A stretch of DNA of 64,000 nt from Takakia lepidozioides (lineage: Eukaryota > Plantae > Bryophyta): NCBI GenBank assembly GCA_030704615.1, contig CM060733.1:69502001-69566000 (forward strand). Reading direction: 5' to 3'. This document shows, one piece after another, positions 1-64,000 of the stretch. Position 1 is the stretch's first letter; each line of letters starts with the position of its first letter. A model generated the notes under the pieces. That model did not search any database, was not told the origin of the DNA, and saw only the letters and a program-made list of their open reading frames with translations. Made by a program: the position numbers and the translations under genes.

Positions 1-89
1 GAATGGAGATACAATAGCTACATCCTCAGCATCCGAGGCATGCACATGCGACAGTCTATGCTGCAAATCTGCATCATCCCAATTATCCA

Positions 90-806
90 CTATCCATCCA
101 CAAAGAAAATCATGCTTTGATACTGCGTACTCACATGTAAACCAATCTGCTGTAAAAGTTGCCCCCATTTTTTTTTGATTTTGGTCTCCAAGTATTTATG
201 TATGAAAGTCATTACAAAGTAGCCACACTCCCAGCCGCTTGGTTGTTGTGGCACCTCAGGTTCCAGCCACTGCCATGCCATTATTTCATTCCAAAGTACT
301 GAGTCCGGTTCGGCTTTGTGTAGGTATGCTCTAAAAGTGCGAAGACGCGTTTCAAAGGCAAGTCGGCTATGGGATCTGAATGATGTCATGGAATTCAGAT
401 GAACAAACTTGGACTTATCAAAAAACCATCAAACTCCAATGGCCCCTGCAGAACGCACATGTATTTGAGGCCAGACACCACTAATGCTTTCCATTCTCCA
501 AATCAAATCAAAGTCGGTCAAAGCTGCAAAATAGGAGGATTGAGGGACGTACCCAGAGCATAAGGGGATGAACCATGTCTGAACCTTATCTGGATCCTTC
601 CCTAGGCACTTCTCAGTTACCCAATCATTTACAAGACCTTTGGAAATCCTGTGAAGGTCGTCCTTGGTTGATCCCTCCAAAGACGTCCATATCAGTGTGT
701 CCATCACAGCCCACCAGCAACGATTACTCTCCTCCAGGGATAGCTGCAAAATATTGGCATACAAAAACACCCCTCCATCCCCCGCTTCCCCATACAATTT
801 TGACAA
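90..806 (-). pseudogene. Ulp1/C48 SUMO-protease-like domain, fragmented (TE-associated)
   Basis: WFIPLC strand (429-806) and the PQQPSGWECGYFVM motif (90-389) match the C48 Q-x-x-x-x-x-C-G catalytic segment. The region is broken by stops and probable introns. Confidence 0.65.
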
Positions 807-954
807 CGGTAGATAATCCCATGAACCCAGAATGGACTCCTGTGGAGTGCCTTTGAAGAAAAATAAGGCAGCCCTTGTCCTCTGGGAGCTTTTCCCTCAG
901 TCTATTCTGGTTTCTGCATTTAACACAAGTTCACGAAGTCACACAGGTAGGCAA

Positions 955-2983
955 TTAACTGTTAAGGGTGTTTTCAAGCAACCATATTATCCCCCTATCA
1001 TGCGTATAAGCCTTGCTGAATGTACTCACCATGAATTTGGTCCCCCCTTGGTCGTTGGAAGCCCTGGCCCACTTACTTAGTGACTTCTGGCCGACCAGAT
1101 TTTGCCTTCCATTTCTTCCCTGTTCTGGTGATAGCTTTACTTTCCCCCTCAGCTGCACGGTTCTCCTCCCCCGCATCGTCACCCGTATTTTTTGCGCACG
1201 CTTCGGCTCCCCCTCATCCTTCGGGGGTCTTTGCTTCCCCTTGCCGATCCCCTCTCCGGTCTGCTCCCCCTTGCCCTTCATGTGTTCCTTCTCCTTCCCC
1301 TTATCCTTTGTTTCTTTCTGATCCCCCTGCTCCAAGCCCTGCAGGTTCAATTGGCCTCCCGAAGTTTTTGCAGCAACCCTATGCCGTGTTCGACCTGCTA
1401 CTGGGCCAGATGATGGTTTGCCGGAGGTCAAACCCATGTGCAGGGGGGTTGGAGCAGAAACCATAGGAGTAGGCACCATCAGACCCGTGGTGAATGTGGA
1501 GCCAGGGTGAGCCCCAATTCAATATTCCAAGGATCTGTGGAAGCAATGGGAGCAGTACCAAGGGGCTGGAGTAAGCGCTCTGCTGTGGGGGAGACCAGAC
1601 TATCTGCGAGTGCGGATAACAACGGAATGGCCTGTGGATGATATGGGGGTGCACCTGGGAAAACTGACATGGGCGGAACAAACCCCTCTGTTGCCAATTT
1701 GGTATTCCCTGCCAATGACTGGCGTTCAGGGGTCACCAACGTTGAAATAACCTCAACCTGTGTTGTCGGCAGAGGACTGGAAACAACTGCAAATCTGCTG
1801 GACTTGGCAGTTGGATCCACCATTCTTGGCACATCCTCCCTCTCCACGTGGGAAGTACACACAGACTTGGGATGAGTTGAAAGAGGTGATTGGACAAGGG
1901 CAGAGAGTGAAGGACCACAGAGAGACACAACAGCCCACTACAGAGCATATACATGGAGGGGAGCAGGCATGACATCGGGAACAACGTTGGGGGATGACAC
2001 CTCGGGTGATGGAGCACTGAGGGGGGACCAGAGGGAGTCACAGTAGCATGTGAGAGAGCAGACATATGTGGGGAAGAAGAGTGGAAGTCAGGGGTAGACA
2101 AGGGGGGACCACGGTCACACACGGATGCATGCTTCGTAGAAGACAGATCTGGGGGAGCAGACAAAAAATTGGGAGTAGAGGTGGGGGCTGCCAGGGCTAA
2201 AGGGAGATCAGAAAGGGAGGGAGCAGTGATACACACTAAAGCAGTACCAGATGAGGGGGGAGCACAAAAAGAAAACTCATGCGAGGAGGGAGATGAGTCC
2301 GATGGAATAGCATGCAGTGAGACGAGGGTAGCCACTTCTGGGGGAGCAGATAATGGAAGAAGTGCAGAGGCGGGGGGATCACATGGTTGGGGAGGAGTCG
2401 CAGAGAGAGCGGCAGACACAGAGGGGGGGGGGGGAGAGAGGAGGGTAGCACCTGGTGCGGGATCACAGATTTGAAGGGGAGCAGCGGCGGGGACATCACA
2501 TGATGGGCCAGCAGAGACAGAGAGGGTAGCAGAGAGGAGGGCCGCTCCTTGGGAGCGATCAGAGATAGGAAGGGGAGAAGAGGCGGGGGCAGCAGAGACA
2601 ACGAGGGCAACGGAGTATTCCCTTGGGGAGTCTAAAAGAAGACTGTGAGGCAGAACAGTATGAGAGGGGATGGGATTGACATCAACTTCCGCAATGGGTG
2701 TGTAGAAACCTGCCGTCGGAGATTCCACTTCAAAAGTCTCTGTGTGAGGCGCTTGAAGGTCTTCAACCTGTGAGGGTGTTGGCGATGCCATTTGCAATGC
2801 ATGGTGGGACAACTGCGATGAATTGAAGGCGTCCACGCCAATGTGGGAAAGGTGAGGGGCATATGGTGACACTCGTCGGTCGTATAGTTTATGTCTTCTC
2901 GCCAACAACACCTTGTTTGCTCGTAAGACCTCCTCCATGGCATTTTGAACTCCAACATCAGCTGCCTCAACCTCACCTATCAC
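955..2983 (-). other. Low-complexity Pro/Ser- and Lys/Gly-rich ORF pieces, possibly the N-terminal part of the Ulp1-like TE gene
   Basis: Co-oriented ORFs 1733-2983 and 955-1479 lie upstream of the Ulp1 fragments. No recognisable domain. Confidence 0.25.
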
Positions 2984-3041
2984 AGAGACAAGCGCTTGTG
3001 TCTAGCTTTGACCCCCGTGATCCCGTGATCCCCCGATCCCC

Positions 3042-3893
3042 CACTACAACAGATCGCGGTATTTATGACTGTATATATGACTATTCTGCAGTCATAAACG
3101 GTACATATGACTTCTATGACTGTAAGTCGTGCAAACCAAGTGAATACAATGAGTACAGGATGGTACGGTCCGGATGATTACAGTCAGATGAACCAAGTAA
3201 TATCCCTCACTGCAGTCATATATACCATACTGCAGTCGCAGCTGCCGCGCCACGTGGCGAGGCGCAATTGATTAAAAAAATTAAATTAAATTAAAAAAAC
3301 TAAAAAAATTAAAAACATGTATCAGACGCCGCGTCGCACTGCATTGTGCCACATGGCATAATGCATTTTATAATTTAAAAAAAAAACCATGTGGCAGCCC
3401 ATCTAAGGTACCACATGCTATCCCTAACTCACCTACTAACCCTAGGACCATCTTATCCATTTGATTGTACTTAGAGGAGTTTGAACCTGCAACCTCTTTA
3501 CTATAAGAGTTATAGTTCACTACCTGCTAACCAATACACCCATTAGTCATTCATGTGATCTATATGGTGTTTTAATTGTATTATACACACCAAATTACAA
3601 AATCCCCAATAGTCATCATGACTATGTAACCTCATCCATGTACACTGTAGTCATGGAAATTACTATGAATGGTGAGCTAAATCTGGTCAATTGCCGTTGA
3701 CTAGCCTTCCGCCCATTCCGGAGCCATGTAGTCATATAGACAACTACTTAGATAGTCGTTCATATGACTACAGTTGTATGAACGACTGCGGGAGATCAAT
3801 TTCATATAAAAACATGGTGCAGTCATGGTCAAAGTCAAGAAAACCATGACTACCACGATTTGGCAATCATAACTACCACGATCTGTTGTAGTG
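3042..3893. mobile_element. Non-autonomous CACTA (EnSpm) element, 852 bp
   Basis: TIRs CACTACAACAGATCG...CGATCTGTTGTAGTG (about 29 bp with 3 mismatches), 3-bp TSD CCC, many ATGACT subterminal motifs, no ORF. Confidence 0.9.
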
Positions 3894-5984
3894 CCCGACT
3901 GTAAAGTCTGCTCCCCCATTTATCTACTAATCTTCACAATGATAGACTGTTGGAGAGGCAAAGCATGCACTTACTCAAAAGATGCACATAACGTCCCAAA
4001 TCAATGTGCTCCCGCCTAAACAATAGATCCTCTCAGGCCCTGGTTGCATGTCGTATCCCTTTGGCATCGTTGCCCTTGCACCACAAAACTTGGAAGTGGG
4101 CCGTTTCCGTTGCTGCAAATTCATGAAACGCTCGAGCACGCACCATGCGAAGAAATGCTCGGCAAGAGTCGACGATCTGCATTTTGTCCTACATTGTACT
4201 ATATCTAAGCTGACCCTCTGCCAGGAGCACTTCTTTCAACATACTCTCCTGATTCTGAAAATTCCCAAACGTCCGCCAACCTCCATGCAAGAAGAGTCCA
4301 AATCCATGGTAGGGCAGTTTGTGAGAAGTCTGCAAAAAACATCATGATATGACTGGGGCAGATGCCGTGTCTTAAATCGGCCAAAGGATACAAGTGTGAA
4401 ACAGGGGGTCGAGGGTCCATGGTAGAAAAAACTTGGAGGGGAATAGGGACCGGAGGCAGTCGGGCTGGACATTGACGTTTCAGCCGGGTGACAATGGCAT
4501 CAGATTCCTCGGCAGTTCTTAGGAGAGGGAATTCAGGAAGCAGACGTCGGACGTCCTGCCCCTCCAGCAATAGTTCAATAATATCAAACTGGAGATCTAG
4601 AGATGAGGGGGGAGCAGAAGAGGAGCAGCAGAGGGGGGAGCAGACCTGAAAGAAGTCGAGGGAGCAGAAGAGGGGGGAACAAAGCAAGGGGGACATGACG
4701 TGGGGGGACCTGATATGGGGCAAGCAGACCTGTTTGCAACAGAGGCGGGGGGTTGTTTTTTCATGAGCGATGAGCAGATGAGCCATGAGCCATGAGCAGA
4801 GTTCCCAAACCTCCTCCATACCAAAATCCGAAGGGACGTTGGAGGCTCGGATCCGGTTCGGGATGTGTGCGAAGCTGATATGGCCACATACTTAATGTCT
4901 AGGATGTATAAATGCACGGTATTAGAAGGTGTACCACCCAATTCCGCGCGTCACATACACTACCAGAGTTAACCGAGGGCGGAGGAAAACGAGAAGTCGG
5001 CATCGACTTCTCGTGCCTGGTGATCAGTAAAGTCTGTGCCGACTTCTGGAACAGAAGGTAGGGGAAATGTAACTTAAAAAGGGCAGGCGGAAGTCTGTGC
5101 CGATTTCTCCCAAAAACAGATCGTGTGCTTCAGTAAATAGGAAAATACAAGTAGGGACCGGGAAGTCTATGCCGACTTCTGGCCCACAATGAAATGACAT
5201 TAATCGGAAAAAGGCAGGGACTGTGAATATTGCTTAGAACGCAGATGTACTCCAACATTTTCCATGCTTCAAGACAATCGGTCATACTACTTTTTTGCTC
5301 CATCCATTGCATGGAGCTGCACAGAAAATAAACACGAAACAAATTTTTGAATTTACATAAACGTTTAAGGGTAACAAGGTTAAGGAGTGCCCTCACTGGT
5401 AGCGTCCCCATATTCCATCTCCACATCGTCCACCACTTTCTCGATGATCTCATCGACATCATCATCGTCTTCTTTTTCTGTCGATGGATCAGGGCTCTCA
5501 CTACCTAGCACAACACTATATTCTACCAGATGTTGAACCTTCCTAAACCTTTTAACCGCTTGTGCCTCACCTGGCCACATTGGCCTCTTCGACAATTCGG
5601 GGGATTCCTGCTGAGCTAGCCTTTCTGCCATCTTTGCTGCATAGTCAGGAAGACACATAGGTTTGGGTGGGGTGAAGAGAACAACAGCTGCTTTTCGATG
5701 AAGATCTGCCCTCTTCTCGGCAATCTGTGCCTTCCTATTTTCCCTCTCCTGAAGTGCAGCCATTAAGGAGGCTGTACGGCAATGAGCTGGCGTCATTGGA
5801 GCTGGCCTCCTTATGCAAATTGAGGGAACATCACTGCAAAAGGAAAAAAAATACCATGGTCATGAGCCTTGCAAAGGGAACGTGTTGGCCGGGCCATGGC
5901 AAGCAAGACAGCGCAGCAAAATTGAGAAATCTGCGCCAACTATCATGTTTTGAAGAAAGAAAACGAGAGGAACAACAAACTTAC

Positions 5985-8900
5985 TCACTCTAGTACATGG
6001 ACATGCACAGGTTGGTCACCAGAATCCCGGAACCACTCATCAGGTGTCAAGTCCATTGGGGCCACGGGGTCGGGTGTAGCAGGCATCTCACTTTGCAGGC
6101 CCTGCAGTTTCTCTCTTACAAGCTCTCCATCGCCTTCCAAGGCCAGCAAGTGGCGACCACAAACCCGTGCAGCCACCATGGATGCGCCACAGTTTGCAGT
6201 GAGGTCCACAATCTTGCCCCCAATGTCAGTCAACATCTCCATAAAAGTCTGTAGGAACATTGGGCTTTTTTCTCTGGCGCCTCTGAACCAGGTCCCATCA
6301 GCTCTTGTGTACAGCCTGTCTTTGGTGACACAATTGCGCACAATGTCGGTGTCAACCGGATTGAAGTCGGAATCCAGTTTCTTGGCATCCCGGCCAAGGT
6401 CGCAGGCGTATGTCGGGCTCTTCAACAACAAAAAAGCATAAAACACCCGAGTCTGCACAGGAAACCCAATTGCCTCAGCACATGAACTGTAAGTCTGGGC
6501 CGACTTCATGAAAGCTAGACAAGGACATGGGTGACATGTTGGAAAGCGTTGGTAATAATTTCGTACTTCCCAAGCACCAGCCTTTGTCCGATATTGTTAA
6601 GCAGGAAAACAGGGGGCTAAGTTGGAAGTCTGTGCAGACTTCCCATACTGTTCTGGGAAGCCTGTGCCGACTTCCAAAACAAAACGTGGACTGCGGCATT
6701 GTTCAAACTGCTCAGCATAACTCACTGTTATATGAAAAAACCACTAGTGGACGTGGGAACATGTAGGAGCCACTTATGTCTTCAATGGGAACAGGGCTGG
6801 GAATTTGGGAAGTCTGTACAGACTTCCCACATTGACAGGGAATGGAACATGATGAACGACGCAAGGAGGTGGTGTTTTGGGCTACCTGTGGCTGCTGCTC
6901 ATCGCCTGTCAGGAGCGGGAGGGCATTCATGCAGGTCCACTTCCTCTTCACAAAACGAAACGGCGCATTGCTCGCTATCCGTCGAAGGTCCATCTCCGTC
7001 TTGCCGTCACCCTTGCAAAAAATGAGGAGTCGCCCCACATCATCCGTGATTGCATTTGCCAACGATATGGCTGATGTGAGAAAGCTTCCGAACATTCCAA
7101 TCTGGCACAATACCCTCTGCTCCACAATTATGCACCATCTGCCCATCTGGGATATCCACAATGACGAGGTCAGCGCCTTCCTTCATGGAGGGTTCGGATA
7201 CCCCCCCACGCACATGCTCCTTCTTGTGGCACTCAATGAAGGCATCTACCATTGCCCTCTCCGGTGGCCACCTCTTTGTGGTGGATTCGGTTGCCAGCCG
7301 CTGCTCAACAAGTGCGAAGCTGTCACAGTGGATGCATTTCACCTCACAAGTCGGCACAGACTTCTGCAGTGGACGCGCCTCAAACAAGGATTGCTTTATG
7401 GCTAAGGGCAATGCCGTTGACTTACGTACTCTGGTAGTAGCCCCCGGAAAAATCAGACTTTGGCTGGGGCCACGGCGTGCGTTTGCTAGGTCCATTCCAC
7501 CCAGATGCTCGGTGATCCCCGTTCTGCCATGCTGTTGAACCTGTTCGCCTTCCACCACTTGCACGTCCTCTGTCTCATCCGCCCCTTCCTGGCTTTTCTC
7601 CGTTTGGGCTCTGCCTTGTTTGGTAGGAGATGACTGCTGCCAACTCTCTGAGCCTTCTTCGACTTCTGCTTCCTGGTGCTGCCTTGATGCTGCCTCCGCC
7701 GCAAGGGCCTCCGTGGTGTGCTCAAGATGAGCGACAGCGGCATTGTGGGCTTCTGCCGGAGCGGTCTCGCTGGCAGGTTGTCCGGGTGGAGGTGGTATTT
7801 CTTCACCTAAAGCAAGTGTCTTATATGCTTCTGCCTCCTCCACAGGGATGAAGTTTGGTGGGCAGTCCAACCACCAATAACACTGCAAATGGGACGTACT
7901 CTGTAATCTGCTTGTGATTGTACATGGTGCACTCAGACCGTGTACCTGCCCACTGAGAAACCATCACCGGAATAGCCTGAATGTGTTTGTTGGGCAGAAG
8001 GTAGAAGTTGATGTACCTGAAAAAGTGAGGCATTTCAGATTCAGAAATCGGCACAGACTATTGCCATTGTCAGCATCCTATCGGAAAATCTGTGCAGACT
8101 TCCCAACTACCACGTCTTGAAATACAACATAGGGTTTGCATTGTCATACCTGTACACAAGTCGACGTGTAGGCTGCATCCCCCCTAGCTGCTCTAGGACA
8201 TCCTAGCTCCCGCGTGGGCCCTCCACCATCTCGCAGTGGAAAAGCTCGTTCCAGTACTCGACCATAAAATGCTCAATCCACCTGAGCAATCCCTTCATGT
8301 CCTCCGTCTGACGCACCGCCAAAACCTTCGCCTTGATTAGAGAGGCCAATTCCCTCTCCGCCGCTTGCATTTGCTGCAACAAACAAGGACTGTCAACCTC
8401 CTGGCAAAAATAACCCTACTAAAAACCAACCAGGCAAAGCAAGGAGCCATGAATGCATGCCTAGCCCTAAAATATCCACCAGACAATCAGATTACTGACA
8501 TTTACATGCAAAGCCACTGCAAGTCTGTGCCGACTTCCCAAACTGCATATACACGTGGAGATGGAGTACCTGCCACCACCAAGTGGCCTTGTCCACCCAA
8601 CCACTGAATTCCTTGTCCGTTGGTGACACCGGGAAGATTCTCCTGTTGGCCGGCGGCAAATTCCATAGTTTCAACCACCCAACCTTTGCCTCCGTAGAAA
8701 CGAGGCTGGTGGCAACCATCTGAAGTTTCTCCAGAGTCATCTCCGCTCTATCCAGGGCACGCAACTTGTTGTAGTATGTTGTTATCTCAAAAAGGAACCC
8801 ATCGCCAAGGGCTGGATCACAGATAGAACTGTACTTGGCAATCTTTGAGTGCCATTTAGTCTTACACACTGCCAGATTTGCATCAAGAGCTGATTCCACA

Positions 8901-9167
8901 ATCTCTGCATTCTCCGTGGTGTTGGAAAGGTGGGAATACTCTGCCAGTGTATCATCTGTTATCTCCCGGAATGACTCCTGTGCCATGAACTCGACAAGGC
9001 CCTCCCGTGTCAATGTCATCCAATTCGTGTCTCGTTTGCTGAGGCACTTGAGGTACACCTCATCGGACAGTGAATTCTTGTACTGCTCGATTGGAGTTGT
9101 TGCGCATAGTTGGAAATAGTAAAACTTGTGTGCCAGGTCGGACTTGACATTGCCCTCTTCTGTCACC
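5985..9167 (-). pseudogene. Multi-exon TE gene with C-terminal beta-class N4-cytosine/N6-adenine DNA methyltransferase-like domain
   Basis: Motif IV-like ADLVIVDIPDG (7142-7180) precedes motif X/I-like EKSPMFLQTFMEMLTDIGGKIVDLTANCGASMVAARVCGRHLLALEGD (ORF 5985-6509). The latter parallels the N6_N4_Mtase pattern QKP..L...I...T..GD.VLDPF.GSGTT..AA...GR..IG.E.D. Frameshift near 7090. Confidence 0.65.
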
Positions 9168-10131
9168 CTACATAACAACACTAGAGTAAGCTATGGTTGA
9201 GAAATAGGTAGTCGTTGCAAACTTCCCATACTATGGCAGTCCACGAAAGTGAAAAAGCACCATTACATGCAGAGCCATAGCAAGACCTGGGAAGTCGGTC
9301 CAGACTACTCACTGCCATTGCATAGCTCTGACTGGGTAGTCGACACAGACTACTCACTCTCCCATATATTGGGTAGTCAGCACGGACTACCCGAGCAGAG
9401 AACGGATCAGAGGATATTGGAGGTAGGTTCGGATGTTGAGGTAGGTTCGGGGGTTGTCCTGCATCTGCAAGTCAGTGTCGACTTCCACAGTACTGTGGTC
9501 TTCCAAAGAGGTGAGGGGGCTACCACGGAAATAGGTCTTCCTTCTATAACCGCGGTGAAATTTGACCATTCATGATGACGGACTGTCCATTTCCCATAAG
9601 TCGGCACAGACTTGTGGGGCCCATTTGATGCATGTAATCTTTAAATGAAAGAATGTATGTATTTAATGTTATGAGTTTTTTTTATTTTTCACAAGTTCCA
9701 GTTGAGAAGTCGGCACAGACTTGTCCGATGCCGCACTGATATGTACTAAAAGTCTGCACAGACTTGCCGTTTCCTATCCCACTATGGAATGCGCTCGGCA
9801 TGACTACTGGGCTTCAAACACACCACCTCGGTCAACTTCACAACATAGGAAAATGCACAAAAATGTTATGGTCTTGCAATTCTTGAACAAGGATAAAAGA
9901 CAAACTGGAAGAACACTCGCAAAAACTCAGAGACCACTCATCGGTAAGTCGGCATAGACTTGCAGAATAGTAGAAGACCCTTCCCGGCCAGTGGCAATAG
10001 ACGTATGGAATGGAACTTGCTGGCTTAGAAAACAAGAACAGTGGAACGGAAAGTGGTGGATGCAGAACATAAGGCAGTATCGTAGGCAAATGCTCCTCAT
10101 CTTCGCTCGCAGAAGGACGCTTCTGATGACG

Positions 10132-12835
10132 TTATTCTACCCACACGCAAGGATCATGGCGAAGCATTGCACTGGCCTCGTTCATACTCAAAGTAGGATA
10201 ATTAATTAAGGGGCTGTCAGCACAACAGCGGAGACGTCGAAGAAAAATCCAGTAAATGTGCTTGCAATGGGTGTACCCTTCCTTCAAATTGCGCATCTTC
10301 ACAAAGTTGGGACATGTGCAGTCTGGGTAAATGCCAATTGAGACGTAATAAACCTGCCCGTTGGTCGCTGAGCTGGAAGTACTGATGGTGTAAACTCTTC
10401 CCATCCCCGGTCGAGGAACATCACGGAAGCTCTGAACGATACCTCGCAGCGACATCGCCAATCCGACCTTCGTCCTATTAAGAGCTGTCTGTTTTTTGTG
10501 GTTATATTGCTTGCCCCATCTGCATTTGGGGTAATAGTCCCGATTCTGATGAGTTGCGGGCTGGTGGGCACGAACGTCCTCCTCCATTTGAAATCGTGGG
10601 ATATCATCCCTCGGGACCAGGCAAAACCCGGCTACATCCAATGAGTTAACTTCCTCCTGAGTCGAATCTGTTCCTGCCATCACAGGCCATACCTGTGGTG
10701 GCTCAGGTCTGTCCTTCGCATCTCGGTGGACTCCCCCACAAACACACTGTTGAATGTCTTGAGGACAAAACCAGAACTCATGCAATTTCGGTTTTGCAAA
10801 AATTGGGTTGTGGCACATTCCAATGTACTTCGGAGCTGGGATGCCAGACGATTTCGAAGGATGGATCTGCTGCTTACAGGGCTGCCCGCTATCAACCCGA
10901 ATACCCCAACATTGGGCGCGTGACAAGTCCGTTGTTCTTGCAATAGCAGTGGACACTAAAGTCTCCAACACTGGTTTTCCGTACTGCTGTGGAACACCAT
11001 TGTAGTTGGGAGCTGCCATGTCATCCTCCTCATCCATGTCCTCCACATGCACTCGGGAGCCACCTGCGCCTAAAGCCCGCCTCGGTCCAGTCTGCATGTT
11101 CATATCAGACCGCCATGAATGCTGATCCTCCTCCTCATCCAGATTGTGGATGAATATCTTCCTCTTTGTTGTGCGTGTGAGAAGGTCACCTTCCAAGCCG
11201 CCCGCACGGTTATGCAGTGGTGTTCCAACCACAAATGTCTTGAGAGCCTCCGCCATTTTCCTTGGGTCACTTGACCTCGATGCCGCACGCACCAGCAAAT
11301 CCTCTCGGCTGGGTCCAACTCCTTTTCTGCCCCCATTAAGGAACAAACGGTACCCGGATGTCTGCAGGCACGCACGCACAATATCATGTCGTGTTGCCAT
11401 GTACATGTCCGACTTCACGGAGCCACTCCCTGCTTGCCAGCTCGCATGAATCGATTCTGAGATATTCACATTCGGCATGTCCGCGTCCTCCTCCAAACTG
11501 AGTCCCTGAACAGAACAAAAACACTTGTAAGATGGGAAGTCGGCACATGAGACTTGCGTGGCGCCGGAAAATCAAAATGTACATACATGCCTCTTTGGAC
11601 TACTCACTTATAGGACACGGGAAGTCGGCACAAGATTACAGACGTGACTGGGCAGACAAACGGAATAAACATACTGGAAAGACGACACCGACATCCCCGT
11701 CAGTACTCCGGCGACATGGAGCTGGACGTGGGAAGTCGACACATACTTACAGAGGGTTGTGGACACAGAATCAGAAAACCACAGTGGTAAATCAGCACAG
11801 ACTTCCCGGTTTGCACATGGGAAGTTTGCACACACGCAAACGTGCCTGGGCACAGTGGCACTCCACTGACAAGTCGGCACAGACTTCCATGTGACAGAGA
11901 AGGACGGGAAGGCTGCACAGAGTTGCACTGGGTTCGGGGAACAATATAGTAATAGCACAGCGGTAAGTCGGCACAGACTTCCCTGTCTGCACTCCCGGAG
12001 CATTGCGATGGGAAGTCGGTGACTTAAAGAGGTGGCTGGACACACTGTCAAAATAGCCAATGCAAAGTCGGTGCAGACTTCCTTATCACGCACCAGGCAT
12101 GCATGATGCCGGAGGTGGGAAGTCGGCACAGACTCCCCGAGCACCGTCCAGCTGGCCCGCTGCATTGGTGTTTTCTGTCGGCGGCAACTCGTACACAATG
12201 TCCCCATCTACTCTTCTGGGTAAATGGTTCACCTTCACTATTTGAACACTGTGAAAGTCGATCCTAGAAAGCTCGCTGCGGGATGTGGTGCTGGTGCGTA
12301 GGAGCTGCAAGATGTCCACCATTGAATTTGTAACCGCATCTGCGGGTGTGGGAGTAAACACGTCGGCATCCACCTCATGTGCATCGTCGTCCTCCATGGT
12401 GTTTGCGCGCGTGCGCGGAGGTGCGGAGTGTGCTCGTCTGCTGCCAACCACCATGCAGTCCTCATCCTCCTCACTCAATATTTGAATACTCTCCGTCTTT
12501 GCAGGACATGGGCCAAATATGGATGCGGCAGTCGGTGCAGTAAGGTATGCCAACACACTCGACGATGATGCTTGCTGGCCATATACAATGTATTGTTGAC
12601 CTGTTTCGTGTGGAATGACATAGGCCCGCGCAAAATCATTTCGTTTAGGACTGACAATCCGAGTTTCCACAACGCCATCCTCTCCCACCTCCTCGACTTC
12701 GAAAACAGCCGTCCTAGGCTGCAATGCAAACCGAGATCTGAGAACCTTGTCTGCGAATATCACCGAACCATCCTTTGCTTCCACTCTTACAGATGCATTT
12801 GCAGATGGACAGGTTAGGCGAACGCACTCAGCCAT
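10132..12835 (-). pseudogene. SWIM zinc-finger, Mutator-like transposase-related gene, middle apparently missing
   Basis: SWIM motif YYVSIGIYPDCTCPNF...CKHIYWIFL. NISESIHASW resembles the MULE catalytic-Glu segment. N-terminal ORF at 12086-12835; the intervening DNA is rich in the palindromic repeat. Confidence 0.6.
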
Positions 12836-14109
12836 GTTGACAGTGACAGAGTAGAAGGTGTGCTCTGAACAGAGTGCAAGTACAAACAGAATGATGTCAG
12901 TGTTTGTATGTACATTGAGAAATTTGAAATGGAGCGGTCCTTGTCCACCACTTTCCAGGTGGCGCAGCTTTGGCCTTTAGCAAACGACATTCTTCTGGCA
13001 TTTTCCAACGGCAACTTACCTGTCGGAATCCGCGTAAATCCCTAACATTCCGACTGTTTGTTAGAAGTCTGCAACGACTTCACGGCAGTGCAACGTATCC
13101 TGCAGATAGACCCACGAAGTCTGTCGTAGCCGTTCAAAATGGAACCGGCAAGTCGGTGCATAATTGCCTTTGAGCACAAGGCCGCAAACCGCAAAAGAAC
13201 CCGCAAAAAATGTGCAGCCCACTTCATGATGTCTTCTTCGGAAATGAACCTGCCAGAAGTCTGCGCCGACTTCTGAAATGGTCTGACGGAATGTAGTTTT
13301 CGTGTAACGTGGACGCATGAAAACGGCAAGTTTGTGACGACTTCCGGCATTTTCTGACGAGAATCTGTCGAAATATGCCTAAATGGCCTGCCGGGACTCA
13401 GTTTTTAGGGGCAGGCATGAATATAACGTCCAAGTCGGTGCTGACTTGCCGGAAATGCACTCCCGGCGGCCGCGAAAGTCCAACTTCTGGCGGACTAACA
13501 GCAATGTCACCGGAAAGTTTGTGCCGACTTCCCGGAAAACCAACGGGCAGTCCGCACATGCAATGTCAGGCGTCGAGGCTGCCCTTAGATTTGGGAATAG
13601 ACCAGCCGGGAAGTTGTCACAGACTTCCCGGCAATTACCCATTTTCAGGCGAACATAATCCGGGAAGTCTGGGCAGACATCACCGGCAAGTCTGCACAAA
13701 CTTACTGCAAAATTCCACATTCAGGCGCTACGTGTGACGTTTTGCGGCACTGCACGTGTCGTGTGGTCACACGTTGGGGATTGAAGTGCCGGGAAGTCTG
13801 TGCAGACTTGCCGGAAATTGTGCGTTTTCAGGTGATGACTACGACCTTTCAGGCAGCGCACATGTCGATTAGGCACCCATTGGGGCCTACGATGTTAGTG
13901 GCGCATCCTCGAAATGCCTTCCAGAAGCGTTGCCGCGAAGCGACTTCCACCAAGCCGCCACTTTCTCGTCTTCCGCCAAACCGCCTCTTTGCTCCCGCAC
14001 CTGCTCCTTCGCTTCATCGCTCAGTCTGCCCACGCCTTCTGCCCCTCCGTGGATTGCAGCAGTACGTCGCAACGCTTTTGGAGAGGTGCTCCCGGTTTTT
14101 TCAGCAACC

Positions 14110-14413
14110 ATGGAGGCTATTGGTGAGGACGACCCCGACTTTCAGCTTGAGAGACCCTCGCAGAGACCCTCGCAGATGGTGCTAAGGACCCACACCATTG
14201 TTTCCAGTTCGCAGAGCAGCGAGCAGGCACGCGGGCGAGGGAAGGCGCGGGGGAACACCACGAAAGGGCAATCTAGATCTGCAGACGCCTCCGCCCCATC
14301 CTCCTCTCGGCAGCAGAAATCAGATCGCTCGCCCATGTCGGTATCAAACCGCTCGTCGCCGGGAGCAGGGAGCTCGCACAGGGGTCAGCATGCCAGGGGT
14401 CCAAGAGCGCCTG
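14110..14413 (+). pseudogene. 5' part of ParB-like TE gene exon, disrupted by the Gypsy insertion
   Basis: ATG at 14110. Removing 14414-26012 restores the frame ...PRAP-GVDVVLTAERR. Confidence 0.75.
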
Positions 14414-14500
14414 TGTCGTGCGCATACATATCGCTACACAACTACATCGCTGTCCAAACCACACCATACATATATGCACAATAAAGTAGTCTGCCACAAT
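14414..14500. repeat. Terminal repeat A (87 bp), outer copy
   Basis: Identical to 14850-14936. Confidence 0.95.
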
Positions 14501-14847
14501 GATAGAAATCCAACGAACACACTGTGACACAAAACATGAAAACCAAACCATCACTCTTAGAAAATAGTAGTCGAGCCAGGGGCACCCCAAGCTATGGGGA
14601 CTCCACCCCACAACAACCTGTACCCCTACATAAGCACACTCAAATCTAAACACATGCAGGAGCTCGGTCGCGCAGGCTCAACTCGAGAAAGATGAGCCGC
14701 GCGACTGCCGCTCTCGTGAAGATAAGACGGACCAGGTGTCAAACTAAACTTGACACCTGATTTAACACTTGACCTAAATCCAAGTGTTAAATACAAATAA
14801 CTAGTTTTATTCTAGCTGTTTTCACACTGTGCTTATTTAACTTGACA
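14500..14847. repeat. Terminal repeat B (348 bp), inner copy
   Basis: Identical to 25661-26008. Confidence 0.95.
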
Positions 14848-14849
14848 GC

Positions 14850-14936
14850 TGTCGTGCGCATACATATCGCTACACAACTACATCGCTGTCCAAACCACAC
14901 CATACATATATGCACAATAAAGTAGTCTGCCACAAT
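14850..14936. repeat. Terminal repeat A, inner copy
   Basis: Follows repeat B through a 2-nt GC linker (GACA-GC-TGTC). Confidence 0.95.
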
Positions 14937-14946
14937 CGCCCCCCTA
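14937..14946 (-). promoter_or_regulatory. Polypurine-tract-like sequence
   Basis: Minus strand reads TAGGGGGGCG immediately before the inner A' copy, downstream of the integrase stop. Confidence 0.6.
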
Positions 14947-15194
14947 GCTGGTGGATAGGTCCCTCTACCTCCAGATAGCTACAAGATGTAATAGCCACAG
15001 CCGTACTAAGTCCTCTATCACTGTCCCTATTGTACTCAAACTCTATAGACCAAGAGGCCGGGTACAAGAGTAGCCCCATCGTTAGTCGCCATCTTGCAAT
15101 CTGTGAACTTGAGCCAGGACCTCGTGTGTTCAAGGTCTCCTAGTAGCTGGGCCTTGCGTTGCTTGTTAGTCTCCCATGGTTGTATCCACTCCCA

Positions 15195-17010
15195 CTATCC
15201 AATGCATTGTGGACATAACCAATCCCCATCTGGAACCATCTCAAGAGGTGGAGTCAAGCACCCCATATGCCAACCTCTAGAGCATCGATCACACACCAGC
15301 ATGGTGGCTGCCCCTTTAGCAGACCCACACAACATGCACCTCAAACCTGCAGATACCACTGCCAGGTTTGGGTCAATCCTGCCATCGACATTCGGAAGGT
15401 GACATGGCGCACAATTACGCACATGGTCCTTCCAAGTTATGCCATCCCGACCCTCCAAGACCAAGACGCCTGAGGGCAAGACCTCTCGAACCCTCAAAAT
15501 AACACGTCCTGCAGTCACATCCAGGGTCGTAGGAGCAGTCTGCTGCAGATAGACATAGTCACCAGGGTTGAATCTCCGAACCCCAGGACGATAGCCCCCA
15601 CCACGTATGGTAGCATACCTCAACGTATCACGGTGTTGTGCAATGGCAAGGTTCTCGAAAGCCATGGGCATGACTCTCTTGAACAACTCTGCACGCTGCT
15701 CACATGCACGTGCCCACACGTCCGGATCGTCAAGGTTAAGAACTGTAGCAGCTTCTCTGCGAATGGATGTAGGCAAATCCGGCTCTCGGCCAAAGAGAAG
15801 AAAGTATGGTGAGAAGGAGGCAAGTGATGCTTGCTTGCTGAACCTGTAGCCCATGGCTAACCAGGGTAACTGAAGGTCCCAATCTCCTAGGTGTCCCTTC
15901 TGCAAGCCATACTTGCGCAAACCCCTCTTTACTGTCTGAACAACTCTCTCTGCCAAGCCATCGGCTTCAGGATGATCCCGAGAAGTGGTGCGGTGGTCTA
16001 TCAAGGCCTTGTCACACAAAGCCTGAAACTCCCCCAAGAACTCTCTCCCTTGGTCCGTGAGTACCTCAGCTGGAGCACCGAATCGGCTAAGCACACAATC
16101 CAGGAATGCATACGCAGCTCCCTCACTAGCCTTATCAGGCAATGGAACCAATTCAATCCACTTGGAGAAGTGCTCCACCATCACCAACACGTACTTGTTG
16201 TGGCGCATGGTCAGTGGCAACGGCCCTGCGAAGTCAAGACTCCACCTGTAGCCCAATCCCATGATCGGAAGAGGGTGCAATTGTGGAGTAGGGGCGTTGA
16301 ATGAAGCACGCACCCTGTCACACACCATGCACCTAGCCACAAATTGTTGCACCTCTGTGTGCATACCACGCCACCAATACTGCCCCTGCAGTAGACTATG
16401 AGTGCGTCGCACCCCAAAATGCCCCAACTCCTCATGGGCATGCCGCACTAACCGTGCCCGCTGTGTTGGGTGAGGCACAATCCTCACTCGACCATCCTCC
16501 CACACTCGGAGCAGGTGTGTCCCCTCCCACCTGAACCTCTTGGCTCGTTGTAGGATCCGATCCCTCTCCTTGGCAGTCATAGTGGCTGCCGTGTCTCCAC
16601 TGCGGAGGTAGTCCAACACAACTGAATCCTCATGTATATCTTTGGCGCCACCCTGCTCATTGCTGGCCTCAGGGTCCTCAGACACTTGATCTACAGTCAT
16701 CCCTGTTGTAGGTCCAACCTGGCCTTCCGCTGCCAAGATACACAGAAATGCAGATGCATGCCATCCGGGCACCATCTCCTCGTCCGTCTCACCATGCCAC
16801 CGAGCTCCAGTGTCATCCTGCTGGCTCGTGCATGGATTGCGACTCAACCCATCTGCATTTCGATTGACCAAACCCGGTCGATGCACCACCTGAAAGTCAT
16901 ACTCTTGAAGGATGAGTGCCCACCGTGCAAGCTTCCCCGTAAGCTTGTCTGACTCCATCAACCACTTGAGTGGTTGGTGATCCGTGACAAGGGTGAAGAG
17001 ATTGCCGTAT
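15195..17010 (-). CDS. RNase H C-terminus, DDE integrase and C-terminal PHD finger
   Basis: TDHQPL; HHCC (HEELGH...CMVC); DFAGP/TDQG/LAER catalytic triad; C4HC3 CMLC...CDRC...WHMGC...WLCPQC. Confidence 0.95.
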
Positions 17011-18330
17011 AATAGCACCTGAAGTGTGCCACGGCCCACACTGCAGCTAAGCATTCTCCCTCATATGAGCTATACTTAGACTCTGCAGCATTGTTCGAGC
17101 GGCTAGCATAAGCCACTACGAACTCTCTTCCCTCATCATCCACCTGTGTGAGCACCGCTCCAAGCCCCAGCATGCTCCAATCTGTATGCAGCTGAAAAGG
17201 ACGCCCCCTGATAGGTCGTCTCAAGATGGGCGCCGAGGTCAACCTCGCCTTGAGCTCTTGAAAAGCTTGTTCTTGCTCATCTTCCCACTGCCACTCCTGG
17301 TCCACCTTGGTCAGCTTGGTTAGAGCCTTTGCAATGGCACTAAATCCCTTAACAAACCGTCTGTAATAGTTTGCTAACCCCATGAAAGCTCGAACTCGGC
17401 TCACATCCGTGGGGCGTGGAACCTGTGCAATGGACTCTACCTTAGTCTGCTGTACCCCCAATCCTCCAGGATATATCATGTGACCCAGATACTCAATCTG
17501 GTTGTGGAAAAACTTGCACTTGCCCGGATGTAACTTCAATCCGTGCGTCCTCAAGCGCTCAAATACCCCCTGAAGGTGTCTCTCATGCTCCTCCACCGTA
17601 GCACTAAAGATGATGATGTCATCTATGTAGCACCGAGCAAACTCCACCCCTGCTAGAATCCTGTCCATGACTCTTTGAAACTCAGCGGGAGCGTTTTTAA
17701 GCCCAAATGGTAAGAACCGCCACTGGTATAGGCAATCCTTCCCGTGCTCATTGATCCCCCAGAATGCCGTCTTTTGCTTATCCGCCTCCTTGATCGGCAA
17801 CTGGTGATATCCGGATCGTAAATCCAACGTGCTAAAGACCTTGGAATGCCCAATGGCATCAAAGATCTCCTCTGGTGTTGGCATGGCATACCTATCGGAC
17901 TTGGTCTGACGATTTACAGGCCGGTAATCACCGCACATACGTCTCTCCGTCCAATTGCCATAGACATCCTTCTTAGCTGGCATCACTGTGGCTGAAGCAT
18001 ACTCTCCACCAGAGAGCTCCACCAAACCTGCCTCCCAGAGATCTTGAGTCCTCATCTGAATCAAAGACCTCTCCATGTCACTGTATCTATAGGGTCTCCG
18101 AAAGATTGGCGTGTCAGTGGCCAACTCAATACGGATCTCTTGACCCTTCAGTGCTCCCAAGTCCTTCAAACTGAAGGCAAAGCAATTCCTATAAGCCCTC
18201 AGGAACCGCCGTATACGTCGTCTCTCTCCTCCGGTGACAATGGGTCCAATGTCAGGCTCCCAATTGTCCTCCGTAACTGCAACCTTAAGTCCAGTGGGCT
18301 TAGAGGTAGAGGACCGTCCCGTGGTTGCTA
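17010..18330 (-). CDS. Reverse transcriptase and RNase H
   Basis: [38 protein letters not shown]. The frame is open upstream of the annotated start at 18169. Confidence 0.95.
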
Positions 18331-19494
18331 TGCTGCAACCTCTTGAGCAGTACCCCCTTCCTGCTCAGTCAATGACAAGGCCTCATCCTGCCCCATCATC
18401 TCATCATTGAGAACCTCCTCATCCCGAGAAGAATCCCCAACCTCATCCATCACAGCTGCCTTCGCTGCCAACTCCCTCTGAACCTCGAGCACCTCCCACA
18501 TGTGCCATGGATGTCTACACCTCGTGGTCCTCACCGGCTCGCCCCCACTCGCTGCCTGTACCGTCTCGGTAGGCAGAGAGACCGTCAAGGGAAGTGCACT
18601 CCGCACTCTACGTTGCTCAGCCATAGCCAAGCTGACAATCCAGGTCAAGCAATTGAGATCCATTGCTTGCCCCAACACCTGACGACGTGATGCCTCAGAA
18701 AGAGAAGGCACCGCCGTGGTCCCAGTGGAAAACCCCATAGCCCGCTCTCGCTCGTCGGCATTAGGCTCCACTAACTGCTGCAACTGAGCATCCCACAGGA
18801 GGCCAGGTCCACCATCCCGAAAAGCATGGGATCCTGGGAAGCTGAGCAGTGTAGGTAATGCTGCTCGTGGTTGACCCACCCTGTTGACCACTGCCAAAGG
18901 CGAACGGTCATCGTGTCTCACACGTTGAGACTGCCTTCCTGTGTCCAAAATGCCATCCACGGTGAGGTGTGCTGGCCGCTGCACCCCATCAAATGCACGC
19001 TTGAGCAGTGCGGGTGGCATCAAGTTAGTCCACCATAGTCGTGGACGATGAGCCCGTGACCCCACTGCAGCTGCATCCAGCAACACTGCTGACCCAAGCC
19101 ACGACCGGACTTGATGCACACTGGCCATCACCCTGGCCCGAGAATCACCCATCAGTGGTACATTCTCCAAGATGTATGCTGGAGATACAGCTTGATGAAG
19201 CTGCAAGCAGCGCAAAATCCGCACCATCTCCCAAAACAGACCCGTCCTCGAGTCTCGCAATCCATTGCCATGCCCGGCTGATGAATGCCCTTGGCAGGGC
19301 CAACCTGCCACTATCAGATCAATGGAGCCAACCTGCTCCAAATCTTGCGCCCCCAACAAGGAAATGTCTGCTGGCAAGGCTTGTTGGTATCCACGAACTG
19401 CAGACACAGGCAACAAGTCAGGGTACTGCTGTACCAACTGAGCCACATGGCGCAGTGAGACACGTCGTGCAGTCTCATCCCTCTCCACATACAA
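18328..19494 (-). CDS. C5-cytosine DNA methyltransferase domain within pol (motif I missing in this copy)
   Basis: Motif II YVERD; IV IDLIVAGWPCQGHS; V GLRDSRTGLF; VI ILENV; VIII AHRPRLWW; IX ERERAMGF; X VLGQAM. Confidence 0.92.
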   Translation of the reverse strand: MYVERDETARRVSLRHVAQLVQQYPDLLPVSAVRGYQQALPADISLLGAQDLEQVGSIDLIVAGWPCQGHSSAGHGNGLRDSRTGLFWEMVRILRCLQLHQAVSPAYILENVPLMGDSRARVMASVHQVRSWLGSAVLLDAAAVGSRAHRPRLWWTNLMPPALLKRAFDGVQRPAHLTVDGILDTGRQSQRVRHDDRSPLAVVNRVGQPRAALPTLLSFPGSHAFRDGGPGLLWDAQLQQLVEPNADERERAMGFSTGTTAVPSLSEASRRQVLGQAMDLNCLTWIVSLAMAEQRRVRSALPLTVSLPTETVQAASGGEPVRTTRCRHPWHMWEVLEVQRELAAKAAVMDEVGDSSRDEEVLNDEMMGQDEALSLTEQEGGTAQEVAA

Positions 19495-20270
19495 ATGCCT
19501 TCATCCGGCCGCTGCCACACAAGAGGTGTGGTGTCCAATGGCGACAACTGAGGTGGCCCTGGTGCAATCACCGCACTCTCCTCCTCTCTTGACGGTACAA
19601 AAGCTTCTTCCCAAGCTTGTTGCACCCGTCCATCAGCAGCTTGCTGCAAATCCTTGCTCGTACCCCACAACGGAGTGTGAGCAACCATGGCAGGCAACTC
19701 CGCCGTACCATGCATGTCATCCTGCTCTGCTGGAGGTGGCACATCCTCTGCATGGGCATTGCCTTCCAGCAACTCTCCAGGCCAACTAACGGCAGCTGTG
19801 AAGGCGGCTAGTGTTGGCATCTTGCCCCGCTGGGCAGCTGCAATACCCCCAATGAATGTCACAGGGAGCTGTGCACGGCGACCATCCCCTGACTGCCATC
19901 CAGGCCTGTAGGATGCTGACTCCTCCCAGAAATCCAGGGTGAAGCCCATGGGGTATAACACTGCCCCACCAACGAGGACATCGTAAGAGACCGCGTCTGT
20001 CACAATGGCCTTGGCTCGCATCACTGAGCCATCTACAGGATGATCCGGCTGCAGTCTAATAGCCAACTGATGTCGTGTCATGCCGCGAGCCTGCTCTGAT
20101 CCTCCCAGAGATGTCTGTATCTGGAAAGGACAAGGCTCCATATCCGCCTCCATGAGGCCCAAACCTGCAATAGCAGCTCTGCCCAACATCAGTGGCTGAG
20201 CTCCTGAGTCCAACAAGACCCGCAGTGGCCGGTACTTCTTGCCTGCCGGTCCACTCAAAGTGAAAATGCC
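19495..20270 (-). CDS. Aspartic protease
   Basis: VLLDSGA catalytic motif and YDVLVG. Confidence 0.85.
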
Positions 20271-22450
20271 TCCTGGTTGTCTAACAAGACAACTCCAGGT
20301 GTCACCATGGCGCGCTCAATGGCTGGCCTAGCTGGCAGCTCCGTCAACCTGGCAGCTGCAACTTGCCATGGCGCAGCCGTGGCAGTCTTGACCCTCAAAT
20401 CCGAGGATCCCTCTGCCACTACACCTTCCACTAACTCCGCAGAAGATGAAGTGACCTCCCCACTCTCACAGAGTGTTGCTGCTAGTCTGAACACTGCAGC
20501 TGGTCTCACCCCCGGCGTCGCAATCATTGTTGCCGAGAACAGTGGGGCCTGACACACAGAGGTGGCTACCCCCAATAACACACCGGCCGCACTAGCCTTG
20601 GCAGCAGGAGTCAATGCTGCACGTGTAGCTCTCCCCAATGGCATAATAACCTCCGCCTCGGTAACAGTCGGGCGAGAACTAGGTGCCATGGATGGCGTCG
20701 ACACAGTCTCCGCCAATGTGAATGACTGAGGAAGCCTTGCCTGACGGCTTGCCTCCCCACGCTGTGGATCCAATTCCACCTCTGCACCTCGTGGCTCAGG
20801 AACTCGTGCTGCTCCTCGAGTCACGGCTGCAGCAGACTCCACCTGCTCTAGTGGTAGTGCTGCTCCGCACATAAATCCCATGCCTCCCATATCTCCTCCC
20901 TCAGGAGCAGGAGGTGGACCATCCCGCCTGGGAGCCGGTACCGCCTGAGCTATAGCCATGGCAGCGAGCCTCTGCTCTAGCTGCTGAAGCCGGTTGGCCA
21001 TGCCTTGATCAACGCCCTGACCACCGCGTCCTTGGCCATGTTGAGCTTGCCCTTGGCCTGCACCTCGTGCCTGACCACCTTGTCCTCTCTGGGCTGGTCC
21101 ACCTCGCCCCCGGCCACCATTGTTCCCTTGGAACTGGCCTGGGCGCAACTCAGGATGCAAGTCATAACACTGGGCATCTCCATGCCCATACTTGCCACAA
21201 TGCACACACTGCAACTGTGCAGGCTGTGCTTGTGCTGGCCTTCTGCCACTCTCTGGGCAATCTCTCTTGACATGGGGTCCTCCACATGTCCAACATATCA
21301 CCCCTGGTTGCTGTTGGCCTGCAAAAGATGCCACGGGCCTCTGCACCTGAGGTCCCCTGTAAGCTCCATGGAACTTGGGCTGGGCAACCTTGCCCCCCTG
21401 ACCACGCTGTTGGGCAGTCCCTTGTGCCTGTGGGCTAACAGTTGTGCCCCGTACAGGCATGTCCTTGCCAAATCCAATTGTAACAACTCGCTCCTCCACC
21501 ATGTTGAGCTCAATCCGCTCAGCCAGTAGAAACACATCTGTTAATGTGGGTTGGGCTGCTTGTAACAGGGTTGCATCTCGCACCCTTCTCTTGAGCTCCT
21601 TGTCCAGAATTCCATACCAAAACTGGATTGCCTGAGCTTCAGTAACCCCTTGGGTCACACTTATCAAGCGCCTCATACGAGTGTACGCCTCTCGCAGGCT
21701 CTCACTGGGTTTGCGCTGGAAGTCTTGCAAACTTCGCAGCTTCTCTGTCCGTACACCTTGGTAGTTCCTCCGCAAATCCTGGAAGAACTCCACCACCGGG
21801 TTGAATCTAGGCACATGTGTTGTAGTCGTGGCAGGAGGAGTAGTAGCACCTTTTGAACTGGTACCACCTGCAGAAGTACCAGCACTACTTGCTCCACTAC
21901 TAGTGCTGGCAGTGGGAGCTATTGGTACTGATGTAGCTACTGGTCGCGTCGTGCCTCGAGTAATGGAGACGTAGTCAGGTGACCAATACATCCTCCACTC
22001 CTCAATCTCTGCTTCATGTCCTCGCCTGAACTCGTGGTAATCGTCCATAGGCGGGCCTTCCAAATGCTGGAACAGTCCCTTCCACGCCATGAATGGGGTG
22101 AATAGCTGTGGATTGCGCATCTGCTGCAAATCACACCAGCTGTCAAACTCCTGGATAAAGTCATCCAACTCAATTGTGCCCACAGCTCCAGAGTACCTAC
22201 GAGGCCCCTTGGTAGCTCCATACATCTCCTCCATGTCGTCCCACAACAATGGCGAATGAAAGTGCACACTTGTTGATGAAGCCTCCGAGTCTGTGTCTGA
22301 CTCTACAGTAATTGAAGGTGGCGGTGAAGGTGGTCTGAACCGAATACCTCGTCTTGTGAACCCACTCTCACTGTTACTGCCTGTAGCCGTACTCCCCTCA
22401 AAACCCTTGGGTAACTCCGTAATGACACTCACAATGTGCACCTCCTCCAC
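20255..22450 (-). CDS. Gag with two CCHC zinc knuckles
   Basis: Capsid-like FQRKPSESLREAYTRM; knuckles CWTCGGPHVKRDC and CVHCGKYGHGDAQC. Confidence 0.88.
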   Translation of the reverse strand: MEEVHIVSVITELPKGFEGSTATGSNSESGFTRRGIRFRPPSPPPSITVESDTDSEASSTSVHFHSPLLWDDMEEMYGATKGPRRYSGAVGTIELDDFIQEFDSWCDLQQMRNPQLFTPFMAWKGLFQHLEGPPMDDYHEFRRGHEAEIEEWRMYWSPDYVSITRGTTRPVATSVPIAPTASTSSGASSAGTSAGGTSSKGATTPPATTTTHVPRFNPVVEFFQDLRRNYQGVRTEKLRSLQDFQRKPSESLREAYTRMRRLISVTQGVTEAQAIQFWYGILDKELKRRVRDATLLQAAQPTLTDVFLLAERIELNMVEERVVTIGFGKDMPVRGTTVSPQAQGTAQQRGQGGKVAQPKFHGAYRGPQVQRPVASFAGQQQPGVICWTCGGPHVKRDCPESGRRPAQAQPAQLQCVHCGKYGHGDAQCYDLHPELRPGQFQGNNGGRGRGGPAQRGQGGQARGAGQGQAQHGQGRGGQGVDQGMANRLQQLEQRLAAMAIAQAVPAPRRDGPPPAPEGGDMGGMGFMCGAALPLEQVESAAAVTRGAARVPEPRGAEVELDPQRGEASRQARLPQSFTLAETVSTPSMAPSSRPTVTEAEVIMPLGRATRAALTPAAKASAAGVLLGVATSVCQAPLFSATMIATPGVRPAAVFRLAATLCESGEVTSSSAELVEGVVAEGSSDLRVKTATAAPWQVAAARLTELPARPAIERAMVTPGVVLLDNQEAFSL

Positions 22451-22969
22451 GTGACACTATAAGGCTCTAGTACTAATCTAATAGTGACACGGGTGGGCAC
22501 CTGTTGCAGATTAAGGGTCGTATCACAATGGCTCAGGGCACCTGCACCTGCATCCACCGCAAGAACTCCTATGGTTGGCTGGTCATCAACCCAGTCTCAC
22601 CATAGAAGAAACACTGGTGGTCTTGCTGGTCATCACTCCAGCCTCACCACCGACAACATACTCTAGGATTGACCGGTGATCAAATCCGGCCTAATCCCTA
22701 TGAAAGCAAGCGCCCACACAAAACCAACATGGCGCACAGTCAAGCATGCAGGTGTTGGGGGGGATCCAAACACAAGAAATCAAAACATCAACACCCCCAC
22801 ACCAAAATCCAGCTGCAATGCTGATCCTGCAGAATATCCCAGCCCAAAACCCCGGACTGACTGGCCTCCACCAAGAGAGGCTTTGGCAACTACGAGTACA
22901 AGATAATGAAAATAGTACAGAGATGGAGGGGAAGAATAGAAGTTCGCCCAAGCAAGATCTAATCCTGAT

Positions 22970-23719
22970 CTATGCTATCAACTTCCAGACTTCTCTCAAA
23001 GTGCCTCGCTCTGCGTGATGGTAAGGTGTAGGAGGTATATCTATGTCCAGAAACCTGCCACTAACCTTGTCCCAAGCTACAGTAGCTCGCTCTAACCAAC
23101 CCTCCCCCTCTTTCTGCCAGGTAGAGACAAAGCAATACTCCCCTATCTCCCGCTCACTGAACACTAAAGAAAACAAAGGTAGGGTCTGATAGTCTCTCAA
23201 CTCAAAAGCTTTGAGACGGTTGCGGGTGTCTTCATTGCGAATGACTGCATCGCCTTCAAACAGAACAAACTTGTCCTCGCTAATGAACCCCCGCTCGTGG
23301 TTGCCTTGTGCAGAGCGTGTCCGACTGCAACACTGTCTAATTGCACAAACTTGTGTAGCTCCTGCTCCTCTGCTCCAGTACACCACGGCCTTGTGACTGA
23401 ACACCTTGGTCCCCGGGGCTGTCTTTGGCTGTGTTCCAAGCCTAGCTTTCACCCACTTTGGTATTTCACCTACAGCTGCAGAACTGCTGGCTCCAACAGA
23501 GTTCTGACTGTCCAAGGCGATATTGAGGCCCTCAATGCCAACTACAGCAGTTTGTTGTCTACTGCTAATGCCTGACTCCCAGTATGCAATCAACTCGTCC
23601 AACTGTTCTCCACTCAAATCAGTCTGAGTTCCTTGGGAAACATAAATCTTGTCCCCTTTGGTGCACAGGCTAAGAGAAGAGACCTGCCCTTCAACGACGT
23701 CCTCATTTCCCCCAGCCAT
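22970..23719 (-). CDS. Additional 249-aa ORF of unknown function upstream of gag
   Basis: Intact ATG-initiated ORF (GTATGG context), co-oriented with gag, with globular-looking composition. Confidence 0.55.
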   Translation of the reverse strand: MAGGNEDVVEGQVSSLSLCTKGDKIYVSQGTQTDLSGEQLDELIAYWESGISSRQQTAVVGIEGLNIALDSQNSVGASSSAAVGEIPKWVKARLGTQPKTAPGTKVFSHKAVVYWSRGAGATQVCAIRQCCSRTRSAQGNHERGFISEDKFVLFEGDAVIRNEDTRNRLKAFELRDYQTLPLFSLVFSEREIGEYCFVSTWQKEGEGWLERATVAWDKVSGRFLDIDIPPTPYHHAERGTLREVWKLIA

Positions 23720-24566
23720 ACAAGGAGTACATCCACAGATTTGTCTCTAATATAGACCAGCACAGGTTCTAGAGACAGGATTGTGGATCTTTCATGGCAC
23801 ACTCACACTCTAAAAATTCCATAGATTTTTAGCAGAGTCCCAAAAACAGAAACCAGGTCTAGATAGGTAGATTTCCCCTTTCTGCAGCTATCCCCTCAAA
23901 AACTGGGTCAAACAGAGTCCATTTGACAAAGATATGACCAATTTGGCTTTACATCATTTAAATTAGATCAAAATGCCCTGTTTTTTTTTTTTTTTTTTTT
24001 TGAAGGTTTTCAAATTTAAAAATTTAAAGTTACCCAAACTATCTGGTAACTGGTTCCCAGTTCCCTACGTTCTATATGGTTTCCTAGGTTCCCTGGCCAC
24101 GTGCCCTATAATTCGCACCTTGCTCCAGTCTTCTGCATACCGAGAGTGAGAGAGAGAGAGAGAGAGAGGGAATTGTGGCACTCAGTAGTGTCTTGTTGTG
24201 AAAGAGAGTGGATTCCGTGATTGCTTGCAGGCTTGCGCACCAAGAGAGGGGGAGGAAAGACATGTTTATGGACATGTTTATGGACGCCATGTACAGGCGA
24301 GGGGTCACTCACAGTCTGCTTGAGGCCTTGGTGGCTAACGATAAATCACTGAGGAGGATTACCAGCGGGAAGCACTGGACTTTGTGCTGGAGCTTGCGGG
24401 TCCCCGGCCCATTCCAGTTACGGGGGAGAAAGCCCTGGCTCCTGAATCGCCCGTCTATCCCCAGCGTAGCTCGGCTCCGCCGTTCCCAAACCCGTCGTCT
24501 CCATCCTGCAGCTGAAACTCTAGCACTTTTGTGAATGTGAACTGCTTACTGCAGGGAAGTGGGTGT

Positions 24567-25000
24567 ATGGGAGCATTCGAGTCCATGGATGCAACACCGC
24601 TTGATCAGGTCATCAACGATGCAATTGACTGGAGTTTCCGTAAGCAGAATCCAGAGGGCTATTGGGCGGGCCAGGTCGAATCAAGCTGCTCGGCGCCCAG
24701 TACGTCCGCTGCCGCTCGACTTTTGTTGTCATGAGCTCCATGAACCAGAGGACATGAAACAACGTCAAAGCAAGAAAACTTCTCTTTCAAATCTCGCCAG
24801 ACATGTCTGTGAAAGTTTATTCCTCTACTTCGACAAGTTCCTCATATGGTATGGTAAGAGCCGTTCCAAGCCTGGCCGTGAGGTGGCCATCGTATGCTGC
24901 TTGGCCTGGATCCTCCGGCGACAAGATTTTGACGGCACTTGTTGTGGTGTACAACCTCCTTGGGTGTACTCGTTGATGGCGTTGAGCTATATATCGCCTG
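24567..25000 (+). pseudogene. Captured squalene-hopene cyclase fragments
   Basis: QNPEGYWAGQVES (N-terminal QW repeat) fused to RPVRPLP...FDKFL...REVAI...WILRRQDFDG..GVQPPWVYSLMAL, matching the SHC QxxDGxWGGIQPPWVY motif. Confidence 0.8.
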
Positions 25001-25647
25001 CTTACTGTAGGGAATCAGGCCAGAGTACGTTCGTCGTTCGTTTCTGCTGAATTGGTCAGAAGACAATTCCAAGCCCGGAACCTAGGGCGCATACAATGCA
25101 GCAACCCCAAGAACGGAAAGCGCAAAGTTCTGCTGTTGGCGAGGCTCCATAGCAACCATATACACGGAACTCCGTCCTCTGCGCATTGCGAAGAGGATGC
25201 CGCTTTTCTGCTCCATAGCCCTGCCCCTTAACCCGCTGCATGGCGCTCTTGCATGATCAAAGCAAATGATTGACAAAGAAGCTGAAGCTAAATTTTGGTC
25301 CAAGACCAACCCCGATACAAGAATCAATTGCAACAGCAGGCTCCTCTATAAGCTTACTGGTGAAACGATCATCCAGCTTCAAGGATCATGCATAGGTGCC
25401 AACTAGCATTTGCTGCTGCATTTTTAAGTATCTCCTTGTGTACCCCAAAGCCTCTAGTGACTTGGTAGCTTCAGCGACTGCAATAACAATGGCGGCTCTG
25501 GCATCGTCATCCTCCAGGCGTTTCAGGGCACGCTGAATCTTGTGGTCACATTCAATGATATGCTTCTCAAACTAATCACTACTTATACGCAGGTAATCTT
25601 GCAAGTGCTAACCCTCAACTCCTACCTTGCACTCACAGGTAAGAGAG

Positions 25648-25661
25648 CATCTTTCTCGAGT
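25648..25661 (-). promoter_or_regulatory. Sequence at the PBS position, complementary to the element's own repeat B
   Basis: CATCTTTCTCGAGT (25648-25661) is the exact reverse complement of ACTCGAGAAAGATG (25842-25855). No TGG tRNA-type PBS. Confidence 0.65.
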
Positions 25662-26008
25662 GATAGAAATCCAACGAACACACTGTGACACAAAACATGA
25701 AAACCAAACCATCACTCTTAGAAAATAGTAGTCGAGCCAGGGGCACCCCAAGCTATGGGGACTCCACCCCACAACAACCTGTACCCCTACATAAGCACAC
25801 TCAAATCTAAACACATGCAGGAGCTCGGTCGCGCAGGCTCAACTCGAGAAAGATGAGCCGCGCGACTGCCGCTCTCGTGAAGATAAGACGGACCAGGTGT
25901 CAAACTAAACTTGACACCTGATTTAACACTTGACCTAAATCCAAGTGTTAAATACAAATAACTAGTTTTATTCTAGCTGTTTTCACACTGTGCTTATTTA
26001 ACTTGACA
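25661..26008. repeat. Terminal repeat B, outer (5') copy
   Basis: Identical to 14500-14847; ends in GACA followed by TSD CCTG. Confidence 0.95.
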
Positions 26009-26012
26009 CCTG

Positions 26013-26562
26013 GCGTAGATGTGGTGCTCACTGCAGAGAGACGGGAGAGAGCTCTAAAGATGTTGAGAGACAGCGCCCTGAAGCACACCTACAGCTCCGT
26101 TTCCCATCTTCTCCGAAAAGGCCACCCTCCACGTATTCCCCTGTGCAGGATGAGGACGCTACCCGCTGTTCGGCGAGCTGAAAGGCCCGGGGTAGAGAAG
26201 CTGAAGCTTTTTTTTGAGAGAGATGGGTACAACGACGCCCTTGCGTCCTTTCTGCTTGCAACGAACAACACCGCAGGAGTGGCTTCCACCGTCACGGCCG
26301 AGGATAGAGCGACCTGGGACATGCATTGGCAGGAGGAGGACCGCTGCTTTGAGGAGGCCATCAAGGGCACCACCTGGGAGTTATTGAGCAACCAATGGTT
26401 GTATATCTATGATGGCAACCACCACTACTTGGCGTGGATAGATGTGATAACATAGCAGCATGCCGACGACCCCGAATGGCACTATGCAGTCAATGCAAAG
26501 ATTATGGATGTGAAACGAGAGGACATCGCTTTGGTCAGAAGGGCCATGAATCGCATGAACAT
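26013..26562 (+). pseudogene. 3' part of ParB/Srx-like domain exon
   Basis: LYIYDGNHHYLAW resembles the ParB-fold DGxHR motif. One internal TAG at 26453; GT donor at 26563. Confidence 0.6.
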
Positions 26563-26952
26563 GTAAGACTGCTCACGTTTCTTCATAGTCTACTCATATG
26601 GACATTGTTTCTATCGTCAGTCCTGTAGTGTTCTGCTCACATTCGCAAACATTTTTCGGCGATTACTCCGACTGCAGGATGCCGGGAGTCGGTGCCAATT
26701 TCCCATGCAAAGTGACAGTGCTGAGGAGTCTGTGCCGACTTCTGCAGTTGCTTTCTGTAACATGTTGTGTTTGATGCAATGCTATTTCATTCTGTGTTTT
26801 CTCGCTCCTTTGGGCTGCTGCTTCCGATCAGTAGGGGACACGTCGTCTCCTGGTACGCGCCGCGCTTCGGGGTTTGTATGACGCGGCCCTTCGCCTTGAG
26901 GGTAGGGGGTCGGGACACAAAAGAGGCTGCCCCTATGGTGGGGGCAGTGGCA

Positions 26953-28472
26953 CTTGCGGCCATCTATGACCGCTCCGGATTTGCTCAGAAAAGTCATCCC
27001 CAAAATGAGATCCACTCCATCGATCTCGCAAATGGTGAAGTTCTCACGTCCCTCCCAACTCCCGAGCTGAAGAGGAACTTTGAACGCCAACCTCGTCGCC
27101 AATTATGGTTCTCTTTTGGCAGAATGCACCTCAATAGAGGCCCCCACATCACTTGTCGGGAGCCCCAGCTTTTGTGCCGTTGCCGGTGTCATGAAAGAGT
27201 GCGACGCTCCTGTATCCACCAACAACGACACGTTAGTTCCAAAAATTATCCCGCTCACGAACATTTACTGACTCCCTTTATGCAAGGGGCCAGTCTCCTG
27301 GTACAACTCACAAAAGTAGTTGCTTACCTTGCAAGTCTTGGCGACCACCGCTTCCACCAAGCGGCTGATGGAATCTTCGGACAGCTCCGTGGTCGCCCAA
27401 GTCATGTTCAATTGTCGGGGTTTCGTGCACTTCTTGGCCATGTGCCCGGGCTCCCCGCAATTAAAGCACACTCCATCGAAGGTTACCTTCTGTCCGCCAT
27501 AAGCAGCCGCACCTGATTTTCCTTTCGGAGCACCGGGTGCCGCCTTGACGTGTGAAGGCCCTCCCTTCGATTTCCATGTGCCATTGTTGTTGCGTGGCCT
27601 ATCCCACTTCTTTTCCGGGCGGAAGGAGTCACCCTCCCGCCGGGTCTTCTTGTGGATCAGCTCCATACGGCCTTGTCTTTTGCCCCTAGGGACATCCGAG
27701 AAACATTCAGCCCTTTCAATTGCCTCGTTCAAAGTCTTAGGTGGTTTCTCCTCCAACTTCCGCCTGGCCCATGGGGCCAGTCCTGCCACAAAGTTGAAGA
27801 CCATTTCCGCGACTTTGAGCAACAACACATTGAAAGCCTGAACATATCCCCGAATGTCATCCATTTGCTTCAAATTCCTCATCTTGTCCCGGGCGAGCCA
27901 GGACGTGTTGAGGGGCACAAATTGTCTTTTCATAAGTTTCTTGAACCCACTCCAGCTCAAGGTTTCTGGGTCTGGACCTTGGTCATGAAGGCGTTTCTGC
28001 CACCATTGTTGAGCATAGCCCCTCAAATAGGTGGGAGCCACTTCCACCCAATCCTCGTCACTCAACTTGGCTGCCCGGAAGTACTGCTCCAGCTCCAAGA
28101 GCCAGGTATTGAGTGTCTTCCAATTTTGGACACCCTCGAAGGTGTTGGGTTCCTTAGGCTTCACCTTAAACTTTGCCTTTGTGGAAGTGGCATTAGCCGC
28201 CCTCAACACGTCTTTCAACGTCCCGCCAAACTGCGCCAACAACCCTCCCCAAAAGGCTGCTGGCATGGGAGGCATCTGTTGGTCTGCCGGAGCCTCCGGG
28301 AAGTCCTCGGGCTCTGACTCCCCAGAGTCCTCCCGTTCTTGAGCGGCCTTGCTTTCAAAAGCATGAATTGCCTCCTCAAATTGCCGCTTTGGTGACACGT
28401 CGCATCCACCAGGCTCACCAGGATCATCATCTTTCGGGCCATTCCGCTTTTGCTTTGGCTTGCCCGACCCCA
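26953..28472 (-). pseudogene. Chromovirus Gag and protease
   Basis: EPNTFEG...WL, LRGYAQQWW, CFNCGEPGHMAKKC; LVDTGAS after a stop; DLILG. Confidence 0.85.
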
Positions 28473-28510
28473 TGACGAGGTCGATCTCAAGGATTGCGTA
28501 CTGAACTCTA

Positions 28511-28523
28511 AGCTCTGATACCA
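28511..28523 (-). promoter_or_regulatory. tRNA-iMet primer binding site
   Basis: TGGTATCAGAGCT lies 2 nt from the LTR end ...CGACA (28526). Confidence 0.9.
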
Positions 28524-29008
28524 AGTGTCGCGTACCTCACTTCGGTAAGCTCCCCTTCAAGTTATAGTTACTCGCTTTGATGCGCGCGCCTAACTCCCAA
28601 AGTGGTCGCCGGGCCAACTCGGAGCTTCAGTTGCTCACCGGGACATAACGGTCCCCCTTTGCTCCTCCACAAGACCCTCTCTCAATTTGGGCCTAGTGGA
28701 AATTCCCTTTGGTTGTTGGCAGTCCGGAACAGCTCCCCACACCTTGGTCGTTTTCCGGCTCGCACGCTTACTCATTAGTTTTTGGTCACCAACGGGCTTG
28801 CACCGTTCTCGGGATTACTACTCCCTATATATACTTTTGTGACTGTCCGCGGGGGTTTCACAAACAACACCATCCTTTTATGGCGAACCACCATGAAGAC
28901 CCTCCGTTCCCGGTGGTGAGTTGCGGTGAGTCTTGGCCCACCCACCACGGCCCCATTGGACCGTGACGAGTCCCAAGACTCCCCTAGGAGCCACACGAGC
29001 CCCAATTT

Positions 29009-31890
29009 TTGCTTTACGTAAGACAAACGGAAGGAGAAGACGATAGGGAGCCGAGCCCAGACTGGATCAAGGGGATCTCGGAGAAATACCAGGATGTGAT
29101 GCCGGAGGATTTACCAAGCGGCTTGCCACCGCGAAGAGGAGTTGACCACAAGATTGAGGTGATACCGGGATCGGAGCCGCCTGCCAAGGCGCCCTACCAG
29201 TTGAGCCACAGAGAGTTGGTCGAGCTGAAGGCCCAGCTCAAGGATCTAATGTCAAAGGGGTACATCCGGCCAAGTAAGTCACCTTACGGAGCCCCGGTGC
29301 TATTCGCAGACAAGAAGGATGGGACGTTGCGGATGTGTGTCGATTACAAGGCTCTGAATAAAGTGACTATAAAAAACCGGTACCCTTTGCCAAGGATCGA
29401 CGACCTCTTCAATTGGTTGGCAGGAGCAAAGTATTTCAGCCGAATCGATTTGCGCTCCGGCTACCATCAAATCCGAGTGGCGGAAGGAGATGAGGAGAAG
29501 ACCGCGTGCAGGACAAGATATGGTTCATATGAGTTCTTGGTGATGCCTTTTGGGCTCACCAATGCGCCCGCGACCTTTAGCACGCTAATGAACAGCCTTT
29601 TCCAAGAGTGGTTGGATGACTTTGTGATCGTGTACATCGATGACATCTTGGTGTACTCGAAAACAAAGGAAGAGCACCTTGAGCACCTCAAAATGGTGTT
29701 CTATAAATTACGGGAAGGGAAGCTGTATACCAAAGCTTCAAAGTGCAAATTCGGGGTCACAAAAGTGGAGTTCCTAGGGTATGTGATTACACAAGATGGG
29801 ATCAAAATGGATGACAGAAAGATGAGGGCGATCTTGGACTGGGAGCCTCCGACTTCGGTCCCGGGAGTGCGATCCTTCCTAGGACTCGCCTCCTATTACC
29901 GAAAGTATGTGAAAAAATTCATCAAGATCGCGGGGCCGCTGTCGGACCTTCTGTATAAGTCCAAGGTATGGGTGTGGAACACCTTTTGTGGCCAAGCTTT
30001 TGCCGAGTTGAAGCAGCGGATGGCGGAAGCTCTAGTCTTGAAAATCCCGGAGTTCGACCGTCCATTTGAGATTCATACAGATGCGTCGGACTTTGCAATT
30101 GGGGGTGTGCTCATGCAGGATGGACGTCCAGTGGCTTACGAAAGTAAGAAACTAAATGAAGTGGAGCGACGGTGGCCTACACACGAGAAAGAAATGAAGG
30201 CGGTGGTGCATATCCTTGAGCTTTGGCGCCACTATGTTGGTTCCAACCCGGTGAAGGTGTTCACGGACAATGTCACAGTGAAGTATTTTGCCACGCAGCC
30301 TAAGTTGTCCCCAAAACAACTTAGGTGACAAGACACTTTGGCACTATTCGACGTGGATATCCAGGACAAACCGGGACGGGACAATGTGGTGGCCGATGCT
30401 TTAAGTAGAAAACAACAACTCATGTTGGTGTACAGGGGCGACGACGCTCCAAAGGAAGATCCGGAAGGATGAGATGGTGAAGTCCGTGATACGAGACTTG
30501 AGGATGGGGGTTAAATTGCAGTTCCACTTGCACAATGGACTACTCCGGTACAAGCGAAAGCGTCTCTACGTGCCCAAGGGAGGGATCAGAGATAGTTTCT
30601 TGAGAGAATGCCACGATGGCCCGCTTGCGGGCCACGGCGGAGCCAAGCGCACCGCGACACTCTTGAAGAAAGAGTATTTCTGGCCCAAACTGAGGGAGGA
30701 GGCCGAGGAGTATGTCAAGACATGCACCACATGCCAACAAAACCGGAACGAGTACAAAAAGCAAGCGGGGCTGTTACAACCCTTGCCGATTCCAGAGGGA
30801 TCTTGGGAAAGTGTCTCGATGGATTTCATGACTGCTATGCCGCTGTCAAAAGGATTCGATGCAATCATGGTGGTGGTGGATAGGTTCAGTAAAATGGGCC
30901 ATTTCATTCCCACCAAGGAGACGGCAACAGCACAGGAGACGGGGCGACTTTACTTCGCCCACATCTTCAAGCATCATGGACTTCCGAAGGATATTGTCTC
31001 GGACCGCGATCCAAAGTTTACAAGTAAATTTTGGATGGCACATTGGAAGAAAATGGGGACGAGGCTCAAGATGAGCACCGCTTTCCGACCTATGACGGAC
31101 GGCCAAACGGAAAGAGTGAATTCCGTGGTGAAGCAGATCTTGCGGAATTATGTGTCGTCAAACCAATCAGACTGGGTGGAGCACTTGGATGCAGCAGAGT
31201 TCTGTTATAATAACACAAAACACTCCGCAACGGGAGTTTCCCCTTTCGTATTGGTCTATGGAAAAGCACCTTTGGTGCCGACAAGTTGGGCCGCCCAGGA
31301 AGTTGAGGAACCGACAGCAGCGGCGGTGCTGGAAGAACGCGAGCGTGTATTGGAGCTCGCAAAGTACAACATTGCCAAAGCTAGGAAACGGTATGAACGG
31401 CAGACGAATCGAAAGCGGAGGGAAATTAAGTTTGAGGCAGGCACGGAGGTCTGGTTGAACATCAAGAATTTTTGACTACCTCCGGAAGTGAGTCCGAAGT
31501 TTGTACCTCCGTATGCGGGGCCCTTTCGCATCCGGAAGGTCATAAATGAGGATGTGTATGAATTGGAGCTGCCGGCAAATAGCAAGGTGCATCTAGTATT
31601 CCACGTCTCCTTTTTGGAGCCTTACTTCAAAGATGAAGCGCGTCCGAATCGACATCAAGTGTTGCGTCCGCCACCTATGCTGTTGGATCATGAAAATGAA
31701 CCTGAGTACGAGGTGGAGGCAGTGCTTAAGTCGAGGAGGTTCAAGAATCGAGAAATGGAGTATCTCGTGAAATGGAAGGGCTATCATCAAGTGGAGGCAA
31801 CTTGGGTGCGTGCCTCAGAAATGAGAAACGCCATCCGAGGCGGTTGCAGCTTTCGAAGGGCGACCTCAAAAGCGGAAGAAGCGTTGATGG
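29009..31890 (+). pseudogene. Chromovirus pol (RT, RNase H, integrase, chromodomain) with stops and frameshift
   Basis: YIDD, TDAS, HHCC, SMDF/SDRD/QTER, GPF, EYEVEAVL...YLVKWKGY...ATW. Stops at 30326 and 31473. Confidence 0.93.
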
Positions 31891-31921
31891 TGACATCAAC
31901 CTTGGAGCGTGGGGGAGGAAA

Positions 31922-33507
31922 TGCATGCTTAGTCCGGCTTAGCTAGCTAAGGAATCCGATTGTAAAAACTTGTGTTGCACAAATTTTGTTTATAAATGAA
32001 ATGGTTTCCAAATGTTGTGCGTCCTATTTTGTTTGGAATGGTGATGCATGGTATGGTTGGCTAGTGTGTAGGATGCATGCTAGCTTACAAAAGTGGGAGA
32101 GGTAAATTGGATTAATTGTGTGTTTGCGCAGTGCCGAAATCGGGTGACTCCCATCCAAGGGGAAACTTGCGCCTTCTTTGGGAGTTCACGTGCTAGTGCA
32201 CACCTGGCGCGTGCGTGTACTATAACTGCGCTACCGAGGGATTGCCTTGTAGTGTGGGCTAATGCGGAAGCTACGTGCTTCCGTTCACGTACTATAATCG
32301 TGTAGCCTTGGGATGAGTCGTAGTGCGGCTTCGGCGTATTCCCGTACCCTCAGGCCAGCATTCCAAGGCGGACCCAATTGTAGTGATTGGGGCGCACGGT
32401 TGGTTCAAGGTTACCTTCCTAGTCAAAAAGGGTTCAAGGTGAACCCTTGCTCAAGGTGATGCCAAAAGCGGCATCATGAGCGGTCGTAAGCAATGTTGTT
32501 GCAGTAAGGCGATTCGATCATCAAGGATGATCGTTCATTGGCCTTGAAGTGGGCCAAAAAGAGTGCACTGGGTGGAGCTTGAGAGGCTCCACCCTTGGCT
32601 GGGACTTGGAGGAAGTCAGCCGAACTAGCTAGTGGAGAGTAGAGTCAAGTGGGGGTTTGGTTCTCTGCCATGGGACGCCATGGTACGGAAACAAACTCCT
32701 TGATGTGGGACGCCGCAACTTGGATGTTCGTTTCTACAAAATGGACAAGTCGATGAGGACATCGACTCCCTGTTGGTAGGGGTGTGTATCGCGGCCCTTT
32801 GCCTTGAGGGCAGGGGGTCGGGACACAAAAGGGGCTGCCCATGTGGTGGGGGCAGTGGCAACAATAGATACGAGGGCTGAAGCACCCTTGAGTGCCCAAG
32901 GCACTCAAGGAGGCGGAGGCGCTCACTAGGTGGAACCCCTACCGGGTTGCGGTGGGGGTGGTTCCACGAGGGGGGTGGTAGCTTAGTGGGACTTAGTGGG
33001 GGTGGCATAGGACTTACCATGGGGTGGAGACCTTGTGGTGGGAGTTGTGGGGAGTCTTGGGACTCATCACGGTCCAATGGGGCCGTGGTGGGTGGGCCAA
33101 GACTCACCGTGACTCACCACCGGGAATGGAGGGTCTTCGTGGTGGTTCGCCATAAAAGTACAGTGTTGTTTGTGAAACCCCCGCGGACAGTCACAAAAGT
33201 ATATATAGGGAGTAGTAACCCCGAGAACGGTGCAAGCCCGTTGGTGACCAAAAACTAGTGAGTAAGCGTGCGAGCCGGAAAACGACCAAGGTGTGGGGAG
33301 CTGTTCCGGACTGCCAACAACCAAAGGGAATTTCCACTAGGCCCAAATTGAGAGAGGGTCTTGTGGAGGAGCAAAGGGGGACCGTTATGTCCCGGTGAGC
33401 AGCCGAAGCTCCGAGTTGGCCCGGCGACCACTTTGGGAGTTAGGCGCGCGCATCAAAGCGAGTAACTATGACTTGAAGGGGAACTTACCGAAGTGAGGTG
33501 CGCGACA
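31922..33507 (+). repeat. Chromovirus LTR (~1.59 kb)
   Basis: TG...CA after the PPT; homologous to 28526-29003, 50616-52130 and 52237-53838. Confidence 0.9.
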
Positions 33508-33880
33508 TTGTACACCCTCTCAACCTCTCCACAAAATGAGTAACGTGCTTCGGGAACTCGGCAGCGGGCCAGGGTTTTAGTGGCAACTCAACCTCGTCCC
33601 AACCATCCACCATGTTCAACCAAGGACAACCCTCCCCATCAATGATATGCCTATTCAACCTAACCTTATCCTTCATGGACCGCCCACAAAACTTGCACTT
33701 ATAGGGATTCCTTTGTTTCGCGCCATCACAAACTTTGAGGTCCGCCTCTGCCTCCATTATCATCTTCTCCCACTCAGTTGGCGTATACCAGAAAGGAACC
33801 TCGTCCCCTTTCTTAGGCTTGTGCCAAAAAACCAGCATACCATCCTCAGGGGGAACAACCTTAGGCCTAGTCTTCGCCAT
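33508..33880 (-). other. ORF fragment with C2H2-like zinc finger, cut by the LTR
   Basis: YKCKFCGRSMKDKVRLNRH. The G-rich upstream tract resembles ~2000-2600 and ~4600-4750. Confidence 0.4.
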
Positions 33881-34679
33881 CGGCAACGAGCACACGACGC
33901 CGAAATACAAAAAAGAAAAAGCAAGGAACAGAAGCCAGAGAAAACAAGGAAGAGCACACGGATTGCAACGAACAAAAGGAAAACACAAAGCATAGACAGC
34001 AAAGAGCAGTTGAGCAGTTGAAAAACCACAACGAAGAGCCGCCACCGAAGAGTCGCTTCGCGAGGAAGACATTCCGACGTGCAGTGTACCTAGGGGAGCG
34101 GGCACGTGGGGGAGCAGGGGATCAGTCGATCCTAGCCACTCCCAGAACATGGGGATCAAAGTAGGGGGACCAGACATGTGGGGGGATGTTAGTAGAGGGG
34201 AGCTGACATGTGCGGAGAGTACTGGATATGACATGCATGGCGATTTTGTGGTCAGGGAGGTGACACGTGGGTAGAGAAGACAGGGGGAGCGGCAGGGGGG
34301 GGGACCAGACAGTGGGGGAGCAAAAACTCGGGAGGGATTGGATGTTTGGGGTTTTGCAAGTGACGGATTGAGGGAGGGAGACAACTCATGAGAGGAAGGG
34401 GACCAAAACTGCAGGGGCAAGGAACATGAAAAGAGATCGTTGTGTAGGACGAGTAAAACACCATGCTAGGTCGAAAAAGAAATCCCTATAAGTGCCTGCA
34501 TTATGAGCTGGCCGGAATACAACCATCTTGGACTCTCCAACCTCCATCAATCCTATTCAGCTGCTCGATACCCAACCATGTTCGATTCTGCAACACACAA
34601 ATGTTCACATTTGAATCTAGTAAGGTAAGTAGTATGAAAAAACAAACATGAAGTTGAGGCTGAAGTTTAATATGCAAAA

Positions 34680-35137
34680 GCCCCGGTGCTATTCGCAGAC
34701 AAGAAGGATGGGACGCTGCGGATGTGTGTCGATTACAGGGCTTTGAATAAGGTGACTATTAAAAACCGGTACCCTTTGCCAAGGATCGACGACCTTTTCG
34801 ACCGGTTGGCAGGAGCGAAGTATTTCAGCCGGATCGACTTGCGCTCCGGCTATCATCAAATTCGGGTGGCGGAAGGAGATGAGGAGAAGACCGCGTGCAG
34901 GACAAGGTATGGTTCATATGAGTTCTTGGTGATGCCTTTTGGGCTCACTAATGCACCGGCGATCTTTAGCACGCTGATGAACAGCCTTTTTCAGGAGTGG
35001 TTGGATGACTTTGTGATCGTGTACATCGACGACATCTTGGTGTACTCGAAAACAAAGGAGGAGCACCTGGAGCACCTCAAAAGGGTGTTCCAAAAGTTGC
35101 GGGAAGGGAAGCTGTACGCCAAAGCTTCAAAATGCTA
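34680..35137 (+). pseudogene. Isolated RT fragment of the same chromovirus family
   Basis: Near-identical to 29291-29746. Confidence 0.9.
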
Positions 35138-35479
35138 TAGTTACAGATCCTCATCCCCCTGTACATGGGATTTGGTGCAGCCTACGCCAATCCTGTCAGC
35201 TTTCAAAACAATAAACAACAAACAAGAAAGAGGCAAACAAGAAAGAACAACAAAAGAAGAAGAAGAAGAAGAAGAAGAGAAGAAGAAAACCCCTGTACGC
35301 ACTGTATGCAAGACGTGAGCCGCAAGAGAATCACAAACGCCGTAGAGCGCACACGATTGAGGCCCTGGCAGGTCATCCCAAGCCCATTGAAGCAGGAGCA
35401 CAAACAAGCACGACAGCTGGAAACCCTCGCTCAATCCAGATGGAGAACCCTACCTCCACGACGAAGTGAACAACACATG

Positions 35480-37240
35480 CAGGTCCACGTGGTGCGATAC
35501 CCACCGTTGGAAATGAAAGGGATTGGGAGATCGGTCGAAGGGGGATCAAAGCAGGAGATCGGCGGCAAGACTAGGGAGGGGGATGGACGACCAGGGGAGC
35601 GCCACGCAGTGGACCATCTCACAAAACTATCGGATAGCGGGGGGACGGCCACATCACGTTGAAGAGGGCCACAGGGGATGAGTCCCTGGGGGGAGCAGGG
35701 GATCGGGAACGGATCGACATTGGGGGTGCTGGCACGCGGTTGAGGGGGATGGACGGCGCGGCGAGGGGGGGGGGGGGGAATCGACGACAAGGGGACCGCA
35801 ACGTGGCCCACGTGTCATGGAGGGCACCGTGGAGCAGCACGTGGCAGAAAATGTGGGGAGGGGGATCAATCCCCGAATTGGAGGAGGGGATCAATCGAGG
35901 CGGGGGGAGCGATAGCGCGGGGATTGCGCCGTCCATGGTCGAAGGCCCGGGGGACTGCGCCTGGGCTCGGGGGATCAGGCCTCTAACCGTTGGTGGGATC
36001 GACGGCGGAGGGGATTGCGACGTGGCGGCGTGTCACTGTGAACGGCAGTGGTTGTAAGTAAGATTGATGCGCAGGGGATCAATGGTTCGAGGAGAACCAC
36101 GTGGCGCACGATTGGGAGTGGGGGATCACTCCCGCCCTGGACGGGGGATCAACCCAGTTGCGGGGGAACGGCTCCGATGGGATGAGGGGATCGACAGCGG
36201 GGGAGTGCCACGTGGCGGTGGGCGTGCCATGGGGCCTTCATCCGGCCGTCGTCCATTCACTGCGCGGGAGGATGGCCGGGGGATGAGGGGCGGATAACCC
36301 AGAACATCCATTGTTTTGAGGTTGGATGGATGCGCAGGGGATCGACGGTTCGGGGGAGTAGCACGTGGTGGGCGATTAGGGGTGGGGATCACTCCCGGTC
36401 CGGAGTGGGGATCAAGCCAGGTCGGGGGAGCGGCGACGTGTCGGGGGATCGCGCCGTGGATGGGACGAGGGGATCGGCGGCGGGGGAGCGCCACCTGCCG
36501 TCCGATGGGTGGAGGGGATCAGTCACCACATTGGACAGGGGATCAACCGAGGGGAGGGGCGGCGACGTGTCGGGGGATCGGGCCGTCGATGGGAAGAGGG
36601 GATCGACGGCGGGGGGACCGGCACGTGGCCTGTCAGTGTCATCACCCCTTCATCCGGCCGTCGTCCATCCCTTGCGCGGGAGGATGGTGGGGGGATGAGG
36701 GGCGGATGACACACAACATCCATTGTTTGTGAGGTTGGATGGATGCGTAGGGGATCGACGGTCCGGGGGAGCTGCACGTGGCGGGCAATTAGGGTTGGGG
36801 GATCACTCCCGGTCCGGGGGGGATCAAGGCGTGTCGGGGGGAGCGGCGACGTCTCGGGGGAGCGCGCCGGGAATGGGAGGAGGGGATCGACGGCGGCGGG
36901 AGCGCCACGTGGTGATGGACACGTCATGGGGCCTTCATCCGGCCGTCATCCATTTAATTGAGGTTGGATGGATGGGGAGGGGATCGACGATTCGGGGGAG
37001 CGCCACGTGGCTGGAGATAGGGGTGGGGGGATCACTCCGGCACTGGAAGGGGGATCAACCCAGTGAGGGGATCCACAGCGGGGGACCGCCACGTGGGCTG
37101 GAGATCGGGCGGTGCTGTGGGTGCCGCGTGGCCAGTGGTGGGGCGGGGTTCAGGGGTCCGGGCGGGCGGGCAGACGGCGCGGGGAGGAAATGGGGGGGGG
37201 GGGGGCAGCGGGCGGGAGGTCGGAGGGGGGTGGGGATGAT
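35480..37240. repeat. GC-rich degenerate repeat array built from GGGGATC and CCACGTGG motifs, probably TE subterminal
   Basis: Recurring blocks GAGGTTGGATGGATG, GGGGATCACTCCC and GGCCTTCATCCGGCCGTC; about ten CACGTG. Confidence 0.6.
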
Positions 37241-37981
37241 TTGACATGGGGCGTCCAGCTCGCCGACGACGCTGTCGGAGCGCGGTTCCCCGGCTGTACC
37301 TCGCGGGCCGTACCCGTCAGCTCACACGCTTGAAATAAAATCAAGCCACATCCATATTGGGACCGCTTTATTGGACGAATAGCAGCAATGTGTACCTTTA
37401 CAAATTCCAACGCACAGAACTGTCGCTGACTCTTTCTTTTCGTCCTCAAATACCACTGAGTGGATGAATGCGCCGCGGCAATGGTCGTCTACTCAACGAC
37501 TGACAGGGGACCAAACGTCCGTAATCGGACACGCGGTCGTATTCCACACTAGCCACCGAACGCGTCAAAGAGTTTTGTGAACGGAACAAGTTACCCCACG
37601 TGGCAATCCTTTTATGGCCCTTGCGTGTGGCTCTGATAGGGACTTTGGGGACCTTATTGGCTACAAACCGAATACTCCGCCCCCACTCCGATTACGTTTG
37701 GTAGCGGACACCGGTTGACCTGCTACCGGCCCCTCCGGTCGCCCGGGTCCAGAAGGTGGCCATCGACATAAACCCTGCCTTTCCTGACAAGCACTTGCTC
37801 TCATCAGTCTTTCTTGCTCGCTCGGTTTCCGTCTTCTGTCTTCCCTGCATTTTCTTCCCTGTAGTTTATGAACTTTTTCTCTCGCGGTGGAGCTCAGTGG
37901 GTGTGCTGGGGAGAATTTTTTTTCATTCTCTCCCGGCATATCTCACGTTTTGAGTTTCATCGAGGAAGCTCGGTTGCTACA

Positions 37982-39969
37982 ATGAGTGCGGCCACCGCCA
38001 TAGAGAGGGTCGATGGTAATGGTCCGTTGCCATTGCCTTTCACAAACCCCTCGCAGCAAGCCTACGTTTCGGAACTTCTGTCGTTTACTTTAGATCGTCT
38101 ACATAAGGTATCCACCCTTCCCCTCTGTCCTAATGCAACTATATTTCTTGTACTTCACTCAATTAGTTCACATAATAAGTGTCCTGTAGGTGGTTATGCA
38201 ATGTACTTCTTGACGATGTGCTTCCGATGCTGGAGTTATTTGACATTTCTGGATTCACATGGACAAATTGGTCCCCTTCCCATCAGCTTAAGAATGTTGA
38301 CTATAGGTCATCATCAATATGTGATGAAGATTCCTCGCAAAATTGAGAGAAGTCTCAGCTGAAAGTGACGGATCTGTGGTAAATTTTGGAAATGAAAGCA
38401 GGTCGCCACTTCCCCGGGTTCTGGGAAAAGGTCAAATGGAGCACAATCTCCTAAGATGTTCTAACGTACAGATCTGTATGGATTTAGTCGCATCTCGTTT
38501 TTTCTAAATGGTTGTAGGTGAAGGACCTTGATATGTTCTTGGCCAGGATGTGCACCAGATCTCTCATGTCCCTCGATTTGGAACTTTGTCTAATTCGGTC
38601 TGTAATGACAGTGTTACTGATGTTGCTTTCTATGAACGATCTCCATAAATACTTGGCACCCTCTTTTGTACTGTTAGCCTCTTCTGGAATAGCAATGAAA
38701 ACTGTTTGAGCTTTAGGGACGTCAGAATGGTGCTGCAGATGCAATGCCACTTGGTCAAAACCACACTTCTTGATGAGGCACGGCTGGAGCTAAGTAATCT
38801 TCCTCAGTGAAGTCCTTTTTTCTTACATTTCGTCTGTCTGCAAGGAATTTTCTCATTCACCTATGAAAAGACCAAATGCAGGAGCCAGAGTTATTGTGGG
38901 TAGATTCTGAGCGCATTCGACGTCAGATGCAAGAGGTTGCTGTTGAACATTACAGAGCATTCATAAGTGCGGCAGATGCAGTCCAAAATATCACGCAGGA
39001 AATCACATCTGTGGACAAGCATTTGGATTATTTGGTAAGATGGGCAGGTTATGTGAAATCATCAAGGGTGTCCCTGTAGAGTGAAAAGGAAAGAATTGTT
39101 ATAATGCTACTTGCATTTGGGAGATTGTGCATGGTGCCCTGTGGATAATTGAACTGGACTAGATTTTATGGAAGTTGCATTAGTGATGATAAAAGTGTTT
39201 TTCTCTTTTTCTCCTGGGTTCTCATGTTTGTGCCTGAGCTCTAAATGGTCGATGTCTTTTCACTTCAGATTGCAGAGATTCCCAAGCTCACGAGTGGCTG
39301 CAATGACTTCATGGAAGAAGCACAGCAGATTTTAGAGAAACGCAAGCTGAATCACACATTACTTGCCAACCACAGCACTCTCTTGGACTTGCTGGAGATT
39401 CCACAGCTTATGGACACGTATGATCTTACACTTTTGTTGTAACATAGCATGGTGATGGATGTCTTATAATCACCGGTAAAGTAGTGAGGGAATGCACTCA
39501 TTGGTTTATTTCCCTGAGAACTGTGGCTATGACATACTCTGGAGGGCATAGGTTCCTGCAGGCTGCCAACCCTCTGATAGCCACTTATGGGATTTTGCCC
39601 TTCCAGAGCACCTCAGAGTCAACCTGAAATGGCGATGCCATTGCTCACAGCTGATGACATGCAGTTATAGGGAATAAAGTGGGCTTGCATGATACTAGCA
39701 AACATGAGGTTCATTTTAGCACTTCTCCTCAAGGCCCCTAGCTTGCAGAAGATGTGACACAAGCGGCTGTTGTTGCACTGCCAGAGTGTTCAGAGGAAAA
39801 AGGCACGAAAGTAGAAAACGAAGAAAGAAAGATACTTTATAACTTCCACGGAAAGCTCGAAGAGCTTACAGGACAAAGAAAGTAGGATAAAAGAAAGAGA
39901 GTGGGGCCCTCAACAACCAGCCCAAAGGACGGTAGGAAATCAAGTAGAAACCAAAGAACCACAAAATAC

Positions 39970-40010
<41 letters not shown>

Positions 40011-40442
40011 TCATACGATGTTATTTGCCGTAGCCTTGTGGCCACAGACCTTGCACCCAGTTTGGGTGAAACAAAAGGGAACAGACACTAGATTTGTGAG
40101 GGGTTCACTCCAGTTATTCAAATTACTGTGAGGTAAACAATTTGTTCGGGCTCTCCAGATTTCCTCTAGAAAGCCCTTCGCACAAGCATCAATCTTTGGT
40201 GTGTGGTCTGCCCAGCAGTTAGACTCCCCAGGGCCAGGTCTTCAGGCTCAGCCTCAAGATTTTGAAAGTTCGTGAACAGAGGTGTAGGGATTATGTTCTT
40301 GATGTACCTGAAGAGGGTTGCTCTGTGATGAATACCATGGGCGTTGTATTAAGAAAATGGATGAGAGAGAGAGAATGTACTCATAAGACATTGTTTGCCA
40401 TAGCTTTGACCCTGTGCCCAATTCGGGTGGAACAAGGGAATA

Positions 40443-40473
<31 letters not shown>

Positions 40474-43400
40474 ATTAATTAATTGTGTCATCTCATTCAG
40501 TGCTGGAGATTTTTTATCCTGACCTTGTCGTAGGTCCACCTCAGAGTAAAATGGTATGAATACTGTGCTTGTGAACTTCGTGTGTTGCGTTAGTCAAACT
40601 TGTGGAATGTGAATTACTACAGAATGTTCTGTTGAAGTTGAAATGCGTGCTGTTTCACAGATGTGTACGAAATGGCAACTACGATGAGGCCCTTGATCTT
40701 GAAGCTTTTGTCTCCAAACTGGCCACAATGCATTCAAGGTAACTATTTCTTGTTTTCGTCATTTGAAGGAAATGTTTTCCTCTGTAAAGATGCATGTGTT
40801 CTCACAGTCGTCTATTGATGGGACCAGGCTTCCAGTGATCCAGTCCCTTGTGGCGGATGTGGGACAGACAACTCAGTCATTGCTCACTCAGATCCTCCAA
40901 CGATTACGGTCAAATATTCAGGTGAAGCTCGCAGTGGAATTTTCAGACTGGAAGTTCTAGGTCACCAACAAAGTCTCTATACCAAAGTTATAAGCTGTAA
41001 AGTCACAACCCTGCAGCATGGTATAGCAGGCTTGCAATTGTGGAGTGTTTTGTGGTAGCAGTCACTAATTACTTGCTTACTTGAGTCACATGTAACAGTG
41101 ATATGTGTAGAATAACTTCTTTTGCTGGACAGTTGCCAGAGTGTCTGAGAGTAATTGGCTACCTGCGGCGCCTTGCTGTGTTCAATGAACATGAAATGCA
41201 TCTTCAGGTACGACCTTTCTGAACCACACTTATGAAGGTTTGTATCTTATGTTAATGATAATGCAGTGATGTGGACATCTTGTAGCAATAACAGGCTGTT
41301 TCTGCTCAAACACTTGCAATGCTGAGACTGAAAGAGGTGGTCCTCATGCCACAGTTCTTGAGATGCAGAGAAGCATGGCTGGTGGGCATCATTGATGATC
41401 TGGACCGAAGCAACCCATATGAGTATTTGAAGAGGATGGCAGACTGCCATCGAGTGCATCTGTTTGATGTGGTGACACAGTTTCGAGCTATCTTCTCTGA
41501 TGATACGTCTGGTCATGAGGAAAACACTGATGGTGGCCTCCTTTACAGCTGGGCCATGCATCGCATATCGTCACACCTTGCTGTGCTCCATGCTGTGCTT
41601 CCCCACATTACTGAGGGTGTGTCGCTCGCTATCATCCTTGAGCAGTGCATGGTAATCACCACTACCCTGAAGTGTGTGCTGTGTTCCCTCTGCAGCAAAG
41701 CTCTATTTGCTTAGTAATATGGAGAGTCCTCCATACAAATTGATCCAAAACCTGACCACGGATTTTGAAGGTTGAAGCAGGCATATCGTAGTTTTTCTTT
41801 TCTTTTTTTTGGGGGGGGGCCTTCAAGCAGAGCTGCGCCACTTCGAGACCGATTTGCATGCATGACCTACACTGGACTTTCCAAGGTGTTAGCAGTGAGT
41901 TGCACTTGAAGAGATGCTTGATATTGTGTATGGATTAGTGCACTGGCTCAGATAACATGTGGTTTGCTTTGAGCTCTACTGTGTGCAGTACTGTGGCATG
42001 AGCCTTGGACGTGTGGGGCTTGACTTCAGAGGCCTGTTACCTCCACTTTTTGAAAGGTAGGTAGAAACAGGTCTTTGTAAATAGGATCAATGTCTGCAGT
42101 TCCTGCTATCCAGTACCCTATGGTTCGTGACTGGCTGATTTATTGGTTTTTTGTTTTGCAGGTCTGTGCATGACTTGTTTGTTCGCAACATGACCGTTAC
42201 AGTTGACAACTTCCAGGTATATGTGCCTGTACGTTAGTTTGATTATGAATGGAAACTAACTGGATTGGTTGGTGCAGCATGAAAGCCAGGGTAGGATGTA
42301 TTTATGTAGTGTGTATCTTTCATTTCAGATGGGCAGGATTCTGCTACTTGCCTGCTCAAACCGGTTACCAGGGAATTACATATATAAGACTGAAAATGCA
42401 CATAGGAAGCTAACAGAATTGATTCTATCTGAAACTAAGGTTAAAAGTGCTCAGCGTCTTGAACTGGTGTGTGATGATTGGGAGACGCTGCCATGACTCT
42501 GTCTGTACTGATGCCATTGATGGGCATGATATCTGGCAGCATGTCCTGGACTCACATCGTTGGGTTCCCCTTCCCCTTGTGGGGCTAGGGAGCTGTGCTG
42601 GAGGTGTGGAGGATGCTTCTGATGATGTGGCTCCCCCCTACTCTTTGATGGAGCATCCACCTTTGGCTGCTTTTGTCAATGGTGAGTGTAAAAAAATCTT
42701 TGTGATTCACCACCCCAAGTGATTATGTTGCTTGAGATTTTAGCACAAGCCCAAACTGTATGTTGATATCTGAAGTGCTAATCACTGGCTTCGAGCTCTG
42801 GCAGACTGCTTACTGTCAACACATTGAATTATCACTGGTGCCTATTCTAATCATTTTACCATCTTGAATGTAGGTTTAGTTAAGTACAATTCAGATGTCA
42901 TACTCCAAGAAACTAACCAGGCAAAACTCTTTACTTGGCGAGTGGTGGCCAGCATCAAATGGAAGTGAAGGGGGCATGATTTAGGAATGGCTAGGAGTTG
43001 CTAACTGCCAGGGCTCAGCTACTTGGGTATGCCTTTGTAGCCTCAACATACAGCCTGTAAAACTGAGAGCTATGTTCGGGTTAAGTTGGAATTATCTCAT
43101 TCTAATTTGTGTATCTAACTTTTCCCTAGTGTTCTGGGAAATAAATGCTGTCCAGGTGTATTGGCAGCTCTCAATGAACTTAGGCACTGTGCACCAATCA
43201 ATTTGAAGGGGACATTGGCCTTGGAGCTTCAACAGGCTTTGCAAAGTGTGGCTGATTCTTTGCTACGGTATAACGCAACTCGCATGTTGAGAGAGAGCGA
43301 ATCCAATCTCTTCCTTTCCATGTGTCGGGCATTCATTGAGGTACTCCTGATACCTCCATTTGAAAGTAGCATTTAGATCTTTCAACCTTCTGAGTCATAG

Positions 43401-43856
43401 ACCTTGGACATTGAGTGTGAACATTTTTCCAGAAGTATGACAAATTTATGCAACCTGGATATCTACCAATAGCAGATTGATAAGTAGTGTATGCAAAATT
43501 CTATTCAGATTGATTCTTTCTGGGCAGCAGATTCTTAAATGCTGTATATAAATATCATGTTCTCTTTATTGTGTTTGTAGGTCGCATGTCCTTACTGCGT
43601 TCTGTGCTTTGGACGGTGCTATTCGGGGGGTTGTAGCTTGATACAATCGAGAGAGGTGCTGGAAGGCATCCGGAGGCTTGTCACTGCACCGTCTGCCCTC
43701 TCCAAAGATAATGTGAATGGAAGTGTCAGGGAGAGAAAATCAGGTGTCTTGGATGGACATCAGTCAGTTCAGGACAGGGTTTGTACAGACAGTGTGAATG
43801 GTGATGGTGAGAATAATAACAACACTTTCACGAGGGAGAATGGGCATGGAGGGTGA
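37982..43856 (+). CDS. COG8: Conserved oligomeric Golgi complex subunit 8 (Dor1 family), ~12 exons
   Basis: Exons approx. 37982-38107, 38882-39034, 39269-39417, 40661-40738, 40828-40921, 41133-41207, 41355-41651, 41989-42056, 42162-42216, 42540-42681, 43156-43340, 43581-43856, with GT-AG borders. Motifs [62 protein letters not shown]. Confidence 0.93.
39974..40006. repeat. (GA)n microsatellite in COG8 intron 3
   Basis: Direct reading; a similar tract lies at ~40444-40472. Confidence 0.85.
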
Positions 43857-46800
43857 GAAAACAATGTCACAGTTATAGATGGAACAGTCCAGGTTCAGAC
43901 AATCGATTGGACTACTGGGATAATTGTTGTTGTGCTGGGATGTTGCAGGTGCATCATGTTGTTATCACCATTTTTTTCACTGCCTCTCTCTCTCATTCTC
44001 TCTCTGATGCCGTTCCTTGCAGGACCCATGGTATCATGTACAGTGATTATGCAGCTTATTAACTGAATGAAGTGAATTGATTTCTCAGGTCTTCATCATG
44101 ACCAATGAAGATTTCCAACCTCCAAGATGGATGTTTTACTCATTGTGTAACATGTTATCATCAAATTATGTACAATAATGTCATTTGACATAAAGTTGTA
44201 CATGTCTACAGGCGTCTGTTTCCATTGTATGTCAAGAGTCTTTCCATGGACCTACTTCCTCGGTGAAATAGCCTATGGCTGGGGCTAAAATACCCAATAC
44301 CTTTAAAGGTACTGCAGTATAGTTTTCACTATGTTGGCCCAAACCCTTGTGATACCAAGCTACGCGGTAGTTGGAGATGCTGTGTGCTCGACGAGTTCTA
44401 GTTTCAGAGGAGTAACTCAAATTTATTGCACACACAAAAGGGAAACTTTCTGTACCAAGAACACCAAGATCGTTGCTTCAGTAATCGAACACTCTTACAC
44501 ACAATATTATCTTATACACACTTAAGTACACAGATTAAACACCTTTCTCCTAAGGTCTGACTGTCTGAGCTCTCTATCCTGTAGCACATGCTGCCCTCCA
44601 ATGACTCAATGATCCAGATATATCTAGAGTCTTAGGATTCATATGGACTAGGTAGCTTTTTTTATATCCGGTAGCAGGGGCTCCTCTCGAGCGCTACCCG
44701 GACATAACCGGTTTTTAGGGCAGCGAGCCAGTCAGTTTACCCTTGTACGTACCTACCACCACAGGATATAGCAGGGAGCCAGGACCTACCGAGCTGCGTA
44801 GGTAGTTAAAAATCTAGTAGGTAGTAGAATACCACATATAGCACCCCTCCTCATATCCAGTAGAAACACGCCACGTCAGCGAGTCTGCTCTAAAAATCGG
44901 TTATGTATGTATTGAATACCAAATGCCCATGTAATCAACTATCATCCACAACCCTCAACACATCATCTACAACCCCCACTAAATCAACCAATGCTTGTAC
45001 AACCTGTAAGTGGTTGTACATGATTTATTGAGGGTTGATTTAATGGGCAAATAGTATGCAGGCCCACCAAATGCCCGTGTCTTGGCCCCACTTGTTCACT
45101 AAATAAATTCCGATAGATTCTTCGATCCTTTAATTCATTCTTAGATGCTTTCACCATTGGGTGTATGACCATGTCCCTCCAACCTACCAAGTACGGACAA
45201 TATGGTATGACATTGTACATGGTTGTAGGGTTGGCACCACCTACCTGGCTGGCACCTAGGTTGTTGGCGCCACGACTGCCACCTACATTGGTGGCGCCAA
45301 CCTTCTTAGCACAACCTACTTGTTGGCACAACTTCACAAAATAATTGTTGGCACAACCTAGTTTTTATCTAACTATTTTTGTAAGCAAACACATCTACAT
45401 AGTATGTACATATATTTGTCAAAAATATAATTTGAATAATTCAGATATGATTAGACTTTGGCCATGATAAGGGCAGTCAGTAGGATTGCGGCGGCACGAC
45501 ATCCTTGCAAAAGATTAGCGGAGTACGCTCAATGACAGCAGCTCCCGGATGGAGGAGGCAGCAGGGCGGTGGCTGGAAGAAGTTCAAGGACATGACAATG
45601 TGTTTGCAAATGCTACAATTCCTCACTAACACTCCAGGGCACATTTAAATTTCCCCCCTACAAGAACCTGCACGGATAGTATGGTGGACAATCAATCATT
45701 ACGGCGACTATCTCTTGTTCCCTATGGCATACTGATGTGACAATGGAGCAATGATATGACAAGCTGATGGCTTTAAAGAGATCTGGTAACATGCTACAAT
45801 GTAGGGCAGACCTGTTTTCATGACCAGACAGTGTTCTTGAATGTACAAGCATTGGAAACTTAGCCTCTTTTAGAAGCTGGTTACTTTAGGACACTTGATA
45901 CCATGCAAAACTGATATGGATGGATCTTTTGTGGCCAAATCTAGTCCTTGGTTATATGCCCTTGAATGTTTACCTATTTTCCGAAATGGTAAGACATTGG
46001 TAGATGTGAACAGAATGATTCAGGCATTGTATTCAAGTTGCTTTAGGATAAATAATACCAAAGTAACCTGAAGATTGGCTGCTCCATGAATGTAGCCGTT
46101 TTAGTTTCCTTCCGTGCCATGCAAACTATGGGCAGTAAGTGCCAGGTGGGCCTATAGCCACTCGAGACGACAAAGTCCATCCCCCCTTCGATGTAAATGC
46201 GGCGCCGAATTTCCATCCGGGGGATGGATTTCGGTGGCAGATTTCAAACTATTCCCTGTGGATGAGAAAGAGGTATCGGTGCATCCACCGCTGGCGTGAT
46301 GGACACGTTACACGATGATTGGTGGGTACGTGGGACCCAAATGCTCCATTATTGGAGCCCGCACTGCTCTTCCGCTTCTCATCATTTTGAAAATCAAAGG
46401 GCTTCATTGCTGTCCGCAAGGTCATTGTCATCGGCATCAAAGACGTCCTCAGGACCTCCTTTGCAAGGATGTCGTGCTTCCGGAACCGGGATGACTGCCC
46501 TTATGAAGGCTTTGATTATGCATTATCTGGCACACAGTTTACACAGAAGATAGTGGGGCGAATGTGGAAACATTGTCCGCTTTTGAGTATATCCCAGGCC
46601 ACTACGCCTTCGAGCGAGGTGACGATCTTGGTCTGAGGGGTCTGTGGCTCCTGCGCATCCTTGATTCCGATTTATCCAGCTACGACGGGCACCCATGCAG
46701 AAGAATGCGCACTGCTATGCTGTTGCGGTGGAACTGCTGCCAGTGGACGTGGGTGGACTCCATCGGAGAGACGTATACTCCTGAAGGAATGCGCTCCTCT

Positions 46801-49596
46801 TCTCCATTGTATGGGGACATTCGCATTGGTGTGGACGACGAAAACGTGAAGCTTTCCATATTCGATGGTGGTATGATTGAAGGGCACGACATTGTGGTGA
46901 ACATCAACAGGGGTGGTACAACGGCTGCAATCCAGTTTACCTGGAGGAGCCCGATGACTCATGAGCTAGTTTTCAGAGCAGTCGAAGTCCCATTGACAAC
47001 GTGACTTGTATTCAGAAGGCACATGGCTAAAGATTTGTTTGCACCACCAGCACAGTAAACGTGCTTCAAATGCAATTCATGTGGATCAATAAAAACCCCA
47101 TTGTGCCCTCTTTTGTTCTATTATGTATCCATCGTTCCCAGAATGCATCATTCCTCATTTCGTTTGGGATTGGGAGTGTGGGTGGATTTTGCAAGTGGCT
47201 GGGAGGCTGAAATGGGCCCCCACTGTACAGAGCAGTACCACCCTACCATTCGCGAAACATTGCCTTTTAATATGTAATTCTAAAAAACATTGCCGAACCT
47301 CCTTCATCGGGAGGTCCTTCTCCCCCTATGACCATGACACCCTAAACCCTATTCCCGCGGACACTCATTTCCAGAAAATAGTCCTGCTCATGTTTTTTCG
47401 ACACTTACGACTCTGCTCATGGCTCATGCGCTCATGGCTCATGAAATAGCAGCCCCCCTCCAACGGCCGGGTATTTGCCTTCAAATATCCTTGGCGGAAG
47501 GGGGCAATACCTCCCTTAAAACTTCCATTTTTAAGTTAAGGGGGTCCGGATAAAATCCCTTGTTCAAGGCGAATTTACCCCGCTGAATAATAAATAACAA
47601 ATAATTAAAACATTCCTACAAATGCATGAAATCCGTAGAAATAGAGAACCCTCATAGGATCCTGTAGCTACCCAAATTACCTTCAAGGTACTAGGGGAAT
47701 GCCCTGGGAACGCCCCTTGTTTTGGGAGAGTTGGGGAAAAACTCTCCGCCTTGGGAGCGCCCCTAAATTCCTATACCAAACCCAATCAATAGTGCATTAG
47801 CAACTTAAGCAACCACCGGGCCAGAATAAATGAAATCCGCTTCCTATCAGTTTCTCATCCGATTGCCAAGACTCCTCGCCGTGTGCTCCTACTGGACTTG
47901 AAAGGCGGGAGAATACAAAGATCGCAATCCGGGACTGGAACAGTCGTCTTGTATTGTTTCGAACAGGTGCATGTTGTCATTATTGGTACCGAATTGGCAG
48001 CCTAATTTGCTGTCGATGCAGCGTCCTACGGTCATTTTGACGCCAGAGCTTCTCTCCATGGTCGTCGCAGACATGATCTACGTTCCTACGTGCTTTACCA
48101 ACAATTCCCAGATAACTCGCAAATTGCCCTGCTTTGGCAGTACAATGCCTAAACTGTCTGCCTTAAGATAAAAAACGATCTGAAAAGAAATTTGTACCAA
48201 TATATGCATCTACATATATGGCGACCAATGGGGAACACTCGCCTCGAGTGTAAAAGAACTCAGAATCTCTGGTTCGCACAATCCCCGTATTAGGGTATCA
48301 CTGATATCCCTTGGAGTGAACGACTCTCTTAAGTGACATGAAAAAGATGAAGAGTACTTTCCCTTTGGCTCTCCCGCTTCGGAGAGAGTTCAAGTCTTCC
48401 GGGAGAGAGGAGGGAAAATAAAAGCAAAAAACCAATAAATGCTTCAAAACCACCCGACTCGCCCTCTTCGGAGAGAGTTGGAGTTCCCAGATAAAAAATA
48501 CTTCAAAACCGCCATTCTCCCCCACCGGACTGGATTTCAATCCCCTAGATGATGCAAGAGAAATATTGGCGGTGCAATTTGATGATCCTACTCTAACACA
48601 GCCTTGGAAGGACTTTGGTTCTATACTACTCCTGACATGGCTTGCAGGGACCTCTCATGGATTTGCACAGCTCATTGTAAAATGCTAGGGCCTCGACTCG
48701 AGCTCGGACGGGCCTAAATGCTCCTAAACATGATGCTTCTGGGAGTCCTAAACAGTGGCTTCCGTGTCAACAAAAAAGATTGGATACTTTCTGAACCTCA
48801 GAGGACCAAACTCTAGTAATAGACGCACCAAACTATGACCTAACTATTCTCATGACTCGCAGGGACCTCTCATGGATTTCGCAGAGCTCATGGTGAAACA
48901 CCTAACGTTGAAAGGATTGGATACTTTCTGAACGTCATAGGACCACACTCTGGTAATAGACGCATTAACATGTGATAATCATAATGCTAAAAGGTCACAG
49001 GCCCTTCTGGGTTTTCCTGTGCCGGACATCCTTCACTCATGTGAGGAGAGCAACAACCACTACTCTACAAACTCTCCTTTTACCCCCTCACTGCTTTTCT
49101 GACTTTTCTATCTCTGGGAGAATATTGCTGCAGCGGGGCAGAGAAGACTAAACACAGGTCGCACCACTCTACTAGTCCACGCCTAACGGAGATGCGCCAC
49201 TCGGTTGCCATCTCAAAAAGGTTTTTAAGGGTTAGAATCCCTGTGCGGGAAGTCGCAGTGCTCCATGCAGGGAGCATTGGTATATTGCGGAATGCTTGAT
49301 GCAGCAAACACTTATTTTTTCTCAAAATATGCTTTGAGCAAACACAGATATATTCTGTGATTAAAAAAAACAAGCAATGATCGAAAGTGTGCATTGAACA
49401 AGAGTGCATATTTTAGCCATTCCATTGTTTCCATTCCTGCACCTGTGGTTCTTCACTTGGTGAAGAAGAAAAATAGAGAAACTCACAACACGTGATTAGT
49501 AACGAAGATGTATGAAGTCTTCTACATTGGCAATTCGATGGTCATACCTTTCATAGCTTATGCCATATCAACAGATTTCTAATTCTATAACGTGGG

Positions 49597-50580
49597 TTAG
49601 ATTACTGCAAACATCTCTCCGGACAGGACAAAGGCCACTGAGATCTCCCTTAGCACCTTTCCCTTAATGGGGGGAAAGATTTCATTGGTTAAAGGAAACT
49701 CGCATGTAGTACCGTTCACCAGATTGGGGAACTCCACTCCCCTCAGTGTCTCCAATTGTAATGAGCCGTTGTCAAAGATTGTCTTGACGAGATAGGGCCC
49801 CATCCAGTACGAGTTGAACTTGGCCTTGAATTCCTTGTTCCGACTATCAAACAATAATACCAGATCTCCTGGATCAAAAATCCTCTTTTGCGCTTCAGGT
49901 CAAACCGAGCCTTCCTCCTTCGCTGGACTGCCTCAATGTGTTGAGCTGCTACCTGCCGAAGCTCGTCTAATCCCTCCAACATCTCGAGTCGTTCCTTCAG
50001 GGATTCGGATGTTGCCAATCTCTCGGTGATGGCTAGTCGCAATGATGAAATCTCTGTTTCGATTGGCATAATGGACTCCACCCCGTAAACCAATGAAAAG
50101 GGGGTGTGTCGAGTGGTTACCTTATGTGTCGTGCAAAACGCCCACAAAGCTGAAATCAACTTGGTGTCCCAATCCCGCTTGTGCTCCCTAATTGTTTTGG
50201 AGAGGATGTTGCACAAGGTTTGGTTGGCGCGCTCCACTTGCCCACTTGTCTGAGGGTGATAAGGGGTAGCCTTGCGATGCTTGATGAAGAATGTTGCCAT
50301 CATTTCTTCGACGACGTCGTTAATAAGGTGAGATCCCCTGTCACTCACTATCTCCCTGGGGCATCCGAATTGGGAAATGATGTTTTTATAAATGAAAGAG
50401 GCGGCGTTGGCCTTTTTAACCGCCTTGGCCTCTGCCCACTTGGTCAAATACTCAATAGCTACGATGATGTAACGATTTTGTCGACTCAAAGCGGGGTGCA
50501 CTTCTCCTACATAGTTGATTCCCCACTTCTCAGTGAAGCGCATGGTGGAATGCATTTTCCTTTTGGGAAGTTTCTTTGGT
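49597..50580 (-). pseudogene. Integrase remnant of a non-chromovirus Gypsy element
   Basis: KWGINYVG, EYLTKWAEA, VSDRGSH, YHPQTSGQVER, WMGPY. Confidence 0.85.
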
Positions 50581-50615
50581 GCTACCGGTCGATTGGCCGG
50601 ACTCTTTGCTCTGGA

Positions 50616-52130
50616 TGTCACGCACCTCACTCCGGTAAGCTCCCCCCTCAAGTCATAGTTACTCGCTTGATGCGCGCGCCTAACTCCCAACCTGGCCGCC
50701 GGGCCAACTTGGAGCTCCGGCTGCTCACCGGGGCATAACGGTCTCCCTTTGATCTCCCAAAGAACCCTCCAACAGTTTAGAACCAACGGAATTCCCTTTG
50801 GTAGTTGGCAGTCCGGAACAGCTCCCACTCTTTGGTCGCTTTCCGGCTCGCTCGCTTACTCACTAGTTTTTGGTCACCAACGGGCTTGCACCGTTCTCGG
50901 GGTTACTACTCCCTATATATACTTCTGTAGCTGTCCGCGGGGGTTTCACAAACAACCATGCCATTTTATGGCAAACCACCACGAACACCCTCGACTCCCG
51001 GTGATGAGTCACGGTGAGTCTTGGCCCACCCACCACGGCCCCTATGGACCGTGATGAGTCCCAAGACTCCCCACGACTCCCACCACGAGGTCTCCGCCCC
51101 AGGGTGAGTCCTATGCCACCCCCACTAAGTCCCGCTAAGCTACCACCACCCCTTGTGGAGCCACCCCCACCGCAACCCGGTGTGCGGGGCTCCACCTAGT
51201 GAGCGCCTCCGCCTCCTTGAGTGCCTTGGGCACTCAAGGGTGCTTCAGGCCCCCATACCTATCGCTGCCACTGCCCCCACCACAGGGGCAGCCCCTCTTG
51301 TGTCCCGACCCCCTGCCCTCAAGGCAAAGGGCCGCGACACACACCCCTACTAACAGGGAGTCGATGTCCTCATCGGCTTGTCCATTTTGTGGAAACGAAC
51401 ATCCAAGTTGTGGCGTCCCACATCAAGGAGTTTGTTTCCGTACCATGGCGTCCCATGGCAAAGAACCAAACCCCACACTTGACTCTACTCTCCACTAGCT
51501 AGTTCGGCCGGCTTCCTCCAAGTCCCGGCCAAGGGTGGAGCCTCTCAAGCTCCTCCCAGTGCACTCTTCTCGGCCTACTTCAAGGCCAAGGAACGATCCT
51601 CCCCGAGGATCAAATCGCCTTACTGCAACAACATTGCTTGCGACCGCTCATGATGCCGCTTTTGGCATCACCTTGAGCAAGGGTTCACCTCGAACCCTCT
51701 TTGACTAGGAAGATAACCTTGAACCAATCGCGCGCCCCAATCATTACAGTCCGTCTTGAAATGCTGGCCTGAGGTACGGGAACACGCCGAAGCCGCACTA
51801 CGACTTCGTCCCGAGGCTACACGATTATAGTACGTGAACGGAAGCACGTAGCTTCCGCGTTAGCCCGCACTACAAGGCAACCCCCTCGGTAGCGCAATTA
51901 TAGTACGCGCACGCGCCAGGTGCGCACTAGCACGTGAACTCCTAAAGAAGGCGCAAGTTTCCTTGCCCCTTGGATGGGAGTCACCCGATTTCGGCTCTGC
52001 GCAAACACACGATTTATCCAATTTACCTCTCCCACTTTTGTAAGCTAGCATGCATTCTACACACTAGCCAACCACACCATGCATCACCATTCCAAACAAA
52101 ATAGGACGCACAACATTTGGAACCCATTTC
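50616..52130 (-). repeat. Chromovirus LTR, inverted and lacking its first ~75 bp
   Basis: Reverse complement of the 31922-33507 family. Confidence 0.88.
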
Positions 52131-52133
52131 CTA

Positions 52134-53838
52134 GAAATGGGAAACGCATCCGAGGCGGTTGCAGTTTTTGAAGGGCGACCTCAAAAGCGGAAGAAGCGTT
52201 GATGGGGACATCAACCTTGGAGCGTGGGGGAGGAAATGCATGCTTAGCCCGGCTTAGCTAGCTCAGGAATCCGATTGCAAAAACTTGTATTGTACAAAAA
52301 TTTGTTATAAAAGAAATGGGTTCCAAATGTTGTGCGTCCTATTTTGTTTGGAATGGTGATGCATGGTGTGGTTGGCTAGTGTATAGAATGCATGCTAGCT
52401 TACAAAAGTGGGAGAGGTAAATTGGGTTAATCGTGTGTTTGCGCAGTGCCGAAATCGGGTGACTCCCATCCAAGGGGCAATGAAACATGCGCCTTCTTTG
52501 GGAGTTCACGTGCTAGTGCGCACCTGGCACGTGCGCGTACTATAACTGCGCTACCGAGGTGGTTGCCTTGTAGTGCGGGCTAACGCGGAAGCTACATGCT
52601 TCCGCTCACGTACTATAATCGTGTAGCCTCGGGACGAAGTCGTAGTGCGGCTTCGACGTGTTCCCGTACCTCAGGCCAGCATTCCAAGACGGACCCAATT
52701 GTAGTGATTGGGGCGCACGGTTGGTTCAAGGTTATCTTCCTAGTCAAAGGGGGTTCGAAGTGAACCCTTGCGCAAGATGATGCCAAAACCGGCATCATGA
52801 GCGATCGCAAGCAATGTTGTTGCAGTAAGGCGATTCGATCCTCGGGGAGGATCATTCCTTGGCCTTAAAGTAGGCCAAGAAGAGTGCACTGGGAGGAGCT
52901 TGAGAGGCTCCACCCCTGGCCGGGACTTGGAGGAAGTCGGCCAAACTAGCTAGTGGAGAGTAGAGTCAAGTGTGGGGTTTGGTTCTTTGCCATGGGACGC
53001 CATGGTACGGAAACAAACTCCTTGATGTGGGACGCCACAACTTGGATGTTCGTTTCCACAAAATGGACAAGCCGATGAGGACATCGACTCCCTATTGGTA
53101 GGGGTGTGTGTCGCGGCCCTTTGCCTTGAGGGCAGGGGGGTCGGGACACAAGAGGGGCTGCCCCTGTGGTGGGGGTAGTGGCAGCGATAGATATGGGGGC
53201 CTGAAGCACCCTTGAGTGCCCAAGGCACTCAAGGAGGCGGAGGCGCTCACTAGGTGGAGCCCCGCACACCGGGTTGCGGTGGGGGTGGCTCCACAAGGGG
53301 TGGTGGTAGCTTAGCGGGACTTAGTGGGGGTGGCATATGACTCACCCTGGGGCGGAGACCTCGTGGTGGGAGTCGTGGGGAGTCTTGGGACTCATCACGG
53401 TCCATAGGGGCCGTGGTGGGTGGGCCAAGACTTACCGCGACTCATCACCGGGAGTCGAGGGTGTTCGTGGTGGTTCGCCATAAAATGGCATGGTTGTTTG
53501 TGAAACCCCCGCGGACAGCTATAGAAGTATATATAGGGAGTAGTAACCCCGAGAACGGTGCAAGCCCGTTGGTGACCAAAAGCTAGTGAGTAAGCGAGCG
53601 AGCCGGAAAGCGACCAAAGAGTGGGGAGCTGTTCCGGACTGCCAACTACCAAAGGGAATTCCGCTGGTTCCAAATCGTTGGAGGGTTCTTTGGGAGATCA
53701 AGGGGGGGGGGACCGTTATGTCCCGGTGAGCAGCCGAAGCTCCAAGTTGGCCCGGCGGCCAAGTTGGGAGTTAGGCACGCGCATCAAGCGAGTAACTATG
53801 ACTTGAGGGGGGAGCTTACCGAAGTGAGGTGCGCGACA
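52134..53838 (+). repeat. Chromovirus pol tail, PPT and complete LTR (52237-53838)
   Basis: Homologous to 31817-33507. Confidence 0.9.
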
Positions 53839-53938
53839 CAATTGCCAGTTCCTATGTGTGCAAACCACACGTTCATGCTATACGCACTTCAGAGTCTCTT
53901 GCAGTTGTTTCAAACAAGGCCTCCTTGTTTGCCACGTA

Positions 53939-56900
53939 TGAAGAGACTAAGAGACATGAATGACTTGAAGTTGAAGAGTAGTCTAGTACCTCAAAAGAAG
54001 AGTATTGCCACTCCACAGGCAATGCGTCTTTTGGAGGATTTGAGATTGCAGGGTCTAACACGCAAAGATGGGTCTTTGTATCACAAGGAGCTCATGATTG
54101 AGTTTGTCAAGAATTATGATGCAAGAACGGAGACTACACGGGTGAAGGGGGTGGTCATACAACTTACTCCGGAATACTTGGGAAAAGTCTTCGACTTGCC
54201 CGAGGGAGCGCAGGCAGTTGAGGAGGAAAGGGCAAGTTTGCAAATTGCAAACCTTTTTAGTGAGAACCACTTCCACAAAACCCAGGGATACACCTATTTG
54301 AAGGCTGAGTATCCAGGGCTTAGGAAGGTAGGACAAATGCTTAATGTCCTGTTTCTCATGAAACAGAATCAGATGTACCTCAACAAGTCCTTTGTAGAGG
54401 AGATTGTCAAGGCACTGAGGGGTGAGGACGTAGCTTGGGCTGAAATGATGCAGATCAAGGGGCTAGATGAGGAGATGACGTGGCTTCAGACAACACAGGC
54501 GAAGGCCCCGATCATAGTCTCCGAGGGCAGAAAAGGCGTGAGCAGAACCCGTGAGCAGATTCCTTTATACGTGAGCAGATTGAAAGCGTGAGCAGATTAC
54601 AGATGCGGACCCTAGAACCGAGGGAACAAGTGGGCCTATTGCCGTGGACGCAAACTCCACTGCAACGATGTAATCTCCTCTCTATCGGACCGGAGACAGA
54701 CAGGCTCCACGACGACAATGTGGCACGAATGTGCAATGAAAAATTTACGGATGAATGTATTTGGGATGGACGTAAAAGGGAATGGATGAACGTTGGATGA
54801 GTGGCGGATGAAAAACTGCCCAGATGATTGAACCATATGGATGACTGCAACAACATCTATCCTCAGGGATGAGTATGCGCAGGGAAGCAGGCATTAAGTT
54901 GTCGTCAACAACAGCTTAAATCGCAGCCTCTGTCAGCACATGACAAATGAACCCATCAACGACATCGTAATTCCCAGCCCTGTTGGGACATGACAATGAA
55001 TCATAAGTTATGTAGTCCAAGCAATTTGTAGATGTCATTCATCCCAAATAGCACTCCAGAAGAGCACACCTTAATCTGGCACCTTAATCAGGGCACATTC
55101 GGGAGAAGAATAAATCAATATATATATAAATAGTTGGATGACTGCAACAACATCTATCCTCAGAGATTAGCATACGCAGGGAAGTAGGCATTAAGCTGTC
55201 GTCAACGACAGCTTAAATCGCAGCCCCTGTCAGCACATGACAAATGAACCCATGAATATCTCCCCAGAACAAATATGTCCCCTGGAAAAACCATAGGGGG
55301 GACTTTTTTTGTGCAGAGAAGCAGGCATTAAGGTGTCGTCAACGACATCTTAATTCCCAGCCCTGTTGGGACATGACAACGAAATAAGTTATGTAGTCCG
55401 AGCAATTTGTAGATGTCATTCACCCTAAATAGCACACCAGAAGAGCAGCCAGATTAAGGTGTCTTTGATGACACCTTAATCTGGCACCTTAATCAGACAC
55501 ATTCGGGAGAAAATAAATAAATCGTTGGATGACTGCAACAACATCTATCCTCAGGGATCAGCATGCGCAGGGAAGTAGGCATTAAGTTGTCGTCAACGAC
55601 AGCTTAAATCGCAGCCCCTGTCAGCACATGACAAATGAACCCATGAATATCTCCCCAGAACAAATATGTCCCTTGGAAAAACCGTAAGGGGGACCTTTTC
55701 TTGTGCAAAGAAGCAGGCATTAAGGTGTCGTCAACGACATCTTAATTCCCAGCCCTGTTGGGACATGACAATGAATCATAAGTTATGTAGTCCGAGCAAT
55801 TTGTAGATGTCATTCACCCCAAATAGCACACCAGAAGAGCAGCCAGATTAAGGTGTCGTTGACGACACCTTAATCTGACCTTGGGGGAAGGGATTTAAAA
55901 AAAAAAAAAAAAAAAAAAAAACTTGCAAATGAACCCAACCCCTGCTTTGCAAGCAAAAGACCTGGCGTTTACCCAGCATGGATTTATGGTCACCAGGAAG
56001 AAGGACATGACAACGAATCATAAGTTATGTAGTCCGAACAATTTGTAGATGTCATTCACCCCAAATAGCACACCAGAAGGTGTCAGATTAAGGTGGCGCA
56101 TTCGGGAAAAAAAAATTAAAAAAAAAAAATCGGATTTTTTTTTTGTTTTGCTTTTTTTTTTGGAAAACTTGCAAACAGATTTTGAGTTGTCATGTTATGC
56201 GGAGGCTGCAGCGGGCGATTTAGTCTCATCTCATCTCCCCCTCCTGTGCTTTACGACAGAGATGGTTTTCTGCAGAGCAAGACTAGTGTCTTCATAGACA
56301 GTTGTGCCTTCGTTTTGGACACTGCCTCCAATAGCAGTGGATATTCTTCGTCGAAATGAATCGACTGTTTTCAAACGATTTTTATTAAAGCACCAAATGA
56401 CCTCTCCACCTTCTTTGCAATTGGGTGTGAGCATCTCTCTCGACTTAGGATACCTGGTAAAATGACAACCACAACCCTCCTCAGTTGGCACAGGTTCACT
56501 CTGGAGCTCGGGGGATTTGGCAACCATTACTGAAAAATGCTTTTTAATTTTCCATTCATCCACAAACTACATTCATCCAGTGCCATTCGTCCAACTGACA
56601 TTCATCGACCATTCATCCCTAACGATGAATTGGTATGCATGTTATACTGGACACTACCCACAGTAATAGGTCCTCTAAGCCGAATAGGCGTCTGCGGTTA
56701 TAGGTGAGCAGAAATCTGCTCACGGAATTTTCTGCTCACGGATTCTGCTCACGCTTTAGCAATCCCCGCTCCTGTCATTGCACAGTTGATACAGGCTTCA
56801 TGTCCACTCACTGTAAAAGAGCGCAAGGGTATGGGCATAGTAGAACTGGACGCCACTGAAGTTGATGAACATGGATCCACCCACAGTGATGGCGGTCTGG

Positions 56901-58209
56901 AGAGACATGGCAAGTCTAAGAGGCAGAAAACAGGGCAGGCTATGAAGGTTACAGTGCAATAGCAACTAGTGGTTCACCTTGCGAAAAGACAAGTTGTGAT
57001 GGAAATGGAGGACATAATTTCCCCAGTACTGAAACAGATTGAGGCACAACAACAACAGGTGTTGCTATAGGAGGAGGGACAAAATGCAGGAGAGGAGGAA
57101 GATGTCACTTTCCCACTCGAAGTACTCCTACCGAGTAGTCAGGTTGCAGCGGAAGGAACATAGTTGGATATGGCTAATACGCCAGACCATCTGGTCATAC
57201 CTTCCAGTGATTAGATAGCAGCAGAGATTGGGCAAGATGATCTCAGCTATGCCACTACCGGGGTAGTCAAAACCATGCCAGACATGGTGATACCACAACT
57301 ACTCAAGAGAGACAAGGCTATTGAAAATGAAACAAGGCTTGTGGTAAAAAGGAGTAGATGATGAAGTACAGGGCCAAAGGCACAGCTGCACCTTCAGTAG
57401 TTGATGAGGTGCAGGTGTAGAGCCAAGTAGGTACTTGGCCGAAATCGTTTACTAAGCACCAGGCTGGAGACAAACGGGAAGATCCTCAGGCAAAACTAGG
57501 GGAAGATCTACAGTAGGCCATGGTCGTGAGTTCCATGAACAAGACCCTTAATCTTCTAGGGAATTATTTTAAAACTCATGTTCTTGCAGAGTAGTTGGCA
57601 GTCCTGAGAAAAGAACTCAAACAGGAGTTTGAGGCAAGGATATTATCTGACGGGCAACTAGAGTGGTCTCAAACTACAGCAAGCCCTGGATGAGTCTAAT
57701 GCTGCCCTGCAGCTTGAAAAAAAAAACCTTATCAAGGCAGGCCTTGAGAAGGAACAGCTACAAAGTGTTCACAATCAGCAACTCTACCAGTTGCAAGTCA
57801 AACATGAGGAGGCTCTTGCATCACAACAAGTCATTAATGATGGATGGCAGCAACCAACCAGGAACTTACCATGCAATCTACTACTTTGGTGGCTAAATTG
57901 GCATAAGCTGATGATGAAATCAGGAAGAAATCTGGGCTGTGTGCATGGGCACAGGCACAGGTACTACAACAGGGAGAACTCATTACAAACATGAAGATTA
58001 CTATTTGTTTTAATGAGAGTACCATCCAAGAGCTGAGGCTCCACAATGAAGAGAAGGACCAGCAACTTTTACAGTTGCATCAGACTGTCAAAGTGCGGAT
58101 CAACGAACTCTCTGCAGCTGAAAAGGGGAGGAATGAAGCCAATAATATGTTGGCTACCTTTGCAGCCTTGAGGGACCCTTATCAGAAGCGGATAGAAAGG
58201 TTGGAGTAG
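53939..58209 (+). pseudogene. Decayed accessory (Athila-like) retrotransposon ORF, interrupted at ~54510-56765
   Basis: ELMIEFVKNY...VKGVVIQLTPEYLGKVFDLP pattern; a stop-riddled coiled-coil-like continuation after 56770 leads to a PPT. Confidence 0.45.
54530..56760. mobile_element. Non-autonomous TIR-like element with internal ~390-bp tandem repeats
   Basis: GCGTGAGCAGA arrays at 54536-54598 mirror TCTGCTCACG arrays at 56715-56755. Repeat units start at ~54837, 55135 and 55525, with a partial one at ~56005. Exact ends and TSD not resolved. Confidence 0.6.
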
Positions 58210-58562
58210 CAAAATAAGGCGCCTTACAAGCTTAGTGAGGAGCAGACTCTTAGGACTTCCACTCAACAATGGTGGCTCACCACATTTTGCAGCTCTGGTT
58301 GCAAACATGAGGACCCTCAAACCATCTTTTGGCGTCATGCCCCTTGGTAAAAATGTGGTTATGATCCCAGACTATCCTCCTCAAATCTGCTTGAGCATAA
58401 GTGAACCACTGCCTAAGCTGTTCATCATGTTGGAGCATGGTATGTACATCATGATATGTTTGCACTGGAATTTAGGTGCCCGTTCACAGAAGCATGTTGC
58501 ACACAGGAAGTGAACCGTGAGGGCACGGCTTTTTGAGAGAGGGGGGGGGGGGGGGGGGGGGT

Positions 58563-59982
58563 TGTAATGTTACAAGGCTGCTGGGCACTTAGATGATTTA
58601 CAGGGTCTTGCGGGTACCCTTAATTTTGCGCAGTCATGAGACTTCATGACTCTACTGCCATGAGCCCTTACATGCCTTCATGAGCATCATGCAGGTGCAG
58701 CAGGCACAGGTCTTCATGAGCCTCATGGTGCGGAGGGCACAGGCCTTCATGAGTCCTCATGATGTGGCAGGCACAGGTCCCCATGAGCCCTCATGACATT
58801 AAGGCATGAGTCTACACAGGTCTCACAGGCCTCATGACGACATAGGAGGGGAACATGGGAATGCAGGGAACACAGGAGGGGAACAGCAGTACGAGTTAGT
58901 ATTGTCATGACTGACGGTTAGAGTCAGACAGTTAGTTAGGCAGTTAGGATAGCTTGCAGGTAGTTAAGGCGGCGTAGCTGCAGAAGAGGGGACTTCTTCT
59001 GGTGCTTCTTGGACGATCTTGGCATGCGGAGAAATAGATCTGAATGCCTCATAAACCGGGCAATGACTGTGAATGCGATGAAGATTCCCATCATAGTTTA
59101 GAAGTTTGTGAGTCGCAGTAACATTGAAGAACATAAAAAACCAAGATATGAGAGTCTTGGGAATTGTGTACCTCACATGATAACACACCTTCCCTGAAAT
59201 TCTCACTTTTTTCTGACCTGTTTTTGTGTGGGCACAAATTGGGGGGTGAAAAAACCCAATTTGAAGTGGGCAGGCCAACATTTGGGCTGCAAAAATTACA
59301 TAGGACAAATCTACCGTTCAATTTACAATCGGTTTGGTCCATATCATCCTTGCATGCAAAGGTTGTTGTAGAAAAAATTGCAATCCAATCGGGTAATGTT
59401 TTAGGCTATTTTGGGGCCCTGCCCGGTACTTCCCAGCCCAACCAATATTTTAGCATGCAGCCCTACAATATTTCCTACTCTAGCCCTTGTACCTAGCGGG
59501 TTTTGAGACCTTTTCGCCACCTGTTTTTGCTCATTCAGGGGATGACGTGGGCTTGTGGACACCACCATTGGGGGCAGAACCCTTTCAGAACCCCTTGCTC
59601 AGGTTTAGTGCCATCCTGGGTGGCTGTCATGCAGGCGCATTCATGGGGGTATTGGAATGCATGTGGGGCTAGCCGACCTTAGGGTGTAAACCCTTTCCCC
59701 ATCCTGAACGCGGTTGCCATGCAAGCAACTCGAGCAAGATGACTCAGTAAAGACATGACAAAAAAGCTGAGTTAGCCCGAGATTGGGGGATCTTACTCCT
59801 GTGTATAAGTTTTTTTTTGAATATTGGCCAATGCCATTGTGTGTAAAAACTTTTTTCCTGCCTAATGAGCCAAAATTGACTCAAATTGGAGTTAATCCCA
59901 GTAAGAACTGGATGGTTCAAGAACCTGACCGACCAGTTTTGAGTCCATTTGACACTTAAGGGGTTAAACACATGTTTCAACA
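58563..59982 (+). repeat. Probable LTR (right end uncertain)
   Basis: TGTAA start directly after the purine tract GAGAGA(G)n at 58535-58561; CATGA-rich repeats inside. Confidence 0.45.
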
Positions 59983-60039
59983 CAGGTGTGAAGTCATGGC
60001 AGTTATCAGAATAAACTCTCTGTCGATGCCAGTTGACAT

Positions 60040-61517
60040 CTATTCACCTTTTGGGGTCCATCCAGCCAGATCGTCCACTGAAAACTCGTAGCTCTCTTCT
60101 GAGCCCTTCCTGACCTCAATCCCCTGCTGTGAGAGGAAATCTGCCACACTGCCAGGCTTTCCAAACCAACCAAGCCGGTCGGCAATCAAGTGAAGGTTCT
60201 TACAACTAGGACACTTCACAATCACAATGCCCCTCTCATATGTGTCTCTACTCATTGTCTTTCCTGATCGCGTTTCACAAACTTTACAAGTAAATATCAT
60301 GGCCATATCATGCCGTGTAGAGGACTTGAATACTGTTGATTGAAATCCATTGTCAGATGACTGTACAACACTTCCTTTCGCTATTGATTCTGTGGATACA
60401 CCTGGTACCACACAAGGGGTTTGTTCCTCCTCAGCTCGTTCCTCCCAAACCAGAGATGCTCTGTTGTCTAATTGAGCAGTGTTGAGCGAGCTACAAAACC
60501 CTCTGCCTTGATGAAATAGTGAACTTCCCCAACCTGGCACAGTGTGGTCTGCAAAAGTACTGTGCCTCCATAGGTGTGAGAAACCTGACAAGGAGGTCAG
60601 GTTGGCATACTGAGCTGATAAGTGGCTGGGATAAGCTGCAGCTTCACAACTGCTACAAGAACCTGAAAGTGGACATCATGGTGAGAATAATGGAACCACT
60701 GTAACCTGACAAATGCTATCTCACTGTAGTATAGTGGCACAATTTTTGAATGCCAAAGGTTGACAAAAGGATAGCAAAGGCACGCAAGCGGCGCTCCTTG
60801 AATTCAACTTTTGTAGCCCATGTTCACTGATTTCCGGCTAGACCCCTTCTAGGACACCTAGCTTGAATGGACAACGTCTCCACCCATGGCTGGGGTTGTT
60901 GGGGATGCCACTTCTAATGCATACTGCAATGTGCTGTAATTGCGACAAAACCCTGAGCTCTAAAACCCTACCAGAACACATGCAATACCATCCAAAGACC
61001 TGGCACAGACACATGTGAGTCTTGGGGATCATACTGACTTTCGTTCGTTGATACCTGACTGATGCAGCTACATATTGGACAAGGAAGGACCTACATGATG
61101 GGTGATATGCCTTCCATGTGAAAATTGCACCTGCACTTTTGCAGCCAACTCCTCACAAGCGCTTGCCTAACTATCTTCCTAGTTGGAGGCTGAACCACAC
61201 CCGTGAACTGATTCTCAATTGGAGTATGAAGCCAACTTAGAAAACTCAAATCTTGAAATGGGTCCTTAATTCTCTTAGGGGGGCCTTAAACCATCTCCAG
61301 AGAGGAAAGAGGGAAGATGTGAGGGAAGTGGAGACCAGCCATAGTCGAAGCACTTATGTGTATCTGTCGCATTCAAAGAACACAGGGGACGGATGTCACA
61401 GGAAGGCAGATAAGTAAAACCTGGAAAAGGAGTAAAGGGAAGCCAGTAAGAAGCCGAAGTAGATGCTCGAAGTCGGAAAAGGGGCTTTAGATTCCGTCCT
61501 GCTGGCCGCATCCCCAT
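60040..61517 (-). CDS. DNL-type zinc finger protein (Zim17/Tim15/Hep1-like Hsp70 escort protein), probably organellar
   Basis: FTCKVCETRS...GIVIVKCPSCKNLHLIADRLGWF in exon 60040-60584. A phase-compatible candidate first exon at 61421-61517 encodes an Arg/Ser-rich transit-peptide-like sequence. Confidence 0.85.
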
Positions 61518-64000
61518 ACTGAAAACCTGTCAGTGCCAGAATGTTTCGGACACCACATGCAACACTTAATATCGGAAGATAGACTGTCTCTTTATCTGGC
61601 CGGGGCAAAAAAACACCTCGATCTCCCCTATTCCTAGACCAAGTGGAAATGGCCAGTTGGTCTACAAAGAAACGTGAATGGAGGTAAGAGAAATGAATCA
61701 CAACCAAAAAACAGAGCATGAATGGAGGTGAGAGGTTGTTGTGGTCCTGAGACCCACACATTAAGCGCCACAGCAACCCAGAGAGGTCATTTTCTCCAGC
61801 CAGATCGAAGCCACGATTGGAGTGCAGGGCCACACCCACATCCACCAAATCTCAACTTCGCTATTCCGAACAGCACTTCTGAAACTCTGACACTTGAGCA
61901 GGTCTAGGGTTCTACGTGAGAACCTGTAAGCAATATTGAGAACCTCAGGAATATGCTATATATCCGTCAGACCATTTAACCGACACGTGTCTACCAGTAG
62001 CCCTGCCTGGCACCCTCACACCTTTACCCTCTTTGCATTGTGGTCTCGTGACTCAAATCTGTATTTTCGTGTGTGGATTCCTCTGACCTAGGTGCTATCC
62101 GTCTTCACTCAGACCCATTCATTCGAGTAACGGAAAGGCGGTAGTAGTTAGCTGGAATAGACCCACAGGGGGGATCGAGAGAGAAAGCTGGAATTGTATT
62201 GAGGAAGGAGGCTGAGGCAGAAATGGCTTTCTTTCTTATTTCTTTGTACTTTGTACTTGCTGGTTTGCTGGGAATACTTTCCATCAAATTTTGCTACAAC
62301 AAGCGGCCGTCTACAAACTTGTAAGTCTCCGATTTCAAGCCATCGAAATGCCGTTGTACTATATTTATGCTTATCCGTTTATCCGTTTATATTTTACCTC
62401 TGGATTTGGTTGTTTTCACCACAAGATGAGTATATCTTTTCCAGATGGGTTCATCTGGGGTGGATTCTCTCTCTCACGCACACAACACACGGACAGTGTG
62501 GGAATCTCCCAATTCCACAGTGCTCTGCCCAGCTCCGGAAGGTCTTGTATTCAGCGGGGATTGTACCCTTAGGTTACGACCAAGAAGTGCAGCTATCCTT
62601 CTATATCCACACACTGTTGAAGGGATTTTCTGGATGAGGACTTGAACAAAGGTTATACCGATTATATAAAACACTAACCACTAGTGATGATTAGTCACTC
62701 TGAAGGTGATCTCGTGGTCTGCATGATGAGTAACATCCTCAGCTCCCTCCATGGTAGATTTTCATTCGAAGGATTCAGGCATGGTCTCTTCAGCAGTGCA
62801 ATTCTAAGTAGCAGCTCATTCTGATAGTGAGGGATGATGAACTTCACAAAACGAAATTCAACATTTAGTAGCTGCAACCAGGTCCCAGTTCCCAGTTCCC
62901 GTCACTAAGATGTGGGCGAACCCATGGTAGTCCTTGACTTATTGGGCGATCTCAAGTGACATTGTGCAGAATTTGCTCATTAAGAGAATAGAATGAAGTA
63001 GCCCCCAGCGCCCTCCCCCCCACCCACACCCCCCTTGCGGAGCAGGGCCATATGAGACTGACTGGTTGTTTACAGTTGTCTGCAAAGCTACCCAGAGTTC
63101 TCTATAATGGACTGACCTGCGTTCTTAATCCATAAGTTTGAGATTTAATATTGGGCCTTATGATTAGAGTCATTGATGGTACTGATATTGAAGTTCATTA
63201 TCAAATCTCCTCACCCTACAAAACATGCTTTTACAGTGGAACTAATATGAAGGCACTTGTGGTGATGCAATATGTGGCAGGCTCCATATGGTGCTGGTGA
63301 TCACAGCGGTAATTTGCTGCTGGCTAATGTATGTTCCTCTCTGGCCTACCCATTATCTTCCCCTAGTTTCTCTCTGTAGTCTATAGGGAATGCCTCTTGT
63401 ATCTTCACACACGTCACATACAATAGGGCTAAGATATCCAGCTACCTCGCGGATTAATCTTGAGATAAAACTTAAGCAAATTAATTGCGTTCAGGGAACA
63501 CAATAGGGCTTGTTTTTGGATATGCTTTAGCATAACCAACAACATTGCCACAGGTAAGTCCTCTGCTCTGGAAAAGAGGCAGGTTGTGGGCCATTGAGGA
63601 TTTTGGGTTGCTCAACAATTATATCCGTTACTGCCCAGACAGATTTTTACTACCTGGCTAGATCAGGTGGCCAAATCAATATGAGATCACCTCACAAAAT
63701 GCATAATGTAGTCACTGTTTAAAAAAGTGACTCTGAAAGGTTCCCTAAGATTGCTAGTTGGCATCATACCCTTTCTTAGTGGTAGTTCTATAGATTGCGT
63801 TTTGTTGTAGAACAAAGGGTGCTTATAGTAGATTGTGATGGCAAAACAGGTGGGCGATCGTATGGTTGGCGCAATGGAAACCACTCATTGTTCCGATCTT
63901 GAAGGCAGAAGGTGAATAAGTGGTACATTTATAGATCTAGGGCTGTCTTAAAACAGCTTGATGCCATTGGGTACTCCCCCCTTGTCTTCCCCTTTCCTTC

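Follow-up and report, generated by a model that had tools for sequence, protein, structure and literature searches.

Why some retrotransposons carry their own silencing enzyme has been a puzzle since 2018, in part because the known hosts of such elements, dinoflagellates and Klebsormidium, are hard to manipulate. The closest described system is KnitGypsy-Dnmt3 of Klebsormidium nitens (de Mendoza et al. 2018, PMC5890265), whose enzyme did not methylate yeast DNA, a result that its authors call inconclusive. The element described here lies in the window, by which we mean the whole 64,000-nucleotide stretch of DNA analysed. It resembles KnitGypsy-Dnmt3 in its DNMT3-type domain (45% identity), in the order protease, methyltransferase, reverse transcriptase, RNase H, integrase (PR-DNMT-RT-RH-INT), in DIRS-like repeats on a Gypsy body and in signs of purifying selection. 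It differs in its land-plant host and very high copy number, in a methyltransferase (DNMT) that ends ORF1 before a conserved stop where KnitGypsy-Dnmt3 has it in the Pol ORF, and in a C-terminal PHD finger, of which none was found in the partial Klebsormidium model. A target-site duplication (TSD), a predicted palindromic attachment site and predicted self-priming were also found here, and no description of these was met in the accessible part of PMC5890265. Because a stop conserved in the subclade keeps the DNMT out of the ORF that encodes RT, we class the element as a variant of the KnitGypsy-Dnmt3 clade. On balance we find it reasonably probable that the window element is young and defective, one of the many copies that a Ty3/Gypsy family of this clade has in a seedless land plant, that its ORF1 encodes Gag, protease and a DNMT3 and closes with a conserved stop, likely subject to readthrough, and that the DNMT is packaged in capsid amounts and likely methylates new cDNA.

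The whole element occupies 14414-26008 (11.6 kb) on the minus strand, as do its features given below unless stated otherwise. Translation and Pfam searches gave the order Gag-PR-RT-RH-INT with a DDE integrase, and TG...CA ends, a TSD and a polypurine tract (PPT), all hallmarks of Ty3/Gypsy ends, are present; the assignment to a Gypsy lineage made in an earlier sequence-only reading is thus upheld. In ORF1 the Gag part (20273..22234), with CCHC-like knuckles, shares 52% identity with residues 1-616 of Marchantia Mp_4g09160 and matches PF03732 weakly (E 0.006, below the cutoff), and the aspartic protease (LLDSGA) with its linker follows at 19494..20272, with weak PF13975/PF13650 matches. ORF2 encodes reverse transcriptase (YIDD) and RNase H at 17012..18327 (RVT_1, E 8e-33; RT_RNaseH_2, E 5e-31), and at 15195..17011 the end of RNase H, a DDE integrase with an HHCC zinc domain and the C-terminal PHD finger (Integrase_H2C2, E 2e-16; rve, E 4e-14; PHD, E 2e-10); the D, D and E residues of the integrase are all in the translation. 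The window copy has four frame breaks and a deletion in the DNMT. Those near 20271, 18314 and 17011 are absent from many other contigs of the same organism, and assembly error may still account for the single-base breaks, while it is unlikely behind the ~70-bp deletion. Summed contig depth over the element is ~1000-fold above that of the flanks, which shows a high copy number and is not a copy count. A land-plant host, as had been supposed, agrees with a DNL-zinc-finger gene at 60040-60675, whose best named matches are in Diphasiastrum (77%), ferns (74-75%) and Sphagnum (72%), and whose protein, in a weak tree of 102 columns, is placed apart from both the ferns and the seed plants. The host can be narrowed to a seedless land plant that is probably not a fern.

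The sequence-only reading had placed a C5-cytosine DNA methyltransferase between protease and RT. The PF00145 check that it called for, run on ORF 18328-19500, returned E 2.3e-13 and 50.7 bits against a cutoff of 22, and with the catalytic PC and ENV present in this domain the protein belongs to the C5 methyltransferase family; the protease ORF (19314-20315) and the RT ORF (16958-18364) flank it. Within the domain (18331..19500), motifs IV (GWPCQG), VI (ENV), VIII (HRPRLWW), IX (ERERAMGF) and X (LGQAMD), in what we take to be the usual numbering of C5 methyltransferase motifs, are intact and in canonical order. To this extent the earlier description was right. The SAM-binding FxGxG of motif I is missing from the window copy, ~70 bp having been lost at ~19493 with a shift of frame. 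The motif-I pattern is matched by 37 of 50 homologues among the matches listed, and contigs of the same organism diverge from the window at 19492-19495 into sequence that encodes it. With motif I deleted and the frame shifted, the enzyme of this copy cannot work and, given also the four frame breaks, the copy was probably mobilised in trans by intact family members.

An intact homologue, compared by sequence with the PDB, matched DNMT3A best (E 4e-11), then DNMT3B, DRM (1e-6) and HaeIII (5e-5). The model of a natural homologue, P0100 (pLDDT 93.5), had DNMT3A/B/C as all 34 of the Foldseek matches listed (best E 1e-18, TM 0.83 by target length). Taken with the unrearranged motif order, these comparisons mark the domain as DNMT3-type, with DRM and the bacterial enzymes more distant. 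The DNMT homologues form 230 clusters at 50% identity (E up to 1e-30). From Klebsormidium to liverworts and mosses, PC and E are invariant. Values of dN/dS were 0.07-0.26 in 13 of 21 pairs, those not saturated, and 0.12 in the sole pair of low divergence, which points to purifying selection on the DNMT; six of the nine variants listed in 19380-19493 fall at third codon positions (assigned by hand). CpG o/e is 0.44-0.55 in the element against 0.38-0.48 in the host background, so that depletion is no stronger in the element.

That the DNMT is a feature of a family, and not of this copy alone, is borne out by homologues in Marchantia, Calypogeia, Sphagnum and Klebsormidium: 15 of the 50 listed are named Marchantia polymorpha proteins, with 59-73% identity. 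The Klebsormidium Gypsy enzyme likewise proved homologous (45% identity over 65% of the query), and in the Klebsormidium protein KFL_009030040 the domains are arranged as PR-DNMT-RT-RH-INT. In quick trees built without proper outgroups the window sequence shares a cluster (SH-aLRT 100) with those of Marchantia, Calypogeia and Sphagnum, and Klebsormidium is more distant, in an unrooted arrangement; L051 was excluded from the RT tree. The family is present, unannotated, in Marchantia, Calypogeia and Sphagnum and is probably the land-plant branch of KnitGypsy-Dnmt3. In another large clade the DNMT instead follows RNase H and precedes integrase (14 proteins RT-RH-DNMT-INT-PHD), and PR-DNMT-RT is a single ORF in P0102, P0112, P0191 and the Klebsormidium gene model. 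Viral contigs searched with P0004 gave no relatives, and a profile search gave only weak phage or bacterial methylase matches. The sole strong GTDB match (L081, in a cyanobacterial MAG) is a complete eukaryote-type element that probably reflects bin contamination, and we do not read it as pointing to a bacterial source. No report of these land-plant elements, nor of a stop after the DNMT, was found in the largely open-access literature covered.

The description of the DNMT as embedded in pol is not supported in that form. The domain ends ORF1 at a TAG (18330-18328) that is kept in relatives, and does not form one ORF with RT. The TAG is followed by CAA CCA (18322..18330), that is, by the UAG-CAR-YYA context of TMV-type (type I) readthrough defined in PMC2754532. 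TAG or TAA plus CAR lies in frame with RT in 31 of the 32 loci that have an RT anchor, in a survey of stops where 23 of 29 distinct loci belong to one family, the moss-type. The full CAR-YYA recurs in three divergent lineages (the window, L003 and the L027 group) out of four, and in these the six-base context is the same as in the TMV-type signal, although here it lies in a retrotransposon and its readthrough is a prediction. The moss-type family has CAA CCC, not YYA, and so keeps five of the six context positions, with an ATG right behind; ORF2 of L027 and of L081 has no Met before residue 117, which lies beyond the conserved N-terminus of RT. We conclude that the conserved stop after the DNMT is likely leaky. 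As the DNMT closes ORF1 ahead of it, synthesis of the enzyme would match that of Gag, and RT would depend on readthrough, with reinitiation possible in the moss-type family by way of the ATG. In Tj1/Tosmo, too, an in-frame stop sets the ratio of structural protein to enzyme (10.1101/2022.12.06.519325, PMC6317226), but that stop is a TGA between Gag and PR, and here it is TAG or TAA after PR-DNMT. Since the stop is limited to a clade, and single-ORF and RH-DNMT-INT forms exist, Gag-level expression is not required clade-wide.

In place of two complete LTRs flanking the body, the element has the layout A-body-B-A-B. The element begins at its 5' end with repeat A1 (25661..26008; 348 bp, TG...CA), which is identical to A2 (14500..14847) at 348/348 positions, and repeat B1 (14850..14935; 86 bp) is identical at 86/86 to B2 (14414..14499), the 3' end, both with CA ends. 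Such identity makes the insertion recent, in line with the recent activity proposed earlier for the lineage. A 4-bp TSD, CAGG, lies at 26009..26012 on the 5' side and at 14410..14413 on the 3' side, and the flanking ORFs 13873-14484 and 25952-26455 are in register on either side of the insertion; an exact 4-bp TSD was seen in five of the six elements with both ends, and the sixth has three of four bases. The PPT (14936..14945) directly precedes B1, and an AGGGGGG run stands ahead of B in moss-type loci, L027 and L081. Where B meets A there is a palindrome, GACA-GC-TGTC (14844..14853, symmetric and so without strand), single in the window and predicted to be an internal attachment site. It is exact in L001, L032, L038, L051 and L081, has one-base variants in L011, L027 and L059 and two changes in L045, and is kept in both DNMT architectures, that of L051 and the PR-DNMT type. 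Where A2 meets B2, by contrast, the joint varies, with 0, 1 or 16 bases added, and in L037/L039 it retains bases of the primer-binding site (PBS). A-body-B forms (L013, L024) were considered as products of one-LTR circles and dropped as evidence, because B1 x B2 recombination yields the identical form. The split repeats, TG/CA ends, 4-bp TSD and palindromic B|A site fit an integrase that cuts an end-joined cDNA circle.

DIRS/PAT/Ngaro elements, including SymbioDIRS-Dnmt3, are alike in the A...B-A-B layout and in a carried methyltransferase; they integrate by a tyrosine recombinase, generally without a TSD, whereas the window element has a DDE (rve) integrase and 4-bp TSDs and is not one of them. 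Circles of HIV are usually regarded as a side path. The cleavage of 2-LTR circles described for foamy virus and HIV (PMC1180852, PMC1905944, PMC4372172) likewise involves a DDE integrase and a palindromic CA-nn-TG in continuous DNA, cutting being predicted here; there the palindrome is the end-to-end junction, while here it is a fixed site within the LTR on what is apparently the normal route.

The likely 5' end of the transcript (25843..25855) is a 13-nt perfect reverse complement of the sequence directly after A1 and a predicted self-primer; its predicted PBS (25648..25660) adjoins the CA end of A1 and lacks the TGG of tRNA-type sites. None of 300 shuffles reached this match, which is paired in the MFE fold. 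The pairing covaries among moss-type loci, L027 and L081, the sequences differing per lineage: of the 14 moss-type loci, 9 have a match of 9 nt or longer at offset 0, L027 has one of 15 nt and L081 one of 12 nt, and no match was found in L051 or in the other 5 moss-type loci. This complementarity suggests a Tf1-like self-priming site in place of a tRNA primer site. In Tf1/sushi and Tcn1 chromoviruses, Tj1/Tosmo included, a self-primer also pairs with an LTR-adjacent PBS (10.1101/2022.12.06.519325, PMC6317226), but Tf1/sushi elements have a chromodomain and ordinary LTRs where the window family has a PHD finger and split repeats; the words "methyltransferase" and "Marchantia" are both absent from the available text of PMC6317226. 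The 5' leader holds a low-copy insert (23981..25630, plus strand, boundaries approximate) with squalene-hopene cyclase gene fragments (PF13249 at 24541-25047, E 3.6e-14), a poly-T tract and (GA)n, and contig depth drops about 1000-fold over 24000-25300. A leader ORF at 22970-23746 had no Pfam match and no counterpart in the fetched loci or proteins.

We propose the following cycle. Transcription would start inside A1. To judge by the complementarity, the first 12-16 bases of the RNA would anneal just behind A1 and very probably serve as the primer of reverse transcription, as happens in Tf1. By context and frame, in all likelihood most ribosomes would halt after the DNMT and a minority read through. 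It is likely, with somewhat less assurance, that self-priming and the PPT would yield a linear B-A-body-B-A cDNA whose ends become joined A|B, via a two-LTR circle or an end-to-end jump of RT, and that the DDE integrase would cut the GACA-GC-TGTC in the upstream LTR; joined to the target by its two CA ends, with 4 bp duplicated, the DNA would then take the form A-body-B-A-B. None of the 14 loci that have a 5' A showed the mirror product A-B-A-body-B, a bias that the circle model leaves unexplained. Finally, with a little better than an even chance, DNMT released by the protease would methylate cytosines, probably CG, on extrachromosomal DNA before insertion.

In Ty3/Gypsy elements the proteins cut from the polyprotein are enclosed in the particle, and the DNA within their reach there is cDNA; DNMT3-type enzymes act on DNA, and the main product here has no DNMT-integrase fusion. 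These points make it unlikely that a functional DNMT is directed away from new cDNA, to chromatin around the insertion site with the PHD finger as its guide, to genomic family copies or to element RNA, even though Gag-level expression would mean a large excess of free enzyme, the integrase does bear a PHD finger, and both RNA methylation and insertion-site effects are raised in PMC5890265. Quite improbable, in our view, is that the DNMT serves as the modification half of a restriction-modification-like pair, in which the integrase would cut an internal double-stranded palindrome that is present in each genomic copy, and methylation would protect the copies or pick the site on the circle. The palindrome is retained across both DNMT architectures and holds symmetric CHG sites with CG flanking, of the two products that could arise just one occurs in the loci examined, and split-repeat elements of DIRS type also carry methyltransferases (PMC5890265); yet the scheme is purely inferential, the sequence specificity of DNMT3 is slight beyond the dinucleotide, and integrase is normally limited to its own cDNA.

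Still harder to credit is a DIRS/Ngaro-like route, copying from a transcript through B2 without ordinary two-LTR cDNA and with the stop bypassed by reinitiation or splicing. It would explain a repeat layout that is the same as in DIRS elements (PMC5890265, Fig. 4c legend), and the ATG of the moss-type family would allow reinitiation, but no tyrosine recombinase was among the Pfam matches, and the 4-bp TSDs, the TG/CA ends, the PPT before B1, the PBS after A1 and the PBS bases kept at an A2|B2 joint all speak against it, as does the position of the first Met in L027 and L081. Hardly any credence is due to the DNMT as a decaying passenger, a captured fragment of a host DNMT3 with no role in the life cycle: this reading is already largely refuted by a position retained from Klebsormidium to liverworts and mosses, by the invariant PC and E, by dN/dS well below 1 and by the 230 clusters, while in its favour are the lost motif I of this copy and the host gene piece captured in the leader of the same copy.

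Keeping to a packaged DNMT3 that methylates new cDNA, a wider picture can be sketched, tentatively and at less than even odds. In it, a Gypsy clade of long standing in green plants, whose members probably still move in seedless land plants, Marchantia among them, would integrate routinely from end-joined cDNA circles opened at an internal palindrome by a DDE integrase; a leaky stop would load the particles with DNMT3 at capsid stoichiometry, every new copy would arrive pre-methylated, and methylation may steer the choice of palindrome. The end structure suggests an integrase element that normally uses a circle substrate usually deemed a retroviral side product, and the leaky stop predicts the dosage of the enzyme. 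Elements without two full LTRs likely escape LTR finders, and annotations of bryophyte genomes can mistake their ORF1 for DNMT genes of the host. With close relatives in Marchantia polymorpha, where there are genetics and transposon-releasing met1 mutants, the question of why a retrotransposon carries its own silencing enzyme becomes testable.

The sequence-only reading placed a C5-cytosine DNA methyltransferase (DNMT) in pol, between protease (PR) and reverse transcriptase (RT). A Pfam search of the minus-strand ORF at 18328-19500 gave a significant match to PF00145 (E 2.3e-13), confirming the domain, and the motifs of this ORF that we take to be IV, VI, VIII, IX and X are found in order. The proposed motif order stands for these motifs. 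Compared with intact homologues, ~23 codons including motif I are absent at ~19493, where the frame shifts. Contigs from the organism's own runs diverge from the window at 19492-19495 and continue into motif-I-coding sequence, and many other contigs lack three single-base frame breaks found in the window element (near 20271, 18314 and 17011). The domain is genuine, but the window copy of the enzyme is dead. A motif-I pattern is matched in 37/50 homologues, and the domain is a family feature, not confined to this copy. The predicted position also holds, with Gag and protease ORFs upstream and, downstream, RT-RNase H and an integrase that carries a PHD finger at its C-terminus, except that the DNMT closes the first ORF (ORF1, Gag-PR-DNMT) at a TAG upstream of RT.

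The intact homologue P0005 matched human DNMT3A best (E 4e-11), followed by DNMT3B, DRM (1e-6) and HaeIII (5e-5). For P0100, a natural homologue with 74% identity to the window, a structure model was obtained from a 61-sequence alignment (pLDDT 93.5), and all 34 listed Foldseek rows were DNMT3A, B or C. The motif order is unrearranged, unlike that of DRM, and all 23 aligned proteins share PC and the E of ENV. DNMT dN/dS (~285 codons) is 0.07-0.26 in the 13 pairs, out of 21, that are free of saturation and 0.12 for loci L027/L028, the only low-divergence pair. A conserved, selected DNMT3 domain sits at the end of ORF1.

Named sequences among the 50 longer homologues include 15 from Marchantia polymorpha, mostly "hypothetical", and one each from Calypogeia fissa and Sphagnum fallax. 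A profile search added Klebsormidium nitens KFL_009030040 (45% identity over 65%) and sequences from three Sphagnum species; none of the 120 listed of its 190 matches is a named protein of a fern or seed plant. A quick tree of the DNMT joins the window sequence to those of Marchantia, Calypogeia and Sphagnum (SH-aLRT 100). Since KFL_009030040 has the domain order of the window element (PR-DNMT-RT-RNase H-integrase), the latter probably belongs with KnitGypsy-Dnmt3 of PMC5890265. That study describes elements of this kind, DIRS-like repeats included, in Klebsormidium only, and a 2025 survey points back to it (PMC12344493). Within our incomplete coverage of the literature we found no land-plant report, nor any of the stop, target-site duplication, palindrome or self-priming treated below. 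Another large clade, made up of unnamed proteins, has the DNMT between RNase H and integrase; locus L051 (2-4732, 5883-12342) and proteins P0035, P0039, P0041 and P0045 belong to this sister clade, and the second ORF of L051 (>2100 codons) has no Pfam match. The DNMT seems to have changed its place in the polyprotein. L081, a complete element of the window's family, comes from a GTDB cyanobacterial MAG, where it is probably eukaryotic contamination.

The window DNMT ends with TAG, followed by CAA CCA. We surveyed this context in 64 related loci (L001-L063 and L081), 32 of which hold the RT N-terminal anchor. TAG or TAA plus CAR lies at a fixed in-frame distance upstream of the anchor in 31 of the 32, L029 having TAC. 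The 29 distinct sequences read TAG CAA CCC (15), TAA CAA CCC (6), TAG CAA TCA (3), TAG CAG TTA (2), and TAG CAA CCA, TAG CAA CCT and TAC CAA CCC (1 each). As 23 of these come from one family (moss-type), the independent lineages, window included, number four; these stop-bearing lineages are separated by near-saturated synonymous distance, and three match in full CAR-YYA, the context described as essential to TMV readthrough (PMC2754532). In L027, L038 and L081 a single stop is followed by an RT-integrase-PHD frame of 1047 codons, whose first Met is at residue 117 in L027 and L081. Marchantia and Calypogeia products, represented by protein sequences only, end 92 and 94 residues past motif X, and moss loci 94. 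We infer that Gag-PR-DNMT is the main product and that RT-integrase arises by readthrough of the stop. Against this, four related proteins, the Klebsormidium model included, have no stop there, and an ATG follows the stop in the moss-type family.

The element begins with TG at 26008, ends with CA at 14414 and is flanked by a 4-bp duplication (CAGG); target-site duplications are exact in five of six elements with both ends (L024, 3/4 bases). Its repeats are arranged A1-body-B1-A2-B2, and their identity (A1=A2, 348/348; B1=B2, 86/86) indicates a very recent insertion, in agreement with the earlier proposal. The complete layout recurs in L032 and L045 and parts of it in L001, L011 and L059; L013 and L024 are A-body-B. 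A polypurine tract before B1 defines the LTR as B+A. The B|A joint is a palindrome, GACA-GC-TGTC, exact in L001, L032, L038, L051 and L081 and hence common to both DNMT architectures (L051 being of the RNase H-DNMT-integrase type), and the element ends are its two halves without the central dinucleotide. The variable A2|B2 joint (0 extra bases in the window, 1 in L011, L032, L045 and L059, 16 in L037/L039, these starting with primer-site sequence) resembles joined cDNA ends. In the simplest reading, B-A-body-B-A cDNA would be joined end to end and opened by integrase at the upstream palindrome, a route that leaves unaccounted for the absence of the mirror product (0/14 loci with 5' A). Foamy virus integrase is reported to cleave palindromic circle junctions (PMC1180852).

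No tRNA-type primer site follows A1 in the window element. The 13 bases directly after A1 are the reverse complement of A1 154-166 (equalled in 0/300 shuffles), with which they pair in the MFE fold. Moss-type loci pair through a different sequence, with 9 nt or more at offset 0 in 9/14 loci and up to 16 nt; pairing spans 15 nt in L027 and 12 nt in L081 (0/200 shuffles each), and none was found in L051. The arrangement, here seen as complementarity only, is the same as that reported for Tf1 (10.1101/2022.12.06.519325).

The leader contains a low-copy insert at 23981-25630 with (GA)n, a poly-T tract and broken plus-strand squalene-hopene cyclase coding pieces (PF13249, E 4e-14), apparently a fragment of a host gene that was captured. 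The high-copy leader part holds a 258-codon minus-strand frame (22970-23746) with no Pfam match and no counterpart in the fetched loci or proteins. The plus-strand frame split by the element (13873-14413 and 26009-26455) probably belongs to another transposon, and the ORF at 10132-11571, without a Pfam match, is presumably SWIM-like. A chromovirus-type pol (RT, integrase, chromodomain; 28988-31946, plus strand) within 28526-33507, flanked by 459-bp inverted repeats (97%), is, together with the adjoining opposite-strand gag (27265-28536), a rearranged element. The near-perfect inverted repeat at 50616-53838 (1.5 kb, 96%, 182-bp spacer), built from an LTR-like sequence that is also present at 31817-33507, could give a long hairpin RNA. 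Degenerate tandem arrays occupy 36060-37070 (G-rich) and 54825-56100. Host genes are a DNL/Zim17 zinc finger (60040-60675, minus strand; PF05180 present in homologues) and, at 37865-38362 (plus strand; no Pfam match), what we take to be a COG8-like first exon. In a weak tree, the DNL/Zim17 gene suggests that the host is a land plant without seeds and probably no fern.

Regarding function, the DNMT would be packaged with Gag, released by the protease and encounter the cDNA, which would stay extrachromosomal, probably circular, for a time. According to PMC5890265, yeast showed no activity of the Klebsormidium enzyme, whereas SymbioDIRS-Dnmt3 methylated CG; CpG depletion was not discriminating. 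In a bolder alternative, methylation would protect, or choose, the palindrome cut by integrase. On balance, we lean slightly towards methylation of the extrachromosomal cDNA as the most likely job of the enzyme, which may benefit the element through camouflage, protection or self-limitation.
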